Shown here: positions 1 through 24,908 of the stretch, one piece after another
How the letters are laid out: every line of letters begins with the position of its first letter
Numbering within the stretch: position 1 is the stretch's first letter
DNA from: a virus
Lineage: Duplodnaviria > Heunggongvirae > Uroviricota > Caudoviricetes
DNA length: 24,908 nt
Virus record (IMG/VR): IMGVR_UViG_2579778993_000003
Strand: one strand, 5' to 3'
The notes under the pieces: model-generated
Told to the model about the DNA's origin: nothing
The model's database searches: none
The model's input: only the letters and a program-made list of their open reading frames with translations
Program-made: the position numbers and the translations under genes

Positions 1-721
1 CTGGCGTCAGTTGTTACGGGAAGGAATCAGGGTGGCCAGATGTACAGTGGCGCGCCTCATGGCGGTTATGGGACTTGCCGGTGTTCTCCGGGGTAAAAAG
101 GTCCGCACTACCGTCAGCCGGAAAACCGTTGCCACAGGTGACCGCGTAAACCGTCAGTTCGTGGCAGAACGACCTGACCAGCTGTGGGTGGCTGATTTTA
201 CTTACGTCAGCACATGGCAGGGCTTCGTCTATGTGGCGTTTATCATTGATGTGTTTGCCGGATACATCGTGGGGTGGCGGGTCTCATCGTCTATGGAAAC
301 GACATTCGTGCTGGATGCGCTGGAGCAGGCGTTGTGGGCCCGTCGTCCGTCTGGCACCATCCATCACAGCGATAAAGGCTCTCAGTATGTGTCACTGGCC
401 TATACGGAGCGACTAAAAGAAGCCGGATTACTGGCATCAACAGGGAGTACAGGCGACTCGTATGACAACGCGATGGCTGAGAGCATCAATGGTCTTTACA
501 AAGCGGAGGTAATACACCGTAAGAGCTGGAAAAACCGTGCAGAAGTGGAACTGGCCACACTAACGTGGGTGGACTGGTATAACAATCGACGATTGCTGGG
601 AAGGCTGGGCCATACTCCTCCGGCAGAAGCAGAAAAAGCTTATTATGCTTCCATCGGAAACGATGATCTGGCAGCCTGAGTTCACAGATAAAACACTCTC
701 CAGGAAACCCGGGGCGGTTCA
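1..721 (+). mobile_element. IS3-family insertion sequence, right-hand part (element continues upstream of the window); right terminus at 721
   Basis: Transposase OrfB occupies 2-679. Sequence 678-721 (gagttcacagataaaacactctccaggaaacccggggcggttca) is the reverse complement of a TGAACCGCCCCGGG... terminal inverted repeat that I recall for IS629/IS3411-type IS3-family elements. The left end is outside the window, so length and target-site duplication cannot be checked. Confidence 0.7.
2..679 (+). CDS. IS3-family transposase OrfB (DDE integrase catalytic domain), 5'-partial at window edge
   Basis: The track ORF 11..679 begins at a TTG, and the frame is open back to position 2, so the true N-terminus lies upstream. 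The translation carries IS3-family OrfB hallmarks (WVADFTYV, HSDKGSQY, GDSYDNAMAESINGLYKAE). Stop TGA at 677-679, immediately followed by the terminal repeat. Confidence 0.85.
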   Translation, partial: WRQLLREGIRVARCTVARLMAVMGLAGVLRGKKVRTTVSRKTVATGDRVNRQFVAERPDQLWVADFTYVSTWQGFVYVAFIIDVFAGYIVGWRVSSSMETTFVLDALEQALWARRPSGTIHHSDKGSQYVSLAYTERLKEAGLLASTGSTGDSYDNAMAESINGLYKAEVIHRKSWKNRAEVELATLTWVDWYNNRRLLGRLGHTPPAEAEKAYYASIGNDDLAA

Positions 722-744
722 CAGTTTGGTAATTGACTAATCAT
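722..744 (-). pseudogene. 5' stub of a prophage gene cut by the IS insertion (ATG at 742-744, only about 7 codons remain)
   Basis: On the minus strand, GGGAG then a 9-nt spacer then ATG ATT AGT CAA TTA CCA AAC runs directly into the IS terminus at 721. A good Shine-Dalgarno with the reading frame ending at the IS boundary suggests a disrupted gene downstream of the lysis cassette. Confidence 0.35.
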
Positions 745-819
745 GAGTCGCAACTCCCTAATCAGTTTGCTAAAATCAATCAAGGCAGCCTCCCATAGCT
801 TACTGCCATAAAAACAAAA

Positions 820-850
820 CCCCGCTTGCTGCCAACAAACGGGGTTTTTA
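820..850. terminator. Bidirectional intrinsic terminator downstream of the endolysin gene
   Basis: Hairpin ccccgcttgctgccaacaaacgggg (820-844) is flanked by an A-run (811-819) and a T-run (845-849), so it can terminate either strand. Confidence 0.6.
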
Positions 851-938
851 CTTTTATTCACTTACATTTTGCCAGTTCGCAGGATTTCGTGTTATCCGTC
901 CGCCTTGGCCAACGTCATTGATTAGCAAAATATTCTGC

Positions 939-1472
939 TTATCTGTCGATTCCCCAGCACGCCAGCGCGCTCTCCTGGTCACGACGGGATACCTGACCGT
1001 AACAGTTATTTGAGCGAATACGGCAGTCTCTGCCACCGTCCTTAATCCACCAGCGAATCGCCTCACACGCTCCCCTGCGATCACCTGCATTAATTCGTTT
1101 ATAAAACGTCGACGGAAAACACTTACCGGGGCCAATGTTGTACGGACAGAATGACGCGATCCCCGCTTTCTGGGGTTCACTCAATGGCACTCTGATGTTT
1201 TTCTCCACCCATGCCAGCGCCTTATCACGCTCAATGGCGTTAACCCGGTCGCATTTTTCCTTCGACAACTTCATGCCCGGAACGACAGGTTTGCCATCCA
1301 CCAGGATGGCACCGCGGCAGATGGTCCAGATACCCGCGCCATCACGGTATGCCGTGGTGTGGTTACCTTCCTTTTCATCCAGAAACTGGTCGAGAATGTC
1401 AGGCGCAGGCGCACCAGCGGCAATCAGCGCCAGAACGGCAGCCGACAGGCCGTATCTGATTTTTGCGTTCAT
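939..1472 (-). CDS. Phage endolysin, lysozyme-like with N-terminal SAR (signal-anchor-release) segment
   Basis: 177-aa ORF. The N-terminus MNAKIRYGLSAAVLALIAAGAPAPD is a weakly hydrophobic Ala/Gly-rich stretch typical of SAR endolysins such as phage 21 R. The body resembles a T4-lysozyme-like muramidase. It lies downstream of a pinholin gene on the same strand. Confidence 0.8.
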   Translation of the reverse strand: MNAKIRYGLSAAVLALIAAGAPAPDILDQFLDEKEGNHTTAYRDGAGIWTICRGAILVDGKPVVPGMKLSKEKCDRVNAIERDKALAWVEKNIRVPLSEPQKAGIASFCPYNIGPGKCFPSTFYKRINAGDRRGACEAIRWWIKDGGRDCRIRSNNCYGQVSRRDQESALACWGIDR

Positions 1473-1577
1473 GGATATTTATCAGGATTTATCGGTTTCT
1501 GAGCCCTGGATATGTTTATCAGTTCCAGCCTGTTGCCTCAGGCTGCTAACAGGTCAATACAATCATGAGGATTATTT

Positions 1578-1850
1578 ATGGACAATAACACCATTTCTCT
1601 ACAGGAGTTGCTCGACAGCATTTCCAGGCTTCGGGAAGACGTGAATACCCTTACCGTCGCCTTCTCATATCTGGCATTCTCAATTCCAAGGGAACAGATG
1701 CAATCAACGCTGGCATCAATCCAGTTTGAATCATGCAATCCCAAATGGTCTCAGGAACAACAAGACTCTTTCAGGCGGCTTGCTGTATTACTGGATGAAA
1801 AATATGCTGGTAAAATTACCATTTCGGCGGACTCTTCAGAGAACCCGTAA
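1578..1850 (+). CDS. Hypothetical 90-aa protein encoded opposite to the lysis genes (possible moron)
   Basis: ATG at 1578 preceded by GAGG with a 7-nt spacer. It sits in the unusually long 343-bp gap between the 114-aa gene and the endolysin start, and its 3' end overlaps the convergent 114-aa gene by about 35 bp. No recognisable motif. Confidence 0.35.
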   Translation: MDNNTISLQELLDSISRLREDVNTLTVAFSYLAFSIPREQMQSTLASIQFESCNPKWSQEQQDSFRRLAVLLDEKYAGKITISADSSENP

Positions 1851-2160
1851 TTATTCCCGGTAGTTTTCCTCTGTAGGTTATCAACACATCCTGCGCCTCT
1901 AAAATTACGGGGCGCTTTTCCGGCGACTGCTCATCCCCTTCACATAACCCGGCAGCAACATCCAGGAAGACCTGTCTGATGCTCCTTCTGGCTGCTGCCT
2001 CATAAAACTCCAGCGCGGCACCTTCAACACGGTCCAGCGAGATGTCCAGGTCAAAAATTTCACCGTCAAAGCGTTTTTTGTCCCGTAACGCTAAAGTTAC
2101 CGTAACTTTATTCTCAAAATTGCGGATCCCTTTCACAATCAGTTCATAGTTTTGAGTCAT
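1816..2160 (-). CDS. Hypothetical 114-aa protein between holin and endolysin
   Basis: ATG at 2158-2160 is preceded by GGGAGAG, 4 bp after the holin stop, so it appears translationally linked within the lysis cassette. No motif recognised. Confidence 0.5.
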   Translation of the reverse strand: MTQNYELIVKGIRNFENKVTVTLALRDKKRFDGEIFDLDISLDRVEGAALEFYEAAARRSIRQVFLDVAAGLCEGDEQSPEKRPVILEAQDVLITYRGKLPGIITGSLKSPPKW

Positions 2161-2164
2161 TGAA

Positions 2165-2380
2165 TTACTCTCCCCGTGCAGCCTTACGACGGTCCTCTCT
2201 GATTTTGAAATACAGGTTAGTCAGATATGTCAGCAGCCCAAACAGCAGACTCCCCAGCACGCCTATTGCCGCCCACTGAGACGGGGAAACCCTGTCCAGC
2301 AACTGCAGGAACCAGTAGCCCGTTCCCACCGCTGACGTGGTGTATGACACACCTGTTGTGATTTTTTCCATCTGGTACAT
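2165..2380 (-). CDS. Class II holin / pinholin (phage 21 S-like), 71 aa
   Basis: The track ORF is 97 aa, but the convincing start is the ATG at 2378-2380, preceded by GGGAGACGGGGT. The product [71 protein letters not shown] closely resembles the phage 21 S pinholin as I recall it (two TMDs, charged C-tail). A second in-frame ATG three codons later could give a dual-start holin/antiholin pair. Confidence 0.8.
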
Positions 2381-2530
2381 ACCCCGTCTCCCGTTATCCG
2401 GAAGCTGACAACAATAAAAAAAGCCACCAGTTAAGTACTGATGGCTCTGATAACTCATGCAGGCATCTCAGACGACCCACTGACACTACCGGTGAGTTTA
2501 ACGATACCTTCCATTTGACTGGCTCACTTT

Positions 2531-4387
2531 TTATGATGATGCTGGTGCATTTATCTCCAGCACCAGACTTTCTATCTCAACGCCATACGCTGCATTTTTG
2601 GTAATATCCGTCAGCGTCAGCGCATTCAGCCCCAGTGTCAGACTGTCTTTTATGACCTGGAATGCCGGGCCAGCCACTCCATTCAGTTTCGGAGTAACCG
2701 TGGCACTGCCGGCGGTGAACACCAGCTCCAGCGTCTGCCAGTCGTTACTGTAATTCCCGAACTCGCCCAACTTTGTGTTTCCTGCTTTCCTGTGATGCAT
2801 CAGATTCAGTTTGCCGTCTGTGGTCTGGGTGAAGAACGACATCAGGAACGGGTTACCAGTCCCGGTCATCGCCACGACGTCAGGTAACGCTACATCGGTA
2901 TACAGATAAATTCCCAGACCGAACTGGTTGTTGGTCAGTGCGCCTGACAGTCGAAACTTACAGCTCAGTCTGCCACCCCGTGTCAGCAGGGAGACTGCGT
3001 CATCCACCGGATGCATCAGGGACCAGGTTTTATTGCTCTGCTTGGTAACCTTAAACACACCATCTTCCAGCGCAACACTGCCGCCGGTGATGGTCCAGCC
3101 CTGCGCAGCAGCCTCTCCGGCTGTCGGCAGCAGGGAGACTGTACGAACGGATGTGTCACCATCAGACGGCCCCGATGGCGTGTCGCCGCCGGGCGAGGGT
3201 TTAATCTCCGGTGCGGTACCGCTGATGAAGGCGCTGGTTCGACCAACTGCGTTCAGAATAGCGGTTGCCAGGCGATCCGAAATAATGCCCCTGCGCGCCC
3301 ATGAACTGAAATGTGTCGGACGATTTGACGATACCCAATTACCATTACTACGGGATTGCGCGCCGTAATAACCTGCATCAGCAATATCCGGGTCTTCTGC
3401 CGGTAAGTTGGTGGGCGTGTTGTTGCCGTTACCGTCGGTCATGAACGGCACAAAGAAAACGTTGTCGCTCTCCCTGTTTTTGTACGCGCCGTAGACGGAG
3501 TCATACTGTGTGCCGTATGTGTTTTTCCAGTAATACGTCGTGTCGCCACAAATCCACGGTACAACTGCAGCACTGCCGCCATGGCACTGCGCCGCCAGCC
3601 CGGCAAGGTCAGCACGGAACTGCTGTACCATTGCAAGAAATGCTGCTGGCTGCTGGGCGTAACTGGCATTCGTCATATCGAATTCCCCCTGCATCCAGCA
3701 TATCGCCAGCAAAACGTTTTTCGGGTTTTTCTGCAATGCTGCCTTCGTGCGGAAAAGCAGATCCTGATATAATGGTTTACCCACACCCCAGCGTGCCGAA
3801 TCCTGGCTGGCCCCCGTGTCCGCACTGAATGTCCCCTCCGCGCCCTGGGTGAATGCCGAACCACCACGACAGCATGGTACCAGCAGGATCCCCGCATTAT
3901 TAGGGATATACGGAAGCAGTTTTTTGGCAATATGTAAGCCCTGTCCGACACAGCCGTACTGCCCTTTGCTCAGGTCAGCCCGGGGATGGTTAATCGTACT
4001 CATATCCTGAACATCATGCAGACAATGGTCAGCAGGAATGATGTCGTTAAATACGCATACTTCACCACCGGGAGTCACTGTGTTACGACGGGCCAGTTGC
4101 TTAATGCGCGGATGGGGCGCATCGTATGAATCCGGAAGCGGAAGCCCTTCACCGTAAGCCATGGCATTGGACTGCCCGGCCAGTACGATGACGTAGTACC
4201 ACTCCGGCTCAGTTGCACCACTGACGACCACATCACCTTCTGCTGCAATCGCCTGCATCAGGGTATAAGGGGTTATGGCCACCGGACTACCAAACGGCTG
4301 CCAGCCCTCTTTCAGTTTATGTGTCAGCTTTTCCGCAAGATCTGACGGCGACGCCGCCCTGACAACATCATAGTGTTTAAATGCCAT
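2531..4387 (-). CDS. Prophage sialate O-acetylesterase-like protein (NanS-p-like; SGNH/SASA hydrolase with extra N- and C-terminal domains), 618 aa
   Basis: Contains the esterase motif LAGQSNAMAYGEG (GQSN catalytic serine block) after an N-terminal ~60-aa domain (MAFKHYDVVRAASPSDLAEKL...), plus a long C-terminal beta-rich region. It sits between the tRNA/stx slot and the holin, the position of NanS-p genes in Stx-type prophages. Confidence 0.7.
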   Translation of the reverse strand: MAFKHYDVVRAASPSDLAEKLTHKLKEGWQPFGSPVAITPYTLMQAIAAEGDVVVSGATEPEWYYVIVLAGQSNAMAYGEGLPLPDSYDAPHPRIKQLARRNTVTPGGEVCVFNDIIPADHCLHDVQDMSTINHPRADLSKGQYGCVGQGLHIAKKLLPYIPNNAGILLVPCCRGGSAFTQGAEGTFSADTGASQDSARWGVGKPLYQDLLFRTKAALQKNPKNVLLAICWMQGEFDMTNASYAQQPAAFLAMVQQFRADLAGLAAQCHGGSAAVVPWICGDTTYYWKNTYGTQYDSVYGAYKNRESDNVFFVPFMTDGNGNNTPTNLPAEDPDIADAGYYGAQSRSNGNWVSSNRPTHFSSWARRGIISDRLATAILNAVGRTSAFISGTAPEIKPSPGGDTPSGPSDGDTSVRTVSLLPTAGEAAAQGWTITGGSVALEDGVFKVTKQSNKTWSLMHPVDDAVSLLTRGGRLSCKFRLSGALTNNQFGLGIYLYTDVALPDVVAMTGTGNPFLMSFFTQTTDGKLNLMHHRKAGNTKLGEFGNYSNDWQTLELVFTAGSATVTPKLNGVAGPAFQVIKDSLTLGLNALTLTDITKNAAYGVEIESLVLEINAPASS

Positions 4388-4580
4388 GAATCCTCCCGGC
4401 CGGGATAATATTGTGAGTAAAATGAGGAGCGGGCTGAAGTCCGGAAGTTACAGGACAATGGCAGAAGAGAGACAACAGCCCGCAATACGAAAAAGGCCGC
4501 GCTATTGCGCAGAGTGATTACTGTCGGATATTATTCGCCAGCTGAAATATTACTTCACGTTTTATTGTTTATTCCTTGCC

Positions 4581-4609
4581 GCCCGCGTCTCCCAGCGCGG
4601 GCTTTTTTT
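4581..4609 (+). terminator. Plus-strand intrinsic terminator
   Basis: Stem gcccgcg (4581-4587) pairs with cgcgggc (4596-4602) around an 8-nt loop, followed by T7 (4603-4609). The T-tract is only on the plus strand, implying a plus-strand transcript ends here, antisense to the late operon. Confidence 0.55.
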
Positions 4610-4616
4610 GCCCACA

Positions 4617-4850
4617 AGAAAACCCCTCCGGAGAGGGGCTAAAGCCGCGTATCTGTATCATCATGCACATGGTGCCGGGTGCCTCCCGGTGAGTTCAGCC
4701 CGGTGCCACTAAACCCGCGTCATTCTCGTTTTGATAATCAGAGATTATACCGTCACCAGTCGCCCCTCCGCTCAGGGGGATTCACCATGCGAAATTTTTT
4801 TAACAAATGCCCAGTCTGACAGGCAACTGTCAACTTACTGAATTGTGAGC
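4617..4850. repeat. Direct repeat unit A (~230 bp), degenerate copy of unit B, rich in palindromic hairpins
   Basis: Shares ordered conserved blocks with 5105-5318: aaaa(c/g)ccctccggagaggggct, gcatggtgccgggtgcctcccggtga, cccctccgc.cagggggattcaccatgc, ttttaacaaa and cagtcaac...ctgaattgtgag. The first block is a perfect 6-bp hairpin (CCCCTC cgga GAGGGG, 4623-4638) preceded by an A-run, so it is a minus-strand terminator. Confidence 0.6.
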
Positions 4851-4875
4851 AACATAGCATTTAACGGGGAACCTG

Positions 4876-4903
4876 TTTTCTGCAGTAAAAAGGCCCACCG
4901 GAG
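4876..4903 (-). terminator. Minus-strand intrinsic terminator between the two repeat units
   Basis: Hairpin GGCCCA (4882-4887) / TGGGCC (4898-4903) around a 10-nt loop, with a plus-strand A-run at 4877-4881 giving a T-tract on the minus-strand transcript. Confidence 0.5.
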
Positions 4904-5104
4904 CGGATGGGCCTGGAAGGATAGCGGTCATGTGATGCCGGTTTCCCGGTAACTCAGCACCGGTATCTGAGTCAACGTTTTCTCTACTGGGTCATTTCCG
5001 ATACGCCCTGCCTGCTGACAGGCTTTCATCACATCTGAAAATATAGCACCCTGACTGATACTGTAGTACCTAAGGTTCCAGAAACTGTGATGTATCCGGC
5101 ACAG

Positions 5105-5318
5105 AAAAGCCCCTCCGGAGAGGGGCTGGAGAGTGGCGCTATGTGCCATTGCATGGTGCCGGGTGCCTCCCGGTGAATTCAGTACCAGCACCTGAATCCG
5201 CGATTATCCCATATACCTACTCGCTGATTGCCCCTCCGCACAGGGGGATTCACCATGCCAGTTTCTTTTAACAAACTCCCCGCAAACCAGACAACAGTCA
5301 ACCGCCTGAATTGTGAGA
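5105..5318. repeat. Direct repeat unit B (~215 bp), degenerate copy of unit A
   Basis: Same conserved blocks as unit A, including the CCCCTC cgga GAGGGG hairpin (5110-5125) and the 8-bp inverted pair gcatggtg / caccatgc bracketing a variable ~110-nt core. Confidence 0.6.
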
Positions 5319-5323
5319 CATTT

Positions 5324-5347
5324 AAAAAAAAGCCCGCAAAAGCGAGC
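5324..5347 (-). terminator. Minus-strand terminator-like hairpin directly after the tRNA cluster
   Basis: Plus-strand A8 (5324-5331) then gcccgc aaaa gcgagc (5332-5347); on the minus strand this is an imperfect 6-bp hairpin followed by T8. Confidence 0.45.
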
Positions 5348-5362
5348 CAGTGAAAATAAGTG

Positions 5363-5439
5363 TGGCGCGTTGTACTGGATTCGAACCAGTGACCGATTGC
5401 TTAGAAGGCAATTGCTCTGTCCGGCTGAGCTAACAACGC
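5363..5439 (-). tRNA. tRNA-Arg (anticodon UCU)
   Basis: Manual cloverleaf on the minus strand: acceptor GCGTTGT/ACAACGC, D-stem GCTC/GAGC, anticodon stem ATTGC/GCAAT with loop CTTCTAA, T-arm ACTGG-TTCGAAT-CCAGT, discriminator G and encoded CCA. All stems perfect; 77 nt. Confidence 0.9.
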
Positions 5440-5452
5440 AGGATACAGATAA

Positions 5453-5529
5453 TGGACCGCCTTCGGGGACCCGAACTCCGCGCAACCAGCTTCGAAGGCT
5501 GGCGCTCTTTCCTGATGAGCTAATGGCGG
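5453..5529 (-). tRNA. Putative tRNA-Arg (anticodon UCG), slightly degenerate
   Basis: Cloverleaf fits with D-stem GCTC/GAGC, anticodon stem CCAGC/GCTGG with loop CTTCGAA, and encoded CCA. There is one mismatch in the acceptor stem (A-A), one in the T-stem (A-C), and an atypical T-loop TTCGGGT, so it may be a diverged or pseudo tRNA. Confidence 0.55.
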
Positions 5530-5536
5530 TATGTGA

Positions 5537-5612
5537 TGGTGGCCCTTGCTGGATTTGAACCAGCGACCTGGCGATTATGAGTCGCTCGCTCTCACCACTG
5601 AGCTAAAGGGCC
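5537..5612 (-). tRNA. tRNA with CAU anticodon (Met by anticodon; resembles the Ile2/lysidine-type ileX/ileZ class)
   Basis: Minus-strand sequence GGCCCTTTAGCTCAGTGGTGAGAGCGAGCGACTCATAATCGCCAGGTCGCTGGTTCAAATCCAGCAAGGGCCACCA folds as a 76-nt cloverleaf with one A-C mismatch in the anticodon stem. It closely resembles E. coli ileX as I recall it. Confidence 0.85.
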
Positions 5613-5661
5613 GGGAGCAGAATAATAATGGTGCGTAATTAATTCTGCAATCTCATCCGTT

Positions 5662-6711
5662 TCAAACGATTAAATCCTGAACTTCCCTGACTGTCTGCTC
5701 AAAACGTCCGGTCTCCAGCTCAACACCAATCGCACGACGCCCCAGTGCCATCGCCGCTTTTACCGTTGAACCCGACCCCATGAAAAAATCCGCAACCAGA
5801 TCACCAGGACGGCTACTTGCGCTGATTATCTGCTGCAGCATTTCTGCCGGTTTTTCGCACGGATGTTTCCCGGGATAGAACTGCACCGGTTTATGCGTCC
5901 ACACATCGGTATACGGCACCTGCACCGTCACGCCAAAATACCGCCGCAGATGTTTATATTCACTCAGCAGCTCCGCATACTGCCGGTTCAGTGAGGTATA
6001 CGTATCCACCAGCTGGTGGTGGAGCTTTTCCAGTTCACCACGCCGATGCTTCTCTTCTGCCACCCGGGCAAACAGCGCCTGTAATTTCAGATAATCGCTT
6101 TCATTCGGTAGCTGCCACTGACTGGCACTGAACCAGTGCGACACCATGTTTTTCTTTCCTGTGGCATCTGCAATCTGTTTTGCCGTTATCCCCAAGGCCG
6201 CGCGCGCATCACGAAAGTAAGAAATCAGCGGGGCCATCACATGCTGTTTCAGTGCACTGCCCTTCGCCGCATACCCGGCATCTTTCGGACGATACGGCCC
6301 CTGATAATGTTCCGCGAACAGAATGCGCTCTGTGGCGGGGAAATACGCCCGCAGGCTTTCCTTGTTGCACCCGTTCCAGCGTCCGGACGGCTTCGCCCAG
6401 ATAATATGGTTCAGCACACTGAAGCGTTCACGCATCATGATTTCGATATCAGATGCCAGGCGATGACCACAGAACAGGTAAAGACTTCCGGCAGGTTTCA
6501 GCACCCGCCAGAACTGCGCCAGACACTGGTCCAGCCATTTCAGGTAATCATCGTCGCCCTTCCACTGGTTATCCCAGCCCTCAGGCTTCACTTTAAAGTA
6601 CGGCGGGTCCGTGACTATCAGGTCAACAGAATTTTCGGGTAACGACCGGATAAATTCCAGGCAGTCGGCGTTGATTAACTCACAACTGGATATTTTTACA
6701 GTATTAAGCAT
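5662..6711 (-). CDS. Orphan DNA methyltransferase (amino-MTase, N6-adenine or N4-cytosine; motif order DPPY then FxGxG)
   Basis: 349 aa with catalytic motif IVTDPPYF near the N-terminus and the AdoMet-binding motif FFMGSGST near the C-terminus. No restriction endonuclease gene is adjacent. ATG at 6709-6711. Confidence 0.85.
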   Translation of the reverse strand: MLNTVKISSCELINADCLEFIRSLPENSVDLIVTDPPYFKVKPEGWDNQWKGDDDYLKWLDQCLAQFWRVLKPAGSLYLFCGHRLASDIEIMMRERFSVLNHIIWAKPSGRWNGCNKESLRAYFPATERILFAEHYQGPYRPKDAGYAAKGSALKQHVMAPLISYFRDARAALGITAKQIADATGKKNMVSHWFSASQWQLPNESDYLKLQALFARVAEEKHRRGELEKLHHQLVDTYTSLNRQYAELLSEYKHLRRYFGVTVQVPYTDVWTHKPVQFYPGKHPCEKPAEMLQQIISASSRPGDLVADFFMGSGSTVKAAMALGRRAIGVELETGRFEQTVREVQDLIV

Positions 6712-6804
6712 GGATCATTAAGCCTGTCTCTGATAGGCTCATTCTGCTTTTGCGCAAAGCAGTGGGCCTGAGGTTTGCTTGTGAACCCAACGCATGAGCA
6801 GATG

Positions 6805-6833
6805 GCTGGTGGGTGCCCCTAACACCCACCAGC
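6805..6833 (-). other. Perfect 11-bp stem-loop without U-tract in the 5' region upstream of the methyltransferase gene
   Basis: gctggtgggtg (6805-6815), loop cccctaa, cacccaccagc (6823-6833). No T-run on either side, so it is not a canonical terminator; possibly an RNA processing or stability element or a protein-binding site. Confidence 0.4.
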
Positions 6834-6845
6834 CGCCCATTTACC

Positions 6846-6875
6846 ACAAATAAAAAAGCCTTCACTGCGGAAGGC
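6846..6875 (-). terminator. Minus-strand intrinsic terminator (second terminator downstream of Q)
   Basis: Stem GCCTTC (6858-6863) / GAAGGC (6870-6875) with loop actgcg, preceded on the plus strand by A6 (6852-6857), giving a hairpin plus T-tract on the minus-strand RNA. Confidence 0.5.
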
Positions 6876-7059
6876 GTCTGTAACAACCGAACTGATAGTC
6901 TGCCAGACCCGCCATAACCAGCTGAGTCAGTATTAACTGGCAGCGTTCGCGTGAAAGGTAAGTATTCTGCGCAATCTCCCCGACTGTCGCCGGTTCGGTG
7001 ACGCTTAATTCATTAAACACCACTCTGGCGGTTTCTGTCATATCCTGCTGTTTTAGCAT
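6862..7059 (-). CDS. Hypothetical small protein (about 65 aa) between the Q-proximal terminator and the methyltransferase gene
   Basis: Internal ATG at 7057-7059 preceded by AAGGGA; the track ORF extends to 7146 but lacks support upstream. No motif recognised; low confidence that it is translated. Confidence 0.3.
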   Translation of the reverse strand: MLKQQDMTETARVVFNELSVTEPATVGEIAQNTYLSRERCQLILTQLVMAGLADYQFGCYRRLPQ

Positions 7060-7181
7060 GTCTTTTTCCCTTTTCCGGTTAACGTGACACACCAATAACT
7101 CTTGTCGAAAAAGCCAGCAAGCTGAAAGACAGGTATTCACCGCCACCAGCGCGTTTACTGTACTGACGCGATTTCAGTCAT

Positions 7182-7203
7182 AAAAAACCCGCCAGGCGGC
7201 GGG
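7182..7203 (-). terminator. tR'-like intrinsic terminator about 80 bp downstream of the Q gene
   Basis: On the minus-strand RNA: stem CCCGCC, loop GCCU, stem GGCGGG, then UUUUUU (plus-strand A-run 7182-7187, stems 7188-7193 and 7198-7203). Confidence 0.6.
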
Positions 7204-7252
7204 GTGTAAAAAATCTTCTAACGTCAGGCATAAAACGCCTATCGTTAGAGCA

Positions 7253-7280
7253 AATTTACCACAGATTCGGGAAAAATCAA
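7253..7280 (-). promoter_or_regulatory. Candidate late promoter (pR'-like) with expected Q-utilisation region
   Basis: On the minus strand, TTGATT (-35, complement of 7275-7280), a 16-nt spacer, then TAAATT (-10, complement of 7253-7258). It lies just downstream of the Q stop (7286-7288) and about 45-60 nt upstream of the terminator at 7182-7203, mirroring the lambda pR'-6S RNA-tR' layout. Confidence 0.4.
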
Positions 7281-7285
7281 CAACA

Positions 7286-8107
7286 CTATCGCGTTACCCT
7301 CTTTAACTGCCGCTCCGCCCATGCCTCTTCAATGTCAAACCGAACCACCAACGTATCGTAAAAGCGTTTCACTGATTTTTTCCACGTATCAAGCGTGATA
7401 GCACTCGTCACTTTGCGTATGGCATTAAATGCCTCCGTTGATGGTAGTCTTTCACAGCCACGACCACCACAACGCTGGCAGTCTCTGATAACAGGCATAC
7501 CACGTTTTACCGACTCTTCACGATGAATGGCAACACCACGCCCACGGCAGTCTTTACAGGCAGTGGAAATCTCCCCCTTCCCTTTACATTCAGGACAAGA
7601 AACTTTCACCACCTCCCGAATTTTTTTCCATTCTTCCCAGTAAGACGGATACACACCTTTCGTACACTTTGCCCATACTGGCGGCTTGCCATCCGGATAC
7701 TGAACCTTGTTTGTAAAAACTTCGCCTTCAATAAATTTTTCCCCTCGGCAACAGGGGCACTGCTTTTTACTCGCTGCGCTGCGGGCATAATCCTCAAAAG
7801 CGTACGAAGCCATAATGCGCATCACTACCGGTTTTATTTCTGCCGGAAGTTTTCTCAACGCCGCCACACGATCGCACCGACTGAGTGCATAATCTGCCAG
7901 TAATTCTGTTGCCCGCGCCCTGTCATTCATACTGATGCCCATTTTCCCCAGGAACGCAGAAAACCCCATCTCAGCCCGATTCTGTGTCATGCCCTGCGCG
8001 GCCATCACATCAGTGATACTCAGCGCATCTTTCGACGTTGAGGCCGATGCATCAGTCAGGCCGGGGGATTTTGGGGAGTAGTATTTCGGTAAATCTTCCA
8101 GTTTCAT
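7286..8107 (-). CDS. Putative late-gene antiterminator Q (Cys-rich, zinc-finger type), 273 aa
   Basis: Directly downstream of rusA with a 4-bp ATGA overlap, and followed by a promoter plus terminator pair. Contains repeated CxxC motifs (CPCCRGEK, CPECKGKGE, CKDCRGRG, CQRCGGRGCE). Family assignment rests on synteny and motifs. Confidence 0.6.
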   Translation of the reverse strand: MKLEDLPKYYSPKSPGLTDASASTSKDALSITDVMAAQGMTQNRAEMGFSAFLGKMGISMNDRARATELLADYALSRCDRVAALRKLPAEIKPVVMRIMASYAFEDYARSAASKKQCPCCRGEKFIEGEVFTNKVQYPDGKPPVWAKCTKGVYPSYWEEWKKIREVVKVSCPECKGKGEISTACKDCRGRGVAIHREESVKRGMPVIRDCQRCGGRGCERLPSTEAFNAIRKVTSAITLDTWKKSVKRFYDTLVVRFDIEEAWAERQLKRVTR

Positions 8108-8484
8108 TTTTTGACCTGCTCTTCATGCATTATGGGGTAAATCTTCACCCCCAGACGTCCACCAGATACTGGCTGACCACGAACGATATTGATTTCATCA
8201 AACTGCTCATCGTCCATTAGCAACCCCGCATGCGTCAGCGCATCCAGCGGCGCTTTCAGAATATTGTCCAGATCACGGCGGCGCTTATCCGGTGGTTCTG
8301 CAATAATTTTTATTGCCAACCTTCCGGACAGGCTTAATTTCAGCCGCTGCTGGCGAACAATAAGCGCCACTGCCCGGCGATAACGCTCCCCGGCTTTTGA
8401 TACAAAATATGTGCTGCCACGACGACGCCAGTAAGTGTTCACCGTTGGCGGGTAAGGCAAAACAAATTCTATGCGTTCAGTCAT
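8104..8484 (-). CDS. rusA: RusA-family Holliday junction resolvase
   Basis: 126 aa; the segments LPYPPTVNTYWRRRG and DKRRRDLDNILKAPLDALTHAGLLMDDEQ match the RusA fold and catalytic Asp cluster. Typical position in a lambdoid nin region just upstream of Q. Confidence 0.85.
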   Translation of the reverse strand: MTERIEFVLPYPPTVNTYWRRRGSTYFVSKAGERYRRAVALIVRQQRLKLSLSGRLAIKIIAEPPDKRRRDLDNILKAPLDALTHAGLLMDDEQFDEINIVRGQPVSGGRLGVKIYPIMHEEQVKK

Positions 8485-9543
8485 TTATGCTTTCCACTTC
8501 AGAACACCCGAATTTCTCGCGTGCATTAAAAAACGAATCAGCAACAACAGCTGGCTGCCGTGTTTTTCTTCAAAATCTTTTACCCCGGCGTGTAGTTCGC
8601 TATGGCATTTACGGCACAGCGGAATAACAAACAAATCATCAGCCTTTGTTCCCATCCCTCCCAGTCCATGACCAATGATGTGATGCGGATCATCTGCCTG
8701 ATTGCCACACGTCATGCATTTCTGCGTTTTTACCCAGCGCGTGTATACAGGCATCTCTTCCCGTTGTGATTTCTGGCGCTGGAGATACTGAGCCGGTGAC
8801 TCGGGATCAACGGCAATGCTGACCACCGTCTTTTCCTGTGGTGGGTTCTGTTGCTGGTGGGCGTGAGGCAGCGGCGCAAGATTTTTTGTGCGCTGTTTCA
8901 GTATGCTGGTGGCGGTCTGCTCTCCCGGTATGATGTCGCTTTCACTGTACACAGAGCGAATTTTTTCCGCACGCAACCCCAGCGAACGACGTAATACCGC
9001 TTCCGGTAGCGCGTCCGCCACCTGATTGCGGACCGCCCACCAGGATAATTCAGCCAGAGATAATTCACGCTCCTGCGTACCGCTTATTGCGTGACCGATG
9101 ACGTCAATCATCCATGCTGACAGGTTTTGATGAGCAAGTTGCCCGAGTGATTCGGATGTCTGGTCACGCAGCTGGTTGTCGCAGTGCCAGCACAACACCA
9201 TTGCGCCGGTACCATAACGGTGAATGACGGTTTCGCTGTGATGATAATCGCCGTGTGGCCACTGGCAGGATTTAATATGGCGCAACAGCCAGTCAGACAA
9301 TGCACCAGCACCACCAGCAGCACGAATCACCCGTGCGTTACTGAAAAACGGCAGCAATGTTTTGTCTTCCACCAGCGGCTGGCGAGCGGCAGGAACGACC
9401 CCGGACGGCAGATTACGCATGCTTTTTGGTTCCGGCTCCACCAGTATTCTGCCGTTATGGAATGCTGACATTGATTCACGGCCTGGCTTAACGATAACCA
9501 GACCGAGTTCCGGTACCAGAACAGATCGAAGTAATACCCGCAC
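8485..9543 (-). CDS. DUF968-type prophage protein with C-terminal HNH-like zinc-finger nuclease motif (YdfU-like)
   Basis: The C-terminus CMTCGNQADDPHHIIGHGLGGMGTKADDLFVIPLCRKCHSELH has the Cys/His spacing of HNH endonucleases. The start is ambiguous: GTG at 9541-9543 has a strong SD (GGAGG), and an alternative ATG lies at 9469-9471. Confidence 0.65.
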   Translation of the reverse strand: MRVLLRSVLVPELGLVIVKPGRESMSAFHNGRILVEPEPKSMRNLPSGVVPAARQPLVEDKTLLPFFSNARVIRAAGGAGALSDWLLRHIKSCQWPHGDYHHSETVIHRYGTGAMVLCWHCDNQLRDQTSESLGQLAHQNLSAWMIDVIGHAISGTQERELSLAELSWWAVRNQVADALPEAVLRRSLGLRAEKIRSVYSESDIIPGEQTATSILKQRTKNLAPLPHAHQQQNPPQEKTVVSIAVDPESPAQYLQRQKSQREEMPVYTRWVKTQKCMTCGNQADDPHHIIGHGLGGMGTKADDLFVIPLCRKCHSELHAGVKDFEEKHGSQLLLLIRFLMHARNSGVLKWKA

Positions 9544-9544
9544 A

Positions 9545-9823
9545 TTACCTCCAGATCCGTTGCTGGAATGTGCGGGACGGACGCGCTGGCCGTTCTGAGT
9601 AAGGGAGCCTGACGGAGATTATCCAGTGACGGTAGTCGAGGCTAAGGGCTTTTTTAACCTCGCATCCGCGCCCGCGGTAACACTGAATGAGCCATTCAGC
9701 CTGTTCTTCGGTGCAGGGGTCGTGCTGATACCAGTCAGATTTGAATGCATGAGAACGCCGCCCGTGCCTGCTGGCAGGGGCGGCAGAGTTATCCGAATTG
9801 TAAAATTTGGTATCGTGCGCCAT
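9545..9823 (-). CDS. Hypothetical nin-region protein (92 aa)
   Basis: ATG at 9821-9823; the stop abuts the start of the DUF968 gene. Four Cys residues; no motif recognised. Confidence 0.4.
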   Translation of the reverse strand: MAHDTKFYNSDNSAAPASRHGRRSHAFKSDWYQHDPCTEEQAEWLIQCYRGRGCEVKKALSLDYRHWIISVRLPYSERPARPSRTFQQRIWR

Positions 9824-10090
9824 CTGTTTTCTCTGCTGGCGCAGCAGGTGCCAGTTGTTCAGGCTGACGTATGAAGTATAAATAAACTGGCTCCAGTGTA
9901 AAGCCCCACCTTAATGGAATAAAAACCAAACAACAGATTGCTGGGATAAAAATACAACGCTTATTATTAAAAGCGGTTAGATAAATTAAATTTTAATGTT
10001 ATGCAAATCTGCCAGATTAGCATAATATTTCATTTGAAAACCGCTGAAATAACAATCTTATCGGGATTAATCATATTAAGGTGAGTAAAT

Positions 10091-10177
10091 ATGGAAAACA
10101 ACAAATCTGCACATTACGCTCCTTTTTTATCTGTAATACTTTTTGTATTTTGTTGTGTATGGGCGGTATTTTTATAA
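10091..10177 (+). CDS. Candidate small hydrophobic peptide (28 aa: MENNKSAHYAPFLSVILFVFCCVWAVFL), below the ORF-track length cut-off
   Basis: ATG at 10091 preceded by AAGGTGA (10078-10084) with a 6-nt spacer. A short polar head is followed by a single hydrophobic helix-length segment, and the stop TAA (10175-10177) lies 18 nt before a strong bidirectional terminator. It is convergent with the protease gene. Confidence 0.3.
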   Translation: MENNKSAHYAPFLSVILFVFCCVWAVFL

Positions 10178-10194
10178 AACACACCCACAAATAA

Positions 10195-10224
10195 ATCAAA
10201 CCCGCTACAGCGGGTTTGATTTAT
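10195..10224. terminator. Bidirectional intrinsic terminator shared by the small plus-strand ORF and the protease/ATPase operon
   Basis: Perfect 10-bp stem TCAAACCCGC (10196-10205), loop tacag, GCGGGTTTGA (10211-10220), with T/A-rich runs on both sides. Confidence 0.65.
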
Positions 10225-10231
10225 ATAGTTG

Positions 10232-12496
10232 TTATACGGAAACTGGCACACGAGCAGGCAATGGATAGTGAGCCCAGTTATTAGCATTTAAAGCTCTTAC
10301 GCCATCAGCATAAACTTGTGTTTTTCCATCTAATGATTTTAAAGTTACTACAATAGTTACAGGTAAAGGCTCCATTAAGGCCGGTTCATTCGCTCTCAAC
10401 GTTGTTTTAGCTTGAAGAGCCCAGTTACCCGAAGTAATTCCTTTATTAAATGCCTTGCGATGAATTTTTACTGGTGACCACTTTCCACCATGCTCAATTT
10501 GAGCTCTCTCATATCCAGATTGACCGTTTTCTCCTTCCATAGGTACTTTTCCTTTTATAGTATTATTCTCAATTAAGCCAAAACTTAGCTCTACGTTCGC
10601 GCGAACATATTCACTGCCGGCATTAGGGTTCAGTGGTGGTGCATATGCAGCAGTAATTACAATCTCACCTTTAAATTTTCCATTTTGAATAAGTGCCGAT
10701 GGTATGGGATAGTTTTCCTTTCTCCACCTCACCCCAGGAACCAAGAATGTTTGGAAAATCAGAGTAAACCTATCATCACTATCATATAAGGTCTCAATAA
10801 CCTCATTAGGAATTCCCGCTCCCAAATAGCGTCTTTCACTTGGCGAGTAATCAGGAGAAGATAATTGAGCGGAATGAATTAATAATGCTTTAATCAATGA
10901 TGGTGAAACATTAAAGTCTGAATTAGTGGCTATTCTCTGCCATGTATGCGCAGCTAAACTTGCCACAATTGGAGCAGCAAAACTAGTACCAAAATTAGAG
11001 CAAAGCCTATTATCTGGCCCTACGACCTTTAAACTGCTTGCTCCTACATTCCAAGGTCTATGAACCCCACCGCCAGCATGGATTATATCTGGCTTTGGAG
11101 TAAATACAGGCCCAGGGCCACGACGAGTATATGGTGTCGGTGTTCCAATTTCACTTAAAGCATCATTAGCTTCCATATGAGAAACTGAACCAACTGTTAG
11201 TGCTCGGACTGACTCTCCAGGAGAGGAAATTAAATCAGCACCTCCAAGCGGATCAGGATTTGGCCATGTACGTATAGGTTCATCTACATAATTACCTGCA
11301 GCAACTACAAACAAAATACCAAATTTATCGCTGAGCCGATCTAACTCCATCGCAAAATCACTAAACATCTGCTCATTACATGGTCCGCCTCCCAAAGATA
11401 AATTCCAGACTTTTATATCTGGTCTTTTATTTACAGCATCTGCTAGCCTCAGAATTAAATCTGATATATAAGATCCATTTTCATCTAAAGCACAAACATC
11501 ATGGATTTTAGATTTTGTATCAGGAATCCATGGATGATTGTCATTTAAAAAATGAGCGCCTGATATCAATGAAGACACCATAGTCCCATGTTCATAACTC
11601 GTATCAGGAGGAATTACGTATGTTTCCCTACTCACTACCCAAGGAGTAATTGTTGCCGCGATGGGGCTTACCCCAGTGTCAAATACAGCAACAATGGGTA
11701 ATTCTTCTGATGGTACGGGAAAGCTATTTGTTTCAATGCCAACAGAATCACTTACACTAACCGGGAATGCTGAATATTTTGGTTCTGGAATTAACGTTCT
11801 TATACCCGGGTAATCAATGAGAATGTCTAATATATATCTATCATTTGGGGATAAATCCATTATCCTTAATAAGGGAAGACCACATTTTGGTCTAATCTCA
11901 TCATATTTAACTCCGTGTTGTTCTAATATAGAAATAACGTTTTCATAGTTGTTGTAAGTTGCATCTTCACCTGTGTACTCAAATAGTCGTACAAGGATGT
12001 TTGATGATTCAAACAAACCATCAGTGCCTCCTGGAACCTTCCTATTCTCATCCCAAGGTTCAATGCGCTCAATCGCGCTTAGATTAGCCAAAATCGCTTT
12101 AATATTCCGATGTAAAATGACTGACTCTAATACGTCAAAACAGCCGGCATGAGCAGCAACCAACATTTCATCTATTTTGGCATGACCGGCATTTTGCAAT
12201 CCAGCCTCTTGAGCAATTTTGTTCGGCCTATGCGTTTTGGCTATTCCCTGGTCTCTTAATTTGAAAACCAAAGTACCCAAGCTTCCAGGGTACTCTGAAA
12301 GTTTGGATTCTAAATAATGTTTACTGGTTGTTAAATTTCTTACTAGCCCTTGTCTATATTCGGCTGTTACATCAACCAATACCTTTGCCCCACCGCCAGC
12401 GTTTACTATTGCACCCAAGTCACTACTGGAAAAAGGGATTCTTAACATTGGGTTTGTAACTTTTGCGTTACTAAACTGTGTACCCCTTCTGCTCAT
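10232..12496 (-). CDS. Subtilisin-like serine protease (peptidase S8) with extra N- and C-terminal domains, 754 aa; protease component of an IetAS-like two-gene system
   Basis: Catalytic residues in subtilisin order: Asp in VAVFDTGVS, His in YEHGTMVSS, oxyanion Asn in VVAAGNY, Ser in GTSFAAPIVAS. ATG at 12494-12496 with a GGAG/AGGAG SD inside the 3' end of the upstream ATPase gene (26-bp overlap). A+T-rich relative to neighbouring prophage genes. Confidence 0.9.
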   Translation of the reverse strand: MSRRGTQFSNAKVTNPMLRIPFSSSDLGAIVNAGGGAKVLVDVTAEYRQGLVRNLTTSKHYLESKLSEYPGSLGTLVFKLRDQGIAKTHRPNKIAQEAGLQNAGHAKIDEMLVAAHAGCFDVLESVILHRNIKAILANLSAIERIEPWDENRKVPGGTDGLFESSNILVRLFEYTGEDATYNNYENVISILEQHGVKYDEIRPKCGLPLLRIMDLSPNDRYILDILIDYPGIRTLIPEPKYSAFPVSVSDSVGIETNSFPVPSEELPIVAVFDTGVSPIAATITPWVVSRETYVIPPDTSYEHGTMVSSLISGAHFLNDNHPWIPDTKSKIHDVCALDENGSYISDLILRLADAVNKRPDIKVWNLSLGGGPCNEQMFSDFAMELDRLSDKFGILFVVAAGNYVDEPIRTWPNPDPLGGADLISSPGESVRALTVGSVSHMEANDALSEIGTPTPYTRRGPGPVFTPKPDIIHAGGGVHRPWNVGASSLKVVGPDNRLCSNFGTSFAAPIVASLAAHTWQRIATNSDFNVSPSLIKALLIHSAQLSSPDYSPSERRYLGAGIPNEVIETLYDSDDRFTLIFQTFLVPGVRWRKENYPIPSALIQNGKFKGEIVITAAYAPPLNPNAGSEYVRANVELSFGLIENNTIKGKVPMEGENGQSGYERAQIEHGGKWSPVKIHRKAFNKGITSGNWALQAKTTLRANEPALMEPLPVTIVVTLKSLDGKTQVYADGVRALNANNWAHYPLPARVPVSV

Positions 12497-13625
12497 ATGC
12501 TCCTGACTCCTTCAGAATGTTTGAAATTACTCTTGATGTAAGTTTGTACAAATTAGCAAGAACTCTGATAGAAAATAATTTTTTATCTTTAGAACGTAAC
12601 CAACGAATTTCATCTTCGTAAGTGCTTAAATTTACACCTTCCATAAGCGATTGCGCAAGATACAAACGCCTATACAATTTATGGTGATTTATCACACTTG
12701 CACCTTCAATAACTGCATCCCTACGTGCATCCAAGCTCACCTGTTCAATTATTGCTCCGGATAATCCCTCCGATTTTCTTGATAAATCACTTAAATCTAG
12801 ATCGCTACATATCATATTCTTTAAACGATTTTTCCAAATTAACTCTCTCTGATGTATGTCAGGCAGAGGCATTGGAATTCTGAAGCTAAATCGCCTCCAG
12901 ATTGCAGGATCCAGAAGTTGCTCATGGTTAGTTGAGGCAATAATTACCGTATCCTCTGATGCCGCATCCATATTCTGCAATAGTGAAATGACAACTCGCT
13001 GAAGCTCACCTATATCTCTCTCATTACCTCTTGCTCCAGCTAAAGCATCAAATTCGTCTAAAAAAAGCACTGATGGCCTCTGCATTACATAATCGAAAAC
13101 CTGTCTAAGATTTTTGCTGGTTTGTCCCAATAAACTACTAATCAAAGTATCGCAACGCACTGTAAGAAGTGGAAAATCTAAGCGGGTAGCGATGTACTTA
13201 GATAACATAGTCTTACCTGTTCCTGGCTTTCCATACACGAGCATACGACTCGGCAATGCTGCATCAGCTTTAACAAACTCATCATAACGTTGAACATTAG
13301 TGATAAACTCTTCAACACGGGTACTGATTGCTGCAGGCAGAAAAATCTCTGAACTGTCTAATTTAGGATAACTGACATCAACAGTGTTGAGTCGACTATC
13401 AATATCTACCGGTAATGAGCCCAGAGATATCCCACCTCCAGCCCTTTGAGCTCCTGCCAACGCCTGGGGAGCTCTAAGCAACCTTTCTCTTATCATTCTG
13501 GCTTGCTTGACCTCCCCTTTTTGTTCGAGCTTATCTGCCAGCAACCCAGCATAATTACTAGCCATCGAAGCATTTGCCTTTGTTGCACCTTCAATGATTT
13601 TTAACACTTCTGATAAATAATCCAT
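12471..13625 (-). CDS. Classic AAA-family ATPase, 384 aa; ATPase component of an IetAS-like two-gene system
   Basis: Walker A GKPGTGKT, Walker B VLFLDEFD, and a second-region-of-homology-like segment ASTNHEQLLDPAIWRRFSF with sensor Asn and Arg fingers. ATG at 13623-13625 preceded by GGGAG with a 6-nt spacer, after an AT-rich ~190-bp leader. Confidence 0.9.
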   Translation of the reverse strand: MDYLSEVLKIIEGATKANASMASNYAGLLADKLEQKGEVKQARMIRERLLRAPQALAGAQRAGGGISLGSLPVDIDSRLNTVDVSYPKLDSSEIFLPAAISTRVEEFITNVQRYDEFVKADAALPSRMLVYGKPGTGKTMLSKYIATRLDFPLLTVRCDTLISSLLGQTSKNLRQVFDYVMQRPSVLFLDEFDALAGARGNERDIGELQRVVISLLQNMDAASEDTVIIASTNHEQLLDPAIWRRFSFRIPMPLPDIHQRELIWKNRLKNMICSDLDLSDLSRKSEGLSGAIIEQVSLDARRDAVIEGASVINHHKLYRRLYLAQSLMEGVNLSTYEDEIRWLRSKDKKLFSIRVLANLYKLTSRVISNILKESGAYEQKGYTV

Positions 13626-13818
13626 TCAACACTCCCACAACAAAAAGCCACAGCAATCAAAAAATGAGCACACAGAATCAAAATACTCTCTAATCGTAAC
13701 GCATTTTGAGATTTTTGATACGTTTTTTTGGGATTATGTAACGCCAAATGGTCATTTTGTGTCAGAAAAATAAATCTTAGTACCGAGAATATGTAGCTTC
13801 CATCCTTCATCGTTCTAT

Positions 13819-14250
13819 TCATCCCTGATCTCCAAGCCTCTCTCGAAAACCATTCTGATAAAACGCCAGCACACGCTGCATAACTTCGCTCTTCCGGCAC
13901 TCGCGACAGATTATGTTCAGACGCCTGTCGTAGCGGCGTATTTCTCCGTCTGGTAATGACCAGATAAGGTCCGGATCAACCACAGATGGTTTCTTCACCT
14001 TTGCCCTGGATAGTTTTTTGCGGGCATTTTGCCAGTCCTTACGAGCCTGTTCAGACGGGAATAACCCGTAACCAGAGTTGTATACATCGCCACTGGCAAC
14101 CAGCTCTCTGGCGAGAACGCTCATCAGATATCTTGTCGCACCTGTCTTGGCTTCCAGTTGCCGTAACGTCTCGCGCCCACTCCGGCGTACTAGCTCAACA
14201 ACCTGCCCTTTAATTTTTTCCCGCTCTTCTTGTGTAAATACTTTTGCCAT
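13819..14250 (-). CDS. Hypothetical prophage protein (143 aa from the ATG at 14248-14250)
   Basis: Strong SD GGAGG 5 nt upstream of the ATG at 14250; the track ORF starts 5 codons earlier. Basic protein with a CxxC pair near the C-terminus; no family recognised. Confidence 0.55.
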   Translation of the reverse strand: MAKVFTQEEREKIKGQVVELVRRSGRETLRQLEAKTGATRYLMSVLARELVASGDVYNSGYGLFPSEQARKDWQNARKKLSRAKVKKPSVVDPDLIWSLPDGEIRRYDRRLNIICRECRKSEVMQRVLAFYQNGFRERLGDQG

Positions 14251-14265
14251 AAGCGCCTCCGGCAA

Positions 14266-15027
14266 TCACTTTTCCGATACAACACGGCGGGAAGAATCAG
14301 TAATCTGTCGAACAATATCCCGGTGCTTGTTCAGCTCCCGCAGCGCGGCGCAGACTCGCTCCCACTTCTGGACATGATTTTTCGCCCGACGCAGTTCGCG
14401 GTTTGCCATATGCAGTGATGGTAAAACCAGGTCATCCGCTCGCGTTTCAGTAAACGATGGCAGCGACTGCACAATGTCCGCCACAGTTTCTGTTTTAATA
14501 TCTTCCTGTGTTGCAGCCTCCTGTACTGGTAACGCAACACCTGCGGTATGAGGAAAGGCCTTACCATCAGTTTCCGCTACCGATGCTGCTTTCGGCTCTG
14601 CTGGTAAATTATCGCCCGGTATGCAGTAACGAAATTTACCGCCCTGATTTACGCGAATCAGACGACCTTTGCTGATTGCCATTGCCAGCGTTGAAGCCAC
14701 TTTGCGTGATGTGGTACCAAACAATGTAGCCAGCTCATCAGCCATTTGTGGTCCTCGTTGTTCAATCGTCGCGGTTAAATCGCACTCTGAGATTTTCGCT
14801 ACTGTTGCTGTGGTGATTTCTTCCGGCAGTTCTGCCTGCGCTGGCTGTTCCTGCTGAACGTTGTTATCAGCCACACGCCAGGTGTACGCGCTTTTATCAA
14901 CAAAACCAGCCTTTTTCAGTTCCCATAGTTCGTTCAGCACTTCTTCACGACTGATATCAAGTCGCGCAGCAAGTTCTATGGATGTGGCTTTTCCCATTGC
15001 TTTCAGTGCGTCAAAAACAGTCTCCAT
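14266..15027 (-). CDS. Hypothetical prophage protein with N-terminal winged-helix-like segment (253 aa from the ATG at 15025-15027)
   Basis: Internal ATG preceded by GGGAGA; N-terminus [43 protein letters not shown] resembles a small wHTH. An acidic low-complexity middle is followed by a basic C-terminus. Located immediately downstream of the DnaC-like gene. Confidence 0.5.
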
Positions 15028-15049
15028 TAAATTTTTCTCCCGGTAAAAA

Positions 15050-15796
15050 TTACTTCGCAATTCCTGGCTGGACGACATTCGGACGCCAGCTCTCCCAGTT
15101 AAAATTCACCCATAGCCCGCCGTTCATGGTCATGCGATCCATAATCCGCTCGCCGAGCAATGTTTTCATGGCCTCATAGTTCAGGTTTGTCAGCATCCCC
15201 ACGCTGCGCATCGACGCTGTCCGGCGATCAACAATCTGGTGCAGTACCACCTGCTCGTTTTTCGTCTCGCGCTGAATGCCAATTTCATCAAGAACCAGCA
15301 GATCCACTTCGCACAGTTCCCGCAAAAATTTTTCGCCTGACTGCCCATCGTCATAGCTGGCGTGGAGGGCACTCATAACATCAGCCACGGTAACCACAAT
15401 CACTGTCTGACCGTCTTTCAGCAGGCGATTCCCGATAGCTGCTGCTAAGTGGTTCTTCCCGGTACCAGGTTTTCCGCTAAACGCGAAATTTGTGCATCCG
15501 GTCATCAGTTCATCAGCGATAGATTTCGCCTGGCTCAACGCGTATCGCTGACCGTCGTTCTGCACCTGGTAATTCGCAAACGAGCATTTACGGTGCAACG
15601 GCTGGATGCCTGAGCGATTCAGAATTTTTTCCACCCGCAACTGGCGATTCAGGCGGTTGATCTCCTCGCTACGTTTCTGGCCTTCAGCAAGTTGCCACTC
15701 GTGCCACTCCGCTACCGTTCTGAATGGGGCGGTTACATGTGGCGGAGCCAGTCTTCGGATACGTTCAAGAACGCCGCCTGCCGCAATGTTTTTCAT
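15050..15796 (-). CDS. DnaC-like replicative helicase loader (IstB-like AAA+ ATPase)
   Basis: 248 aa, colinear with E. coli DnaC as I recall it: N-terminal MKN..., Walker [19 protein letters not shown], Walker [10 protein letters not shown], and the C-terminal LTNLNYEAM...LGERIMDRM block. Confidence 0.9.
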
Positions 15797-15802
15797 GACA
15801 CG

Positions 15803-16765
15803 TCACCCCCTGAATCCCGGCGGTATTTCAGTGTCCGGTTCAGAAATGTGATTCACGCAACGCTGCGCAGGCAAACGCCCCAGGCGGATAACCAGTTCAT
15901 CCCATTTTTCCCGGAGTTTTGCCGGACTCATGATGTTTTTTACCCAGAACGAATCCCGCTGGAGACGCCCAAACATTTCACAAATTTGTCTGTGAGTTCT
16001 GCCATCCAGCATCCGCATTGTGCGAACGTCATTGGCCCATGCTGTCCAGTTGGGTTCTTTCGGTCTAGTGATCTCGCCATCATAGCTGGCCGCCTGCTCG
16101 TAAAGACTCACGATTCGTCCCCAGATCCACTGTGCGCACACCAAATCTTCCTGACTTCCCCACTGGCGTTTTTTCGCACTGAACACAACCGCGTCAGGGT
16201 GTCGGGTTAAAAAATCCTGTTCAGCCGTCTGCGGGTCCGGTTGCGAAGCGTCCGGACAAGAAGATCTTTTATCTGACGGATCAGGTTTTAATACTGACGG
16301 ATCGGGGTCAATCATCGGCCCCCTAATCGGCAGTTTTTTATCAACAGTTGATCCATCAAAATTTGACGGGTCAACCGTTGAGGGGTCAATATTTGACGGG
16401 TCAACTGTTAACGGGTCATTTTTTGCCGGGCTAATTTTTCTTTTCGGTTTATATGACTCACGCGCCGCCGCCGCAGCTGCTTCGAGTTTTTCCACATTAA
16501 GCCGATAGATATTGCTTACATTACGCCCACCGACCTTACGCTCTTCCTTCGTCAGCCAGCCCTCTTTCGCCAGTTCTGCAATAGCCGATTTCACTGTGGA
16601 TTCACTTCTTGCACCGATCTGACGCCGGATAGTTTCAATGGCAGGCCATGACACGCCCTCGTCATTGCTGTAGTCTGCAAGACGGGCCATAACCGCCACC
16701 CTGGATAAGATCATGCCGGTGAAGGCGCACCCTTCCCAGACAAGACCATGAAGCTTGCTGCTCAT
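15803..16765 (-). CDS. Replication initiator (lambda O-like / YdaU-like) with origin iterons inside the gene
   Basis: Located upstream of the DnaC-like gene. The track ORF starts at a GTG (16778-16780); the first ATG is at 16763-16765. The central part encodes repetitive DPS.../VDPSN... peptide repeats that correspond to tandem DNA repeats. Confidence 0.7.
   Translation of the reverse strand: MSSKLHGLVWEGCAFTGMILSRVAVMARLADYSNDEGVSWPAIETIRRQIGARSESTVKSAIAELAKEGWLTKEERKVGGRNVSNIYRLNVEKLEAAAAAARESYKPKRKISPAKNDPLTVDPSNIDPSTVDPSNFDGSTVDKKLPIRGPMIDPDPSVLKPDPSDKRSSCPDASQPDPQTAEQDFLTRHPDAVVFSAKKRQWGSQEDLVCAQWIWGRIVSLYEQAASYDGEITRPKEPNWTAWANDVRTMRMLDGRTHRQICEMFGRLQRDSFWVKNIMSPAKLREKWDELVIRLGRLPAQRCVNHISEPDTEIPPGFRG
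16270..16437. repeat. Iteron array (putative replication origin) inside the initiator gene
   Basis: Tandem ~15-bp repeats of consensus TTGACGGGTCAAC-like sequence (for example tttgacgggtcaaccg 16362-16377, ttgaggggtcaatat 16378-16392, ttgacgggtcaactg 16393-16407, ttaacgggtcatttt 16408-16422), preceded by more degenerate copies (ctgacggatcagg, tgacggatcgggg) and followed by an A+T-rich stretch. Confidence 0.6.
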
Positions 16766-16787
16766 AAACCCCCCGAACACCGTGCTT

Positions 16788-17213
16788 TTAGTGCATCACC
16801 ACAGCATTCCCTGCCGGGCCGCCGCGATTCATCTGGTCATACAAAACAACCGCTGACGCAACAAAATCATCGACATCCTTCACCAGCCGATCCCTCCGTT
16901 CGACGATCTCACGGTAATATTCAGAACTGTGGCTGCGCATACGGGCCACCAGCAAAGGCGGCATCGCCTTTTCGATCGCCGGTAACAGAGCCTGCATTTT
17001 TTCAACAGCATCAGGGGTGTCTTTATCCAGCCAACGGAAAATTTTCTGGGTATTACGGGCCAGGGCTTCCGGATGGCTGTCGTCATACAGTTCCGGGAAC
17101 GTCATTCCCAGCTCGAAATACGCTTTGGTAATTTTCGCAGCCGGCACTTTTTCGCCGTCCGGATGCGCCCAGACATTCATCGCCATGCGGATGTGTTCAT
17201 GCTTGATTTTCAT
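16788..17213 (-). CDS. YdaT-like prophage protein (DUF1441-type), 141 aa
   Basis: N-terminus MKIKHEHI... matches my recollection of Rac YdaT. ATG at 17211-17213 with an AGGAG SD; sits downstream of a Cro-like gene as in the Rac ydaS-ydaT pair. Confidence 0.6.
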   Translation of the reverse strand: MKIKHEHIRMAMNVWAHPDGEKVPAAKITKAYFELGMTFPELYDDSHPEALARNTQKIFRWLDKDTPDAVEKMQALLPAIEKAMPPLLVARMRSHSSEYYREIVERRDRLVKDVDDFVASAVVLYDQMNRGGPAGNAVVMH

Positions 17214-17478
17214 GAATCAAGCTCCTAGAAAGTGGTTGTGTTAACGTTTTGGTATCTTCCAGCTCGGGCCAAATATTCATCCAATCAAAAGGCCTTAGTT
17301 GCTGACGTGTAACTTCACCATTACTGGCTCGCTCAATAAGGACACATAACGATGCCCCTAACACTTGACCTTTACTCAATGCCTTTCTTAGATAACCGAT
17401 GCTGGTACCACACTCGCATGCAAACATACGCTGTTCATCTGACGAAAGAGAATTGAGAAATATTCTTAATTCTTCCAT
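17197..17478 (-). CDS. Cro/YdaS-like HTH regulator, 93 aa
   Basis: ATG at 17476-17478 with an AAGGAG SD 5 nt upstream. HTH-like segment ECGTSIGYLRKALSKGQ. Divergent from the repressor gene across a 100-bp operator-containing region. Confidence 0.65.
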   Translation of the reverse strand: MEELRIFLNSLSSDEQRMFACECGTSIGYLRKALSKGQVLGASLCVLIERASNGEVTRQQLRPFDWMNIWPELEDTKTLTQPLSRSLIHENQA

Positions 17479-17505
17479 AGCTACTCCTTAGTAAACACAG
17501 CAAAG

Positions 17506-17543
17506 AATACCCACAGGTAAACAAAAGTCAATACCCACAGGTT
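17506..17543. promoter_or_regulatory. Two direct copies of a 13-bp operator-like site (AATACCCACAGGT) in the divergent repressor/cro promoter region
   Basis: Copies at 17506-17518 and 17531-17543, centres 25 bp apart. A candidate leaderless repressor promoter (-10 TATTAT 17567-17572, -35-like TTTACC 17545-17550) places the transcription start at or next to the repressor ATG (17579). Confidence 0.5.
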
Positions 17544-17578
17544 GTTTACCTTGCGGTAATCGCATCTATTATTTACCT

Positions 17579-17998
17579 ATGGACAAATATGAATTTAGAC
17601 GACAGCAACTCATCAAAATTCGTGATGAGAAATGCGATGGTAAAGCGGTTAACGTGGCCAGAAAGATCGGGCGCGAGCCTTCTTATGTATCAAGAATGTT
17701 GTACCCAGAGGGGAAAAAGGGAAAAAAACGGATCGCTGATGATATGGTGGAGATTATCGAAGAGTCCTTTGGGTTACCCCGGGGATGGATGGATGGTATC
17801 GTTTCATCATCAACGAACACAGCCTCCAGTTATGAAACAAGGGTTCTAACGCCACGACAACGTATTTTTTTAGATCTCTTAGACGAACTGCCAGAAAGTG
17901 AAGCGGATAAATTATTAAAAACTCTTGAAGAGAAAAAACAGTATTACAATATGATCTACGAAGAAATCCGTAAAAAGAAAGCACAAAACGCATCATAG
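17579..17998 (+). CDS. Prophage repressor (RacR-like HTH protein), 139 aa
   Basis: HTH-like segment AVNVARKIGREPSYVSRML. No SD upstream of the ATG, consistent with a leaderless mRNA. Flanked on both sides by related palindromic sites. Confidence 0.65.
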   Translation: MDKYEFRRQQLIKIRDEKCDGKAVNVARKIGREPSYVSRMLYPEGKKGKKRIADDMVEIIEESFGLPRGWMDGIVSSSTNTASSYETRVLTPRQRIFLDLLDELPESEADKLLKTLEEKKQYYNMIYEEIRKKKAQNAS

Positions 17999-18040
17999 CT
18001 CACCAAACAACTAGTCACCAGTTAAGACACCGCAAAAATT

Positions 18041-18077
18041 TACCCATGGGTATTTACTTTTTAAATACCTATGGGTA
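18041..18077. promoter_or_regulatory. Second operator cluster: perfect palindrome TACCCATGGGTA plus near-palindrome ATACCTATGGGTAT
   Basis: Sites at 18041-18052 and 18064-18077 share the half-site TACCCA with the sites at 17506-17543. They lie between the repressor gene and the next plus-strand operon. Confidence 0.5.
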
Positions 18078-18263
18078 TCCTTCTTTTCATACCAACCCAC
18101 CCCGCCCCACAGAATGCAGGGCAATACTTCGAGTTACCAGGCAGTGGTCAGGGGTTAAGTAGCCAGCCCGAGGCGTAAGAACATGACGGCAGGGTTCAAC
18201 TTTAATAACTATGCAGCAGGTTTTTGTTCCGCTACCCCGGCGTTAAGGGGAAATGAGGTCAAC

Positions 18264-18416
18264 ATGGATATGCTCAATCTTGGCAACAACGAATCTCTGG
18301 TATGTGGCGTGTTCCCCAACCAGGACGGCACGTTTACCGCGATGACGTATACCAGAAGCAAAACGTTTAAAACTGAAGCTGGCGCGCGTCGCTGGTTAAC
18401 CAGAAACACTGACTGA
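18264..18416 (+). CDS. Small prophage protein (50 aa), YdaF/DUF1391-like
   Basis: ATG at 18264 preceded by GAGG with a 5-nt spacer. Product MDMLNLGNNESLVCGVFPNQDGTFTAMTYTRSKTFKTEAGARRWLTRNTD. Family assignment is from memory of Rac small proteins and is uncertain. Confidence 0.45.
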   Translation: MDMLNLGNNESLVCGVFPNQDGTFTAMTYTRSKTFKTEAGARRWLTRNTD

Positions 18417-18427
18417 TGAGGTTGACG

Positions 18428-18829
18428 ATGGAATTTAAAGATTTACCAGTACCATTCCAGGAAATGGCATCGAATGTGGTTCGCTCTCAACTGGCGACTC
18501 TTGACCTGAGTACCGTAGAAAAAGAAACCATCGATACTATATCCGGTAACGTGCGTCGTGCCTTTATAGGTCTGTATGAAGAGAAGCGCCTATTCGGCGG
18601 ACAGAATTCGCCTGAAAACAAGAATCAAGCAAATGATGAGAAGCTGAAACACATTATCGCCTTACTTTTGGAAGACGCAAAACGTCTACAGCAACTGGAA
18701 CCAAATGCAGGCACAGAGGCCCGCATTTGGATTGCCATGAAATCACTCAAATGTGAAAGCAGTGATTATTTCAAAACAACAATTAAAACTACTCAACTTT
18801 CGGGAGAGCTACTGAAGAAATTGCCATAA
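18428..18829 (+). CDS. Hypothetical protein (about 133 aa)
   Basis: ATG at 18428 preceded by GAGG; the track ORF starts at 18416, overlapping the previous stop. No motif recognised. Confidence 0.45.
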   Translation: MEFKDLPVPFQEMASNVVRSQLATLDLSTVEKETIDTISGNVRRAFIGLYEEKRLFGGQNSPENKNQANDEKLKHIIALLLEDAKRLQQLEPNAGTEARIWIAMKSLKCESSDYFKTTIKTTQLSGELLKKLP

Positions 18830-19067
18830 GAGCATGGTCTTTCTCTTGTTCTGCAAGATGAGCATTAATACCTGGTATGGTTTTTTCAAATTTATCTATC
18901 TGTTGAATAACAACTTCGCGGTATACGTTTGTTTTTGTACCACCAAGCGCAGCCGTTAATGCAGAAAGCATATTTAGTATCATATCAGTGCGATATGAAA
19001 GAATCCTGATAGCTTCATCTTGTTTTTCAATAATAGATTGCAGGGCCTCAATTTGCTTTTTATCCAT
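18789..19067 (-). CDS. Hypothetical helical/coiled-coil-like protein (about 92 aa)
   Basis: ATG at 19065-19067 preceded by GAGGGTGA. Its 3' end overlaps the convergent 18428-18829 gene by about 40 bp, so one of the two may be spurious. Confidence 0.4.
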   Translation of the reverse strand: MDKKQIEALQSIIEKQDEAIRILSYRTDMILNMLSALTAALGGTKTNVYREVVIQQIDKFEKTIPGINAHLAEQEKDHALMAISSVALPKVE

Positions 19068-19099
19068 TTCACCCTCCTGAGGGTTGGTAATTAAGGAGT

Positions 19100-19460
19100 T
19101 CTCCACGGGTCAGGTGGAGTGCGTGCGCCGGACACGGGTGAACATCCGGCACTGACAGTTTACTGAAAGGATATGTCCCTGAAAAGTCAGGGCATAACGC
19201 GAAAGCGCACGGCGAAATTGGTCTCTCTGTACGGTGTCGTTAAATTTAGTTCGACCGTGCGCTTCCGGTTGTGGCAATCCGCGAAATGGTGCGGCGGTAA
19301 GTATGGCGGGGGTATTCCTTCCCCCGTTGAGGACACCGGGTTGTCAGGTTGACCATACGCTTAAGTGACAACCCCGCTGCAACGCCCTCTGTTATCAATT
19401 TTCTGGTGACGTTTGGCGGTATCAGTTTTACTCCGTGACTGCTCTGCCGCCCTTTTTAAA
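19100..19460. other. GC-rich, hairpin-dense non-coding region (candidate structured RNA or DNA site)
   Basis: No convincing ORF. Several perfect stems: GCCGGA/TCCGGC nested inside GTCAG/CTGAC (19111-19156), CCCTGA aaag TCAGGG (~19177-19194), GCGCACGG...CCGTGCGC enclosing ~45 nt (~19205-19262), CGGGGG tattcctt CCCCCG (~19307-19326), and GGGTTGTCA-19 nt-TGACAACCC (~19338-19374). Confidence 0.3.
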
Positions 19461-19626
19461 GTGAATTTTGTGATGTGGTGAATGCGGCTGAGCGCACGCG
19501 GAACAGTTAAAACCAAAAACAGTGTTATGGGTGGATTCTCTGTATCCGGCGTTAATTGTTAACTGGTTAACGTCACCTGGAGGCACCAGGCACCGCATCA
19601 CAAAATTCATTGTTGAGGACGCGATA

Positions 19627-19815
19627 ATGGAAACGTTATTACCAAACGTTAATACGTCTGAAGGTTGTTTTGAAATTGGTGTCACTATCAGTAACCCAGT
19701 ATTTACTGAAGATGCCATTAACAAGAGAAAACACGAACGGGAGCTATTAAATAAAATATGCATTCTTTCAATGCTGGCCCGTTTACGTCCGATACAAAAA
19801 GGATGCTGGCAATGA
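19627..19815 (+). CDS. Hypothetical small protein (62 aa)
   Basis: ATG at 19627 preceded by GAGGA with a 7-nt spacer. Product METLLPNVNTSEGCFEIGVTISNPVFTEDAINKRKHERELLNKICILSMLARLRPIQKGCWQ. It occupies the position of small kil-type genes in Rac-like prophages. Confidence 0.35.
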   Translation: METLLPNVNTSEGCFEIGVTISNPVFTEDAINKRKHERELLNKICILSMLARLRPIQKGCWQ

Positions 19816-20003
19816 ATACAGCATTTGCACTTGTTCTGACAGTTTTTCTTGTTTCCGGAGAGCCAGTTGATATTGCAGTCAGTGTTCACAGGACAATGCA
19901 GGAGTGTGTGACTGCAGCAACCGAACAGAAAATTCCCGGTAACTGTTACCCGGTCGATAAAGTTATTCACCAGGATAATAACGAAATCCCGGCAGGTCTT
20001 TAA
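19812..20003 (+). CDS. Hypothetical small secreted protein (63 aa) with N-terminal signal-peptide-like segment
   Basis: ATG at 19812 preceded by AAGGA. Product MNTAFALVLTVFLVSGEPVDIAVSVHRTMQECVTAATEQKIPGNCYPVDKVIHQDNNEIPAGL has a hydrophobic N-terminus and two Cys in the mature part, with no lipobox. Confidence 0.4.
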   Translation: MNTAFALVLTVFLVSGEPVDIAVSVHRTMQECVTAATEQKIPGNCYPVDKVIHQDNNEIPAGL

Positions 20004-20095
20004 AACAGTTCCGTAATAAATATCCGGTTTCATTCTTATATGCCAGCAATGGCAGGGATTTGTTCACCCTTAAATCTGTAATGAGGTAAAACAAA

Positions 20096-22567
20096 ATGAG
20101 TAAAGTCTTTATTTGCGCCGCCATTCCGGACGAACAGGCAATAAAGGAAGAAGGTGCCGTCGCTGTAGCCACTGCCATTGAAGCCGGTGATGAACGTCGC
20201 GCCCGCGCAAAATTTCACTGGCAATTCCTGGAACATTATCCGGCTGCTCAGGACTGCGCTTATAAATTTCTTGTCTGCGAGGATAAACCCGGTATACCCC
20301 GCCCTGCCCTCGATTCCTGGGATGCTGAATATATGCAGGAAAACCGCTGGGATGAGGAGTCTGCTTCCTTTGTCCCGGTTGAGACTGAATCCGATCCGAT
20401 GAACGTCACTTTTGACAAGCTGGCCCCTGAAGTACAGAACGCTGTCATGGTTAAGTTCGACACATGTGAAAACATCACCGTTGATATGGTTATTAGCGCA
20501 CAGGAATTGTTGCAGGAAGACATGGCAACATTCGACGGCCATATCGTTGAAGCGTTGATGAAAATGCCAGAAGTTAACGCCATGTATCCGGAGCTTAAGC
20601 TGCATGCCATCGGGTGGGTTAAGCATAAATGTAAGCCTGGTGCCAAATGGCCCGAAATTCAGGCAGAGATGCGCATCTGGAAAAAACGTCGCGAAGGTGA
20701 ACGCAAGGAAACCGGAAAATACACGTCTGTTGTTGATCTCGCCCGCGCCAGAACCAATCAACAGCACAGTGAAAATTCAACAGGAAAAATCAGCCCGGTC
20801 ATTGCTGCCATTCATCGCGAATACAAGCAGACATGGAAAACACTGGATGACGAACTGGCCTACGCTCTCTGGCCTGGTGATGTGGATGCCGGAAACATTG
20901 ACGGCAGCATCCATCGCTGGGCAAAAAATGAAGTTATCGACAACGACCGCGAAGACTGGAAGCGTATCTCGGCATCAATGCGCAAACAGCCTGATGCCCT
21001 TCGCTACGACCGCCAGACTATTTTTGGCCTTGTCCGTGAACGTCCGATCGACATTCACAAAGACCCTGTGGCACTGAACAAATACATTACTGGATACCTG
21101 ACTACAAAGGGCGTGTTTGAAGATGAAGGAAGAAATCAGAGCGCAACTGATACTCTCTCGTCGCCAGTACCAGAAACTGATGCAGTGGAAACGGCAATTC
21201 CGGGCAACGAAAAAACCGAATGCAAAGTGGAAGTCGAACCATCTGTAGAGCGTGAGGGGCCGTTCTACTTCCTCTTCACCGACAAGGATGGCGAAAAATA
21301 CGGTCGCGCAAACAAACTTTCTGGTCTGGAAAAAGCACTAGCCTTGGGAGCTACGGAAATCACAAAAGAGGAATACTTCGCACGTAAAAACGGCACGTAC
21401 TCAGGTTCACAACAAAATACTGGTGCATCTGACACGACCGCACAACCAGAGCCGGTAAAAGTTACCGCTGACGAAGTAAACAAAATTATGCAGGCAGCCA
21501 ATATCAGCCAGCCTGACGCCGATAAGTTGCTTGCTGCCTCTCGCGGAGAATTTGTTGCAGGGATTAGCGACCCGAATGATCCGAAATGGGTAAAGGGGAT
21601 TGAAACCCGCGATTCTGTAAACCAGAACCAGCAAGAATCGGAACAGAACGACCAGAAAGCGGAACAAAACAGCCCAAATACGCAACAAAACGAGCCAGAA
21701 ACGAAACAACCTGAGCCAGTAGCGCAACAGGAACCGGAAAAAGTCTGCACCGCCTGCGGTCAAAGCGGTGGCGGCAACTGCCCTGATTGTGGCGCGGTGA
21801 TGGGTGACGCAACATACCAGGAAACATTCGATGAAGAGAATCAGGTTGAAGTTCAGGAAAATGATCCGAAGGAAATCGAAGGCGCTGAACATCCACACAA
21901 GGAGAATGCTGGTAGCGCTCAGGATCACGCCAGCGATAGTGAAACTGGCGAGACGGCAGATCCCTTAATTGCGATGAACGGTCATCACGTTATCACATCC
22001 ACCAGCAGGACGTGTGACCATCTAATGATCGACCTTGAAACCATGGGAAAAAATCCTGATGCCCCGATTATCTCAATAGGTGCAATATTTTTCGATCCGC
22101 AAACCGGAGATATGGGACCGGAATTTAGTAAGACTATCGATCTGGAAACTGCTGGCGGAGTCATTGATCGTGACGTCATTAAAAGGTGGCTGAAGCAATC
22201 ACGTGAAGCGCAGTCTGCCATTATGACCGATGAAATCCCGTTAGATGATGCACTGTTACAATTGCGGGAATTTATCGACGAAAACTCCGGTGAATTTTTT
22301 GTTCAGGTCTGGGGAAATGGAGCCAACTTCGACAACACGATTTTGCGCCGTTCATACGAACGGCAGGGGATCCCCTGCCCGTGGCGTTACTACAACGATC
22401 GCGATGTACGCACAATCGTTGAGCTGGGGAAAGCCATAGACTTCGATGCCAGAACGGCTATTCCATTCGAAGGTGAGCGCCATAATGCACTTGATGACGC
22501 CCGTTACCAGGCAAAATACGTTTCAGTTATCTGGCAAAAACTGATCCCGAATCAGGCTGATTTTTAA
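20096..22567 (+). CDS. Large prophage exonuclease (823 aa) with C-terminal DnaQ-like DEDDh 3'-5' exonuclease domain, Q/E-rich linker and CxxC...CxxC zinc-ribbon-like motif
   Basis: ATG at 20096. C-terminal motifs Exo I ([10 protein letters not shown]), Exo II ([12 protein letters not shown]) and Exo III ([14 protein letters not shown]). Low-complexity linker [41 protein letters not shown] followed by [16 protein letters not shown]. It occupies the recE position of Rac-like prophages, but no recT-like gene follows. Confidence 0.8.
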
Positions 22568-22631
22568 TGTTCAACCCCGGTCGTTGCCCACCAGCTATAG
22601 TGGCGGCGACCATGATTAGCGAACGACGCTC

Positions 22632-22880
22632 ATGGCAAGACTTATTCTGCTCACTGAGTGGGCAAAAGAGGAATTCAGTGAACCGGTCCCAACTCCGAGT
22701 ACGTTAAGTAAATACGCTAAAGCCGGAATGATATTTCCTCTCCCCAAAAAAGTTGGAAGACGCTGGCGAGTGGATCCGCAAGCTCGCTTTGTCGGAATGG
22801 TAAACAAGCCGGAGGTGATCGCCACAGATCACCCTGCTTTGAAGAGGATACTGGAAGATGGCGCGCCCGCGAAAATATAA
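22632..22880 (+). CDS. Excisionase / AlpA-like small DNA-binding protein
   Basis: 82 aa, basic, immediately upstream of and overlapping (23 bp) the integrase gene, the typical xis-int arrangement. Family assignment is by position and size. Confidence 0.55.
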   Translation: MARLILLTEWAKEEFSEPVPTPSTLSKYAKAGMIFPLPKKVGRRWRVDPQARFVGMVNKPEVIATDHPALKRILEDGAPAKI

Positions 22881-23988
22881 AACCAATGTTCCGGGATTAT
22901 CTCCGTATTTTGACAAAAGAAATAACAAAGTTTACTGGCGTTACAGGCATCCCATAACAGGCAAAAATCACGGTCTCGGCAGTATTGACCAGAAACTGGC
23001 AGAAACTATTGCAGCAGAAGCGAACAGCCGTCTTGCCCGGCAGCAAATGGAACAAATGCTCAGTCTGCAGGAGAAAATTATTAGTGATACCGGCGGTTCA
23101 TCAACCGTTACCATTTTTCTGAATAATTACAGAAAAATTCAACAGGAAAGATATGAAAACGGCGAGATCAAACTCAACACGCTGAAACAGAAAGCGGCTC
23201 CTCTCAGGGTATTTGATGAACGTTTTGGCACCAGACCGTTAGATGCCATAACCGTAAAAGATGTGGTATCAGTACTGGAAGAGTACAAGGCCAGAGGACA
23301 TAACAGAATGGGACAAATTTTCAGGAAGGTACTGATCGATGTTTTCCGGGAAGCTCAGCAAACGGGCGATGTCCCGCCAGGCTTTAACCCTGCAGAATCG
23401 GCAAAAAAACCGCAGGTGCGGATATCAAGACAGCGACTGACTTTTGATGAGTGGATGATGATTTATAACGCAGCGGAAAAGGATGGTTACTTTTTACAGC
23501 GCGGTATGCTGCTGGCACTGATGACAGGCCAGCGCCTTTCAGATATTTGCAAAATGCAATTTTCGGATATCCGGGATGGTTATCTTCATGTCGAACAGCA
23601 AAAAACAGGAACCCGGATTGCCATCCCTCTGGCTCTGCGTTGCGATAAATTAAATCTCACCCTGGATGATGTGGTGTCATCCTGCCGCGATTGCGTTCTT
23701 AGTCCGTGGCTATTGCACCACCATCACGCGAAAGGGACAGCTAAGCGCGGCGGGATGGTTAAGCCAGCAACATTAACCGTTGCATTTAAAAAAGCCCGGG
23801 ATTCTGTGGATTACAACTGGCGTGCTAATGGCACCCCTCCCTCTTTCCATGAGCAGAGATCTTTATCAGAGCGATTGTTCAGAGAGCAGGGGGTTGATAC
23901 CAAAATTTTGCTAGGCCATTCGAATCAAAAAATGACCGATATTTACAACGACGCACGCGGTAAGGAATGGAAAAAACTGGTCATTTGA
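22858..23988 (+). CDS. Tyrosine site-specific integrase
   Basis: 376 aa with tyrosine-recombinase boxes: TGQRLSDI (box I Arg), HEQRSL (His-x-x-Arg) and LLGHSNQKMTDIYN (box II with catalytic Tyr). Adjacent to the prophage/host junction beside ompW. Confidence 0.9.
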   Translation: MARPRKYKTNVPGLSPYFDKRNNKVYWRYRHPITGKNHGLGSIDQKLAETIAAEANSRLARQQMEQMLSLQEKIISDTGGSSTVTIFLNNYRKIQQERYENGEIKLNTLKQKAAPLRVFDERFGTRPLDAITVKDVVSVLEEYKARGHNRMGQIFRKVLIDVFREAQQTGDVPPGFNPAESAKKPQVRISRQRLTFDEWMMIYNAAEKDGYFLQRGMLLALMTGQRLSDICKMQFSDIRDGYLHVEQQKTGTRIAIPLALRCDKLNLTLDDVVSSCRDCVLSPWLLHHHHAKGTAKRGGMVKPATLTVAFKKARDSVDYNWRANGTPPSFHEQRSLSERLFREQGVDTKILLGHSNQKMTDIYNDARGKEWKKLVI

Positions 23989-23995
23989 TGACCAG
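23971..23995. terminator. Palindrome (CTGGTCAT ttg ATGACCAG) overlapping the integrase stop codon; functions as a terminator, most clearly for ompW on the minus strand
   Basis: Perfect 8-bp stem at 23977-23995, flanked by A6 (23971-23976) on one side and TTTT (23996-23999) on the other. The int stop TGA (23986-23988) is in the loop. Confidence 0.55.
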
Positions 23996-24030
23996 TTTTG
24001 CAGAGGGGTTTTGCAGAGGTTTTGCAGAGA
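23995..24030. repeat. Three tandem copies of GTTTTGCAGAG(G) at the prophage/host junction (candidate att or integrase-binding repeats)
   Basis: gttttgcagagg (23995-24006), ggttttgcagagg (24007-24019) and tttgcagaga (24021-24030), between the integrase 3' end and the ompW stop. Confidence 0.5.
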
Positions 24031-24033
24031 AAA

Positions 24034-24672
24034 TTAAAAACGATATCCTGCGGAGAACATAAACACCCACGGATCCAGTCGTACCGAGTCTTTTACGGTA
24101 GTAACACCAGATTTGTACTTAGCCGTGGTATCGATATCCATGTACCACACTGACATGTTAACCAACCAGTCACGGTTAATCAGATAATCAACCCCCACCT
24201 GCCCGGCAGCTCCCCAGGAATCTTTCAGACTGAGATCGGAAAGCCCTGCCTCTTTGCCATGATCGTTAAATCCATTATCAAAGAAGGTGGTGTAGTTAAT
24301 ACCTGCCCCAACGTAAGGACGGAATTTGCTGCTGGCATCACCAAAATACCACTGCGCCATCAGTGTTGGTGGCAGATGATGAACGGTTGCAATATCGCCG
24401 GTCGCCCGGGTGCCGATTTTATGGCGGAACGGCGTCGCTGCCAGTAATTCCACACCAATGTTGTCGGTCGCCATATAAGTAAACGTAAGGCCCAGTTGCG
24501 TGTTATTGGTCACGCTGAATCCACCCAGACTTCCTAACGTACCACCAGCACCTTCTGTTGGACGTACGGTTGCAGAACCTGCACGCATAAAAAATTCGCC
24601 TGCTTCATGCGCAAAGGCACTGCCAGAGAGAAGAGTTGTTACTGCCAAAGCCGCCACTGTTAATTTTTTCAT
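24034..24672 (-). CDS. ompW: Outer membrane protein W (8-stranded beta-barrel)
   Basis: 212 aa; signal peptide MKKLTVAALAVTTLLSGSAFA followed by HEAGEFFMRAGSATVRPTEG... and a C-terminal ...WVFMFSAGYRF beta-barrel signature. Recognised as E. coli OmpW from memory. Confidence 0.9.
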   Translation of the reverse strand: MKKLTVAALAVTTLLSGSAFAHEAGEFFMRAGSATVRPTEGAGGTLGSLGGFSVTNNTQLGLTFTYMATDNIGVELLAATPFRHKIGTRATGDIATVHHLPPTLMAQWYFGDASSKFRPYVGAGINYTTFFDNGFNDHGKEAGLSDLSLKDSWGAAGQVGVDYLINRDWLVNMSVWYMDIDTTAKYKSGVTTVKDSVRLDPWVFMFSAGYRF

Positions 24673-24767
24673 ATCCGCTCCGTCGTTATGGTTATAAAAA
24701 CGTGACGAATATACCTACATTGGAGTAACAAATGATCCTACATAGATCACATTACATATGATAATTC

Positions 24768-24908
24768 GGTAATGACTCCAACTTATTGATAGTGTTTTAT
24801 GTTCAGATAATGCCCGATGACTTTGTCATGCAGCTCCACCGATTTTGAGAACGACAGCGACTTCCGTCCCAGCCGTGCCAGGTGCTGCCTCAGATTCAGG
24901 TTATGCCG
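24768..24908 (-). mobile_element. IS1 insertion sequence, IRR-proximal end (element continues beyond window end)
   Basis: GGTAATGACTCCAACTTATTGATAGTG... from 24768 matches the IS1 right inverted repeat as I recall it; the following sequence encodes the InsB C-terminus on the minus strand. Confidence 0.85.
24783..24908 (-). CDS. insB: IS1 transposase InsB, 3' end (5'-partial at window edge)
   Basis: Minus-strand translation of 24908-24783 gives ...[41 protein letters not shown] followed by a stop (TAA, complement of 24783-24785), overlapping the IS1 terminal repeat. Confidence 0.8.

Follow-up and report, generated by a model that had tools for sequence, protein, structure and literature searches.

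Insertion sequences of the IS3 family transpose by a copy-out/paste-in route that depends on OrfAB, a transframe DDE transposase, and copies of IS629/IS1203 in lambdoid prophages are a textbook case of E. coli genome plasticity. IS1203 and IS3411 are given as isoforms of IS629, an element whose target duplications measure 3-4 bp (PMC3271280). In O157:H7, 62% of the IS629 copies are located in prophages, and matching duplications are kept at only 21 of 47 sites (PMC3271280); IS-bounded rearrangements are therefore common.

Here we analyse a stretch of 24,908 bp from a Caudoviricetes record (IMG/VR IMGVR_UViG_2579778993_000003, hereafter the window), which is the complete draft contig JJLT01000063.1 (GCA_000627455.1). 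It very likely carries an IS629/IS1203-type element in the lysis region of an ompW-adjacent E. coli lambdoid prophage, where the element splits a gene of the family phrog_6632, the apparent truncation of the prophage being a contig end in a repeat.

Identity and boundaries of the insertion sequence

The following features are located at the left end of the window.
1..721, plus strand: remnant of an IS629/IS1203-type element, from its identity to full copies with 3-bp target-site duplications (TSDs)
2..679, plus strand: C-terminal 225 codons and stop codon of the transposase (part of orfB), from Pfam, NCBIfam and the DDE motif
697..721, plus strand: right terminal inverted repeat, imperfect, about 25 bp, ending ...TTCA, from the IRL/IRR comparison
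722..724, no strand: CAG, predicted right-hand copy of a 3-bp TSD, from the empty site in E. coli TUM14664 and the 3-bp TSDs of five full copies

Positions 1-721 are the 3' 721 bp of a 1,310-bp IS3-family element (IS positions 590-1310, with window base 1 at IS position 590). They show no mismatch over 721/721 bp to a full copy in E. coli UMNF18, one mismatch over 721 bp to each of three other full copies, and 9/721 mismatches (98.8% identity) to a copy in O157:H7 Z1815 that PGAP names IS1203. A megablast search of 5,426 complete E. coli genomes with positions 1-721 returned thousands of copies; among the matches listed, one is 100% identical and the others are 99.9% identical. Five full copies from unrelated contexts (cysM/yfeS, an Ig-like adhesin gene, the mcrC neighbourhood, yadC, and an O157:H7 prophage) are each 1,310 bp long, start with TGAACCGCCCC and end with GGGGCGGTTCA. 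All five are flanked by perfect 3-bp direct repeats (GTC, AAC, GAC, TTT, and CAA).

The right end of the element in the window, …GGGGCGGTTCA at 721, is the terminus found in the five full copies. The ends are of the 5'-TG…CA-3' type (...GGTTCA at 721 in the window, TGAACC at the left ends of the full copies), and the IRL/IRR comparison gives 13 terminal matches, then TCCTGGAGA. The original prediction had placed the end of the terminal repeat at 721, and this position is supported both by the shared terminus of the full copies and by IS-free relatives that are identical to the window from 722 on.

The transposase is read in frame 2 and stops with TGA at 677-679. The partial translation matches the Pfam integrase core rve (5.2e-28), as well as rve_3, rve_2, and HTH_21, and scores 253.7 bits (cutoff 160) against the NCBIfam profile transpos_IS3, of which it covers positions 157-369 of 369, the C-terminal 58%. 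The DDE residues are D65, D124, and E160 of the partial translation, with D-D and D-E offsets of 59 and 36. The window thus opens within an IS3-family transposase gene, as had been proposed from the letters alone. IS3-family elements have two overlapping ORFs that a programmed -1 frameshift joins. Full copies that match the 721 bp of the window exactly or almost exactly carry the annotation "programmed frameshift" and an AL1L pseudoknot; the frameshift region (IS ~336-452 in full copies) is upstream of the window start at IS 590.

On this sequence evidence the element is an IS3-family member of the IS629/IS1203/IS3411 isoform group, because it differs from the IS1203 copy at only 9 of 721 positions and the full copies share their ends and TSDs. 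The name is taken from the PGAP-named IS1203 copy and not from ISfinder entries; for full copies of this sequence variant the PGAP label is "IS3 family transposase" only.

The insertion site and its empty counterpart

Two counterparts without the IS, E. coli TUM14664 and strain 102651, align with the whole of 722-24908. In an ungapped comparison, TUM14664 and the window differ by 8 scattered SNPs in 24,187 bp, which suggests that the insertion may be a recent event. The empty site in TUM14664 reads …CAGCAAAAATTTC-CAG-TTTGGTAATTGAC… (also read as AAAAATTTC-CAG-TTTGG, or TTTC/CAG/TTTGG), while the window has …GGGGCGGTTCA-CAG-TTTGG… at the same place. Therefore, the phage sequence starts at 722, and CAG is the duplication to be expected. 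Positions 722-744, which had been taken to be outside the IS, are found in the IS-free relatives with the same sequence. A BLAST homology start at 718 was rejected as a chance TTC match with a gap, the true start being 722.

The identical right junction is present in four public records: GCA_000627475.1, GCA_000627455.1 (the window itself), GCA_053192715.1, in which the contig stops 75 bp into the IS, and the ENA metagenome ERZ28625308, in which the scaffold stops ~54 bp into the IS. Given its presence in three records other than the window, the insertion is real and inherited in the sampled lineage. None of the 5,426 complete E. coli genomes has the junction, and in ~700 of them the site is intact; a 30-mer spanning the right junction has no match in the genome, metagenome or viral contig collections. 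The predicted left junction has no match in the viral contig collection. A 23-mer for this junction has one match each in the genome and metagenome contig collections, both of which are the same soil Verrucomicrobia sequence, from Candidatus Udaeobacter (MAG positions 1839-1861; metagenome contig positions 5254-5276). These were rejected as chance matches because their flanks resemble neither the phage nor the IS, and 23-mers are able to match by chance in collections of such size. Neither the junction ORFs (59 aa and 33 aa) nor the partial transposase has an exact match among recorded proteins, and the predicted 37-aa left-junction ORF is absent from the protein collection, which is a weak negative. 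A sigma-70 scan of the IS/phage junction found no hybrid promoter directed outward.

The left edge of the window

Contigs that end in repeats are the usual signature of short-read assemblies. The contig that makes up the window stops inside IS copies at both ends: the IS629-type copy at 1-721 and, just beyond ompW, an IS1 copy (24768-24908) with its terminal repeat GGTAATGACTCC from 24768. The IS1 copy is common to TUM14664, and the matches of most other relatives stop at 24767. Because both contig ends are located in repeated IS copies, the left edge is best read as an assembly break and not as a biological end. The sister contig JJLS01000171.1 (GCA_000627475.1, 30,833 bp) has the same junction and a complete 295-aa orfB, and runs ~5.7 kb further than the window, which is ~4.9 kb past the predicted left end of the IS. 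The proposal that the IS truncates the prophage on the left is thus not borne out as stated.

A conserved 44-codon gene is interrupted

On the phage side of the junction, the features are as follows.
722..783, minus strand: 5' remnant (codons 1-20 plus 2 nt) of a 44-codon small membrane-protein gene of phrog_6632, from the intact TUM14664 homologue
789..794, minus strand: Shine-Dalgarno sequence GGGAGG, 5 nt upstream of the TTG start
682..783, minus strand: fusion ORF of 33 codons, 20 from the phage and 13 encoded by the IS (…QLPN-CEPPRVSWRVFYL, then the stop codon), from translation
806..848, minus strand: terminator-like hairpin (15 pairs) with a T-run, between the endolysin gene and the small gene
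939..1472, minus strand: endolysin R, Pfam Phage_lysozyme 1.3e-23, annotated as lysozyme in relatives

The start codon of the small gene is most likely the TTG at 783..781, and its Met14 is the ATG at 744..742 on the minus strand. In the Salmonella phages SPN3UB and SEN34 the equivalent is AAGGGAG followed by a GTG start, which opens a 45-codon ORF. The intact gene of TUM14664 (12065..11931 in locus numbering) encodes a 44-residue product, MIDFSKLIRELRLMISQLPNWKFLLVWSIPFLWVVSQLIVAIKG, in which one hydrophobic helix comes after an N-terminal IDFSKLIRELRxM motif. The IS entered after codon 20 of 44, and the transmembrane segment is lost from the fusion ORF.

Residues 1-43 of the intact TUM14664 allele align with profile positions 1-43 of 45 of phrog_6632 (E=1.4e-13), and the SEN34 member matches the same profile with an E-value of 3.5e-24. 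A tblastn search with the C-terminal 31 residues retrieved the Salmonella phages SPN3UB, SEN34, and FSL SP-016, with 50-53% identity from residue 1, and a search of 5.8 billion proteins identified homologues of 44-45 residues in Citrobacter, Enterobacter, Klebsiella, Providencia, and Salmonella. Among the homologues, the N-terminal motif I-D-x-S-K-L-I-x-E-L-R-x-M is invariant or nearly so and is followed by the hydrophobic tail. Length, start and Shine-Dalgarno position, and stop codon are kept at 50-60% amino acid identity in Salmonella, Enterobacter, Klebsiella, and Citrobacter elements. Two pairwise comparisons give dN/dS of 0.57 and 0.19, and a third is saturated at synonymous sites; for the C-terminal 24 codons, dN/dS is 0.22 against the variant of O157 strain 86-24. 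In 86-24 and in PhiR5_1 there is a 31-codon version that starts from the equivalent of Met14 and is located directly after an antirepressor gene. Within E. coli the small-gene region is almost invariant (identity of at least 99% in 582 of 893 genomes), and therefore conservation there says little. From the coding evidence, which comes from a few divergent homologues, we conclude that the 44-codon ORF is a real gene.

Public annotations give this gene as 44, 31 or 70 aa, and most PGAP annotations omit it or start it elsewhere. The 70-codon reading from a GTG (window 682..861; WP_001043230.1 in some genomes), which is PGAP-annotated in some genomes and, in the intact relatives, appears in a mechanical ORF listing, was rejected as a mis-start. 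Its first 26 codons lack conservation and take in the terminator hairpin, the phrog_6632 alignment of the 70-residue version begins only at residue 28, and in phiSTEC1589-Stx1c a 1-bp deletion destroys the 70-codon reading while leaving the 44-codon one. Also rejected was a 22-codon ORF on the plus strand (743-811), which has no Pfam match, is never annotated in relatives and is antisense to the conserved gene.

These results bear on two parts of the original prediction. A prophage ORF had been said to start at 744; this does not hold for the plus-strand ATG at 743-745, whose 22-codon ORF no record annotates and no family matches, and holds only in the sense that the minus-strand ATG at 744..742 is Met14 of the real 44-codon gene. 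That the insertion interrupts a phage gene is right in substance, since the phrog_6632 ORF is cut after codon 20, although the gene itself had been left undefined.

Prophage context

The annotation of TUM14664 describes a lambdoid prophage integrated beside ompW. Genes in the window run leftward on the minus strand, in the order int/xis and early region, IteA/IteS, Q, three tRNAs, SASA esterase, class II holin, YdfR, and lysozyme R; beyond R, the IS-free relative (NZ_CP135649.1) continues with small ORFs, Rz/Rz1, a TonB-like gene, HNH, terminase, head, and tail genes. The IS end is 217 nt downstream of the stop codon of R and ~95 nt past the strong terminator-like hairpin, whose stem spans 848..816 and is conserved in Stx-phage relatives. 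The transposase gene is antisense to the phage late operon.

Most Stx-phage relatives match the window only from ~810 on, and therefore 722-810 is part of a less common mosaic module. Many draft contigs begin in the hairpin region (~806-850), with ORF calls that are partial at the N-terminus. Between the disrupted gene and Rz, TUM14664 has three tiny hydrophobic ORFs of 43, 51, and 28 codons (11580-11928 in locus numbering), which match phrog_4906 and phrog_3246/1115/4493, families without an assigned function; the lysis cassette of TUM14664 thus contains a run of genes for mini membrane proteins.

The layout at ~4388-5612 of the window resembles that of Stx phages (Q, three tRNAs, a NanS-p-type SASA esterase, holin, and R). 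The prophage appears to be an stx-negative relative of Stx phages, because only ~1 kb with a partial hypothetical ORF is located at the usual place of stx. At 10232-13625 the window encodes an anti-phage pair, so annotated in the relative, of IteA (AAA ATPase) and IteS (S8 peptidase). The exact IteS variant of the window is found on only 18 contigs, and each of the other window proteins near the left end on at least 359. Outside the window, the portal gene of TUM14664 (2722-4982 in locus numbering) is annotated as frameshifted, which may point to a prophage that is already defective in this relative, or to an error in the sequence.

A possible link of phrog_6632 to lysis

In several contexts the phrog_6632 gene is located 71-258 nt downstream of an endolysin gene. 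It follows a GH24 lysozyme in this prophage, a 210-aa GH19-like protein with a weak or faint Glyco_hydro_19 match and holins before it in Enterobacter prophages, and a Peptidase_M15_4 endolysin in GCA_946061835.1. In the Salmonella phage SPN3UB, a single nucleotide separates its end from Rz. Tail or baseplate modules also harbour the gene, in SEN34 and in a Citrobacter prophage, and the link to lysis is therefore frequent but not universal. Because the gene is directly downstream of an endolysin, of whichever type, in at least five contexts, we raise the tentative idea that phrog_6632 could act in phage lysis as an accessory or regulator that has so far gone unrecognised. If so, the IS-bearing lineage would be a natural knock-out, with TUM14664 as its near-isogenic intact comparator.

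Proposed explanation and alternatives

We propose that the element would have arrived by ordinary IS3-family copy-out/paste-in transposition, with duplication of the 3-bp target CAG, and that the prophage continues on the other side of the IS. The predicted left junction joins ...AAAAATTTCCAG to TGAACCGCC..., followed by small-ORF, Rz, and terminase sequence as in TUM14664. In JJLS01000171.1 the left end TGAACCGCCCC would be at ~4,876, with the second CAG outside it and then the 3' half of the 44-codon gene, in sequence identical to TUM14664 (NZ_CP135649.1) leftward of 917,660. The insertion fuses the N-terminal 20 codons of the phrog_6632 gene to 13 IS-derived codons, with the membrane segment split off, and would place 1.3 kb of foreign antisense DNA in the late transcription unit, between S/R on one side and Rz and the rest of the late operon on the other. 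Antitermination by Q may allow the modified polymerase to read through the IS, so that late gene expression need not be abolished, and the extra 1.3 kb is probably tolerable for packaging.

A simple insertion is probable, because the right junction is clean, an empty site is available from a near-isogenic relative and every reference copy is itself a simple insertion. An alternative, suggested by the O157 precedent but unlikely, is a rearrangement bounded by the IS, in which an IS-mediated deletion, an inversion or IS-IS recombination would have eliminated or relocated the late region (Rz, terminase, head, and tail), so that the prophage really is truncated at 721/722. Elements of the IS629 type are known to cause small deletions in O157 prophages, and matching TSDs are kept by less than half of the O157 IS629 copies (PMC3271280); both the DNA and the predicted ORF of the left junction were also not found in the collections searched, although these are weak negatives. 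However, the phage side is intact to the base, as expected of a simple insertion, and the near-identity of the IS-free relative (8 SNPs in 24 kb) suggests a recent event. The five reference copies of this variant, moreover, are all simple insertions with TSDs, and JJLS01000171.1 has a complete orfB and ~4.9 kb of sequence beyond the predicted left end of the IS. Far less plausible is an assembly chimera, made by the collapse of IS repeats, with no IS at this site in the real genome; such an error might be suspected in a short-read draft contig with repeats at both ends, but the junction recurs identically in four independently assembled records, one of them a metagenome scaffold, and the breakpoint coincides exactly with the canonical terminus of the IS.

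The remaining alternative concerns what was hit rather than how. If the 44-codon ORF were no gene but part of a non-coding spacer, the insertion would interrupt nothing coding, and possible polarity on the late operon would be its sole effect. The shortness of the ORF and its TTG start speak for this view, as does the lack of a PGAP annotation for the region in most relatives; the region is also almost invariant in E. coli (at least 99% in 582 of 893 genomes), which makes its conservation there little guide. Against this, length, start and Shine-Dalgarno sequence, and stop are conserved across genera at 50-60% amino acid identity, dN/dS is below 1, a dedicated PHROG family of 45 positions exists, and the gene recurs beside three unrelated endolysin types. 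We consider the spacer improbable, and prefer the reading in which a simple insertion splits the phrog_6632 gene.

Comparison with known systems

As an IS insertion, the event matters little: it is of an already-known kind, a known element showing known behaviour. Its value is that an apparent truncation is shown to be a repeat-caused assembly artefact, and that the insertion is defined to the base with a near-isogenic empty site. It also flags a conserved and usually mis-annotated 44-codon gene beside endolysin genes, and the lineage could aid the study of its function.

An IS1203 copy in O157:H7 Z1815 (2412-3721 in locus numbering) offers a parallel. It is of the same IS type, has the same orientation to the lysis genes, is located in the same R-to-Rz interval and is flanked by a 3-bp duplication. 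In contrast to the insertion in the window, the Z1815 copy arose independently, at another site and in a spacer module that is not homologous, with the TSD CAA, and is located 9 nt upstream of a small ORF instead of within the phrog_6632 gene. Several other O157 genomes give similar two-piece matches, and the R-to-Rz interval may be a favoured region for this IS.

Compared with phrog_6632, the intact E. coli version of the interrupted gene aligns end to end with the 45-position profile, whereas the window keeps only codons 1-20 joined to the start. Compared with the IS629/IS1203/IS3411 group, the element in the window has no difference of substance: full copies of 1,310 bp, the termini TGAACCGCCCC…GGGGCGGTTCA, a DDE (rve) transposase, the 3-bp target duplications of full copies (a predicted CAG in the window) and the preference for prophages are all common to both.

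Follow-up and report, generated by a model that had tools for sequence, protein, structure and literature searches.

A predicted phage-21-family pinholin/SAR-endolysin cassette with YdfR and a convergent ORF beside an IS629/IS1203-type element in an Escherichia coli prophage

In 933W-type Stx phages, the pinholin gene S is preceded by a nanS-p-type esterase gene and followed directly by the endolysin gene R, and Rz lies further downstream, about 1 kb from R and beyond ant; the R protein of these phages is listed as a SAR endolysin (PMC9239132). The Qin prophage of E. coli K-12 carries a compact relative, essQ-ydfR-rrrQ-rzpQ/rzoQ, in which ydfR overlaps rrrQ and rzpQ overlaps the rrrQ end. [quoted passage not shown] More distantly, phage 21 encodes the pinholin S21, of Pfam family PF04971, and the 165-aa endolysin R21 (PDB 3HDE and 3HDF).

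The DNA analyzed here, which we call the window, is an entire draft contig of 24,908 bp (JJLT01000063.1). Profile matches and protein identities support the prediction that its positions 722-2380 are a phage-21-family pinholin and SAR-endolysin cassette with two additional genes between S and R, in the order S-YdfR-ORF90-R and with a nanS-p-type esterase gene upstream of S (Table 1). We consider it highly likely that this region is the standard lysis cassette, in intact form, of a very common E. coli lambdoid prophage integrated next to ompW. That judgment applies to the joint explanation, in which an intact common cassette is combined with a simple IS insertion and the later genes lie on another contig. 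The biology of the cassette is already known, and it is the most common E. coli configuration of a textbook pinholin/SAR-endolysin system.

Table 1. Features of the lysis region and its borders (window coordinates)
Feature	Coordinates	Strand	Characteristics
IS3-family element, IS629/IS1203 type, 3' part (IS positions 590-1310)	1..721	+	complete element 1310 bp
Intergenic spacer 3' of the R terminator	722..815	-	holds the ATG-744 frame and the IS boundary
Terminator-like hairpin, flanked by A-runs and U-runs	816..848	-	15-bp stem; -22.6 kcal/mol; z = -5.06
R, predicted SAR endolysin, GH24, T4-lysozyme type	939..1472	-	177 aa; PF00959, 84.1 bits (cut-off 22.3)
ORF90, convergent 90-aa ORF	1578..1850	+	phrog_2411, E = 1e-58
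YdfR family (DUF1327)	1816..2160	-	114 aa; PF07041, 145.2 bits (cut-off 25); phrog_406
S, predicted phage-21-family pinholin (class II holin)	2165..2380	-	71 aa; PF04971, P21 holin S, 112.5 bits (cut-off 26; profile positions 1-63/64 covered)
Second terminator-like hairpin, between the nanS-p-type esterase gene and S	2420..2448	-	12-bp stem and T7 run; -17.0 kcal/mol; z = -4.8

A sequence-only reading of this DNA had described a 71-aa pinholin gene with a second ATG three codons after the first, a SAR endolysin gene, an intervening 114-aa gene, a convergent 90-aa ORF and a 343-bp gap, with an IS3-family element just downstream of R. Each of these elements was recovered. The distance from the stop codon of the 114-aa gene to the R start is exactly 343 bp, the boundary between the IS and prophage DNA falls between 721 and 722, and the two lysis proteins match PF04971 and PF00959 in addition to their Stx2a-phage and 933W-type counterparts. 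The reading had further treated the layout and the gap as unusual, and this does not hold. The S-YdfR-R order is shared with K-12 Qin. Of 5426 complete E. coli genomes, at least 1117, or about a fifth, have the spacer bearing ORF90, and 693 complete genomes carry the cassette at a coverage of 80% or more. The comparison with other lysis cassettes that had been proposed shows the S-YdfR-ORF90-R layout, and also the distance between R and Rz, to be the norm in this prophage group. Phage Chlobot, an environmental isolate, also has S-YdfR-ORF90-R, with a spanin next. The GenBank "phages" named vB_EcoS-...R were not taken as functional proof, as they are prophages located in the genomes of clinical isolates, not virion isolates.

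With the 933W-type phages the window shares S (98.6-100% identity), R (94%), the esterase gene upstream of S and, in its lineage, the separation of Rz from R by other genes; the two differ in that R directly follows S in those phages and in that ant, instead of three small membrane ORFs, separates R from Rz. Compared to the window, K-12 Qin lacks both the convergent 90-aa ORF and the R-distal terminator spacer, and the C-terminal tail of its YdfR differs (103 aa in Qin against 114 aa in the window).

No Rz/Rz1 pair could be found in the window, either by tblastn with a relative's Rz or by a lipobox scan in six frames of positions 700-960, which together cover the check near 722-940 that had been suggested. 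The relative in question, the IS-free twin TUM14664, differs from the window by 8 mismatches in 24,187 bp, with none in 722-5350. Beyond R it carries ORFs of 43, 51 and 28 aa, which are membrane ORFs in this lineage, and then an Rz of 155 aa (PF03245, 169 bits) with an embedded Rz1 of 61 aa (lipobox VVSAC). This Rz lies 643 bp downstream of R and 425 bp past the IS insertion point, and is followed by genes for a TonB_C protein, an HNH protein, terminase, capsid, portal (annotated as frameshifted) and tail. A terminator in place of a spanin pair behind the endolysin does not signal spanin loss: the hairpin is there and the window holds no spanin, but the twin has the same terminator together with Rz/Rz1.

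This hairpin is located 91 nt 3' of the R stop codon, is identical in TUM14664, is conserved in IS-free relatives, and is possibly bidirectional. The spacer behind it contains an ATG at 744 preceded by GGGAG, which had been read as a new gene cut after 7 codons. The start, the GGGAG motif and the interruption by the IS after 7 codons are all present, but in IS-free copies the frame comprises just 20 codons (MISQLPNWKFLLVWSIPFYG, then a stop codon). It is usually unannotated, or merged into a 70-aa GTG ORF that runs across the terminator hairpin, and is probably not a gene.

The IS portion encodes the C-terminal part of the transposase (ORF 11-679; Pfam rve, rve_3, rve_2 and HTH_21), oriented antisense to the prophage late operon, and retains the right terminal inverted repeat, which ends ...CCCGGGGCGGTTCA. 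Elements of the IS629/IS1203 type are 1310 bp long, carry terminal repeats of the form TGAACCGCCCCGG and encode a frameshifted OrfAB transposase. Over its 721 nt, the IS differs by 1 mismatch from a complete plasmid copy that has 25-nt terminal inverted repeats 1310 bp apart. The window includes neither the left end of the element nor the target duplication, and the likely type is read from the rve domains, the right repeat and this full-length plasmid copy. Copies on IncF plasmids are 99.9% identical, whereas IS1203 of O157 and other STEC genomes matches less well (roughly 95-97%, over combined IS-plus-flank matches).

The element sits in the intergenic spacer, 217 bp past the R stop codon and 75 bp ahead of the next ORF, where the IS-free twin reads ...AAAAATTTC up to the insertion point and CAGTTTGGTAATTG from it. 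A simple insertion, inherited within a clone, would explain this arrangement, with a predicted 3-bp target duplication, CAG. The junction between prophage and IS is identical in four independent assemblies, the window's contig and three further ones reached through IetS, and in its exact form is known from one clone only; it had no match in complete E. coli genomes, species-representative genomes, JGI metagenomes or IMG/VR. Nor did the predicted left junction, in which the left end of the IS (TGAACCGCCCCGG...) would follow ...GCAAAAATTTCCAG, have any match. When R, the NanS-p-type esterase, the methyltransferase and DUF968 were used to look up exact protein matches, all the matches listed came from IS-free relatives. 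One record, H86, apparently covered the window from position 1, and was rejected as a false join to an IS located elsewhere in that record.

The IS could instead mark a real truncation, an IS-mediated deletion or inversion having removed Rz/Rz1 and the morphogenesis genes and left a spanin-less, non-productive remnant retained for its cargo (IetAS, the nanS-p-type esterase and the tRNAs). The window has no spanin and stops within the IS, the junction has been inherited in a clone sampled four times, and prophage relatives at the same locus (L021, L023, L024 and L054) have large late-region deletions. We nevertheless find this explanation unlikely. The contig ends inside multi-copy IS elements at both sides, IS629-like on the left and a partial IS1 on the right, and the window appears cut because short-read contigs break in repeats; missing sequence does not imply missing genes. 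The insertion is intergenic, and only 8 differences over the 24.2 kb retained, relative to an IS-free twin annotated to its tail genes, argue for a recent event and not for long decay. Simple insertions at the equivalent place have two precedents in E. coli, CEC13002 and ESDR8, in which an IS1203-type element lies in the same orientation between R and Rz and Rz is retained. Finally, the sister contig JJLS01000171.1 (30,833 bp) extends 5,695 bp past the locus examined in it, and so carries ∼4.9 kb beyond the IS.

It is most likely that the genes for the spanins and for morphogenesis persist past the IS, on another contig. The earlier suggestion of a truncated or lysis-impaired prophage cannot be read from a whole draft contig that ends in an IS at both sides: since these are multi-copy elements, neither truncation nor a lysis defect can be inferred from the window sequence. 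As for its suggestion of a domesticated carrier of defense genes or other cargo, an IetAS defense system is indeed present (10232-13625), but IS-free relatives with a largely complete-looking late region carry IetAS too, so that the IS is not needed to explain it. IS insertion is routine, and a contig ending in the repeat does not allow its consequence to be judged. More generally, where a contig stops within a multi-copy IS, a feature at that end marks the horizon of the assembly and is no evidence of truncation.

For an intact cassette, the paradigm of phage 21 and 933W suggests the following lysis steps. The Q antiterminator (7286-8107) would let RNA polymerase from the late promoter cross the methyltransferase gene, the tRNAs, the esterase gene and both hairpins. 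S would accumulate in the inner membrane, trigger and depolarize it, upon which membrane-tethered R would be released, refold and degrade the murein. Rz/Rz1, encoded in this lineage ∼640 bp downstream of R behind the three tiny membrane ORFs, would then disrupt the outer membrane. From lambda biology, Q-modified polymerase may also be expected to read through the 1.3-kb antisense IS.

The 114-aa protein belongs to the YdfR family by its profile match and by its position between holin and lysozyme, as in K-12 Qin, and is 81% identical to K-12 YdfR over residues 1-74; beyond DUF1327, searches of Pfam, NCBIfam and PADLOC gave no match for it. Its gene starts 4 nt after the S stop codon, and its 3' end is overlapped by ORF90 over 35 nt. 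ORF90 has a Shine-Dalgarno motif, GAGGA, 7 nt 5' of its ATG, and lies within an indel of roughly 275 bp in the spacer between ydfR and R. Its homologues are conserved in length down to 58% identity, with an excess of substitutions at third codon positions. The encoded protein is acidic and is predicted to form a three-helix bundle (AF2 pLDDT 77); searches of Pfam, NCBIfam and PADLOC gave no match, nor did a Foldseek search of the model against the PDB (E ≤ 0.001). A candidate distant homologue, P0061 ("ybl58", 44% identity), proved to be a frameshifted version of ORF90 and was rejected, and the convergent 90-aa ORF of the O157-type cassette is unrelated.

YdfR and ORF90 would best be seen as widespread accessory cargo of the slot between S and R, not as a disruption of the cassette. 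Alternatively, they could be a functional part of the lysis program, for example in timing or in protecting late mRNA, RNase E being the target of YdfR. This would fit the known binding of K-12 YdfR to the RNase E catalytic domain and to RNA, the conservation of the position between S and R over hundreds of prophages with ydfR starting so close to the S stop, and the fact that S-YdfR-ORF90 travels as a unit, even beside a different endolysin in phage phiSTEC1575-Stx2k. It is improbable, however, given that the 933W-type phages need neither gene, R coming directly after S, and that ORF90 is missing from K-12 Qin and other variants, has no fold match or Pfam, NCBIfam or PADLOC family, and is convergent and hence outside the late transcript.

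In a broader reading, which we regard as improbable, YdfR and ORF90, lodged between pinholin and endolysin in about a fifth of E. coli genomes, would form an unrecognized accessory module of lambdoid lysis. YdfR would then adjust how stable the late or lysis transcript is, via the RNase E catalytic domain or RNA, and the ORF90 protein would act in the lysogen. Separately, S and R might in this clone be uncoupled by the IS from the genes for spanins and morphogenesis, and the prophage would kill on induction without releasing virions. Both YdfR/DUF1327 and phrog_2411 are very widespread in lysis cassettes.

R shares 94% identity with 933W-type R and 88% with K-12 RrrQ. Its catalytic triad E35, D44 and T50 (Glu-8aa-Asp-5aa-Thr) aligns with the R21 structure 3HDE, and the two share the GH24 fold family and the positions of these residues; they are nevertheless distant (61 bits, E = 8e-16), R being the longer and having 8 Cys in its periplasmic domain. 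The N-terminus, MNAKIR-YGLSAAVLALIAAGAPAP, includes a putative SAR segment at about residues 7-24, of which 50% are Gly, Ala, Ser or Thr. The Cys residues are at positions 52, 74, 109, 118, 136, 150, 157 and 172, with none in residues 1-30. Since the SAR segment, unlike that of the disulfide-caged subtype represented by P1 Lyz, contains no Cys, regulation of the noncovalent R21 style is to be expected for R. SAR behavior is predicted for R by homology. That R is a Sec-exported lysozyme with a cleaved signal peptide and S a conventional large-hole holin is hardly credible: the n-region and h-region layout and the A-G-A motif at residues 19-21 do resemble a signal peptide, but Pro follows A-G-A directly and at +1 disfavors signal peptidase I, the hydrophobic segment has the high Gly/Ala/Ser/Thr content noted above, the 94% identity to 933W R, used as a SAR endolysin, extends through that segment, and S belongs to the P21 pinholin family.

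S matches the Stx2a-phage pinholin at 100% identity and K-12 EssQ at 79%, and also falls into the holin families phrog_9876 and phrog_20. By sequence heuristics, it has the pinholin architecture of ∼70 aa with two transmembrane domains (TMDs): a weakly hydrophobic TMD1 (residues 8-27; 55% Gly, Ala, Ser or Thr; mean Kyte-Doolittle 0.36) and a hydrophobic TMD2 (residues 36-56; mean 1.55), followed by a charged C-terminal tail. S is predicted by homology to form pinholes. In S21-71 of phage 21, the antiholin delay is attributed to Lys2. The window S has two candidate starts, Met1 and Met4, with Tyr-Gln and no Lys or Arg between them, and differs in this from S21; it begins MYQM, whereas K-12 EssQ begins MKSM.

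The region from 722 to 2380 holds a well-known lysis cassette in the arrangement met most often, and represents known biology. The sequence-only reading had placed S, the 114-aa gene, the 90-aa open reading frame (ORF90), R, the 343-bp gap, the hairpin after R, and the end of the IS element at position 721 accurately. The rarity that it implied for this layout was not borne out.

The S protein matches the phage 21 holin family (PF04971, 112.5 bits). Several Stx2a-converting phages encode an identical (100%) S, and identity to K-12 EssQ is 79%; Stx-phage S proteins were classed as P21-family pinholins in a 2023 survey (PMC10462455). Unlike S21 and EssQ, it has no Lys between Met1 and Met4, so an antiholin role of the longer S form is uncertain. 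R shares 94% identity with its counterpart in a 933W-type Stx2a phage and 88% with K-12 RrrQ, and the R residues E35, D44, and T50 align with the triad in the phage 21 endolysin structure 3HDE. Its N terminus, MNAKIR-YGLSAAVLALIAAGAPAP, is half Gly/Ala/Ser/Thr, and 933W R is listed as a SAR endolysin by the Young laboratory (PMC9239132). Since the SAR segment contains no Cys, the noncovalent R21 mode would be expected rather than P1-type disulfide caging. No recognizable Shine-Dalgarno sequence lies upstream of the R ATG (...GATAAATCCTGATAAATATCC-ATG, minus strand, window 1473-1500), the same start context as that of K-12 rrrQ, where ydfR overlaps the R start. By analogy with phage 21 and 933W, S would build up in the inner membrane, where its weakly hydrophobic TMD1 would exit and TMD2 would oligomerize into small holes, collapsing the membrane potential; the tethered R would then be freed and refold to its active form, and spanins would finish lysis. 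In spanin-defective lambda, the endpoint is Mg2+-stabilized spherical cells (PMC5295617).

The 114-aa protein belongs to the DUF1327/YdfR family (145 bits; phrog_406), and K-12 YdfR is 81% identical to it across the first 74 residues. Some YdfR-family proteins (homologues P0092 and P0148, alignments A4/A5) reach 176 to 183 aa through a C-terminal extension of ∼65 aa, P0092 being found on 463 contigs, and other variants stop at 104, 114, or 116 aa. Lengths thus vary at the C terminus, leaving the first ∼75 residues as the conserved core. Exactly 343 bp separate the stop codon of this gene from the R start, and when the region is aligned to Qin and to two further variants, ORF90 falls in an ∼275-bp indel inside this spacer. 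ORF90 matched no Pfam family, while phrog_2411 matches it end to end. It has a GAGGA Shine-Dalgarno sequence, its homologues in Escherichia, Shigella, and Citrobacter keep their length at identities down to 58%, and substitutions are in excess at third codon positions (17 versus 5 to 10 and 22 versus 8 to 9). We accept ORF90 as a real gene.

The spacer holding ORF90 was found in at least 1,117 of 5,426 complete E. coli genomes, and the full 718-2600 block in 693 complete genomes; the S-DUF1327-ORF90-R order recurs in nearly every locus fetched by exact-protein match. K-12 Qin carries essQ-ydfR-rrrQ-rzpQ/rzoQ, and the environmental isolate phage Chlobot has the same S-YdfR-ORF90-R order followed by a spanin. 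In phage phiSTEC1575-Stx2k (L026 1285-3303), S-YdfR-ORF90 precedes two more holin-like genes and an M15 metallopeptidase instead of the GH24 R, and the block is therefore exchangeable independently of the endolysin. The S-R slot is evidently a common cargo site. Another E. coli cassette type (L031 6288-6560, plus strand) has a convergent 90-aa ORF in the same slot, with no BLASTP similarity to ORF90 and no Pfam family.

Features of the window and of related loci (positions refer to the window unless a locus is named)
Feature	Position	Strand	Remarks
IS3-family element	1-721		ends ...CCCGGGGCGGTTCA
Hairpin after R	848-816	-	flanking A-runs and U-runs; -22.6 kcal/mol, z = -5.1
R	939-1472	-	177 aa; GH24 lysozyme (PF00959)
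ORF90	1578-1850	+	90 aa; convergent; 35-nt overlap with end of 114-aa gene
114-aa gene	1816-2160	-	begins 4 nt past S stop codon
S	2165-2380	-	71 aa; N terminus MYQM
Second terminator-like hairpin	2448-2420	-	strong; between nanS-p-type esterase gene and S
Three tRNA genes	5363-5612	-	late operon; between methyltransferase gene and NanS-p-type esterase gene
Q gene	7286-8107		
IetAS anti-phage system	10232-13625	-	complete; annotated iteA/iteS; early region of prophage
Small hydrophobic ORFs	L003 29237-29585		43/51/28 aa; twin prophage, between R terminator and Rz
IS1203-type elements	L031 4067-5280; L032 4059-5272		R-Rz spacer of two unrelated E. coli strains

Two hairpins bracket the S-R block and may insulate the lysis genes from nonantiterminated transcription. 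Late operons of this group are transcribed by polymerase that Q has antiterminated, and established lambda biology has it that intrinsic terminators do not stop such a polymerase. The observation that R is followed by a terminator instead of Rz/Rz1 holds within the window, which encodes neither Rz nor Rz1. The same prophage is present without the IS in E. coli TUM14664 and strain 102651, and window 722-24908 differs from TUM14664 at only 8 positions, none before 5351. The TUM14664 twin has the identical R terminator followed by three tiny membrane ORFs, none matching a Pfam family, and then Rz (155 aa; 169 bits to PF03245), inside which Rz1 (61 aa; lipobox VVSAC) is embedded. Beyond these lie genes for a TonB_C protein, YnfO, HNH, terminase subunits, capsid, portal, and tail proteins. 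The Rz start is 643 bp downstream of the R stop codon and 425 bp downstream of the site where the IS inserted, and in 933W-type phages Rz lies ∼1 kb from R with ant in between; the R-Rz distance and the intervening hairpin are therefore normal for the group.

The IS sits between R and the 43-aa ORF, 217 bp from the former and 75 bp from the latter. A complete copy, 99.9% identical, measures 1,310 bp with 25-nt terminal inverted repeats, window position 1 corresponding to its position 590. The proposed new gene starting at ATG 744 is indeed broken off after 7 codons, but in intact copies this frame runs for only 20 codons. It is normally unannotated, although in one record it forms part of a 70-aa GTG ORF running through the terminator hairpin. 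Conservation of the region does not extend to the more distant Stx-phage relatives; their matches end near window 810-850. We do not count the ATG-744 frame as a gene, which makes the insertion intergenic. Three further assemblies contain the identical junction (GCA_000627475.1, GCA_053192715.1, and a scaffold from a metagenome), so the insertion is inherited in a clone.

The IS is a routine intergenic insertion at a contig end, and a simple insertion is the probable event. An IS-associated rearrangement is rather unlikely. In its favor, relatives of this prophage carry late-gene deletions and the twin portal gene is annotated as frameshifted (L003 20379-22639); against it, in CEC13002 and ESDR8 an IS1203-type element lies between R and Rz in the same antisense orientation with Rz retained beyond it. 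IS elements seem to have hit the R-Rz spacer repeatedly. Contig JJLT01000063.1 of draft assembly GCA_000627455.1 is 24,908 bp long, and the window is this whole contig. Its right end (24767-24908) consists of the initial 142 bp of an IS1, which the twin has at the same place. Short-read assemblers produce contigs ending in partial multicopy IS elements. With a partial IS1 on the right and a partial IS629/IS1203-like element on the left, the sequence is silent on what lies beyond, and a truncation read into either end is an assembly horizon. A sister contig, JJLS01000171.1 (30,833 bp), spans the IS and runs ∼4.9 kb further. The closest available evidence leans against the suggestion that the prophage is lysis impaired or truncated, which the window itself neither supports nor excludes.

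The prophage family is often defective, with or without the IS. The IetAS system, comprising an AAA ATPase (IetA, 384 aa; PADLOC E = 9e-143) and an S8 peptidase (IetS, 754 aa; E = 6e-300), is also carried by IS-free relatives. Several relatives at the ompW site (L021, L023, L024, and L054) lack most head and tail genes. The tRNA genes are Arg-UCU, Arg-UCG, and one with a CAU anticodon, called Met by ARAGORN versus Ile by PGAP in the twin; Stx phages likewise carry tRNA genes in the late operon.

Follow-up and report, generated by a model that had tools for sequence, protein, structure and literature searches.

The question raised by this locus is whether a prophage-encoded sialate O-acetylesterase is only metabolic cargo for the lysogen, or whether part of the enzyme may also travel on the phage particle. 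The gene lies in a 24,908-nucleotide stretch of DNA from a tailed phage (the window), and the features on which we rely are collected in Table 1. The original prediction had described the product as a NanS-p-like SASA/SGNH esterase with a GQSN motif and with additional N- and C-terminal domains, and our searches bore this out. The GQSN motif was located at residues 71-74, and the profile search for SASA and DUF1737 that had been proposed as a check was positive for both. Pfam matched DUF1737 at residues 3-50 (E=4.7e-16), SASA at residues 66-262 (E=1.5e-12) and DUF6645 at residues 468-578 (E=3.4e-19), all above the gathering score. PHROG_143 matched over the full length (E=0), and a search of NCBIfam gave no meaningful match. 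E. coli NanS (structure 3PT5) aligned to residues 59-379 (E=1.1e-122) and the C-terminal domain of 'NanS-p' (6YP6) to residues 422-614 (E=9.3e-31). The linker that follows the DUF1737 module is short (residues 53-58). No signal peptide or transmembrane segment was found in the 618 residues, and the start codon is preceded by GGGAGG.

Table 1. Features of the window used in the analysis, in order of position.
Feature	Position	Strand	Details and evidence
IS3-family insertion sequence end	1..717	plus	rve transposase 11-679; Pfam
Phage lysozyme (endolysin R)	939..1472	minus	Pfam PF00959, E=1e-23
DUF1327 / YdfR family protein	1816..2160	minus	
Class II (P21-type) holin	2165..2380	minus	Pfam PF04971, E=9e-33
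Terminator-like hairpin in the 150-nt esterase-holin spacer	2420..2448	minus	Possible PasA/PasC-type sRNA position
NanS-p family esterase, coding sequence	2531..4387	minus	618 aa, 66 kDa, ATG start, stop codon 2531-2533; intact ORF
C-terminal lectin-like jelly-roll domain (DUF6645), aa 421-618	2534..3127	minus	6YP6 match and Pfam
Pro/Gly/Ser linker, aa 381-420	3128..3247	minus	Between catalytic core and C-terminal domain
NanS-like SASA/SGNH catalytic core, aa 59-380	3248..4213	minus	3PT5 match and motif positions
DUF1737 module, aa 1-52, loop class S (ITPY41TLMQ)	4232..4387	minus	Pfam and alignment with phi24B gp84
STnc100/PasD-type sRNA gene, copy 2	4610..4819	minus	Rfam RF02076, 161 bits; hairpin terminator 4640-4621; directly upstream of esterase
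STnc100/PasD-type sRNA gene, copy 1	5097..5287	minus	Rfam, 136 bits; terminator 5127-5108
tRNA trio	5363..5612	minus	CAT anticodon (Ile in RefSeq annotation), Arg-TCG, Arg-TCT
N6/N4 DNA methyltransferase	5662..6711	minus	Pfam PF01555, E=4e-43
First terminator just downstream of Q	7203-7188	minus	Terminator scan
pR'-like promoter (inferred), TTGATT-16-TAAATT	7280-7253	minus	Read from the sequence; under scan threshold
Late antiterminator Q, PF03589 type, 273 aa	7286..8107	minus	Pfam, E=9e-51; RefSeq 'antitermination protein'

The hallmarks of the SASA/CE6 family (PF03629) are GQSN with the Ser nucleophile and the Gln of the oxyanion hole, a Gly in block II, (H/M)QGE in block III and a His in block V (PMC9487903). 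Blocks I, II, III and V were all present in the window esterase: GQSNA at residues 71-75 with Ser73 as nucleophile and Gln72 as oxyanion residue, RGGSAF at 174-179, MQGEFD at 232-237 and THFS at 358-361 with His359. With the published block table of 3PT5 as reference (PMC10792757), the first three are identical in chromosomal NanS (YjhS), and block V reads SHFS in NanS versus THFS in the window. In both cores Ser and His form a pair, and the block V Asp is missing. NanS differs in being a single-domain protein, with neither DUF1737 nor the lectin-like C-terminal domain, and in being encoded outside a phage late operon; it is part of the chromosomal nanCMS sialic-acid regulon. It is reportedly most active on 9-O-acetyl Neu5Ac (PMC9487903), and every nanS-p allele of EDL933 and O104:H4 that has been tested gave an active esterase (review PMC8065619). 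The catalytic residues and activity data used here come from the secondary sources PMC8065619, PMC9487903 and PMC10792757. From these sequence comparisons we conclude that the gene, which belongs to a lambdoid prophage, very probably encodes a sialate 9-O-acetylesterase of the NanS-p family with three domains.

The gene itself counts as already known, as the RefSeq entry WP_032278306.1 ('SASA family carbohydrate esterase') is 100% identical to it, four complete E. coli chromosomes carry a 100% identical esterase, and among 5426 complete E. coli genomes 2234 have homologues, frequently more than one each, with about 7,600 copies in total. Since the gene is annotated, its architecture is not unusual, and its family has been covered in biochemical, structural and genomic work, the locus adds little in this respect. 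The best-studied enzyme, L0105/z1466 of phage 933W, was 52.7% identical to it over 99% of the query, thus at full length, and 71% in the core. The NanS-p proteins of 933W and phi24B (vb_24B_21, or gp84) share the three domains, the catalytic blocks and the genomic slot with the window; block V is RPTH in the window as against RASH/RSSH in the 933W/phi24B type, and the phi24B C-terminal domain is 36% identical to that of the window. Full-length amino-acid identity was higher, at 82-86%, for the proteins of Stx1a-converting phages (85.6%), JLK-2012, PPyecE_EH1910 and the Stx2 phage 86. The RPTH form of block V is common to all of these, and for phage 86 it had been noted previously (PMC10462455). 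The Stx1a and PPyecE alleles also resemble the window in combining a class-S DUF1737 (96% identity) with an HK97-like head. The first ~105 residues of the phage 86 protein are of the phi24B type, and the rest is window-like, with a C-terminal domain 93% identical to that of the window.

The surroundings of the gene were as the original prediction had them: it lies ahead of the lysis genes in a late region that carries no toxin. The order, canonical for a lambdoid late region, is Q, methylase, the tRNA trio, an stx slot that is empty apart from STnc100 genes, esterase, holin, DUF1327 and lysozyme, the last three on the same strand directly downstream of the esterase, and it is the same around the esterase in 933W and phi24B. 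In Stx phages, stx is preceded by the same tRNA trio. Neither Stx A nor Stx B had a homologue anywhere in the window (tblastn, best E=0.64). The 975-bp interval between the tRNAs and the esterase, which corresponds to the stx position of Stx phages, contains only STnc100-type sRNA genes, including a weak, degenerate third copy at 4885-5058 (30 bits, below the gathering score). The window esterase differs from those of 933W and phi24B in having no upstream stx operon, and in being associated with a siphovirus HK97-like head module as opposed to that of a Traversvirus; in the Stx1a-converting phages, JLK-2012, PPyecE_EH1910 and phage 86 the upstream slot is occupied by stx or another insert. 933W and phage 86 likewise have an STnc100 element, placed between stxB and nanS-p. 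Near the elements of the window no AsxR/AgvB-type antisense sRNA, as present in 933W and PPyecE, was found at E<=0.1. We also considered STnc100 as a pR' leader RNA and rejected this, since in 933W and phage 86 the element is far from the annotated pR', and the lambda-like pR' candidate of the window adjoins Q.

A crude scan detected no sigma-70 consensus promoter on the coding strand between 2100 and 7400, a stretch in which the upstream sRNA genes presumably have promoters. Terminator-like hairpins were more numerous than expected (16 observed versus 5.4+-2.2), and eight of them fall on the coding strand in the interval from Q to the holin. Because of the lack of a consensus promoter and these eight hairpins, the esterase reads more as a Q-dependent late gene than as an autonomous moron. 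The hairpin in the spacer between esterase and holin is at a possible PasA/PasC-type position, for which context is available (bioRxiv 10.64898/2026.05.13.724894). Based on this context and on published work on orthologues, the esterase would be transcribed in the late operon only when Q-modified RNA polymerase passes the terminators between Q and the lysis genes, and would be expressed after prophage induction, in a fraction of the cells; for other alleles, expression was measured to be induction-dependent (PMC10462455). The enzyme would build up in the cytoplasm and be released at holin/endolysin lysis. Outside the cell it may strip the 9-O-acetyl group from Neu5,9Ac2 on mucin glycans, and the de-O-acetylated sialic acid would become cleavable by sialidase and usable by surviving sibling lysogens.

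What else the protein may do is suggested by its N-terminal domain. In phi24B, cryo-EM and proteomics reported in a preprint showed that the DUF1737 domain of NanS-p (gp84) docks on the capsid hexons, and that gp84 is an abundant virion protein located on the capsid faces and not on the tail (bioRxiv 10.64898/2026.04.10.717836). This evidence concerns a class-T domain on the T=9 capsid of a podovirus; Tyr42, the 'tooth', is the capsid anchor, and the linker motifs 'SISSP'/'SSP' are proposed autoprocessing cleavage sites (bioRxiv 10.64898/2026.04.10.717836). Residues 1-35 of the window DUF1737 were nearly identical to gp84. The anchor loop of the window is 3 residues shorter than that of phi24B, and contains a tyrosine (Y41) at a place where the alignment is ambiguous. 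The first linker is 11 residues shorter, and neither SSP nor SISSP occurs anywhere in the window protein.

Additionally, we compared the DUF1737 loop class (S, T or D) with the type of head module in 71 informative viral contigs, which are a non-independent sample. Head types were A (HK97-like), L (lambda-like), B (phi24B/Traversvirus) and C (ClpP-MCP-fusion). Class S was found with A in 14 contigs, with L in 40 and with C in 2, class T with B in 7 and with A in 1, and class D with C in 7; none of these contigs combined class S with head type B. In this set the adjusted mutual information with head type was 0.58 for DUF1737, and no clustering threshold gave more than 0.18 for the core or more than 0.25 for the C-terminal domain. 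The N-terminal class thus followed the head module better than did the domains that lie physically between DUF1737 and the head genes. Phage 86 is a mosaic: its NanS-p joins an N-terminus of the phi24B type to a core and C-terminal domain like those of the window, and its head is of the phi24B type. Recombinant exceptions to the pairing were found in three contigs (L158, L082 and L134). We rejected the idea that each DUF1737 variant belongs strictly to one head type, since class S, and even one identical 52-residue N-terminus, occurs with two unrelated head modules, the HK97-like A and the lambda-like L, in addition to the three exceptions. Within the class of the window, dN/dS was lowest in DUF1737 (0.089, dS 0.27), intermediate in the SASA core (0.19) and highest in the C-terminal lectin-like domain (0.47), the most variable part of the protein.

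In addition to the esterase identity we propose, with a probability of roughly 0.45, that the DUF1737 of this allele would dock the esterase onto the centre of the capsid hexon, with part of the enzyme riding on the virion. The gene would then be a head-associated late gene and not a free-standing cargo gene. For this allele docking is only plausible, and unproven, because of the shorter anchor loop, the lack of the cleavage motifs and the occurrence of the class with two head types. As for homology to structural proteins, which the original prediction had set against an esterase, the SASA identity stands, but the DUF1737 of the phi24B orthologue is itself a capsid-decorating module. Whether this particular prophage produces virions is doubtful, since the portal gene is frameshifted in isogenic prophages and in the window the insertion sequence splits the prophage, separating the lysozyme from the Rz/packaging genes. 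Identity with the IS-free genome TUM14664 begins exactly at position 718; the 100% identical prophage of that genome encodes an HK97-like protease-MCP fusion head and a lambda-like long tail.

The reading that comes closest in our estimate, and which could well be correct although we put it short of even odds, is that the gene is lysogenic-conversion cargo and nothing else. The enzyme would have no role in the virion, the bacteria would benefit from O-acetylated sialic acid as carbon source, and the class-S DUF1737 would serve in folding, oligomerisation or regulation, for example. The growth advantage and mucin de-O-acetylation described for EDL933 and O104:H4 alleles (PMC8065619) argue for it, as do the intact gene in prophages with a frameshifted portal, its wide and often multicopy occurrence in E. 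coli, the presence of one class-S N-terminus with two head types and the poor conservation of the gp84 anchor loop and cleavage motifs in the window allele. It agrees less well with a gene that has no consensus promoter of its own in view and is embedded in a Q-dependent late unit, with an N-terminal class that follows the head module, with DUF1737 being the most constrained part, and with the abundance of the phi24B orthologue in virions. The cargo label of the original prediction is the conventional published view and may hold, but as 'pure cargo' it is probably incomplete, because the N-terminal domain looks like a capsid-docking handle and the gene reads as a late gene.

An enzyme on the virion could also be directed at a bacterial surface glycan, such as an O-acetylated O-antigen or an O-acetylated capsule, for example of O-acetylated polysialic acid, and aid access to the receptor instead of feeding the lysogen. 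This was put forward as a hypothesis in PMC8065619, and the virion location of the phi24B orthologue is consistent with it, as is a C-terminal domain that varies in the way of a specificity module (dN/dS as above, and 36% identity between classes). We find it improbable, since the core is close to NanS (E=1e-122), which reportedly prefers 9-O-acetyl Neu5Ac (PMC9487903), and the phi24B protein is on the capsid faces and not on the tail. That the SASA fold is dead or re-purposed as a lectin or structural decoration, or acts on another substrate such as acetylxylan, which some SASA/CE6 members use (PMC9487903), is more improbable still. One of four aromatics of the proposed C-terminal sugar site is missing in the window protein (F611 -> L585), which would fit such a change; against it, all four catalytic blocks are shared with NanS, including the Ser nucleophile and the His, core dN/dS is 0.19, and every tested EDL933 and O104:H4 allele was active (PMC8065619).

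Coming back to docking, a wider proposal, which we offer tentatively and as somewhat less likely than docking of the window allele, is that NanS-p is generally displayed on virions, with DUF1737 as an exchangeable adaptor for docking, each variant suited to particular head modules. Class T would pair with Traversvirus heads, class D with ClpP-MCP-fusion heads of type C, and class S with heads of the lambda-like and the HK97-like kind, and the class-S esterase of the window would be carried into mucus on siphovirus capsids. The Hoc protein of phage T4 is an analogous capsid decoration protein that displays accessory domains.

To describe NanS-p as metabolic cargo that serves the lysogen, as is commonly done, may tell only half the story. 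If docking extends to the DUF1737 of the common class-S prophages, phages with a mucin-editing enzyme on their particles would be present in almost half of E. coli genomes, and this would bear on the behaviour of phages in gut mucus and on the annotation of nanS-p genes. If DUF1737 is a general adaptor, the single case of phi24B would be extended to most lambdoid phages of E. coli, which would then have a mucin-modifying enzyme on their surface.

The esterase is real and its family had been correctly named: it is an already known, already annotated and ordinary allele, and it sits where members of this well-described family usually do. ORF listing returned exactly the 618-aa frame of the original prediction, on the minus strand with an ATG start, and a GGGAGG Shine-Dalgarno sequence was found directly 5' of it. 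The expected GQSN motif lies at aa 71-74 within LAGQSNAMAYG, and the HMM check gave matches above the Pfam gathering scores for both SASA and DUF1737. The protein also matched PHROG_143 over its full length (E=0), and an NCBIfam search gave no model for the esterase. Two PDB chains matched, namely 3PT5 (E. coli NanS/YjhS; aa 59-379, E=1.1e-122) and 6YP6, named 'NanS-p' (aa 422-614, E=9.3e-31). The crystal structure of NanS-p covers the C-terminal domain of phi24B vb_24B_21, a lectin-like jelly roll (PMC10462455, PMC8065619). Published 3PT5 blocks are GQSNA (Ser19), RGGSAF, MQGEFD and SHFS (His301) (PMC10792757), and the blocks of the window protein show the SASA hallmarks: a Gln beside the nucleophile, QGE in block III and, as in NanS, no block V Asp (PMC9487903). 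Its block V context is RPTH, a variant that PMC10462455 gives for Stx2 phage 86 only. No signal-peptide-like or transmembrane hydrophobic stretch was found in the protein; over its first 50 aa, Kyte-Doolittle hydropathy in 12-residue windows peaks at 1.22.

Features of the window and of the esterase (nt, window positions; aa, esterase residues)
Feature	Position	Strand	Detail
Q antiterminator	7286-8107	minus	PF03589 type
N6/N4 DNA methylase	5662-6711	minus	
Three tRNAs	5363-5612	minus	first, 5537-5612
STnc100/PasD-type sRNA gene	5097-5287	minus	strong copy
STnc100/PasD-type sRNA gene	4885-5058	minus	weak degenerate copy
STnc100/PasD-type sRNA gene	4610-4819	minus	strong copy
Esterase	2531-4387	minus	618 aa
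Esterase-holin spacer	2381-2530	minus	150 nt; 12-bp hairpin and T-run at 2448-2420
P21-type holin	2165-2380	minus	
DUF1327/YdfR gene	between holin and lysozyme	minus	
90-aa ORF	1578-1850	plus	RefSeq hypothetical WP_000369850.1
Phage lysozyme	939-1472	minus	
End of IS3-family element	1-717	plus	rve transposase ORF 11-679
IteS/IteA	10232-13625	minus	S8 peptidase, 754 aa; AAA ATPase, 384 aa
DicF antisense sRNA gene	19401-19452	plus	Rfam 76.7 bits
Exonuclease VIII-like gene	20096-22567		
DUF1737	aa 3-50		Pfam E=4.7e-16, above gathering score
SASA	aa 66-262		Pfam E=1.5e-12, above gathering score
DUF6645	aa 468-578		Pfam E=3.4e-19, above gathering score
GQSNA	aa 71-75		Ser73
RGGSAF	aa 174-179		
MQGEFD	aa 232-237		
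THFS	aa 358-361		His359

Four complete E. coli chromosomes carry the gene with 100% nucleotide identity, and RefSeq names the product 'SASA family carbohydrate esterase' (WP_032278306.1). Of 5426 complete E. coli genomes, 2234 have homologues (median 2 copies, maximum 14), and 353 sequenced-phage records encode a relative. The nearest phage relatives were those of Stx1a-converting phages, of JLK-2012 and of PPyecE_EH1910 (~86% amino-acid identity). Phage 86 NanS-p is also close (81.6%), whereas the classical NanS-p of 933W, L0105, is only 52.7% identical; by domain, identity to 933W/phi24B is 71% for the core and 64% for DUF1737, and the C-terminal domain shares 36%. At the proposed sugar-binding aromatics of vb_24B_21, Y510, Y515, Y540 and F611 (PMC10462455), the window protein has F489, Y494, F519 and L585, aromatic in three of four. 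The C-terminal domain, which holds these positions, evolves faster than the rest of the esterase, as would fit a specificity module.

Read along the minus strand, a DUF968 protein and RusA come first, ahead of Q, and the esterase is followed by holin, DUF1327/YdfR and lysozyme, placing it upstream of the lysis genes as predicted. The region is also toxin-less as claimed, since a search across the window gave no Stx homologue. In 933W and phage 86 an STnc100 element sits between stxB and the esterase gene, so the neighbourhood is the known one minus the toxin. Tandem STnc100 copies occupy the slot that holds stx in Stx phages. In 933W and phage 86 there is one copy, with antisense AsxR after it, whereas the window has two strong copies and a degenerate one, and neither AsxR nor AgvB was found near STnc100. 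Both strong copies end in a near-identical terminator hairpin (AGCCCCTCTCCGGAGGGG). ARAGORN called the first tRNA Met (CAT anticodon), and RefSeq gives tRNA-Ile for an identical gene, which fits ileZ-argN-argO of 933W. The trio provides tRNAs for rare codons ahead of the late genes. PasA/PasC sRNA genes were placed at the position of the esterase-holin spacer by a 2026 preprint (bioRxiv 10.64898/2026.05.13.724894); an Rfam search of this spacer gave no match. The holin ORF listing reaches 97 aa through the spacer, and Pfam and RefSeq favour a 71-aa holin from 2380. The 90-aa ORF, which runs in the other direction and lies between the lysozyme and YdfR genes, had no Pfam match.

Terminator-like hairpins numbered 16 against 5.4+-2.2 expected; 8 of these fall in the Q-holin interval of the coding strand, where the scan found no sigma-70 consensus promoter. 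Directly after Q, TTGATT-16-TAAATT followed by a terminator is a putative lambda-pR'-like promoter, below the scan threshold. On these grounds the esterase would be a Q-dependent late gene, set free at lysis. Such a reading would agree with the induction-dependent expression published for other nanS-p alleles (PMC10462455, PMC8065619).

Positions 718-24908 were 100% identical to E. coli TUM14664. In that strain the prophage goes on to genes of the Rz region, then a head of HK97-like type, with a protease-MCP fusion of 645 aa, and a long tail resembling that of lambda. Its portal gene is frameshifted, and JKHS016 has the same arrangement; in genomes with the identical esterase the frameshifted portal is annotated at L005 23379-25639 and L001 8587-11171. 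Compared with TUM14664, the IS3-family element meets the prophage at 717/718, with lysozyme on one side and, by the gene order of TUM14664, Rz/packaging genes on the other. Since the IS separates lysozyme from downstream genes and identical prophages carry the portal frameshift, the window prophage is probably defective for particle production. Its Q-esterase-holin-lysozyme unit is intact, and the identical-esterase lineage may be defective in virion assembly with the Q-esterase-lysis unit kept. The window also holds a two-gene anti-phage defence system, IteS/IteA, each matching NCBIfam equivalog models above cut-off. It lies in a low-GC stretch (~9500-14000; about 0.38-0.42 vs about 0.50 in the flanks), indicating a defence island in the early/nin region. 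The DicF gene maps to the early-left part of the prophage, close to the exonuclease VIII-like gene.

The original prediction regarded the esterase as lysogenic-conversion cargo. This is the textbook reading, as NanS-p is published to let lysogens use Neu5,9Ac2 and to de-O-acetylate mucin glycans (review PMC8065619), and it needs softening given the virion location of the phi24B orthologue gp84 and a covariation of DUF1737 with head type. A preprint found gp84 among the most abundant proteins of phi24B virions, where it is full length when freshly prepared and becomes processed during storage; its DUF1737 (residues 2-57) forms hexamers that plug into central hexons of a T=9 capsid by means of a Tyr42 'tooth' (bioRxiv 10.64898/2026.04.10.717836). 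Residues 1-35 of the window protein are almost the same, whereas its Tyr-bearing loop (ITP-Y41-TLMQ) is 3 residues shorter than that of gp84 (STAG-Y42-GAEFIQ). The linker after it has 11 residues fewer and lacks the SSP motifs that are the proposed gp84 cleavage sites. In phage 86, a Traversvirus like phi24B, NanS-p (L006 1701-3596) is a mosaic: its first ~105 residues match the phi24B/933W type exactly, and the remainder is close to the window protein (core 86%, C-terminal domain 93% identical), implying a recombination breakpoint within the catalytic domain.

We typed 160 IMG/VR loci for DUF1737 loop class (S, as in the window; T, phi24B type; D) and for the downstream packaging/head module (A, HK97-like protease-MCP fusion; L, lambda-like; B, Traversvirus; C, 700-aa TerL with ClpP-MCP fusion). 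The 71 informative loci gave S-A 14, S-L 40, S-C 2, T-B 7, T-A 1 and D-C 7. Chance-adjusted mutual information with head type was 0.58 for the N-terminal class (71 loci, non-independent contigs), and whatever the clustering threshold, core and C-terminal domain reached at most 0.18 and 0.25; merging A and L gave 0.75, 0.24 and 0.28. Simple linkage is not the explanation, because core and C-terminal domain physically separate the N-terminal module from the head genes. Among 88 unique class S coding sequences, dN/dS was 0.089 in DUF1737, 0.185 in the core and 0.47 in the C-terminal domain; with a dS of 0.27, the DUF1737 module is strongly constrained. Class S, even one identical 52-aa sequence, occurred with two head types, and three loci were recombinant exceptions to the pairing. 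Docking of the class S DUF1737 of the window to capsids has a slightly less than even chance (about 0.45). The protein is better labelled a late-operon esterase that is plausibly also virion-associated via DUF1737, and the DUF1737-head covariation at the family level is the sole part that merits follow-up.

Follow-up and report, generated by a model that had tools for sequence, protein, structure and literature searches.

A stx-negative lambdoid prophage late region with a probable array of four small RNA genes between its tRNA genes and nanS-p

The DNA studied here is a stretch of 24,908 nucleotides from a virus of the Caudoviricetes (IMG/VR record IMGVR_UViG_2579778993_000003), and its whole length is referred to as the window. 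The minus strand carries, in this order, the gene for the late antiterminator Q, a candidate late promoter and terminator (PR'/tR'), a DNA methyltransferase gene, genes for tRNA-Ile2(CAU), tRNA-Arg(UCG) and tRNA-Arg(UCU), an interval of 975 bp, and the genes for a NanS-p esterase, a holin and an endolysin (Table 1). A preliminary description had proposed this order from Q to the endolysin on the basis of the sequence, and Pfam, ARAGORN and a terminator scan bore it out.

Table 1. Features of the late regulatory and lysis region, with their positions in the window and the evidence for each
Feature	Position	Strand	Evidence
Q late antiterminator, 273 aa, with DnaJ-like zinc-finger stretch	7286..8107	-	Pfam PF03589 Antiterm, E = 9e-51
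Candidate late promoter PR', TTGATT-16 nt-TAAATT	7253..7280	-	Sequence reading; directly 3' of the Q stop codon
tR'-like intrinsic terminator, CCCGCCGCCTGGCGGG then T run	7188..7203	-	Terminator scan
Conserved small ORF, 94 aa (RefSeq call: 65 aa)	6862..7146	-	phrog_331, E = 1e-42
N6/N4 DNA methyltransferase	5662..6711	-	Pfam PF01555, E = 4e-43
tRNA(CAU), ileZ type (tRNA-Ile2)	5537..5612	-	ARAGORN; Rfam tRNA, 72.5 bits
tRNA-Arg(UCG), argN type	5453..5529	-	ARAGORN; 70/77 identical to 933W argN
tRNA-Arg(UCU), argO type	5363..5439	-	ARAGORN; 76/77 identical to 933W argO
Terminator 3' of argO	5331..5348	-	Terminator scan
STnc100 unit A	5097..5324	-	Rfam RF02076, 136.3 bits, E = 3e-30; match 5287-5097
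Unit A terminator	5127-5108	-	
Diverged STnc100-like unit M	4849..5096	-	RF02076, 30.1 bits, below the gathering score of 47; covariance-model match 5058-4885
STnc100 unit B	4610..4848	-	RF02076, 161 bits, E = 1e-36; match 4819-4610
Unit B terminator	4640-4621	-	
Convergent sRNA gene, antisense to the nanS-p 5' leader	4428..4609	+	98.4% identity to an EPEC sRNA
Terminator-like hairpin, nanS-p leader	4497..4512	-	Terminator scan
NanS-p-type sialate O-acetylesterase, 618 aa	2531..4387	-	Pfam DUF1737, SASA, C-terminal DUF6645
Class II (P21-type) holin	2165..2458	-	Pfam PF04971, E = 2e-32; 93-94% identical to Stx2-phage holins
YdfR/DUF1327 protein	1816..2160	-	Pfam PF07041; RefSeq 'YdfR family protein'
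Endolysin (phage lysozyme)	939..1472	-	Pfam PF00959; 91% identical to 933W R

The Q allele (quuQ) is common to the window and the Stx2a phage Stx2_EH1910. The putative PR' was read from the sequence, and its position agrees with that of the pR' annotated in 933W (AF125520). A consensus promoter scan made no call there, and it found no minus-strand promoter in 4300-7400. In the same region the terminator scan found 13 terminator-like hairpins, compared with 3.8 +/- 2.2 in shuffled sequences. Five late-strand hairpins of this kind lie between argO and nanS-p, three of which close the three STnc100-type units described below. The small ORF downstream of tR' is annotated in RefSeq and occupies the same position in Stx2a phages, and the methyltransferase gene lies inside blocks 92.9-93.9% identical to such phages.

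The first tRNA gene is named Met by ARAGORN, a name that rests on the anticodon alone, and tRNA-Ile in RefSeq. It is identical to 933W ileZ at 76 of 76 positions, and its sequence identifies it as tRNA-Ile2, in which the CAU anticodon would be lysidine-modified, rather than a Met tRNA. The hairpin 3' of argO recurs in 933W, where it is annotated as 'terminator upstream of the stx genes'. At the other end of the interval, the domain set of the predicted esterase and its position upstream of the holin gene identify it as NanS-p-type. Its gene shares 69-77% DNA identity with 933W L0105 and the yjhS of Stx2 phages. The hairpin in its leader is kept in 933W, KH16-043, phi296 and the Stx1c phage.

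Comparisons with Stx phages strongly support the earlier suggestion that the prophage is a stx-negative relative of them. The window contains the backbone of such phages, namely Q, PR'/tR' and ileZ-argN-argO followed by nanS-p, holin and endolysin genes. Positions 5325-8475, from rusA through the third tRNA gene, are 92.9% identical over 3155 bp to Stx2_EH1910 (LC567834.1). Positions 5325-7202 are 93.9% identical over 1.88 kb to the Stx2a phage KH16-043, whose homology begins at the tR'-like hairpin. Stx2_EH1910 has the same order of ydfU, rusA, a 273-aa Q, a small ORF, methylase, tRNA(CAU), two tRNA-Arg, a variable slot, STnc100, esterase, holin and endolysin. It differs in carrying stx2AB (with iraM further on) in the slot where the window has units A and M, in having iraM at the position of the convergent sRNA, and in an esterase gene that is ~77% identical. 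933W likewise shares ileZ-argN-argO, the post-argO terminator, STnc100, a convergent short RNA, L0105/nanS-p, S and R with the window. However, its Q is another allele, the tRNA genes follow Q without an intervening methylase gene, stx2AB fills the slot, there is just one STnc100, and AsxR takes the place of an EcOnc08/21/42-type RNA; its order is stx2B, STnc100, convergent AsxR, L0105.

The window does not have the stxA and stxB genes that mark a Stx-converting phage between the tRNA genes and nanS-p. When stx2AB of KH16-043 and stx1AB of the Stx1c phage were searched against the whole window and the slot alone by blastn (word size 7) and tblastn, only shared flanks were matched, as expected from the preliminary description of an interval free of stx genes. 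The best tblastn match for stx in the whole window had an E-value of 0.64. The best slot-only match, to Stx1A (E = 0.017, 22.7 bits), lies in STnc100 unit B but on the wrong strand.

Junction alignments place the homology breakpoints with Stx phages at 5324/5325, just past the T run of the argO terminator, and at 4848/4849. Stx2 phages have a stx2AB insert of 1339 bp, bounded on one side by the argO terminator and on the other by the leader of the STnc100 equivalent to unit B. Window positions 3254-4848 match a block of KH16-043 that ends at 5465 of its locus (L002), and the stx2 insert therefore corresponds to 5466-6804 of that locus. At the stx2AB position the window has 476 bp, made up of units A and M. 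Relatives break at these same two points and differ in what lies between them, supporting the proposal that cargo is exchanged here. The phage phi296 has a single, chimeric STnc100 unit and nothing in the slot. The Stx1c phage has stx1AB followed by two units, and PhiR5_2 and 640R1 have the same A-M-B array as the window. Other relatives carry iraM, or a toxin-antitoxin and TciA/TerB module, near the slot. A moron site 3' of PR' with convergent sRNAs has been described (Tree et al., 2014; PMC4104026), and the slot is this known moron site of lambdoid late operons. Its copy number and content probably shift through homologous recombination between the STnc100 repeats and the conserved flanks. 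Mosaic patterns, such as the chimeric unit of phi296, suggest that recombination between units may have occurred.

The interval had been described as holding only repeats and terminators, which proved to be incorrect. The repeats are tandem STnc100 genes, accompanied by unit M and an sRNA gene similar to one of EPEC. Units A and B match RF02076 over its full length (model positions 1-206) and exceed its gathering score of 47 bits by 89 and 114 bits, respectively, which places both in the family. In each of the three units a leader of the form TTAAAT..TCACAATTCAG is accompanied by a multi-helix core, which a long-range helix closes; the central segment is hypervariable, and the unit has a terminator of its own. 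In unit A the conserved leader reads TTAAATG..TCACAATTCAG, and a possible promoter, TTGTCT-18-TAAAAG, with 8/12 consensus matches, can also be read. The candidate promoters of A, M and B are sub-consensus readings with at most 8/12 matches, on which the promoter scan made no call. The fold of unit A reproduces the RF02076 family structure, and units A and B each fold alone into the STnc100 architecture. RNAalifold analysis of 12 units from seven loci gave a closing helix, three internal hairpins and a terminator, with four covarying pairs. This consensus recovers the Rfam architecture independently and provides covariation support for the structure. Single-sequence folding z-scores were weak (-1.2 to -1.7) and not significant alone; the structural assignment is based instead on the covariance-model scores and the alignment.

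Unit B corresponds to the STnc100 copy just 3' of stx2B in Stx2 phages and aligns to the STnc100 of 933W, KH16-043 and EH1910. STnc100 has been placed 75 nt 3' of stx2 (PMC12370729). Units A and B share with STnc100 its architecture, its covariation, and its position beside the esterase gene and 3' of the moron site. The window differs from the usual arrangement in having three tandem units instead of one. The central variable segment of A differs from that of B, and both differ from the 933W copy. A related STnc100 core that lacks a terminator sits within the dicF-dicB transcript. Published data indicate that members of this family are expressed, homologues in EDL933 and Sakai being known as discrete Hfq-associated RNAs. 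EcOnc27/sRNA103, which overlaps STnc100, binds Hfq (PMC12711010), and in EDL933 transcriptome reads were obtained for all 11 listed STnc100 copies, one of which was visible on a Northern blot (PMC5331693). A common origin has been proposed for STnc100 and PasD, both of which adjoin the esterase gene (Zhu, Shabalina and Storz, 2026; bioRxiv 10.64898/2026.05.13.724894). PasD1 and PasD2 of EPEC share the core motifs GCAUGGUGAAUCC..GGAGGGGC .. GGGAGGC.CCAUGC and the site upstream of the esterase gene with the window units. We considered whether A and B are themselves PasD and rejected it, because blastn aligns only 42 nt of A and 29 nt of B at ~80% identity. By sequence, A and B are canonical STnc100 rather than PasD.

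Unit M aligns end to end with RF02076 (model positions 1-206, local E = 4e-5), and each of the main helices can form in it. Its score falls below the family threshold, and we treat it as a diverged STnc100 relative. The closing helix is AUGUGAUG/CAUCACAU and the terminator lies at 4914-4891. A hairpin is preserved through compensatory changes between its two alleles. Unit M is found in 673 of 5426 E. coli genomes, and it could be a decaying copy. It is unannotated.

The fourth RNA gene abuts the 3' end of unit B on the plus strand, at the position held by AsxR in 933W. It aligns over its whole length (182/182 nt, 98.4% identity) to E2348C_1409.E2348C_1408.IGR, an Hfq-associated EPEC sRNA detected by RIL-seq (Pearl Mizrahi et al., 2021; PMC8550237). 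A promoter-like site was found by the promoter scan at 4381-4409 on the plus strand, and a terminator at 4581-4602 is followed by a T run. The seed CCUUGCC at 4574-4580 complements the target motif GGCAAGG. The seed, the position and the orientation upstream of the esterase gene are as in the EPEC RNA (prophage PP6), whose EHEC homologues are EcOnc08/21/42, and the sequence places the predicted RNA in this group. In E2348/69, unlike the window, ISEc13 interrupts the adjoining STnc100 and there are two tRNA genes instead of three. No Rfam family match was found for 4428..4609. Like AsxR and AgvB, it is a short RNA that is convergent with and abuts STnc100 and is antisense to the late transcript, and the upstream motif TTGCGC, a candidate -35 element, is common to all of them. 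However, a search of the window with the covariance models of AsxR (RF02703) and AgvB (RF02702) gave no match at E <= 10, with the AsxR of 933W recovered at 88 bits as a positive control, and the body and terminator sequences differ. Membership in the AsxR/AgvB family was therefore rejected, and the putative sRNA is best described as an allele of the AsxR position.

Together, these observations make it likely that the window represents the late regulatory and lysis region of a stx-negative lambdoid prophage of the Stx2-carrying type, in which the 975 bp between the tRNA genes and nanS-p form an array of four sRNA genes. Three tandem late-strand units of STnc100 type (A, the diverged M, and B) would be joined by a convergent plus-strand sRNA. 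By analogy with the homologues, each sRNA in the lysogen would be transcribed from its own weak sigma-70 promoter and end at its own terminator. The sRNAs would associate with Hfq and regulate host and accessory mRNAs in trans, and their terminators, with tR', may prevent expression of nanS-p and the lysis genes. Once the prophage is induced, Q-modified RNA polymerase from PR' would pass through all of the terminators.

The STnc100-type units might instead work mainly in cis, either as a stack of terminator or insulator cassettes within the late operon or by supplying repeated homology for cargo exchange. Every unit ends in a strong intrinsic late-strand terminator, adding to the excess of hairpins in the region (13 versus 3.8 expected), and the unit leaders are the exact slot boundaries. 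Mosaic units such as that of phi296 and the terminator-less core inside the dicF-dicB transcript also fit such a role. Neither termination nor recombination, however, needs a covarying multi-helix core with a hypervariable centre, which is typical of base-pairing sRNAs. Homologues in EHEC and EPEC are Hfq-bound and build up as discrete RNAs. A mainly cis-acting array is unlikely. Cis and trans roles of the units are mutually compatible.

It was also suggested that the prophage is a toxin-loss derivative. In that case it would descend from a Stx2 phage such as Stx2_EH1910 by a recent deletion of stx2AB. The 92.9% identity to a Stx2a phage across rusA, Q, methylase and tRNAs, and breakpoints that coincide exactly with the ends of the stx2 insert, would fit this history. 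However, the search left no support for it, with no stx1 or stx2 remnant at the DNA or protein level and 476 bp of unrelated sequence at the stx position. The 248-bp M segment is present in five of 50,697 phage records, none named as a Stx-converting phage, so a simple deletion from a known Stx phage cannot yield the arrangement. The nanS-p side is just 69-77% identical to Stx phages, which indicates a mosaic region and not descent from a single phage. Of 5426 complete E. coli genomes, 318 contain the same 1275 bp, and the ExPEC strains S88, IHE3034 and UM146 belong to this set. We therefore regard toxin loss as very unlikely, although the sequence comparisons do not discriminate between gain and loss of stx as the direction of change at the slot.

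A coding function for the interval, through the small ORFs that automatic annotation places there, for instance an 87-aa ORF at 4928-5191 on the minus strand, is highly improbable. Three of these ORFs have hits in PHROG families that lack an assigned function (phrog_23557, E = 7e-30; phrog_24488; phrog_27294), and phage records annotate 'hypothetical proteins' there. These families were probably built from ORF calls over the same sRNA DNA. The two alleles of the M ORF differ at 8, 10 and 9 sites over the three codon positions, with no third-position bias; 14 codons change the amino acid against five that leave it unchanged, and one allele has ATG where the other has ATA. The protein-coding reading of this ORF was rejected for its lack of codon-position bias and its non-conserved start codon. 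The small ORFs gave no significant Pfam match (the best, YmjE-like, had 14 bits and E = 0.052, below the cut-off), RefSeq shows just a pseudogene fragment, and on either strand they overlap high-scoring structured-RNA matches. Least probable of all is that the cargo slot is empty, its repeats and terminators being without function. Direct repeats and hairpins do occur and RefSeq has no functional annotation there, but the slot is filled with sRNA genes: the repeats match a curated RNA family over its full length and clear its threshold by 89 and 114 bits, and the remainder is 98.4% identical to an experimentally detected sRNA.

The sRNA array also invites a more speculative extension, which we consider doubtful. 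The tandem STnc100 leaders and cores might serve as portable homology that sets the slot edges, with recombination between sRNA copies of different prophages shuttling stx2AB and other morons into and out of the slot. Unit M might then be a third working paralogue that recognises new targets, and the dicF-dicB core would add a cis-embedded form to the family.

The arrangement itself is ordinary and already known, having been sequenced in hundreds of genomes, and its main elements have been described before (Rfam STnc100; Tree et al., 2014; Pearl Mizrahi et al., 2021; Zhu et al., 2026). Its significance beyond annotation is small. Regulatory RNA genes crowd the stretch between the phage tRNA genes and nanS-p, a blank in genome annotation, and stx-free prophages of extraintestinal and commensal E. 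coli have the same late-operon backbone and the exact insertion point found in Stx2 phages. This is useful background for the movement of stx modules between prophages and for the annotation of sRNAs in prophages.

Judging from its sequence, the 975-bp slot between the argO-type tRNA gene and the nanS-p esterase gene is taken up by four sRNA genes with their terminators: three tandem STnc100-type units (A, M and B) on the late strand and one convergent sRNA on the plus strand. The preliminary description had treated this interval as a cargo slot with only repeats and terminators. With these genes located, the slot is occupied, and the 'repeats' are units A and B, which both exceed the gathering score of Rfam RF02076 (STnc100; 47 bits). 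RefSeq annotates none of the four sRNA genes in the slot, where its sole entry is a pseudogene fragment.

Features of the late region and of the dicF-dicB element
Feature	Position	Strand	Evidence
Antiterminator Q, 273 aa	7286-8107	minus	PF03589
Candidate PR', TTGATT-16-TAAATT	7280-7253	minus	Directly 3' of the Q stop codon; read by eye from sequence
Strong terminator hairpin	7203-7188	minus	Downstream of candidate PR'
Small ORF, conserved	6862-7146	minus	ORF listing
N6/N4 DNA methylase	5662-6711	minus	ORF listing, Pfam
tRNA, anticodon CAU	5537-5612	minus	ARAGORN, Rfam
tRNA Arg-UCG	5453-5529	minus	ARAGORN, Rfam
tRNA Arg-UCU	5363-5439	minus	ARAGORN, Rfam
STnc100 unit A	5287-5097	minus (late strand)	RF02076 full-length, 136.3 bits
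STnc100-like unit M	5058-4885	minus	RF02076 30.1 bits, sub-threshold, local E = 4e-5
STnc100 unit B	4819-4610	minus (late strand)	RF02076 full-length, 161 bits
Convergent sRNA	4428-4609	plus	98.4% identity to entire 182-nt EPEC RNA
Esterase, 618 aa, DUF1737 + SASA + DUF6645	2531-4387	minus	Pfam
Holin, P21-type	2165-2458	minus	Pfam
DUF1327/YdfR protein	1816-2160	minus	Pfam
Lysozyme	939-1472	minus	Pfam
STnc100 core, sub-threshold, terminator-less	19464-19604	plus	38.4 bits, model 21-154, local E = 3e-7

Unit M lies within the 248 bp separating A and B. Its alignment spans the whole STnc100 model and every main helix is formed, with AUGUGAUG/CAUCACAU as the closing helix compared to CAUGGUG/CACCAUG in STnc100. 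The unit is present in 673 of 5426 complete E. coli genomes as two alleles, ~100% and 85.5% identical to the window, between which the first hairpin is preserved via one double and two single compatible changes. RNAalifold analysis of 12 STnc100 units from seven loci independently recovered the Rfam architecture (8-bp closing helix, three internal hairpins and terminator), with covariation in four pairs and a hypervariable central segment. An ORF over unit M is annotated in some phage records. We rejected it as a gene because the differences are distributed 8/10/9 by codon position with no third-position bias, non-synonymous codon changes exceed synonymous ones (14 vs 5), and the start codon is not conserved. 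Small ORFs over the sRNA genes at 4679-4819 (+), 4928-5191 (-) and 5228-5353 (+) match phrog_24488, phrog_23557 and phrog_27294, respectively. All three are families of unknown function, probably built from spurious ORF calls over STnc100-type phage DNA.

The plus-strand sRNA ends in a hairpin and T run (4581-4609) adjoining the unit B 3' end. The same position in the Stx2 phage 933W holds the anti-sRNA AsxR, convergent with STnc100; searches of the window element against AsxR and AgvB, relaxed to E = 10, found neither. Among the Hfq-associated sRNAs recorded by RIL-seq in EPEC E2348/69 (Pearl Mizrahi et al. 2021, supplement; PMC8550237) is 'E2348C_1409.E2348C_1408.IGR' (NC_011601 1444797-1444978, minus strand). 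It has EHEC homologues EcOnc08/21/42, and the locus there has the layout of the window: Q, tRNAs, STnc100, convergent sRNA, esterase and holin. The window sRNA keeps the CCUUGCC seed (4574-4580), complementary to the reported GGCAAGG target motif, and a promoter-like site on the plus strand (4381-4409) is consistent with its 5' end. The EPEC homologue was recovered in chimeras with tir and the leaders of cfa and dppA (PMC8550237). A TTGCGC motif at 4505-4534 (+) is conserved in 5/5 aligned loci, with TATTAT after it where the RNA is of the window type. This points to a second promoter inside the gene, which may give a short ~68-nt form of AsxR-like size.

The reported gene order from Q to the endolysin gene is real, since the gene set (ORF listing and Pfam), the tRNAs (ARAGORN and Rfam), a plausible promoter and a terminator hairpin all lie in the window. 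The TTGATT-16-TAAATT sequence is a plausible late promoter PR'. The CAU tRNA is identical to 933W ileZ (76/76), and the Arg-UCG and Arg-UCU tRNAs are identical to argN and argO at 70/77 and 76/77 positions. An IS3-family element occupies window 1-721 (transposase ORF 11-679, plus strand; element end ~721). The match to a prophage of strain Res13-Lact-PEA14-20, otherwise 98-99% identical, restarts at 722, ~217 bp downstream of the endolysin gene. From these two boundaries we infer that the remaining lysis cassette (Rz-type 'lysis protein') is displaced or lost in the window.

The synteny with Stx phages also holds. Among phages, the Stx2a-converting Stx2_EH1910 is closest over the whole region; it is 92.9% identical to window 5325-8475 over 3155 bp, covering rusA, Q, the small ORF, the methylase, three tRNAs and the argO terminator. 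Beyond this terminator it carries stx2A, stx2B, one STnc100, iraM and yjhS, a nanS-p counterpart. In the Stx2a phage KH16-043, the upstream block is 93.9% identical to the window and the downstream block (unit B and nanS-p) 73.5% identical. The outer mosaic boundaries are not alike among relatives: homology begins exactly at the tR' hairpin (7202/7203) in KH16-043, whose Q differs, and in Stx2_EH1910 extends to 8475, taking in rusA and a Q allele shared with the window. Stx2_EH1910, KH16-043 and 933W share two identical homology breaks relative to the window, immediately 3' of the argO terminator (5325/5324) and at the TCACAATTCAG leader of unit B (4848/4849). Between them the Stx2 phages have 1339 bp (stx2AB and short flanks), compared to 476 bp (units A and M) in the window.

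Is the prophage a toxin-loss derivative, as had been proposed alongside an stx-negative relative? We consider a recent loss very unlikely, and no signs of recent toxin loss were found in the window. The stx2A/stx2B genes of an Stx2a phage locus and the stx1A/stx1B genes of an Stx1c phage locus, searched at the DNA (word size 7) and protein (tblastn) levels, matched the window only in shared flanks, with best whole-window tblastn E-values of 0.64 (Stx2) and 1.9 (Stx1). A slot-only search gave a single 29-aa match (22.7 bits, E = 0.017); we do not count it as a remnant, because it is antisense to the late operon and falls within an element also found downstream of intact stx in Stx phages. The slot therefore lacks stx genes, as first described, and the window lacks a remnant of them. 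In addition, the M segment, which in the window takes up part of the stx position, is found in only five phage records, none named Stx-converting, and on the esterase side the window and the Stx2 phages have different alleles. The exact 1275-bp sequence of the region occurs at ≥80% coverage in 318 of 5426 complete genomes, including ExPEC S88, IHE3034, UM146 and NU14 and the type strain ATCC 11775. On sequence grounds, the window prophage is consistent with a mosaic prophage from the same pool that is free of stx. The preliminary description is confirmed in part as an observation and supported in part as an interpretation.

Its proposal of a cargo-exchange site agrees with the relatives, among which stx2AB, stx1AB, iraM, toxin-antitoxin/TerB genes and STnc100 units occur at or near this position. 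PhiR5_2 and vB_EcoS-640R1 carry a window-like A-M-B array, and the Stx1c phage carries stx1AB followed by two STnc100 units. PPyecE_EH1910, without tRNA genes, has a toxin-antitoxin-like pair and a TciA/TerB-like gene (4128-5726 of its locus). Further cargo at this site is iraM, in Stx2_EH1910 (locus 3560-3883) and vB_EcoS-640R1 (locus 3507-3842); IraM is an anti-adaptor that stabilises RpoS. In E2348/69 prophage PP6, ISEc13 splits the single STnc100 (locus 1520-1600 and 3151-3296; profile 1-81 and 74-235, a short overlap). The stx-negative Traversvirus phi296 and TL-2011a have a single chimeric STnc100 immediately after the tRNAs. The phi296 unit (locus 5222-5465) has a unit A-like leader and 3' part and a central variable segment identical to unit B, suggesting recombination or gene conversion among STnc100 units. 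The slot is the moron site described downstream of PR' by Tree et al. (2014; PMC4104026), who found convergent sRNA genes in Sp5 and seven other Sakai prophages.

All main components of the region have been described previously, and its sequence is in hundreds of public genomes. Unit M and the STnc100 core near dicB have no entry in any library searched; both are minor. The core sits just upstream of the dicB start (19628) and directly 3' of DicF (19401-19452, plus strand; Rfam 76.7 bits), so that the dicF-dicB transcript seems to contain an STnc100-like fold.

The elements, their family membership, structure and positions were established in the window, and the working of the array proposed here is drawn from homologues. 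In the lysogen, the sRNAs are probably transcribed from their own promoters. From the sequence, TTGTCT-18-TAAAAG is the candidate for A and TTGCCT-18-TAAAAA that for B; for M, the candidate is a -10 element, TATATT. Each is positioned for initiation at the closing helix, which is also where the published 5' end of PasD2 lies. The sRNAs would end at their own terminators and work via Hfq. In EDL933, transcriptome reads were reported for 11/11 listed STnc100 copies, and a Northern blot verified one of them (PMC5331693). The Hfq-bound sRNA EcOnc27/sRNA103, which overlaps the copy downstream of stx2B, increased fimZ and espA transcript levels when overexpressed (PMC12711010). A scan of the late strand from PR' to nanS-p found at least seven terminator-like hairpins: tR', one at 6875-6858 and five from argO to nanS-p. 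Following the established lambdoid Q model, these hairpins would silence nanS-p and the lysis genes until they are read through by Q-modified polymerase.

Follow-up and report, generated by a model that had tools for sequence, protein, structure and literature searches.

What are the repeated, terminator-bearing modules that lie in the late operon of this prophage, between its tRNA genes and its nanS-like gene? RefSeq leaves the interval blank or fills it with spurious 'hypothetical proteins', and an earlier reading of the bare sequence (the original prediction) had offered regulatory RNAs, remnants of cargo exchange and recombination substrates as possible identities. Pfam scans identified the window, i.e., the whole 24,908-nucleotide stretch of viral DNA that was analysed, as a lambdoid prophage with its late operon on the minus strand, in the order RusA (8104-8484), antiterminator Q, a DNA methylase (5662-6711), the tRNA genes, the array of modules and a NanS-like esterase. 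Of the late genes, that of the esterase comes first after the array; it is followed by a P21-type holin (2165-2458), a DUF1327 protein and lysozyme, so that the gene order matches the one known from Stx phages, Q - tRNA - cargo - nanS - lysis. We consider it probable that the array consists of three tandem, independently transcribed small-RNA genes of the STnc100/EcOnc27/PasD superfamily, here called units B, M and A in their order on the minus strand, which occupy a prophage moron slot between the tRNA genes and nanS. The coordinates of the features are collected in Table 1.

Table 1. Predicted features of the small-RNA array and its neighbours (window coordinates)
Feature	Position	Strand	Basis or remark
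Unit B, predicted STnc100-family sRNA gene	5103..5317	-	Rfam RF02076, motif coordinates, fold
Unit B, boundary motif CTCACAAT	5317-5310	-	
Unit B, -35 TTGTCT	5294-5289	-	
Unit B, extended -10 TGTTAAAAG	5273-5265	-	
Unit B, predicted RNA	~5258 to ~5101	-	~158 nt
Unit B, P1	5258-5251 with 5158-5151	-	
Unit B, P2; P4; P5	5247-5231; 5197-5177; 5173-5159	-	
Unit B, predicted long-range pairing AUCAGC with GCUGGU	5228-5223 with 5189-5184	-	inside P4 loop
Unit B, linker (putative seed AAUGGCACAUAGCGCCACUCUCC)	5150-5128	-	
Unit B, predicted terminator	5127-5103	-	terminator-like site call
Unit M, predicted diverged third copy	4885..5048	-	Rfam STnc100 below threshold, fold
Unit M, extended -10 TGCTATATT	5048-5040	-	
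Unit M, predicted RNA	~5035 to ~4885	-	~150 nt
Unit M, P1 AUGUGAUG with CAUCACAU	5034-5027 with 4937-4930	-	
Unit M, P2; P4; P5 (CCGG-GAAA-CCGG)	within 5023-5010; 4972-4952; 4949-4938	-	
Unit M, predicted long-range pairing UAUCGG with CCGGUG	5003-4998 with 4963-4958	-	
Unit M, linker (putative seed GACCGCUAUCCUUCC)	4929-4915	-	
Unit M, predicted terminator	4914-4885	-	
Unit A, predicted STnc100-family sRNA gene	4616..4849	-	Rfam RF02076, motif coordinates, fold
Unit A, boundary motif CTCACAAT	4849-4842	-	
Unit A, -35 TTGCCT	4826-4821	-	
Unit A, extended -10 TGTTAAAAA	4805-4797	-	
Unit A, predicted RNA	~4790 to ~4614	-	~177 nt
Unit A, P1	4790-4783 with 4674-4667	-	
Unit A, P2; P4; P5	4779-4763; 4714-4693; 4689-4675	-	
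Unit A, predicted long-range pairing CUGGUG with CACCGG	4759-4754 with 4705-4700	-	
Unit A, linker (putative seed GCAUGAUGAUACAGAUACGCGGCUUU)	4666-4641	-	
Unit A, predicted terminator	4640-4616	-	terminator-like site call
Convergent sRNA candidate abutting unit A ('dyad' partner)	4556..4609	+	terminator and EPEC likeness
Predicted intrinsic terminator after tRNA cluster, upstream edge of cargo slot	5331..5348	-	
Terminator-like hairpin between unit A and nanS-like gene	4497..4512	-	
Three phage tRNA genes, ileZ-argN-argO type	5363..5612	-	RefSeq: tRNA-Ile, tRNA-Arg, tRNA-Arg
NanS-like sialate O-acetylesterase (DUF1737 + SASA + DUF6645)	2531..4387	-	Pfam scan
Antiterminator Q (PF03589)	7286..8107	-	upstream of methylase, tRNAs and array

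The identity of the array follows in the first place from its two strongest members. The original prediction saw two degenerate direct repeats that share ordered conserved blocks, and both observations were confirmed: units A and B align end to end with a column identity of 81% and a single 15-nt indel, and three blocks (88 nt at 80%, 31 nt at 97% and 28 nt at 89%) keep their order. In an Rfam scan, both units are full-length minus-strand matches to STnc100 (RF02076), unit A at 4610-4819 with 161 bits (E = 1e-36) and unit B at 5097-5287 with 136.3 bits (E = 3e-30); they cover model positions 1-206 of 206, and their scores, about three times the gathering score of 47 bits, place both in the family. 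Relatives were handled with nhmmer and the Rfam model. Similarity confined to short palindromes, which the original prediction set against itself, was not what we found, since the homology spans the whole unit. REP- or MITE-like palindromes were rejected on the same ground, together with the promoter-like element and terminator of each unit; copies of STnc100 are associated with the late regions of prophages or with particular leaders, and every copy has its own promoter and terminator. The other finding that it set against itself, a correspondence to known annotated genes, does hold, the units corresponding to RF02076, EcOnc27/sRNA103 and the relatives of PasD. Thus, the array belongs to an already described small-RNA family, and because of this there is little new in the finding of regulatory RNAs in the stx slot as such. 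What is added here is the tandem triple array, M as a paralogue that scores below threshold and lacks annotation, and a refined structure that includes a pseudoknot-type pairing. Among the identities offered originally, regulatory RNAs are the best reading, supported by the non-coding, terminator-ended character of the modules on the minus (late-operon) strand.

The palindromes within the units take their meaning from the direction of reading. The CCCCTC-CGGA-GAGGGG hairpins, at 4623-4638 in unit A and 5110-5125 in unit B, are followed by T-runs on the minus strand and are terminator-like, as the original prediction had it; each unit was also said to begin with its hairpin, and this part has to be reversed, because the RNA is read on the minus strand and the hairpin is therefore the 3' end of the unit. 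The 8-bp long-range inverted pair exists in both units, formed in unit B by GCATGGTG (5151-5158) with CACCATGC (5251-5258) and in unit A by ACATGGTG (4667-4674) with CACCATGC (4783-4790), the latter giving seven Watson-Crick pairs and one G-U pair in RNA. When the minus strands of A, B and M were folded singly, the MFE folds had a common topology of P1, P2, P4, P5, a free linker and a terminator, and the fold of unit B reproduced P1, P2, P4 and P5 together with the terminator. The single-sequence folding z-scores are modest (-1.4, -1.95 and -2.65, the last being that of unit M).

Stronger evidence for the fold comes from comparison across species. Homologues gathered by an exact 23-mer from one-genome-per-species data comprised 88 stretches from Kosakonia, Enterobacter, Klebsiella, Raoultella, Citrobacter, Leclercia, Trabulsiella and other genera. 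In an alignment of 49 sequences from many genera of Enterobacteriaceae, 80.8% of the cells were paired, compared with 72.8% after shuffling, and none of 500 shuffles reached the observed value. The covariation score of the same 49 sequences was 0.239 against 0.119 in shuffles (again 0/500), and sliding the partners gave 0.066-0.125; the covariance analysis suggested in the original prediction thus came out above both the shuffled and the slid controls. Because this cross-genus set was collected by an exact 23-mer, the invariance of P5 and of the inner pairs of P1 within it is a product of its construction. In P2, pairs 13-28, 14-27 and 15-26 are formed in all 82 of 82 sequences, with G-C, U-A and A-U swaps. 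A register of C13-G28, C14-G27 and C15-G26 with a conserved C-N mismatch accommodates these variants, whereas the Rfam register breaks in the swap variants; we therefore favour a register of this first hairpin that is shifted relative to the Rfam consensus, as judged from the aligned sequences.

The comparison also suggests a further helix beyond the Rfam line, in which 6-7 nt after P2 would pair with the loop of P4, as AAUGAUC with GAUCAUU in PasD2. At least six contiguous pairs were found in 78% of cognate sequences but in 17% of non-cognate combinations, over 59 sequence combinations. On fixed MAFFT columns only 49% of the cells of this helix are paired, a low value that is explained by register shifts of 1-2 nt between sequences, and the helix was accordingly judged by the register-tolerant cognate versus non-cognate test in place of the fixed-column one; with wide windows, an initial form of the register-tolerant test separated the two classes poorly (6.7 vs 5.7). 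The pseudoknot-type pairing has good support in an alignment that is not structure-aware. Together with the corrected P2 register, it gives this family, which pathogenic E. coli carry in abundance, a structure that can be put to the test.

The transcription signals around the core point in the same direction. The 5' end of PasD2 has been mapped to the G of GCAUGGUG, 8 nt past TTGACT-N18-TAAAAA, and the putative promoters of units A and B (TTGCCT or TTGTCT, N18, and TAAAAA or TAAAAG preceded by TGT) have the same spacing; the -10 region of unit M reads TGcTATATT. Many homologues from other genera have a clean TTGACx-N16/17-TAxAAT promoter that stops about 7 nt short of P1, and behind the core come a variable linker and a terminator. 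The promoter scan called no minus-strand promoter, having missed the units because their -10 hexamers end in A or G, and the promoter call consequently rests on homology with the PasD2 start and on the clean promoters found elsewhere. On this basis, each unit looks like a self-contained gene, in which a weak promoter with an extended -10 would place the transcription start on the opening base of the 8-bp closing helix. As the promoters stand just before P1, with the linker and terminator behind the core, the core would form the 5'-terminal domain of a primary transcript, and the units of the window would be autonomous promoter-RNA-terminator cassettes. The original prediction held that Q antitermination would be required to read through these modules, which is not supported, since each has a promoter-like element of its own placed as at the PasD2 5' end; for the same reason, the units are best read as autonomous genes that would be expressed in the lysogen.

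Terminators are nevertheless so dense in this region that they invite an explanation of their own. Between 4300 and 5700, there are 10 terminator-like sites against 1.4 expected from shuffles, and five minus-strand hairpins followed by a U-run (5348-5331, 5127-5108, 4914-4891, 4640-4621 and 4512-4497) occupy about 900 bp of the stretch that separates Q/pR' from the lysis cassette. The units may accordingly be cis-acting terminator or insulator cassettes that stop entry into nanS and the lysis genes until Q acts, with the RNAs as by-products, and the location of the array inside the late operon would suit such a role. We consider this unlikely: a terminator needs about 30 nt and not a conserved, covarying core of 110-125 nt, each unit appears to have its own promoter aligned to the mapped PasD2 start, the STnc100 family also occurs outside late operons, and homologues accumulate as Hfq-bound RNAs in uninduced cells.

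The relation of the array to stx bears on another explanation. A Stx2a phage shares two segments with the window: positions 4280-4848, which comprise the beginning of nanS, the spacer and unit A together with its promoter block (87% identity), and positions 5325-5700, which contain the terminator of the tRNA cluster and the tRNA genes themselves (91%). In the phage, stx2AB lies between these two segments. The original assignment of the position to the stx slot is thus borne out, stx2AB standing where the window has M and B. The suggestion that the units might flank the stx insertion point did not survive this comparison, because Stx phages have a single copy, which lies downstream of stx2B, and lack one on the upstream side; unit A is 87% identical to that copy in the Stx2a phage and 76% identical in phage 24B, in which the site homologous to 5331..5348 is annotated as a terminator upstream of stx. 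In 318 of 5426 complete E. coli genomes, matches extend over at least 80% of the full 1.26-kb interval; E. coli ATCC 11775 / DSM 30083 carries the array at 99.2% identity, and the strong-weak-strong arrangement also occurs in phages PhiR5_2 and vB_EcoS-640R1. Copy number in the slot ranges from 1 to 3 in E. coli phages, the stx-negative phi296 having one unit; in a Leclercia prophage, four copies precede the lysis genes, clusters of 4-5 copies are found in other genera, and cores and linkers are mosaic among phages.

Such variability might be taken to mean that the units are recombination scars or substrates, that is, leftovers of cargo exchange or stretches of homology for unequal crossing-over by which stx-like cargo is swapped. 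In addition to the variable copy number and the mosaic cores and linkers, the exact replacement of M and B by stx2AB, from the tRNA terminator to the boundary block of unit A, speaks for this, as does the occurrence of CTCACAAT at the starts of units B and A and once more in the nanS leader, all three matches being at module starts. However, three matches are not a significant number (7 of 100 shuffles reach 3), for which reason CTCACAAT was rejected as a module-boundary motif, and recombination leaves the covariation, the promoters and terminators and the expression of homologues unexplained. It is likely a consequence of the repeats rather than an alternative identity. Recombination, which the original prediction also proposed, is therefore plausible as a side effect, seen in variable copy number and mosaicism, but it is not demonstrated as a function, and as an account of what the units are we find it quite improbable.

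Copies outside the slot raise the question of a role in cis. In Klebsiella and Kosakonia, an STnc100 core lies 93-194 nt upstream of kdgM-pectate lyase, and in Raoultella and Klebsiella one lies about 45 nt upstream of a small lipoprotein ORF; these chromosomal copies could have a cis-acting role. Generalised to the array, this would make the pseudoknotted core a riboswitch-like sensor, i.e., a 5' domain that binds a ligand or a protein and thereby controls the neighbouring terminator or an ORF behind it, and both the position of the core upstream of these genes and the layout of promoter, covarying pseudoknotted fold, linker and terminator fit the idea. If it were true, the three units would be a serial signal-dependent gate on read-through into nanS and the lysis genes, and the same domain would control kdgM-pectate lyase in Klebsiella and Kosakonia. 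We nonetheless regard it as very improbable, because no conserved antiterminator alternative was seen and the varied gene contexts hint at no ligand. Moreover, the P2-to-terminator complementarity of the window (pairs I1 and I8) is lost in other genera, whose terminators differ, no Rfam riboswitch matched at E <= 1, and the RIL-seq chimeras of PasD point to pairing in trans.

Unit M deserves separate treatment as the diverged member of the array. The original prediction noticed an additional minus-strand terminator between the two repeats; it is present, at 4885-4914, where it is the 3' end of this third copy. In a permissive Rfam scan, unit M matches STnc100 at 4885-5058 with 30.1 bits, under the gathering score, and with E-values of 6e-4 in the 3.4-kb scan and 4e-5 in a local scan. 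Its hairpins come in the same order as those of A and B, its MFE fold has the same topology, and the closing helix is kept through G-C to A-U changes, AUGUGAUG/CAUCACAU replacing GCAUGGUG/CACCAUGC. The unit is present in 673 of 5426 complete E. coli genomes (about 12%), where it is never annotated, and occurs as two alleles of about 86% mutual identity. These differ mainly in P2, by seven substitutions there, all of which preserve pairing (CCUGUC/GGCAGG vs UCUGCC/GGCGGA), and since the substitutions keep the P2 pairs and are mostly non-synonymous, the constraint appears to act on RNA rather than on protein. The statement that the region has no coding potential holds for A and B, which have no equivalent ORF, and fails for M, which contains a 33-codon ORF (5029-4928) on the minus strand that is intact in both alleles. 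That unit M encodes the corresponding 33-aa peptide MKACQQAGRIGNDPVEKTLTQIPVLSYRETGIT is hardly credible, however, and the ORF was rejected as a gene, because it has no Shine-Dalgarno sequence upstream and no Pfam match, is missing from A and B, and has 5 non-synonymous as against 2 synonymous differences between the alleles, which cluster in P2 and leave its base pairing intact. A dedicated model would recover this M-type paralogue group, which escapes the Rfam threshold, and the annotation of a slot associated with virulence cargo would gain three or four sRNA genes.

If the units are STnc100-family sRNA genes, as we prefer to read them, a weak sigma-70 promoter with an extended -10 would start each transcript at the first base of P1, and the RNA would consist of a compact core of about 110-125 nt (P2, a variable region, P4 and P5), a single-stranded linker of 15-26 nt, and a GC-rich terminator with a U-tail. 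By homology with PasD and EcOnc27, the RNAs would be made in the lysogen and would bind Hfq via the terminator and U-tail. By analogy with PasD, they may pair with target mRNAs through the unit-specific linkers, which are the probable seeds, and because the linkers differ between the units, the three paralogues would have different targets. In PasD, the seed UGUGAG lies in the linker upstream of the terminator, within the 3' ~50 nt. As the linkers of A, M and B lack this hexamer, the assignment of the seed to the linker is only an analogy. The conserved, 5'-terminally paired core would most likely serve as a stabilising or scaffold domain, and the terminators may insulate nanS and the lysis genes from the unit promoters until Q-modified polymerase reads through. 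A pseudoknotted 5' domain of 110-125 nt is atypical for an Hfq sRNA.

The array also has a convergent neighbour. The plus-strand element that abuts unit A has a predicted terminator (4581-4602) followed by a T-run and a possible extended -10 TGAAATATT from 4543. It is near-identical to the EPEC RIL-seq sRNA candidate E2348C_1409.E2348C_1408.IGR (Fig. S5, PMC8550237) and is conserved in a Stx2a phage and phi296, and phage 24B has AsxR at the equivalent place and strand (88 bits). Identity of the element itself with AsxR or AgvB (RF02703 / RF02702) was rejected, there being no Rfam match at E <= 1 in 2300-5700. We regard it as a candidate sRNA and as the putative dyad partner of unit A in the window. 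PasA, looked for between nanS and the holin gene, was rejected as well, as the 72-nt intergenic gap leaves no room for it and nothing was found.

The array can finally be set beside systems that are already known. STnc100 (RF02076) was first reported as a Salmonella sRNA candidate and later in many prophages; EDL933 has 11 transcribed copies, mostly with low ribosome coverage and one confirmed by Northern blot, and the RNA has been detected in outer-membrane vesicles. The array resembles this family in its prophage late-region context and in the multiple copies per genome, and differs in the three tandem copies found here, in the sub-threshold score of M, and in the shifted P2 register and the added pseudoknot-type pairing. 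EcOnc27/sRNA103 is the copy next to stx2, an Hfq-bound sRNA identified by Northern blot and Hfq-CRAC (Tree et al. 2014; review PMC7873438). It is one half of a 'dyad' whose other member is AsxR; at least eight Sakai prophages have dyads of this kind, placed after the late promoter and ahead of the lysis genes. Variants of the copy next to stx2 are statistically associated with haemolytic uraemic syndrome (HUS). Unit A is like EcOnc27 in being homologous to the copy downstream of stx2B and in being faced by a convergent plus-strand RNA candidate ending in a terminator; unlike that dyad, there is no stx here, and the plus-strand partner is the EPEC / Stx2a-phage allele and not AsxR or AgvB.

PasD offers the closest view of the RNA itself. 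PasD2 of EPEC E2348/69 is a 172-nt RNA (NC_011601, 741157-741328), and PasD1/2 have been characterised by Northern blot, Hfq-dependent stability and RIL-seq detection (Pearl Mizrahi et al. 2021; Zhu, Shabalina and Storz 2026 preprint), the chimeric reads of RIL-seq mapping to the 3' ~50 nt. According to the 2026 preprint, PasD and STnc100 share an ancestor, and PasD2 matches the Rfam STnc100 model at 41 bits. The units share with PasD the layout, the start at P1, the combination of P2, P4 and long-range pairing, and the place between Q and a sialate esterase, whereas PasD has no P5 hairpin. A blastn comparison of window positions 2400-5700 with the PasD2 locus aligned only the esterase gene, so the relation to PasD is one at the level of the Rfam model and of structure.

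Lambdoid morons, in the concept of Hendrix and colleagues, are promoter-gene-terminator cassettes inserted in late operons. Like them, the units appear to be autonomous promoter/terminator modules between Q/pR' and the lysis genes, and they are interchangeable with stx2AB; unlike them, the cargo of this array would be RNA rather than protein.

The three tandem STnc100-family sRNA genes of the late operon (units B, M and A) are enclosed as a whole by a perfect 13-nt inverted repeat, GCGGGCTTTTTTT / AAAAAAAGCCCGC (4597-4609 and 5325-5337), whose arms come from two terminators, one belonging to the plus-strand candidate RNA beside unit A and the other to the tRNA cluster. The motif CTCACAAT is found only three times in the window, always on the minus strand (Table), and the homology with the Stx2a phage ends at the copy with which unit A starts. 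The number of copies is not significant by itself, as at least three were obtained in 7 of 100 shuffles. CUCACA is also the reported target motif of PasD, the EPEC sRNA relative of STnc100.

Multi-copy arrangements were found in other Enterobacteriaceae as well, since Superficieibacter, Enterobacter and Leclercia carry four to five STnc100-like cores grouped within a few kb (stretches L027, L081, L019, L041 and L079). In L079, four copies lie between a GNAT acetyltransferase gene on one side and holin, lysozyme and Rz genes on the other, and in L027 an IS3-family transposase adjoins the copies. The core was also found outside prophages, in Klebsiella michiganensis, Kosakonia and further stretches, where it sits upstream of ORFs or an operon (Table); this suggests that the STnc100 core can also serve as an mRNA leader.

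Table. Features of the prophage and STnc100 cores in other bacterial stretches
Feature	Position	Strand	Remark
CTCACAAT copy	5310-5317	-	start of unit B
CTCACAAT copy	4842-4849	-	start of unit A
CTCACAAT copy	4410-4417	-	nanS leader
Convergent sRNA candidate, terminator-ended	4556-4609	+	abuts unit A
Anti-phage defence pair: IetA (AAA ATPase, 384 aa) + IetS (subtilase, 754 aa)	10232-13625	-	PADLOC
DicF sRNA, full-length	19401-19452	+	Rfam RF00039, 76.7 bits; early region of prophage
Lambda-type integrase	22858-23988	+	
ompW	24034-24672	-	after integrase
STnc100 core, Klebsiella michiganensis / Kosakonia	L033 1845-1969, L010 813-937		93-194 nt upstream of KdgM porin + periplasmic pectate lyase operon
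STnc100 core	L009, L075		~45 nt upstream of 74-aa lipoprotein ORF
STnc100 core	L012, L017		upstream of 93-96-aa ORF

Elsewhere in the prophage, the defence pair was matched with E-values of 9e-143 (IetA) and 6e-300 (IetS), and the integrase followed by ompW probably indicates where the prophage ends and is flanked by the chromosome. The tRNA gene at 5537-5612 (-) was called Met(CAT) by ARAGORN, whereas the identical gene is tRNA-Ile in RefSeq; it is of the ileZ type with a CAU anticodon, which is presumably modified to lysidine.

The plus-strand candidate beside unit A is near-identical to the EPEC RIL-seq candidate E2348C_1409.E2348C_1408.IGR, for which CUUGCG has been proposed as the seed (PMC8550237). 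It is also carried by the Stx2a phage and phi296. In phage 24B, the anti-sRNA AsxR occupies this site.

Follow-up and report, generated by a model that had tools for sequence, protein, structure and literature searches.

An ileZ-argN-argO tRNA Cassette of Stx-Phage Type in an stx-Free Lambdoid Prophage, with an argN Gene That Is Probably Decaying

The three tRNA genes analysed here form a cassette already known from Stx-type lambdoid phages, ileZ-argN-argO, which in this case is carried by an stx-free prophage. We think it likely that the argN gene of this copy is weakened or non-functional, as one instance of a recurrent decay, while its two neighbours are kept by selection. Throughout, "the window" is the whole stretch of viral DNA that was analysed (IMGVR_UViG_2579778993_000003; 24,908 nt). 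What this yields for the window is chiefly a clear annotation: a known rare-codon cassette, found in a toxin-free relative of the Stx phages and apparently with one gene out of three decaying. The cluster itself is already known, and the more promising lead is offered by its non-decoding relatives.

Identity and Genomic Setting of the Cassette

ARAGORN, run on the whole 24.9-kb window, recovered three tRNA genes in the order CAU, UCG and UCU, at the same coordinates at which a preliminary description had placed three cloverleaves (nt 5363–5612; Table 1). All of them lie on the minus strand, a point which that description had left unstated. Each gene encodes the CCA end and scores above the 29-bit gathering threshold of the Rfam tRNA model (RF00005), with E-values of 2.4e-14 for ileZ, 2.5e-06 for argN and 1.2e-13 for argO. 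On the identical sequence, the RefSeq/PGAP annotation reads tRNA-Ile, tRNA-Arg and tRNA-Arg, the pseudogene flag being absent.

At least 80% of the cluster is covered by each of 272 phage records, at ≈92% identity (92–94% overall), most of them from Stx2-converting phages and several annotated with the names argN, argO and ileZ; in the literature searched, the three genes were not found named together in one paper. The comparison with the ileZ-argN-argO genes of Stx phages, already suggested in the preliminary description, proved apt. Phage Stx2a_1447 (AP012536; 933W type) shares the three tRNA genes, their order, their strand and their position after Q and a DNA methylase gene, with ileZ and argO identical at 76/76 and 77/77 positions, respectively, whereas argN differs at 7/77.

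The two differ downstream of the tRNA genes. In Stx2a_1447, stx2AB and then one STnc100 element come after the block formed by the methylase and tRNA genes, whereas on the minus strand of the window the order is RusA, Q, a 65-aa ORF, an N6/N4 DNA methylase, ileZ, argN, argO, two STnc100 elements, a SASA-family esterase (nanS-p type), holin and lysozyme. No stx gene was found in the window, and the place directly downstream of the cassette, where Stx phages have stxAB and then one STnc100, is taken by the STnc100 pair, lying between the cassette and nanS-p. The three homologous genes keep their place downstream of Q and upstream of the stx or nanS-p gene and the lysis region. The Q protein of the window, of the PF03589 type, is a further difference from the 933W-type Stx phages. 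A DNA methyltransferase gene between Q and the tRNA genes is likewise present in many Stx2 phages.

A lambdoid prophage adjoining ompW in E. coli TUM14664 matches the window at 100% identity. The 2.8-kb region around the cassette (window nt 4400–7200) was matched in 3437 of 5426 E. coli genomes and covered over at least 80% of its length in 528, and the cassette is widespread in stx-free prophages. The same niche between Q and the lysis genes is occupied in phages 21, SfI, Sf6 and ST64T by Asn-GUU/Thr-UGU tRNAs, with sequences unrelated to those of the window. For tRNAs located just 3' of Q in other lambdoid phages the same role, rare-codon supply, has been proposed (PMC3636060).

Table 1. Features of the cassette and its surroundings, in the order of the minus strand (coordinates of the window)
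Feature	Coordinates	Strand	Basis
Q antiterminator gene, 273 aa	7286–8107	-	Pfam PF03589 (Antiterm), 170 bits; annotated as antitermination protein
Candidate late promoter pR', TTGATT-16-(TGg)TAAATT	7253–7280	-	Sequence reading, tentative
Candidate tR' terminator, CCCGCCGCCTGGCGGG + T6	7180–7203 (hairpin 7203–7188)	-	Terminator scan; parallel with phage Nil3
DNA methyltransferase gene, between Q and the tRNA genes	5662–6711	-	Pfam PF01555, 148 bits; annotation
Candidate σ70 promoter, TTGCAG-17-TATTAT, 9 nt before ileZ	5622–5650 (-35, 5650–5645; -10, 5627–5622)	-	Conservation
ileZ, tRNA with CAU anticodon, Ile2 (lysidine) type, 76 nt including CCA	5537–5612	-	ARAGORN; Rfam, 72.5 bits
argN, tRNA-Arg(UCG), allele read as derived and damaged	5453–5529	-	ARAGORN; Rfam, 43.4 bits
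argO, tRNA-Arg(UCU), 77 nt including CCA, intact	5363–5439	-	ARAGORN; Rfam, 70.1 bits
Intrinsic terminator-like hairpin, GGCTCGCTTTTGCGGGCT + T run, 15 nt after argO	5323–5348 (hairpin 5348–5331)	-	Terminator scan
Two STnc100-family elements	5287–5097 and 4819–4610	-	Rfam RF02076, 136 and 161 bits

Transcription of the Cassette

The hexamers and the spacing of the candidate σ70 promoter are kept at loci where the surrounding upstream sequence is divergent or unrelated, and an equivalent TTGCRT-17-TATYAT motif precedes the first tRNA gene of the type B clusters of other genera (see below). A simple promoter scan missed this site, whose -35 element matches at 3/6 positions. At the other end of the cassette, the hairpin and T run downstream of argO are also conserved in related loci.

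Nearer to Q, the candidate tR' is located between the Q stop (nt 7286) and the next ORF, the same relative place as in phage Nil3, where a tR' is annotated between q and the tRNA cluster. The putative pR' was not detected by the consensus promoter scan of the window. A terminator-like hairpin follows the 65-aa ORF (nt 6875–6858, minus strand), and each STnc100 element of the window ends in a terminator hairpin. The terminator scan returned 13 terminator-like sites on the minus strand against 3.8 expected, an excess that would be typical of an antitermination-controlled region.

The cassette looks like a self-contained promoter-to-terminator unit that is also traversable by Q-modified polymerase; it could therefore be transcribed alone, and after induction Q-modified RNA polymerase could run through it as well. 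The preliminary description had placed the cluster in the Q-dependent late transcript. This agrees with its position and strand, after Q and a tR'-like site, but not with dependence on that transcript alone, given the conserved promoter-like site and the terminator of its own. With an autonomous cassette, lysogens may gain AGA/AGG and AUA decoding without induction.

Intact Neighbours and Codon Usage

The CAU gene had been noted to resemble a tRNA-Ile2 of the lysidine type, and the alignment with K-12 ileX and metT bears this out. It is identical to ileX at 68/76 positions, including the same anticodon loop and with a compensatory change at pair 6-67, while similarity to metT is much lower. 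The acceptor pairs C4-G69 and C5-G68 are reported to let TilS separate tRNA-Ile2 from tRNA-Met, and ileZ retains both, on an ileX-like body, in accordance with the PGAP call. Its stems and tertiary nucleotides are canonical except for A27·C43 in the anticodon stem, where ileX has G27·U43. ileZ would read AUA once TilS turns C34 into lysidine.

argO shows no non-standard pair in the Rfam alignment. It is canonical in the sense used here, that is, with all stems paired and the tertiary nucleotides U8, A14, G18, G19, A21, U33, G53, U54, U55, C56, A58 and C61 in place. E. coli ArgRS identity resides in A20 of the D loop, C35, and G36 or U36. argO has A20, C35 and U36, with G73 as discriminator, and its A20 and anticodon loop are those of K-12 argU. 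It reads AGA/AGG.

Conservation of the two genes was measured on related loci collected by an IMG/VR scan anchored on argO, which gave 120 loci; nucleotide diversity (π) refers to a fixed-register comparison of the 65 loci with identical spacing. Both genes are almost invariant across about 65–115 related loci: ileZ is identical in 98 of 112 and has a π of 0.0028, and argO has a π of 0.0125 outside the search anchor. These comparisons indicate that ileZ and argO are intact and under strong purifying selection.

The codons of the prophage early and late genes were compared with those of 42 genes from a 50-kb core region of K-12. AGA and AGG together are enriched 11-fold in early and 5.5-fold in late genes, AUA 4.6- and 2.8-fold, CGA 1.9- and 2.0-fold, and CGG 2.6- and 4.2-fold, respectively. 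The codons read by the three tRNAs (AGA/AGG, CGA and AUA), described beforehand as rare in E. coli, are all over-represented in the prophage with respect to the K-12 core. It is in int and in the defence genes iteA/iteS that demand is strongest, above that of the late genes. The earlier suggestion that the tRNAs support late-gene and cargo expression thus stands as to the enriched codons and the iteA/iteS cargo, but the emphasis on late genes does not: early and cargo genes exceed them, except for CGG, with CGA about equal. The enrichment, which is observed, fits a rare-codon supply, whose benefit would follow from it; ileZ and argO would supply tRNAs for rare E. coli codons enriched 3–11-fold in the prophage.

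Some phages carry tRNAs resistant to host anticodon nucleases, and the cassette might mainly make good the host tRNAs lost during infection through cleavage or depletion, whether by nucleases of the tRNA-Arg-specific colicin D type, by other anticodon nucleases or by defence systems. Two of the three genes are indeed Arg isoacceptors, and the prophage carries a defence system of its own, iteA/iteS. We nevertheless consider such a main role very improbable: ileZ and argO are phage-borne paralogues of host ileX and argU that differ from them in the stems, while their anticodon loops are those of the host genes and lack nuclease-evasion changes, and the codon enrichment fits simple supplementation. 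For argN, we know of no corresponding UCG isoacceptor in E. coli K-12.

The argN Allele of the Window

The middle gene had been described as bearing an A-A mismatch in the acceptor stem, an A-C mismatch in the T stem and an odd T loop, and all three features are found in the Rfam alignment and on reading the sequence: A6·A67, A52·C62 and the T loop UUCGGGU, in which G58 replaces a near-universal A. It is at these three places that argN departs from a canonical tRNA as defined above. With respect to the Stx2a_1447 copy, a perfect cloverleaf, the window gene has U67A, which breaks pair 6-67, G52A, which breaks pair 52-62, and A58G, which removes the T54-A58 pair of the T loop, together with four neutral changes. 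The gene keeps an intact anticodon arm and D arm, as well as G18G19, U54U55C56 and the CCA end. The ArgRS identity nucleotides A20, C35 and G36 are also present, with a discriminator, U73, that is not the usual purine.

Folded as a cloverleaf, the window argN reaches -20.0 kcal/mol, against -28 to -31 kcal/mol for canonical alleles, and lies 7 kcal/mol above its minimum free energy (MFE) fold, although MFE folding is a weak test of tRNA quality, with ileZ and argO also giving no cloverleaf. Three substitutions, A58G, U63C and U67A, jointly favour an alternative UUCGG/CCGAA hairpin in the predicted structure.

The allele is by no means rare. An exact match occurs in 246 records of complete E. 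coli genomes, the type strain among them, where it is annotated as tRNA-Arg, and near-identical copies are present in O157:H7 and O111 strains. Complete genomes of E. coli contain about 1,600 copies of argN in all. Its lesions are thus those of a common allele and are not private to one copy.

Decay of argN among Related Loci

Within the same 65 loci argN has a π of 0.085 and the argN-argO spacer one of 0.13, so that argN evolves about 30 times faster than ileZ and near the rate of the spacer. The middle slot holds 31 alleles among 80 detected copies, and in about 33 further loci ARAGORN finds nothing there. The 77-nt alleles, from 91 loci, range from 45 loci without defect to 26 with three defects and 11 with four or more; all but one of the three-defect loci (25/26) are the window clade. 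Beyond these 91, indels or a replaced anticodon arm are present in about 33 loci. The Rfam scores follow the same gradation, from 56 bits in canonical alleles through 54, 50 and 46 to 43 in the window and then below 29. The intact UCG alleles, 16 distinct ones from 43 loci, vary only at 7 loop positions and 2 pairing-preserving stem positions, which makes argN a genuine tRNA in many phages.

Against this background the lesions of the window allele are derived. In an alignment of 42 representatives of the wider family treated below, pairs 6-67 and 52-62 are broken only in the window allele. A6-U67 and A58 are found in nearly all other members examined, other genera included, and G52 in all of them except the Nil3 allele, which has A52. 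One locus (L117), with A6·A67 alone, is an intermediate, and descendants within the window clade are further decayed, by an extra stem mismatch or by a change of CCA to TCA. Independent lesions of argN occur in other lineages: in one clade C54 and G58 together with A71A72, and elsewhere a mismatched stem combined with a GCG anticodon, poly-G expansions, a 66-nt deletion form, or an anticodon arm that has been replaced. Together these comparisons indicate that argN has decayed repeatedly in E. coli prophages and that the window allele is widespread and damaged. That the middle tRNA is degenerate, as the preliminary description had it, is borne out, and its suggestion that the copy may be decaying is the one favoured by the comparative data. 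Selection still acting on its two neighbours would explain why this copy has been retained as a passenger in a successful prophage lineage.

Several observations speak against decay or for a still-working tRNA-Arg(UCG) for CGA and CGG, in which the three changes would be tolerated variation. The allele is called by ARAGORN, exceeds the Rfam threshold and is annotated by PGAP as tRNA-Arg and not as a pseudogene; the case for decay rests on the comparison among alleles and not on the verdict of a detector. The ArgRS identity nucleotides and the CCA end are in place, the late genes are enriched in both codons, and the 246 exact records imply that the allele has persisted and spread. An A·C pair is tolerated in the T stem at 51-63 in 20 distinct relatives, and A52·C62 alone may be harmless. 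Because its π remains somewhat below that of the spacer, constraint on argN is relaxed but is not shown to be absent, and G58, which is common to three damaged lineages, may be one old polymorphism rather than the outcome of repeated hits. CGA and CGG are, on this account, otherwise decoded in E. coli only by the ICG tRNA and a minor CCG tRNA.

We regard a working argN as doubtful all the same. The changes strike positions at which almost all other family members examined show no variation (Nil3 also having A52), the near-universal A58 among them; the score falls 12.6 bits below that of canonical alleles and the cloverleaf loses about 8–10 kcal/mol; and the same clade contains the further-decayed descendants mentioned above. 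In addition, tRNA-seq of Rosetta cells mapped only fragments to the related, O157-derived argN5 (tRNA-Arg UCG) of pRARE2 (bioRxiv 10.1101/2025.08.20.671396).

The state of argN bears on practice, as annotation and expression tools, the commercial pRARE2 for example, assume that argN-type genes yield a working tRNA-Arg(UCG); in the plasmid collection searched for its argN allele, pRARE2 was not found. The choice of allele matters because structural lesions are present in many natural alleles, and exactly those of the window in about a quarter to a third of the argN copies sampled.

A Wider Family of argN-Like Scaffolds

A scan of one genome per species, with the 5' end of argN as query pattern, found the argN scaffold in many Enterobacteriaceae, with its acceptor stem (CCGCCAY/RTGGCGG), D arm, T arm and CCA. 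In the relatives that we call type B/C, the layout is CCGCCAY...RTGGCGG-N-CCA and the "anticodon" arms are 4–6 nt and highly variable, or extended. They share with argN the acceptor, D and T arms, the prophage slot after a CAU tRNA and the position of the promoter, and they differ from it in being without a usable anticodon loop, on a scaffold that is conserved and not decaying. In other genera, many type B/C copies are surrounded by ordinary genes of the chromosome and are not part of intact prophages. For this reason the genome scan alone cannot show a phage role, and the IMG/VR contigs are needed.

Type B was found in 36 IMG/VR viral contigs, usually in the order Met(CAU), the type B element, Thr(UGU) and Gly(UCC), some clusters being cut off or without Met, Thr or Gly. 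The cluster lies upstream of the lysis genes in the three contigs examined (3/3), with a Q of the same Pfam family confirmed upstream in two. In the GenBank phage collection type B gave no megablast hit, and a search at lower stringency returned only argN or Lys-type relatives. With the Rfam models, type B copies stay under the tRNA threshold and give no match to another family, and a description of the family was not found in the literature searched. The "tRNA-Asn" located 3' of Q in SfI, Sf6 and P21 was considered as a possible member and discarded, the SfI sequence being unrelated to the argN scaffold. The scaffold was also considered as a satellite or integrase attachment site, and this was set aside as well: PMC10111431 says nothing on the cluster, and conservation extends over both halves of the gene.

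The variation within type B is concentrated in the loop. Scaffold π is 0.029 in the unconditioned 5' half (viral contigs) and 0.070 in the unconditioned 3' half (genomes), against 0.24–0.32 in the loop and 0.69, a saturated value, in the decayed slot upstream (genome set). Pairs 7-66 and 10-25 covary among the 42 family representatives, and two contigs with flanks 98–100% identical (L263 and L283) differ in their loops. These data argue for selection on a tRNA-shaped scaffold that would be unable to decode. Such an anticodon-free role may be that of a precursor processing module, the spacers between the tRNAs of type B clusters being just 2–4 nt, or that of a decoy or ligand of a tRNA-binding factor. 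We put forward with reserve, and as a rather unlikely proposition, that argN and its relatives constitute an undescribed family of tRNA-shaped RNAs, present in at least 10 enterobacterial genera and with an anticodon-free function, of which E. coli argN would be the decoding or decaying end.

Transferred to the window, this would make the middle slot a tRNA-shaped RNA selected for its scaffold and not for decoding, a role that the window copy would still serve, either as a module recognised through RNase P and CCA that might free its packed neighbours or as a decoy or substrate of a tRNA-binding host or phage factor. The occupation of the same slot by non-decoding elements in other Enterobacteriaceae and in viral contigs, together with the pattern of diversity, the covariation and the short spacers just described, would be in keeping with it. 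In the window, however, it is the scaffold that is damaged, in the acceptor stem, the T stem and the T loop, while the anticodon arm is canonical, so that the wider family does not rescue this argN; and in E. coli prophages no part of the cassette evolves faster than this slot, the opposite of type B. Moreover, the discriminator varies (U, A or C), with no single charging identity conserved, and a useless unit should be cleanly deletable. A scaffold role for the window copy is accordingly improbable in our view, and we retain the reading of a decaying argN between two selected neighbours.

If real, a conserved non-decoding relative of argN would represent a new small-RNA family. One 81-nt relative, around which no remnants of neighbouring tRNAs were found, is core-chromosomal: it is present in 5169 of 5426 E. 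coli genomes, where it underlies the ORF annotated as yahM.

Transcription of the tRNA cassette and variation in the argN slot

The cassette formed by ileZ, argN and argO is preceded by a conserved promoter-like site and followed by a conserved terminator (Table), and the presence of these two signals suggests, at the sequence level, that it could be transcribed as an autonomous unit inside the late region.

The middle position of the cassette, occupied by argN, is variable among prophages. A variant of the argN scaffold carrying a UUU (Lys) anticodon loop was found in this position in other prophages, including the PPompW ones inserted at ompW, and UCU and GCG anticodons were each represented by a single allele. 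Judging from the comparison of these UUU, UCU and GCG forms, the argN scaffold has thus switched its anticodon several times.

In the window allele of argN, three derived changes (A58G, U63C and U67A) jointly create a 5-bp alternative hairpin, UUCGG/CCGAA, by which the T arm is supplanted in the predicted MFE structure; the origin of this hairpin from three derived changes may be a coincidence. In some E. coli prophages, middle-slot copies with a replaced anticodon arm show an expansion of the T-stem G run from 5 up to about 14 G, a pattern suggestive of slippage in a gene undergoing decay.

Features located in the window and in compared loci (L and H numbers denote compared loci and matches)
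Feature	Location	Strand	Remarks
Sigma70-like promoter, conserved	window 5622-5650	-	directly 5' of ileZ
Intrinsic terminator, conserved	window 5323-5348	-	3' of argO
Alternative hairpin UUCGG/CCGAA	window 5463-5476	-	argN positions 54-67
argN-slot anticodon variants	H72-H82; L159:1403-1479; L188		H72-H82: PPompW prophages, O157-type strains
G-run expansion copies	L114, L075, L116, L038		middle slot
argN-like short-loop family	L122-L241 and L248-L283		e.g. L263 (reoriented) 10971-11043; L127:7700-7773
81-nt argN relative	L144:6887-6967		E. coli chromosome, under annotated ORF yahM
STnc100-family elements, two in tandem	window 5097-5287 and 4610-4819	-	136 and 161 bits
iteA/iteS anti-phage pair (ATPase and S8 peptidase)	window 10232-13625	-	replication/nin region
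DicF antisense RNA, full-length	window 19401-19452	+	76.7 bits

Relatives of argN with short loops

A family of tRNA-like genes shares with argN the CCA and the scaffold made up of the acceptor, D and T parts. At least 10 genera of enterobacteria, as well as 36 IMG/VR viral contigs, carry its members, for which Rfam returned no tRNA call; they usually lie downstream of the antiterminator gene Q, as X in the arrangement Met(CAU)-X-Thr(UGU)-Gly(UCC). The scaffold is conserved, whereas the 'anticodon' loop, of 4-6 nt, is not and varies strongly.

In the chromosomal 81-nt relative the 'anticodon' stem has 7 bp and the loop 6 nt. Of the 5426 complete E. coli genomes, 5169 carry one copy of it, with an identity of at least 99% in 4822 of them. 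It stands alone, no adjoining tRNA remnants being found when these were looked for. At a distance of about 90 nt it is preceded by a TTGACA-16-CATAAT motif.

Other features of the prophage

Each of the two STnc100 elements is closed by a terminator hairpin, and together they sit where Stx phages have, instead, stxAB and one STnc100; in related loci STnc100 is adjoined by the anti-sRNAs AsxR and AgvB. In E. coli TUM14664, whose prophage is identical, the annotation gives the portal gene a frameshift (L001:31501-33761, beyond the window). The prophage could thus be a defective one; if true, this would match relaxed selection on some late-region functions. Within the early-left region of the prophage, dicB and ydfD are neighbours of the DicF RNA. 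Among the prophage genes, AGA/AGG/AUA content peaks in iteA and iteS (56-70 per 1000 codons).

Follow-up and report, generated by a model that had tools for sequence, protein, structure and literature searches.

An M.EcoGI/M.EcoGII-type adenine methyltransferase gene, probably non-specific, placed as cargo in the late transcription unit of a lambdoid prophage

What does a DNA methyltransferase without a restriction partner do among the late genes of a lambdoid prophage, and does its sequence tell which sites it modifies? The question arises at positions 5662–6711 (minus strand) of a 24,908-nt viral DNA (IMG/VR record IMGVR_UViG_2579778993_000003, Caudoviricetes; hereafter, the window), where an intact ORF with an ATG start encodes a protein of 349 amino acids. 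The initial annotation delimited this gene correctly, leaving out its strand, and described the product as an amino-DNA methyltransferase with DPPY first and FxGxG last. This description is borne out by the motifs and by profile searches. DPPY occupies residues 35–38 (nt 6609–6598) and FMGSG residues 310–314 (nt 5784–5770), so that a (D/N/S)PP(Y/F) motif IV lies N-terminal to the SAM-binding FxGxG motif I, with the target recognition domain (TRD) in between, as in β-class amino-methyltransferases. The Pfam domain N6_N4_Mtase (PF01555) covers residues 29–340 (E = 4.3e-43; 148.2 bits for a cut-off of 26.7), and the PADLOC Type II methyltransferase model PDLC03265 matches the full length of the protein (E = 5e-166), both of them far more significant than chance matches would be. 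Solved structures (9c3u/8urk, labelled 'Methyltransferase', and the β-class enzymes M.RsrI, CcrM and M.MboIIA) can be aligned with it in two conserved blocks only, residues ~8–114 and 281–340, which suggests that the family-specific insert of ~170 residues between them is the recognition region. Judged by its sequence, the product is thus a β-class amino-methyltransferase.

Full-length comparison placed this protein with M.EcoGI and M.EcoGII, the latter a 349-aa β-class enzyme from an O104:H4 prophage described by Murray et al. 2018 (PMC5778455). Our reference for M.EcoGII was a machine-read sequence (PMC11551740, Suppl. Table S1) with three visibly corrupted spots (NHH for NHI, RRRA for RRA and TKVPQ for THKPVQ), which we corrected. 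The identity is therefore approximate: 331/350 to the raw text and 335/349 (~96%) to the corrected one. Two corrected versions had no exact match in the public protein collection, and the maximum identity to the corrected text among phage records was 95.1%. The catalytic segments (residues 1–134 and 279–349) show no difference at all from the corrected text. The ~14 differences fall within residues 148–278, which correspond to the linker and the four-helix recognition domain as delimited in PMC11551740; residues 148–254 (linker/TRD) account for 13 and position 278 for one. A second homologue, located by walking along the chromosome of E. coli EC958 (L004:1330-2379) and encoded by a prophage at ompW, is identical at 340 of 349 positions (97.4%), the nine substitutions being at positions 2, 212, 223, 230, 246, 249, 263, 321 and 346. 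From its position and product, it is presumably EC958_1545/M.EcoMV, which Forde et al. reported to be 99% identical to M.EcoGI (PMC4659465). Between this EC958 protein and the corrected M.EcoGII text there are 16 differences, in agreement with the 333/349 published by Murray et al. 2018 for M.EcoGI versus M.EcoGII (PMC5778455). Near-identity to these enzymes is thus colinear over the full length, recognition domain included, with an equal length of 349 aa, and the gene is likewise a prophage-borne orphan: 41 kb of context in the lambdoid prophage that carries it, integrated at ompW, include no restriction gene. On these sequence grounds, the locus is better labelled 'M.EcoGI/GII-type non-specific adenine methyltransferase' than 'orphan MTase of unknown specificity'.

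For the activity of such a protein we drew on the literature on near-identical enzymes. M.EcoGII methylates adenine whatever the sequence context, in dsDNA, ssDNA, RNA and hybrids including DNA:RNA in vitro (PMC5778455), and both M.EcoGI and M.EcoGII have been reported to be non-specific N6-adenine methyltransferases (PMC5778455, PMC4659465, PMC6602927). An AlphaFold model of M.EcoGII has been published. A study of O111 strains listed homologues with 93% similarity as 'nonspecific', a REBASE-based prediction, and attributed no methylation to them in lysogens. Reconstructed ancestors with ~69% identity, equally distant from the window protein and from M.EcoGII, stay largely non-specific, which makes the gain of a motif through a dozen substitutions unlikely. 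Very probably, then, the window enzyme is a non-specific N6-adenine methyltransferase like its near-identical relatives, a judgement that we make jointly with the whole explanation of the gene as late cargo set out below. The initial annotation held that target specificity could not be read from the sequence, which is wrong in practice at 96–97% full-length identity, TRD included, to non-specific m6A enzymes. It also took the lack of any new methylation motif on expression as a refutation, whereas this is the outcome expected of a non-specific enzyme.

The most direct challenge to this assignment would be a sequence-specific orphan enzyme that owes a target preference to substitutions peculiar to this allele in its recognition domain. 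The clustering of the ~14 differences from M.EcoGII in residues 148–278 goes in that direction, as do R223 and L230, which among the five sequences compared occur in the window allele only (position 230 is a proline in every other homologue compared). Nevertheless, identity in the recognition domain is still ~92%, two enzymes with 16 differences between them, M.EcoGI and M.EcoGII, have both been reported as non-specific, and the ancestral variants remain largely non-specific at ~69% identity. We therefore give this hidden specificity only a slim chance.

The gene environment provided information about when a non-specific enzyme might be made. From position 718 to 24908, the window matches with 99.96% identity a lambdoid prophage that E. 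coli TUM14664 carries beside ompW. The genes follow one another on the minus strand in the order IetA/IetS, DUF968, RusA, Q, a 65-aa ORF, the methyltransferase, tRNA-Ile(CAT)/Arg/Arg, STnc100-family sRNAs, a SASA/NanS-p esterase, holin and lysozyme. The location between Q and the tRNAs, as initially proposed, is correct: the antitermination protein Q (273 aa, 7286–8107, minus; PF03589, E = 9e-51; phrog_127; 'antitermination protein' in RefSeq) lies upstream, and three phage tRNA genes (5612–5363, minus) lie directly downstream, namely Ile (CAT, ileZ-type, the CAT-anticodon tRNA being annotated as Ile by RefSeq), Arg (TCG) and Arg (TCT).

Several other features of this prophage deserve mention in their own right. 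The nin region carries as cargo an anti-phage defence pair composed of an AAA-ATPase and an S8 peptidase, IetA/IetS (IteA/IteS in RefSeq; 10232–13625, minus), recognized by PADLOC with E = 6e-300 for IetS and 9e-143 for IetA. Downstream of the tRNAs, the minus strand carries the STnc100 sRNA family (RF02076) in two to three tandem copies, two of them strong (4610–4819 and 5097–5287; 161 and 136 bits for a gathering score of 47) and the third weak (4885–5058; 30 bits). Each copy ends in a terminator, and direct repeats ~470–490 nt apart confirm the duplication. These copies fill the place that stx has in Stx phages, after the tRNAs and before the NanS-p esterase. At the edge of the window, positions 1–717 (ORF 11–679, plus strand) are a fragment of an IS transposase with an rve integrase core (E = 5e-28), and identity to the TUM14664 prophage ends at 718, ~220 bp from the lysozyme gene, indicating that in this prophage copy an IS element interrupts the lysis region. 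In the near-identical TUM14664 prophage, the portal gene (L002 5779–8039, beyond the window) is annotated as frameshifted and the methyltransferase gene is intact. With an IS-interrupted lysis region in the window and a frameshifted portal gene in TUM14664, the prophage may be defective.

The sequence between Q and the methyltransferase has the elements of a lambdoid late leader. A scan for σ70 promoters on the minus strand from 4300 to 8200 called none; by eye, a putative late promoter pR' below the scan threshold (TTGATT, 16-nt spacer, TGgTAAATT; 7253–7280, minus) starts 6 nt past the Q stop codon. EC958 has this very sequence, whereas that of phage 1720a-02, with its other type of Q, is different. 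A tR'-like intrinsic terminator (CCCGCC-GCCT-GGCGGG plus TTTTTT; 7188–7203, minus; fold −12.6 kcal/mol) lies ~45 nt downstream of the putative pR'. A second intrinsic terminator (GCCTTC-loop-GAAGGC plus a T run; 6858–6875, minus; −8.9 kcal/mol) is found ~150 nt upstream of the methyltransferase start; in 1720a-02 its stem is kept and its loop replaced. Most Stx2 phages share exactly the segment of the window from 5325 to 7203, which ends at the first terminator, and in 1720a-02 the sequence upstream of this terminator is unrelated, homology starting at the terminator itself. This boundary marks the methyltransferase as part of a cassette (terminator, small ORF, terminator, methyltransferase, tRNAs) located behind interchangeable Q/late-promoter modules. 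Its position in a Q-dependent late unit agrees with the original claim that it is part of the late operon, Q read-through itself being predicted from the arrangement.

The small ORF of the cassette (65 aa, 6862–7059, minus; phrog_331; hypothetical in RefSeq) is located between the two terminators, the second of which overlaps its stop codon, and resembles TrmB/winged-helix proteins only weakly (E = 0.0026, which is under the cut-off). We considered it as an obligate partner or controller of the methyltransferase and rejected this role, given that 55 phage records contain the small ORF versus ~283 with the methyltransferase and that it is also present in phages SfV, mEp460 and cdtI. A hairpin immediately 5' of the start codon (6716–6741) was likewise rejected as a translational control element, as it is unconserved in EC958. 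The leader from the second terminator to the methyltransferase start also contains a perfect 14-bp GC-rich hairpin (6798–6836, minus; −28 kcal/mol, z = −5.0, no T run), kept in EC958 and with one change in 1720a-02, that could be a processing or stability element.

These observations, together with what is known of the near-identical enzymes, fit a simple scheme to which we attach high confidence: a late-expressed, non-specific m6A cargo enzyme, silent in the lysogen and acting against restriction. The copy of M.EcoGI/M.EcoGII in this lambdoid prophage would be a SAM-dependent non-specific N6-adenine methyltransferase carried as cargo where the late transcription unit begins, the order being Q, putative pR', tR'-like terminator, small ORF, second terminator, methyltransferase, tRNAs, stx slot, NanS-p esterase and lysis genes. 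As long as the prophage is lysogenic, transcripts started at the late promoter would halt at the terminators and the toxic enzyme would not be produced; silence and toxicity are both taken from the literature, M.EcoGII being unexpressed in the lysogen and deleterious once expressed (PMC5778455), and the architecture found here, with two conserved terminators on the coding strand between the putative pR' and the methyltransferase and no promoter called on that strand, is compatible with such silence. Upon induction, RNA polymerase modified by Q and made resistant to terminators would read through, so that the enzyme would appear late and methylate numerous adenines of the phage DNA that is being replicated and packaged. 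The progeny DNA, partially hypermethylated, would thereby gain partial resistance to the many restriction systems of Types I, II and III that m6A blocks. Two steps of this scheme are ones that we infer: read-through under Q at this locus, and the gain against restriction. The protection of progeny from restriction, already advanced in the initial annotation, agrees with the accepted rationale for the family, the benefit at this particular locus being likewise presumptive. Our literature searches found nothing on the biological role of M.EcoGI/GII-type methyltransferases in phage infection and no study on virion m6A or restriction evasion in phages of this family; a 2025 EcoSal review goes no further than listing M.EcoGII beside Mom among silent, toxic enzymes. 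A methyltransferase mentioned in a paper on an O157 Stx2a phage was rejected as evidence for this family, as it is a different, Dam-type gene. Furthermore, transformation of E. coli is 10^4- to 10^5-fold less efficient with plasmid modified by M.EcoGII, so that the benefit of heavy methylation is not obvious.

An enzyme expressed in the lysogen might instead serve as an epigenetic regulator of the Dam/CcrM/YhdJ kind, altering host gene expression as had been suggested for this gene. Its best NCBIfam similarities are indeed to the YhdJ-type and CcrM families. Nevertheless, the scores are far under the cut-offs (112.8 versus 292 for YhdJ, NF008572; 72.9 versus 830 for CcrM, NF050803), and with only the conserved catalytic blocks aligning to these two models, the protein is not an equivalog of either. 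Moreover, the gene is preceded by two terminators, constitutive expression is deleterious, and in lysogens the homologues show neither methylation signal nor transcript: close homologues are silent (PMC5778455), and the one in EC958 was inactive by RT-PCR in the work of Forde et al., who also described M.EcoGI as non-specific (PMC4659465). Altered host gene expression is thus unlikely in lysogeny, and we regard a regulatory function of this kind as very improbable.

Returning to the late, anti-restriction cargo enzyme, its main natural substrate might not be duplex phage DNA but RNA or ssDNA present late in infection, such as late mRNAs or the adjacent phage tRNAs. M.EcoGII does methylate ssDNA, RNA and DNA:RNA hybrids in vitro, and the methyltransferase gene is always immediately 5' of phage tRNA genes. 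However, the initial rate of M.EcoGII on RNA is ~90-fold below that on DNA (0.12 versus 11.12; PMC11551740, Suppl. Table S3), and the linkage with tRNAs may merely reflect a common cargo slot downstream of Q. The probability that we assign to such a substrate is as low as that of the lysogenic regulator. A broader formulation, in which the enzyme acts in vivo beyond duplex phage DNA (on late RNAs, tRNAs or replication intermediates) or in which the level of DNA methylation is tuned as a general counter-defence, seems somewhat less remote, yet still improbable.

As for a cognate nuclease, the annotation of the window and of the 41-kb context of the matching prophage in TUM14664 includes no restriction endonuclease; the only nuclease-like genes are a terminase-associated HNH gene and the nin-region DUF968/HNHc_6 protein. 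The gene is thus an orphan, as proposed from the start: the longer context in which an adjacent restriction gene might have come to light holds none, and the neighbouring cognate endonuclease gene that characterizes a Type II restriction-modification system is missing from the window and from the rest of the prophage alike. That the enzyme is nevertheless the modification half of a restriction-modification system with an unrecognised nuclease nearby is hardly credible: PADLOC places it among Type II methyltransferase models, the DUF968/HNHc_6 protein lies in the window (8485–9543) and an HNH gene adjoins the terminase in the matching prophage, beyond the window, but the 41-kb context is without any annotated restriction gene, the HNH gene is of the usual terminase-associated type, DUF968 belongs to the standard nin-region genes and has RusA and Q between it and the methyltransferase, a methylase lacking specificity cannot be paired with a site-specific nuclease, and the cassette recurs beside varied neighbours (stx2, sRNA repeats, IraM).

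As an element, the locus is nothing new: it has been well characterised and is very common. The exact window protein is encoded in at least 1000 contigs of a public collection, and the 90% cluster that contains it has 4845 members. Related DNA is present in 1978 of 5426 complete E. coli genomes (~36%), at up to six places per genome, and in 292 phage records, mostly of Stx2-converting phages, which for the most part have the same gene order. The enzymes of the M.EcoGI/GII family have been characterised and are a widely used reagent for chromatin footprinting. The significance of the locus as a discovery is accordingly small, and the useful outcome is its corrected annotation.

Among known systems, M.EcoGII of E. 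coli O104:H4 C227-11 (GenBank EGT69837.1; PMC5778455) shares with the window enzyme the length of 349 aa, the DPPY motif, central TRD and FxGxG motif, a ~96% identity (approximate, owing to the reference text) with both catalytic segments essentially identical, a prophage location and the absence of a restriction partner; what separates them is the set of ~14 substitutions in the window enzyme at residues 148–278. The M.EcoGI/M.EcoMV-type enzyme of EC958 (ST131, prophage Phi4; PMC4659465), with its 340/349 identical residues, also comes from the ompW attachment region and has in common the order Q, small ORF, methyltransferase, tRNAs, SASA esterase and holin, whereas downstream it has two tRNAs and IraM instead of the three tRNAs and sRNA repeats of the window. 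The 'DNA methylase' located between Q and stx2 in Stx2 phages (1720a-02, phiP27 and Stx2a/2c/2d phages) belongs to a cassette common with the window, of which the segment 5325–7203 has 87–94% DNA identity to Stx2a/2d phages and phiP27 and ~82% to Stx2c phages. Phage 1720a-02, named by Murray et al. 2018 as carrier of a very similar methyltransferase, was our second-best phage match, with the order Q–hypothetical protein–methyltransferase–stx2A; its protein is 3 residues longer and differs from that of the window at 18 aligned positions. These phages depart from the window in having stx genes after the tRNAs, where the window has none, and in an upstream Q/late-promoter module that varies from phage to phage. 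Finally, Mom of phage Mu and the Dam enzymes of T-even phages and P1 follow a common logic of late or induced expression, silence in the lysogen, toxicity in some cases (Mom) and broad action against restriction; yet Mom makes N6-carbamoylmethyl-adenine, the Dam enzymes are GATC-specific and α-class, and the sequences of all of them are unrelated or distantly related to that of the window methyltransferase.

Follow-up and report, generated by a model that had tools for sequence, protein, structure and literature searches.

The DNA that lies between a phage Q gene and the first late genes raises the question of what lets transcription through to them. We examined this for a tailed-phage sequence (Caudoviricetes; IMG/VR record IMGVR_UViG_2579778993_000003) of 24,908 nt, all of which is referred to here as the window, at positions 7285 to 6712 of the minus strand, between a Q-like gene and a DNA methyltransferase gene. 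[quoted passage not shown] On the basis of sequence homology, conservation, covariation and gene order, 7285-6712 is very probably the segment that regulates the late genes of a lambdoid prophage with a Q of the lambda family. Its biology is textbook, and it belongs to a very common prophage module of Escherichia coli (of 5426 complete genomes, 1577 matched 7150-7400); the structured leader of the methyltransferase gene is the only item that is possibly new, the rest being ordinary biology.

Table 1. Features at the Q-methyltransferase junction (window coordinates; all on the minus strand)
Feature	Position	Details
Q antiterminator gene	7286-8107	273 aa; Pfam PF03589, E 9e-51, 170 bits
pR' -35 hexamer TTGATT	7275-7280	Sequence; aligns with lambda TTGACT
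-35/-10 spacer TTTCCCGAATCTGTGG, putative Q-binding element	7259-7274	16 nt; conserved within Q clade
Extended -10 TGgTAAATT	7253-7261	Hexamer TAAATT 7258-7253; TG 7261-7260
Inferred start site A7246, pause element AACGAT (+1 to +6), discriminator-like AGG	7238-7246	Lambda homology
Predicted 5'-terminal stem-loop of pR' transcript (+1 to +27)	7220-7246	dG -10.5 kcal/mol, z -3.55
Predicted pause near +16/+17	7231/7230	
tR' intrinsic terminator	7182-7203	Stem CCCGCC/GGCGGG 7203-7188 (6-bp, all GC), 4-nt loop, T6 7187-7182
Conserved non-coding 5' region of small gene	7060-7181	Non-triplet indels in cross-phage alignment
First late gene, 65-aa protein (PHROG 331)	6862-7059	phrog_331, E 1.4e-37
Second intrinsic terminator	6852-6875	Stem 6875-6858, T6 6857-6852
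Conserved structured non-coding methyltransferase leader	6709-6851	Covariance model R1, 160 bits at site
Leader helix P0	6839-6835/6767-6763	
Leader helix P1	6834-6821/6817-6804	U-less hairpin of the preliminary description
Leader helix P2	6800-6793/6783-6776	
Leader helix P3	6762-6756/6750-6744	
Leader helix P4	6742-6735/6725-6718	
Methyltransferase start codon	6711-6709	UGAUCC precedes
N6/N4 DNA methyltransferase gene, served by leader	5662-6711	PF01555, E 4e-43; PADLOC MTase_II

Results

The upstream gene, previously described as Q-like, is assigned to the lambda-Q family by its PF03589 match, by an end-to-end alignment with lambda Q (30% identity, BLASTP) and by a match to PDB 7ubm_Q (E 2e-38). 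The last of these falls in two blocks flanking a 69-residue insertion (residues 114-182) that distinguishes the window Q from lambda Q; it lies in the zinc-ribbon arm, adds CxxC pairs and carries DnaJ-like CxxCxGxG motifs (Pfam DnaJ_CXXCXGXG, sub-threshold at 30 bits against a cut-off of 32.7). In lambda Q this arm touches positions 11-13 of the Q-binding element and sigma region 4 (PMC9388147), and this Q subfamily, with its much enlarged arm, offers an obvious counterpart to compare with the lambda-Q structures. Nothing specific to the promoter of this subfamily turned up in literature searches.

The predicted promoter directly follows Q, as pR' does in lambda, whose Q is likewise a PF03589 protein and can be aligned from end to end. 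The TTGATT-16 nt-TAAATT promoter proposed for the minus strand is present and is homologous to lambda pR'. Counting against a Q cassette, the consensus promoter scan did not call it, because only 8 of 12 positions matched and the threshold was 9; by consensus alone, pR' is no better than chance. Homology instead favors the assignment, and from it we infer promoter activity. The -10 hexamer is identical to that of lambda pR', its 6-nt distance to AACGAT is equal, and AACGAT matches the lambda sigma70-dependent pause element exactly in sequence and register, followed in both phages by a G-rich discriminator-like triplet. In lambda, AACGAT at +1 to +6 and then GGG induces the +16 pause (PMC4005639); the AGG found here in place of GGG is a further point against the cassette, and the -35 hexamer also differs from that of lambda (TTGATT for TTGACT). 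The composite motif TGNTAWWTT-N6-AAYGATRGG has a single occurrence in the window (7261-7238) and was absent from all 100 shuffles. Across the Q loci that bear it, it is found once per locus, about 28 nt past the Q stop.

The promoter and pause layout recurs past Q homologues in many genera, down to 38% Q identity, and an SDPE with a terminator ending at +57 to +75 was found in 35 of 37 distinct homologous regions (Q 38-95% identical). In lambda and in the majority of the 37 distinct homologous leaders, the RNA start (+1 to +4/5) is predicted to pair with a downstream (U/A)CGUU in a 5' stem. Between the promoter hexamers, 24 distinct promoters with Q proteins 53-100% identical share the block TTTTCC(C/G)(G/T)AA(T/A)CTGTG, while the DNA upstream of -40 is unconserved. 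A clade with an approximately 40%-identical Q has another conserved spacer, CTTGCAAtATTCAAAAA..TGGtTAGgAT. The spacer thus covaries with the Q clade and is therefore a putative Q-binding element; it is unrelated to the lambda element and 16 nt long rather than 17 nt. Binding of Q to it is read from conservation only, which also counts against the cassette reading.

The intrinsic terminator reported at 7182-7203, a textbook case, was found there and stands, as in lambda, ahead of the late genes. Terminator-like sites in 5500-8500 (5, against 3.5 expected) are not above chance in number, and it is conservation, rather than site count, that makes both terminators of the cassette credible. At the tR' position, hairpins of dG <= -8 with T5+ directly after them occur in 47 of 61 distinct variants, their stem sequences differing, and most of the remainder have weaker hairpins. 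Together with the Q family, the homologous pause element and the recurring layout, the conserved tR' hairpin supports the lambda-like pR'/tR' arrangement that had been suggested. The window tR' ends at about +65; lambda tR' presumably ends at about +194, where the lambda sequence has a terminator-like hairpin and a T-run.

The RNA made from pR' to tR' should be about 62-65 nt long (7246 to ~7182, with its 3' end at ~7182-7184), somewhat longer than the 45-60 nt expected earlier, and is predicted to run from a 5' hairpin through 16 nt of AU-rich single strand to a U6 terminator. A cmscan of 6600-7400 against Rfam 15 (E <= 10) returned no match for this RNA or for the methyltransferase leader; the best chance-level match was P26 (24 bits; gathering score, 36).

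Between the two terminators lies a 65-aa open reading frame that the preliminary description overlooked and that is a real gene. Compared with SfV orf47 it shows third-position substitutions plus a 3-nt indel, and its product has a weak TrmB-like winged helix (Pfam TrmB, E 0.0026, below threshold). A 94-aa version with a GTG start (6862-7146) scored better against phrog_331 and was ruled out by 2-nt indels of relatives between GTTAACC and ATG, and the ATG at 7059 was kept as the likely start. The small-gene stop codon sits in the loop of the second terminator, the stem of which survives loop and stem changes in relatives. A terminator had been placed at 6846-6875; it is present (6875-6852), and its role is amended to that of the 3' end of the small gene.

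The hairpin that follows had been described as an 11-bp stem-loop without a U-tract (6805-6833) at the Q-controlled entry to the late operon. The stem-loop exists and was under-called: its arms (6804-6815 and 6823-6834) are 12 nt long, 100% complementary and 7 nt apart in a local inverted-repeat analysis, and two U.G pairs extend it (dG -29.3 kcal/mol, z -5.4). It is missing from the inverted-repeat listing of the whole window and present in the local one. No U-tract follows 6804-6834, where AUCUGCUCAUG comes next, and the scan listed no terminator there. Rather than forming part of the termination apparatus, this hairpin is P1, the helix of highest stability in a conserved leader that precedes the methyltransferase gene.

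The leader structure was built by hand and realigned with a covariance model. In the alignment, 83.9% of cells are paired, against 30-44% with slid partners, and 22 pairs have changes in both partners, compared with 4-9 in slid controls; these statistics lean in favor of the structure, because the alignments were fitted to it and contain many close relatives. De novo RNAalifold yielded a mixed structure whose covariation term was very small (-0.93), and clade structure drowned the signal in a blind scan of column pairs. P1 could be extended (AUGGGC with GCUCAU) into an RNase III-like stem of about 20 bp, which would compete with P2; P2 was preferred because it holds a three-way covarying pair (UA 35, CG 17, AU 13). 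Coding in the leader is ruled out by relatives' indels, 1-nt examples of which shift or extend the frame of a 33-codon open reading frame from ATG 6840. The methyltransferase mRNA has no canonical Shine-Dalgarno sequence, and the leader most likely sets the stability or translation of that mRNA. Literature searches found no work specific to it.

Discussion

From these features we infer promoter activity, a pause, Q binding, read-through and leader function, combined as follows. Without Q, sigma70 RNA polymerase would start at pR' (about A7246), sigma region 2 would re-bind the -10-like AACGAT, and polymerase would pause at about +16/+17, eventually escape and terminate at tR', releasing an RNA made up of 5' stem-loop, AU-rich linker and terminator hairpin. 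With Q present, Q would bind the conserved -35/-10 spacer and load onto the paused complex, making it terminator-resistant. Q-modified transcription would cross tR', the 65-aa gene and the second terminator, and read-through would then take in the leader, the methyltransferase, three tRNA genes, the small-RNA (sRNA) slot, an esterase and the holin and lysozyme genes, passing at least seven further terminator-like hairpins on the way. The holin (2165-2458), DUF1327 (1816-2160) and lysozyme (939-1472) genes are each encoded on the minus strand; the esterase, tRNA and methyltransferase genes share that strand and, like the holin and lysozyme genes, are downstream of the cassette. Positions 1-7300 hold 19 terminator-like sites on both strands together, against 7.1 +/- 2.8 expected, and at least 9 of the 19 are on the late-gene strand. 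On this model, expression of the methyltransferase would depend on Q.

A different source of methyltransferase mRNA would be a Q-independent promoter in the leader itself (TGTGGTAAAT), with the terminators serving as mere 3' ends of the Q and small-gene transcripts. An extended -10-like TGTGGTAAAT does lie at 6847-6838, directly past the second terminator; the leader is always preceded by a terminator-like hairpin and starts TGTG(N2-4)AATGGG; in the SfV/mEp460 clade its start reads TGTGAAAAT, an acceptable extended -10; and a transcript begun there would open with the very stable P1 hairpin, a stable 5' hairpin being a common mRNA-stabilizing design. However, the distance from TG to AAT varies by 2 nt among relatives, across which TGTGGTAAAT is inconsistent; the window hexamer TAAATG lacks the critical T at -7 and GGAAAT variants lack the A at -11; the promoter scan called none on the minus strand in 5500-8500; and the lambda-type pause element upstream would be left unexplained. 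We consider such a promoter improbable. Somewhat less doubtful, and still unlikely, is a reading in which this locus chiefly yields, in lysogens, the short pR'-tR' RNA, working in trans as a regulatory sRNA. Its model is StxS of Stx phages Sp5 and Sp15, which binds Hfq and, as predicted for the window RNA, arises in lysogens when constitutive transcription from PR' stops at tR' (PMC7547250). StxS is cut by RNase E from a 258-nt precursor to 74 nt (PMC7547250); the predicted window RNA measures about 63 nt as a primary transcript, and with its 5' hairpin, AU-rich single strand and U6 terminator it is built like an sRNA. Against this, the linker sequence varies among homologous cassettes, so no conserved seed is visible, and the RNA matches no Rfam family. 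A role in trans would in any case add to the Q cassette rather than replace it.

The P1 hairpin admits a reading at the level of DNA, in which it is an inverted Chi pair modulating RecBCD on phage DNA and not an RNA structure. The window has 14 copies of the Chi octamer GCTGGTGG (0.89 expected), the late-gene sense strand has 10 of these, and both hairpin arms are Chi (6826-6833, minus strand; 6805-6812, plus strand). The sense-strand arm was unchanged in 165 of 184 leaders, which were gathered through a downstream anchor independent of the Chi-arm 18-mer. Even so, variants that break Chi occur (GCTGGCGG, GCTGGAGG, GCTAGTGG and ACTGGTGG), the antisense Chi is found in some variants only, and in the otherwise homologous leader of one relative (L264) the place of P1 is taken by a 13-bp hairpin that is unrelated and lacks Chi. 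Variation in the 3' arm of P1 is mostly C to U, which keeps G.U pairs only in the sense RNA. A purely DNA-level role is therefore hard to credit, although DNA and RNA roles are not mutually exclusive. Tentatively, and short of an even chance, we suggest an undescribed cis-regulatory RNA of about 140 nt and five helices that would govern how the methyltransferase mRNA is stabilized, processed or translated independently of a Shine-Dalgarno sequence, with the 5' arm of P1 doubling as an actively oriented Chi that would shield rolling-circle DNA from RecBCD. If that dual role is true, one sequence is under two constraints; should the leader prove functional, it would constitute a new RNA element of phages and exemplify a Chi embedded in an RNA helix. 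Another sense-strand Chi, which is not invariant, is located at 7143-7150 in the non-coding 5' region of the small gene.

The order Q, terminator, small open reading frame, DNA methyltransferase, (tRNAs, stx) and lysis genes is shared with SfV, mEp460 and the phiP27/Stx2 phages, as are the small-gene family, the methyltransferase leader and the methyltransferase. In lambda, by contrast, no second terminator and small gene precede the next late gene. SfV and mEp460 differ from the window in having a Q clade of about 250 aa with another spacer, and the SfV record already annotates a rho-independent terminator past Q. The window carries two STnc100-family sRNA genes where phiP27 and Stx2 phages carry stx. 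tR' is a mosaic junction: phiP27 and most Stx2a phages have unrelated Q genes and share sequence with the window only from the tR' stem (7203) downstream. In some Stx2a phages (e.g., Stx2_EH1910) the same module gates stx, and the coordinates given here for the predicted start site, pause element, putative Q-binding site and terminator of this Q subfamily therefore transfer directly to questions of toxin expression. The suggested leader RNA would stand ahead of the late-operon methyltransferase gene, irrespective of Q type, in many lambdoid phages infecting Escherichia, Shigella, Kosakonia, Mangrovibacter, Buttiauxella and Providencia.

The locus is supported as a lambda-family Q cassette, a well-known kind, in which the predicted PR' RNA is unusually short and the arm of Q is enlarged. 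Such a cassette comprises the Q gene, PR', a sigma-dependent pause element, a terminator, and late genes (PMC9388147). Every element listed in a preliminary description (a putative Q-proximal promoter, two terminators, and a hairpin) was present, and its model of Q antitermination at the entry to the late operon was supported by the lambda-family Q, by homology of the promoter and pause element to lambda pR', and by the conserved order in relatives. The window represents an Escherichia coli lambdoid prophage; of 5426 complete E. coli genomes, 1577 had a match to positions 7150-7400 (100% identity in strain BEC1-S17-ESBL-09; 99.6% in many ST131 genomes).

Features of the prophage (positions in the window)
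Feature	Position	Strand	Detail
IetA (AAA ATPase)	12471-13625	-	PADLOC E 9e-143
IetS (S8 subtilase)	10232-12496	-	E 6e-300
DUF968/HNH protein	8485-9543	-	
RusA	8104-8484	-	
Q	7286-8107	-	
-35 hexamer (TTGATT)	7280-7275	-	
TG making extended -10	7261-7260	-	
-10 hexamer (TAAATT)	7258-7253	-	16-nt spacer from -35
Terminator 1 (tR')	7203-7188; 7187-7182	-	6-bp all-GC stem, then T6
65-aa ORF	6862-7059	-	
Terminator 2	6875-6858	-	stem, then T6
N6/N4 DNA methyltransferase	5662-6711	-	
tRNA-Met, tRNA-Arg, tRNA-Arg	5363-5612	-	
STnc100-family sRNA, two copies	4610-4819; 5097-5287	-	Rfam, 161 and 136 bits
Sialate-esterase-like gene	2531-4387	-	
Holin, DUF1327 protein, lysozyme		-	after esterase-like gene in minus-strand order
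Chi sites (examples)	1047, 6006/6012, 6805/6826, 7143, 8853, 8905, 9311, 9369, 16946, 21999, 22588, 24542		

Q matched PF03589 (E 9e-51) and was 30% identical to lambda Q from first residue to last. Its alignment to lambda Q in PDB 7ubm (E 2e-38) covered residues 1-113 and, as a second block, 183-273, the 69 residues between them being an insertion rich in CxxCxGxG motifs, placed at the site of the zinc-ribbon "arm" of lambda Q. Judged by this homology, the protein is a lambda-family Q.

The putative promoter pR' matched consensus at 8 of 12 positions (not significant by consensus alone), a promoter scan of 5500-8500 called none, and terminator-like sites in the same 3 kb were unremarkable (5 versus 3.5 expected); because consensus match and terminator count were unremarkable, the case for the cassette rests on homology and conservation. 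The TTGATT-16 nt-TAAATT sequence proposed as a promoter after Q was indeed present, and this region, directly 3' of the Q stop codon, aligned with lambda pR' (lambda, TTGACT-17-TAAATT-TGACTC-AACGAT-GGG; window, TTGATT-16-TAAATT-TGCTCT-AACGAT-AGG). In lambda, AACGAT (+1 to +6) is a -10-like element where sigma70 re-binding gives the +16 pause required for Q loading, and the GGG after it is a discriminator-like enhancer (PMC4005639). Register with lambda would place +1 of the putative pR' transcript at A7246. The T17/G18 step, with G at -10, would agree with the consensus elemental pause.

Comparison used 41 loci with Q homologues 38-95% identical, from species-representative genomes (Klebsiella, Enterobacter, Kluyvera, Silvania, Leclercia, Kosakonia, Buttiauxella, and others), and 80 close relatives out of viral contigs. 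The order promoter, ~6 nt, AACGAT(G/A)GG, intrinsic terminator was found in 35 of 37 distinct regions 3' of Q, with the U-tract ending at +57 to +75 and, in most, a predicted stem between +1..+4/5 and (U/A)CGUU ~20 nt on. The composite motif TGNTAWWTT-N6-AAYGATRGG occurred once in the window (0/100 shuffles) and, in every motif-bearing Q locus, as a single copy ~28 nt 3' of the Q stop on the Q strand. The spacer between the hexamers, TTTTCC(C/G)(G/T)AA(T/A)CTGTG, was kept in 24 distinct promoters with Q at least 53% identical, among which DNA 5' of -40 was not conserved; a clade with a ~40%-identical, ~250-aa Q had another conserved spacer. The spacer behaves as expected of a Q-binding element, and we infer that Q may bind it.

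Both proposed terminators were recovered, and tR' was kept in relatives with stems that varied in sequence (CCCGCC/GGCGGG, CCACCG/GGTGG, CTGCCG/GGCGGT, CCGCG/CGCGG); 47 of 61 distinct variants had a hairpin (dG <= -8 kcal/mol) with at least T5 after it, and most others had weaker forms. Of 24 phage records, 22 shared window sequence only from 7203, the first stem base, downstream, with unrelated Q genes and promoters upstream (e.g., Stx2_EH2201 [126-aa Q] and phiP27), and some E. coli genomes had only Q through tR' in common with the window. By this pattern of sharing, tR' is a mosaic junction; since sharing breaks there, Q, pR', and the pause element form one travelling module and tR' with the late genes another.

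Without Q, the transcript would span 7246 to ~7182-7184 (about 62-65 nt), predicted to begin with a 27-nt 5' stem-loop (7220-7246, minus strand; dG -10.5, z -3.55) and to continue through 16 nt of AU-rich linker into the terminator. The lambda leader (L002 788-812) folded in the same way. Across the Q family, including lambda, the predicted pairing partner of pause-element bases +1..+5 was a conserved (U/A)CGUU ~20 nt on; the late transcript would therefore open with a stem-loop flush at its 5' end. We know of no described role for such a stem-loop. Stem-loops starting at +1 protect E. coli mRNAs against 5'-end-dependent decay, and such protection is the likeliest role here. PR'-tR' by-products can turn into Hfq-dependent sRNAs, as with StxS of Stx phages (PMC7547250); there was no sign of a conserved seed here, because the linker was not conserved among relatives.

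Between the two terminators lies a 65-aa gene missed by the preliminary description. Its product matched PHROG 331 (E 1.4e-37; weak TrmB-like winged helix), and it differed from SfV orf47 by third-position substitutions and one 3-nt indel; by these sequence criteria, it is a real gene. Its stop codon falls inside the terminator 2 loop. A 94-aa GTG-start version was ruled out by 2-nt indels in relatives. The ~120 nt 5' of its ATG (7060-7181, minus strand) were non-coding yet very conserved; in SfV, phiP27, and Stx2 phages (e.g., CTTGCTGGCTTTTTCGACAAGAGTTATTGGTGTGTCACGTTAACC), they equalled or exceeded the gene in conservation, and they contained no match to a promoter consensus.

Positions 1-7300 held 19 terminator-like sites on both strands together (7.1 +/- 2.8 expected), at least 9 convincing ones on the late-gene strand, where scans of 5500-8500 and 1-7300 found no consensus promoter. 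The terminator excess and absent promoter are consistent with the esterase and lysis genes being reached via processive antitermination. A promoter inside the operon, at the head of the methyltransferase leader, which would relieve the need for Q, is conceivable, but was not consistently formed among relatives. Along the stretch that processive antitermination would cover, the STnc100 pair, each copy with its own terminator, fills the slot that holds stx2AB in related phages; in a 2026 preprint, STnc100 is linked both with the PasD prophage sRNAs and with esterase genes.

The stem-loop described earlier as 11 bp and U-tract-less did lack a U-tract (6804-6834), but its stem was longer: 6804-6815 paired perfectly with 6823-6834 (12 pairs), and two U.G pairs came on top of these, at dG -29.3 kcal/mol and z -5.4. 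It is not a terminator; as helix P1, it opens a ~140-nt non-coding leader (6851-6709) ending at the methyltransferase start codon. The leader, without a match in Rfam, was found at 74-100% identity 5' of the same gene in many phages and prophages (SfV, mEp460, phage cdtI, Stx2a/2c/2e phages, and a Providencia phage; Kosakonia, Mangrovibacter, and Buttiauxella prophages), regardless of Q type or upstream gene. A coding role was ruled out by indels not multiples of three. Five proposed helices (P0-P4) were built into a covariance model, to which 67 distinct sequences were realigned; in this alignment, fitted to the model and including many close relatives, standard pairs filled 83.9% of cells (30-44% with partners slid 1-3 columns) and 22 pairs changed on both sides (4-9 in slid controls), values reached in 0/500 shuffles. 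The best single pair was 6800 with 6776 in P2 (U-A, n=35; C-G, n=17; A-U, n=13). The start codon had no canonical Shine-Dalgarno sequence; the UGAUC(C/U) before it may be able to pair with 16S rRNA immediately 5' of the anti-SD core.

The P1 arms are Chi octamers (GCTGGTGG) in inverted orientation; the whole window contained 14 Chi sites where shuffles predict 0.89, and 10 of the 14 lie on the minus strand, the late-operon sense. As the first relative set had been baited with the P1 arm itself, the search was redone with a downstream anchor, and 165 of 184 leaders retained the exact 18-mer arm. Chi-breaking arm variants occurred, one relative (L264) had P1 replaced by an unrelated 13-bp hairpin that lacks Chi, and the 3' arm drifted through C to U substitutions, which preserve pairing (as G.U) solely in the sense RNA. 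We read the hairpin as being under selection for its RNA structure, with Chi on the 5' arm additional or incidental. The structured leader with embedded Chi is the only possibly new element.

Only P1 of the leader was kept in two relatives, the viral contigs L090 (~2070-2203) and L182 (~13057-13210), with unrelated AT-rich DNA beyond; in another relative, L252, the leader was lost after P4 begins, again followed by unrelated AT-rich DNA. Hairpin and leader are therefore also recombination junctions, like tR'. A second inverted Chi pair forms an overlapping palindrome (CCACCAGCTGGTGG) at 6006-6019 within the methyltransferase gene.

Elsewhere, an IetAS anti-phage defence pair (10232-13625, minus strand) lies between the replication and nin-like regions, and a DicF antisense sRNA gene (19401-19452, plus strand; Rfam, 76.7 bits) in the early-left region. 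The longest perfect hairpin-type inverted repeat of the window (10191-10224; 16-nt arms 2 nt apart, ATAAATCAAACCCGCT/AGCGGGTTTGATTTAT), shortly after the end of the IetS gene, resembles a bidirectional terminator.

Follow-up and report, generated by a model that had tools for sequence, protein, structure and literature searches.

The DNA that we analysed (hereafter the window) is a 24,908-nucleotide stretch of a Caudoviricetes virus record (IMGVR_UViG_2579778993_000003). Within it lie two adjacent minus-strand genes forming a single operon, the gene for an AAA+ ATPase preceding that for a subtilisin-like peptidase, and the gene order around this operon reads DnaC-like, DUF1627, DUF977, cargo, orf92, DUF968/HNH, RusA, Q (Table 1). 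An earlier note on this DNA, made from the sequence and its open reading frames, had placed a cargo island where the replication module meets the nin module, and this gene order agrees with that placement.

Table 1. Features of the cargo region and its flanks (positions are those of the window).
Feature	Coordinates	Strand	Properties
orf92 (phrog_1212, no assigned function)	9545..9823	-	First gene of nin-like block (orf92, DUF968/HNH, RusA, Q)
A+T-rich conserved backbone module, unannotated	9840..10216		G+C 0.342; holds 28-aa ORF
28-aa ORF, putative membrane peptide	10091-10177	+	Inside the 9840-10216 module
Perfect hairpin, possible bidirectional intrinsic terminator	10191..10224		15-16 nt arms, U-rich tails on both strands
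ietS (iteS), cytoplasmic S8 subtilisin-like peptidase, 754 aa	10232..12496	-	PADLOC IetS (PDLC02197) 6.3e-300; Pfam Peptidase_S8 5.6e-26
ietA (iteA), classic-clade AAA+ ATPase, 384 aa	12471..13625	-	PADLOC IetA (PDLC02196) 8.9e-143; Pfam AAA 2.6e-30
A+T-rich untranslated ietA leader, 193 nt	13626..13818	-	G+C 0.347
Cargo-specific 3' end of DUF977 gene	13819..13854	-	Last 11 codons NGFRERLGDQG + stop
Conserved part of DUF977 / Ren-like gene, forming the right flank in the prophage backbone	13855..14250	-	Pfam DUF977 2e-28; PHROG 142 'Ren-like exclusion protein' 2.3e-46

Both proteins exceeded the cut-offs of equivalog profiles: IetA scored 526.6 bits against NCBIfam NF042959 (IteA_antiphage; cut-off 510), aligning over residues 1-367 of 367, and IetS scored 1039.4 bits against NF042956 (cut-off 900). 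A 100% identical locus in strain 102651 is named iteA/iteS in RefSeq. Judged by its sequence, the operon is the IetAS (IteAS) anti-phage/toxin-antitoxin system, which is already known; this identity is absent from the earlier note. The IetA motifs comprise Walker A (GKPGTGK138T), Walker B (D190-E191), sensor-1 (N233) and R244/R245, and the catalytic residues of IetS (D273, H303, N402 and S505) are intact and invariant across 35 homologues, so that a competent ATPase and a competent protease are predicted. When aligned to p97 D1/D2, IetA has Ser-Leu-Leu-Gly at the position of the aromatic pore loop of p97 D2 (Met-Trp-Phe-Gly), a replacement that makes a simple substrate-threading model uncertain. 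An AF2 model of IetS contains the subtilase fold, accompanied by an N-terminal region of ~250 amino acids with no recognised fold and a C-terminal beta-sandwich. The first 26 nt of ietS lie within the end of ietA, ietS has a Shine-Dalgarno sequence of its own, and the two genes are translationally coupled.

An alignment of five cassettes, drawn from five genera, revealed two invariant blocks in the ietA leader, CGTATCAA and CGTTACGAT, and a conserved core at 13693-13728 that reads AAAAAA-CGTATCAAAAAT-N9-GCGTTACGAT; between E. coli and Citrobacter, conservation of the leader begins at 13747. We infer from this conservation that the core is a candidate promoter or operator. A sigma-70 consensus scan of the leader returned no promoter match, which makes expression from the repressed prophage uncertain; ietAS may be expressed by read-through from the replication operon. 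A promoter picked by eye (GTTACA-16-TATCAA, 8/12) was dropped, as it was conserved between E. coli and Citrobacter only. A 73-codon ORF also runs over the leader (13822 to 13601, minus strand; 'kinase (fragment)' in ON470595), and its frame is open in Citrobacter too. We rejected it as a gene because each of the 9 codons that differ in the conserved core changes the amino acid, and because its frame is interrupted by indels in Leclercia and Klebsiella. The segment keeps its earlier description as a long, non-coding, A+T-rich leader.

At the other end of the operon, the hairpin begins 8 nt past the ietS stop and is common to ietS on the minus strand and the 28-aa ORF on the plus strand, with folding energies of -22.5 kcal/mol on the plus strand (z -6.6) and -26 on the minus strand (z -5.8). 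The perfect bidirectional terminator that the earlier note had described stands as to its hairpin and tails, with its extent given here as 10191-10224 (10195-10224 in that note). The hairpin core, AAACCCGC-N4-GCGGGTTT, recurs after hokD in one relative (L002) and after ietS in a Citrobacter locus (L013), and since this core is common to the neighbouring module it is ambiguous whether the terminator belongs to the cassette. Neither an Rfam scan of the window at gathering thresholds nor an E-value scan of 9780-10300 placed any family in the island; matches were limited to sub-threshold ones over the hairpin.

The region stands out by its composition. G+C was 34-40% across 9840-13854 against ~50% elsewhere in the window, and 500-nt windows spanning 9751-14000 had values of 0.36-0.42, compared with 0.49-0.57 on both sides. 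For the cassette proper, which as delimited below occupies 10217-13854, G+C was 0.397, whereas the lowest value among the 3638-nt windows that avoid it was 0.448 (n=1399, mean 0.496). GC3 was 0.268 for IetS and 0.325 for IetA, compared with 0.44-0.62 in the seven genes next to them, from orf92 to YdaT. The distance of synonymous codon usage from the pooled other genes was 0.183 for IetS and 0.147 for IetA, whereas all remaining genes lay between 0.07 and 0.135. Four rare codons (AGA, AGG, ATA and CTA) occurred at 61-68 per 1000 in the ietAS genes, compared with 22, and the dinucleotide signature distance of the cassette was 0.112, against a maximum of 0.059 over 140 other windows of equal length. 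The cassette is thus foreign in composition, an outlier by each of these measures. These measurements uphold the impression, gained by eye in the earlier note, that the ATPase/protease segment is more A+T-rich than its flanks, and far from being indistinguishable from their neighbours, the two genes differ strongly from them in both G+C and codon usage. The enterobacterial IetAS clade as a whole has G+C of 0.40-0.42 and GC3 of 0.26-0.29 across five genera, at 16-26% protein divergence. A+T-richness is therefore a stable trait of the clade in five host genera and does not date the acquisition.

Comparison with prophages that carry other cargo placed both ends of the cassette. On the right, homology stops at the DUF977 codons ...VLAFYQ (blastn borders 13855/13856 against L002, L004 and L005). 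Beyond that point the C-terminal tails of DUF977 vary with the cargo: the tail in the window is the same in the IetAS carriers L008 and L009, and relatives end in GDVRFY, GNVRYFRRY or GNFQEAVL before the stop codon. This last stretch of the DUF977 gene (13819-13854) moves together with the IetAS cassette. On the left, homology with hokD-type prophages stops at 10216, which sets the junction at 10216/10217. The IetAS-specific cassette consequently extends from a left junction in the terminator hairpin to a right junction within the last 12 codons of DUF977. The single island proposed earlier, at 9824-13818, has to be redrawn accordingly: the cassette within it is real, its right border moves by composition and comparison to 13854/13855 inside the DUF977 3' end, and 9840-10216 forms a conserved module distinct from it. 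This module, which carries the annotation 'none', was found in 758 of 5426 complete E. coli genomes and is common to hokD-carrying prophages; its 28-aa peptide had no match in the protein collection or the literature that we searched. Positions 9839-9844 are a recurrent mosaic breakpoint, and only in this backbone does orf92 form the left flank.

The cassette was present in 78 of the 5426 complete E. coli genomes, always as a single copy, at least 99.5% identical and in the same slot; one sequenced phage also had it, and no plasmid did. DUF977 homologues occurred at 7427 places in E. coli, of which the cassette occupied about 1%. Instead of being present at this position in all related prophages, which the earlier note had named as grounds for abandoning its view, IetAS was thus found at 78 of ~7400 DUF977-adjacent places, with other cargo in the relatives that we compared. 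In the homologous slots that we sampled, this cargo was usually hokD with a variable gene; across relatives, it was hokD with genes for QueH, an alpha/beta hydrolase, AbiH, Paa or DUF7167, or else genes for DUF5677 or FRG. Related IetAS pairs (74-84% identity) lie at the same post-replication position in prophages of Citrobacter, Leclercia and Klebsiella, where they are also A+T-rich, as read from the contigs that encode these homologues. The closest relatives are other enterobacteria, all equally A+T-rich, and none of them stands out as the donor of the cassette.

These data bear on whether low G+C is simply a bias intrinsic to native phage genes, and hence uninformative about horizontal transfer. 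The persistence of low G+C and GC3 in five genera does point to an old, maintained property and not a fresh import, but the ~1% slot occupancy, the near-identity across diverged backbones and the alternative cargos indicate mobility whatever the composition. Intrinsic bias as the full explanation, which we find barely credible, is refuted by the presence/absence data, and it survives as a caveat on dating the transfer. The earlier proposal that the segment is horizontally acquired cargo, a moron, draws support from presence/absence, distinct composition and a terminator of ambiguous ownership; a strict moron would also have a promoter of its own, for which the leader core is a candidate.

At least two prophage backbones carry the cassette: one with orf92/DUF968 as left neighbour, in which orf92, the module and ietS are joined (7 genomes only), and that of the Rac-like carriers, in which DUF1367 takes this place. 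Between carriers, the cassette differs by ~0.4% and the flanks by 5-13%, with near-identity reaching variable distances into the flanks. This pattern indicates that a nearly invariant cassette has spread across diverged backbones, evidently through recombination in the flanks. Insertion by a transposable or site-specific element would likewise produce sharp borders that are the same in all carriers, but we regard it as very improbable: the cassette ends have no terminal inverted repeats, flanking direct repeats or target-site duplications, no transposase or integrase gene lies inside or beside the cassette, and the 5426 genomes contain no 3.6-kb unit at unrelated sites with a duplicated target. 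Moreover, other, unrelated cargos are bounded by the same two points, the ...FYQ codon in DUF977 and the terminator hairpin, and the extent of near-identity into the flanks varies among carriers. Positions 10217-13854 are thus very probably a horizontally exchanged IetAS cassette, carried in its post-ren slot by an E. coli prophage of the lambdoid (Rac/Qin) type that is integrated beside ompW. More tentatively, the post-DUF977 position might be a so far undescribed exchange hotspot of Rac/Qin-type prophages, in which toxin-based modules (hokD, AbiH and IetAS) swap between fixed borders formed by the ...FYQ codons and the hairpin, with the conserved 28-aa gene adjoining, and the leader core might be an IetAS operator for autoregulation, as in classical toxin-antitoxin systems.

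What the cassette does for its carrier can be proposed by analogy. IetAS of pTiC58 consists of a protease toxin and an ATPase antitoxin, anti-phage activity requires the protease (PMC13069673), and active-site mutations abolish IetAS function according to the literature. A B. cereus homologue acts by abortive infection and is triggered by SPbeta YosG (bioRxiv 10.1101/2022.08.27.505566), and the E. coli system alone gave limited protection only (10.1101/2022.08.21.504612). On the strength of this literature, IetS would be a toxin restrained by IetA, and the pair would act against phages by abortive infection, a role reported for homologues other than this exact pair or not comparable with it. 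In a lysogen, the core conserved in the leader would drive ietAS, and the shared hairpin would end the transcript; upon infection, a phage trigger would free or redirect proteolysis by IetS, which would halt the cell before the phage cycle is completed and thereby protect sister lysogens and hence the prophage. Being toxin-antitoxin-like, the pair may also stabilise the prophage in place of hokD. Alternatively, IetAS might be mainly an addiction module that stabilises the prophage by post-segregational killing, a functional substitute for hokD and not a defence system. The first description of IetAS, according to the citations in PMC13069673 and PMC8562856, was of a toxin-antitoxin system that stabilises a plasmid, and hokD was missing from all four of the IetAS-carrying prophages that we inspected, whereas prophages with other cargo usually carry it beside the same 9840-10216 module. 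We nevertheless consider a mainly addictive role rather unlikely, as anti-phage activity of IetAS homologues has been reported from experiments (PMC13069673; 10.1101/2022.08.27.505566) and the defence and addiction roles are compatible.

As the genes belong to a named system and are annotated as such in an identical RefSeq locus, they carry little weight as a discovery; the locus serves as a worked example of a cargo island correctly recognised from sequence alone. What the comparison adds is junctions precise to the base, a single defence cassette in at least two backbones and a slot used in four enterobacterial genera. A compact natural copy in an E. coli prophage, with a conserved leader element and an apparent replacement of hokD, could also aid the study of how IetAS is controlled.

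Among known systems, IetAS/IteAS itself (Gao et al. 2020 'ietAS'; NF042959, NF042956) has the same overlapping, co-oriented pair of an ATPase gene followed by an S8 peptidase gene, with full-length matches and no structural difference; what this analysis describes in addition is the post-ren lambdoid setting and the exact junctions. IetA/IetS of Agrobacterium pTiC58 (Yamamoto et al. 2009, as cited in PMC13069673 and PMC8562856) shares the architecture on which we base the likeness, and presumably the same toxin/antitoxin logic, but is plasmid-borne and, by those citations, known for plasmid stability and incompatibility. A tblastn search of IetS against 72,556 plasmids (E<=1e-40) returned 5 records only, none of them from Agrobacterium, which makes the pTiC58 pair at best a distant subfamily. 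The ietHAS system (Liu-DS4; PMC13069673) has the IetA and IetS core in common but includes an extra, essential SNF2-type helicase gene; here DUF977 lies upstream and the terminator downstream, with no such gene. TA132/133 of Mycoplasma mycoides (PMC8562856) likewise couples a toxic S8 protease to an AAA ATPase and shows such a pair at work as a chromosomal toxin-antitoxin module; the likeness is one of protein classes, in a different phylum and with no phage context. The hokD cargo of Qin/Rac-type prophages shares the slot, the left module and the hairpin and is also toxin-based, but hokD encodes a 51-aa membrane toxin of type I, under RNA control, that is unrelated to IetAS in sequence and mechanism. 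The defence-cargo hotspot of another temperate phage family likewise has a fixed position at which unrelated defence cargos swap between conserved flanks; the slot described here lies at a different phage position, and its cargos are mixed: IetAS and AbiH are defence genes, hokD a toxin gene, Paa an adhesin gene and QueH a metabolic one.

Base composition sets the segment carrying the ATPase/protease pair apart from the rest of the window. A sliding profile of the whole window placed G+C at 0.36–0.42 across ~9750–14000 and at 0.49–0.57 on either side, and the IetAS-specific segment (the cassette) had a G+C of 0.397, with all other windows of equal length at 0.448 or above (n = 1399). GC3 was 0.268 in ietS and 0.325 in ietA, compared with 0.44–0.62 in seven adjacent genes, and rare codons occurred at 61–68 per 1000 versus 22. 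The synonymous codon usage of the two genes was likewise an outlier against the window's other genes, as was the cassette's dinucleotide signature (0.112; maximum elsewhere, 0.059). By all these measures the island is clearly distinct from its neighbours, as the earlier note had judged by eye, and the leader upstream of ietA is as A+T-rich as it had described (G+C 0.347). A second, weaker dip (0.40–0.46) covers the immunity region, where the cro-like, repressor-like and small neighbouring genes have a G+C of 0.41–0.42.

Genes and other elements of the window, those of the cassette region in gene order.
Feature	Coordinates	Strand	Remark
DnaC/IstB-like loader	15050-15796	-	
DUF1627 gene	14266-15027	-	
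DUF977 gene	13819-14250	-	'Ren-like exclusion protein' in PHROGs
ietA leader	13626-13818	-	
Conserved leader core	13693-13728	-	
IetA	12471-13625	-	384-aa AAA+ ATPase
IetS	10232-12496	-	754-aa S8 peptidase
Cassette	10217-13854		
Hairpin	10191-10224		follows ietS
28-aa ORF	10091-10177	+	
A+T-rich non-coding stretch			between hairpin and 92-aa ORF
92-aa ORF	9545-9823	-	phrog_1212
DUF968/HNH, RusA, antiterminator Q		-	follow the 92-aa ORF
STnc100 copies	4610-4819; 5097-5287	-	161 and 136 bits
tRNA cluster	5363-5612	-	
DicF antisense RNA	19401-19452	+	76.7 bits
Second G+C dip (over the immunity region)	17250-19250		

The genes of this region are all encoded on the minus strand. Profile matches identify the ATPase as IetA and the peptidase as IetS, both in PADLOC (E = 8.9e-143 and 6.3e-300) and against NCBIfam equivalogs (526.6 bits for a cut-off of 510, and 1039.4 bits for a cut-off of 900). 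Positions 9000–14800 are 100% identical to E. coli strain 102651, in which RefSeq labels the genes iteA and iteS and where xis and int, at the end of the prophage, adjoin ompW. IetA has Walker A (K138), Walker B (D190/E191) and sensor-1 (N233) motifs as well as R244/R245, and aligns best with the D1 and D2 domains of p97/Cdc48. Because its pore loop is non-aromatic (SLLG, at the position of MWFG in p97 D2), a classical threading role is uncertain. A search of the PDB returned no IetAS structure.

Comparison with relatives gave the island sharp ends and moved both of them, from the proposed 9824 and 13818 to 10217 and 13854. On the right, blastn against three relatives (E. coli FUJ80154 and two others with different cargo) placed the border at 13855: DUF977 proteins match through VLAFYQ, after which their tails vary with the cargo, ending in NGFRERLGDQG beside IetAS and in GDVRFY, GNVRYFRRY or GNFQEAVL beside other cargos. 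The left border, 10216/10217, falls within the hairpin, and among the matches listed homology breaks at exactly that base in more than 20 relatives. This hairpin, previously read as a bidirectional terminator at 10195–10224, is indeed a perfect palindrome followed by a U-rich tail on either strand; its folding energy is -22.5 kcal/mol on one strand and -26 kcal/mol on the other. The 377 nt at 9840–10216 (G+C 0.342) form a separate module, carried by 758 of the 5426 E. coli genomes. It usually adjoins hokD in other prophages and has nothing annotated in the listed records; 9839–9844 is a recurrent mosaic breakpoint.

The module contains a 28-aa ORF, MENNKSAHYAPFLSVILFVFCCVWAVFL, preceded by the Shine-Dalgarno sequence AAGGTGAG and hydrophobic in its C-terminal half. 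Convergent with ietS, it ends 13 nt ahead of the shared hairpin. Its length is constant in 10 loci at identities down to 71% (phage vB_EcoS-666R9), and differences favour third positions in several comparisons (five synonymous and two non-synonymous against FUJ80154). It had no match in the protein collection, NCBIfam, PHROGs, Rfam or the literature searched.

Among 5426 complete E. coli genomes, 78 carry the cassette. Each of them has one chromosomal copy, located beside DUF977 and with an identity of at least 99.5%. One sequenced phage, vB_EcoS-683R6, also has it; a search of plasmids found none. DUF977 homologues occupy 7427 places in 4165 genomes, and at the homologous slots of the relatives examined the cargo is mostly hokD plus a variable gene: QueH, rem together with an alpha/beta hydrolase, AbiH (an abortive-infection gene interrupted by IS1; 8015–9700 of the FUJ80154 locus), the Paa adhesin or DUF7167 genes. 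DUF5677 or FRG-domain genes also occur there. It is plausible that IetAS doubles as a prophage addiction module replacing hokD, which would be compatible with a role in defence.

Between carriers the cassette differs by ~0.4% and the flanking replication genes by 5–13%, and the near-identical block reaches into DUF977 in only some carriers. The left neighbour in Rac-like carriers is DUF1367/DUF1364/DUF1133, as opposed to the 92-aa ORF/DUF968/RusA here, and the window's own left junction was found in only seven genomes. Neither terminal repeats nor target duplications were found at the cassette's ends, and no recombinase gene lies in it or next to it. Recombination in flanking homology is the usual mode of lambdoid mosaicism, and the simplest reading is that the cassette moved in this way.

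Outside E. coli, IetS relatives are found at 74–84% identity in Citrobacter, Morganella, Leclercia and Klebsiella, at ~56% in Pseudomonas and Aeromonas, and at ~52–53% in Burkholderia. In Citrobacter, Leclercia and Klebsiella, IetAS directly follows prophage replication genes, ahead of DinI and the nin/Q block; in Morganella morganii (L016 3860–7265; 77% identity) it occupies a different position, at a prophage edge between host icd and the integrase. The pairs of these four genera have a G+C of 0.40–0.42 and a GC3 of 0.26–0.29, with flanks at 0.48–0.54, and the Pseudomonas pair is likewise lower than its flanks. The IetAS clade has thus kept its A+T-richness, which does not point to a recent import from a low-G+C donor. 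The interpretation as horizontally acquired cargo holds, with corrected borders and the system named IetAS.

A consensus scan of the ietA leader found no promoter. Alignment of five cassettes from five genera revealed two invariant blocks, CGTATCAA(A/G)AAT (13722–13711) and CGTTACGAT (13701–13693), preceded by an A-tract; sequence further upstream is unrelated, and that downstream contains indels. The resulting core (CGTATCAAAAAT plus CGTTACGAT, the latter including the small palindrome CGT-T-ACG) is the best candidate for a possible promoter or operator. A 73-codon ORF across the leader (13601–13822, minus strand), whose ATGA overlaps the DUF977 stop codon and which phage record ON470595 labels 'kinase (fragment)', was not supported as coding and was rejected.

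Elsewhere in the window, three tRNA genes cluster between Q and the lysis genes, flanked by two copies of the STnc100 sRNA family. Two of them are Arg-tct and Arg-tcg, and the third has a CAT anticodon (Met by ARAGORN, Ile by RefSeq). DicF lies upstream of the dicB and ydfD homologues that RefSeq annotates in the identical locus.

According to the literature, IetAS was discovered as a toxin-antitoxin system that stabilises plasmids, in which the protease is the toxin and the ATPase the antitoxin; it also protects against phages, and this requires protease activity (PMC13069673). A Bacillus cereus homologue acts by abortive infection triggered by SPbeta YosG, with escape mutations mapping to replication-related genes (10.1101/2022.08.27.505566), and a related ATPase/subtilase pair in Mycoplasma is a functional toxin-antitoxin system (PMC8562856). 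With moderate confidence, we propose that IetA would hold IetS back in the lysogen until a phage product upset this restraint, whereupon freed IetS would cut cellular or phage proteins and abort the infection. Public records already annotate the locus as such, and IetAS is a described family; some novelty attaches only to the slot's fixed junctions, to the leader element conserved between genera and to the 28-aa ORF, which lacks annotation.
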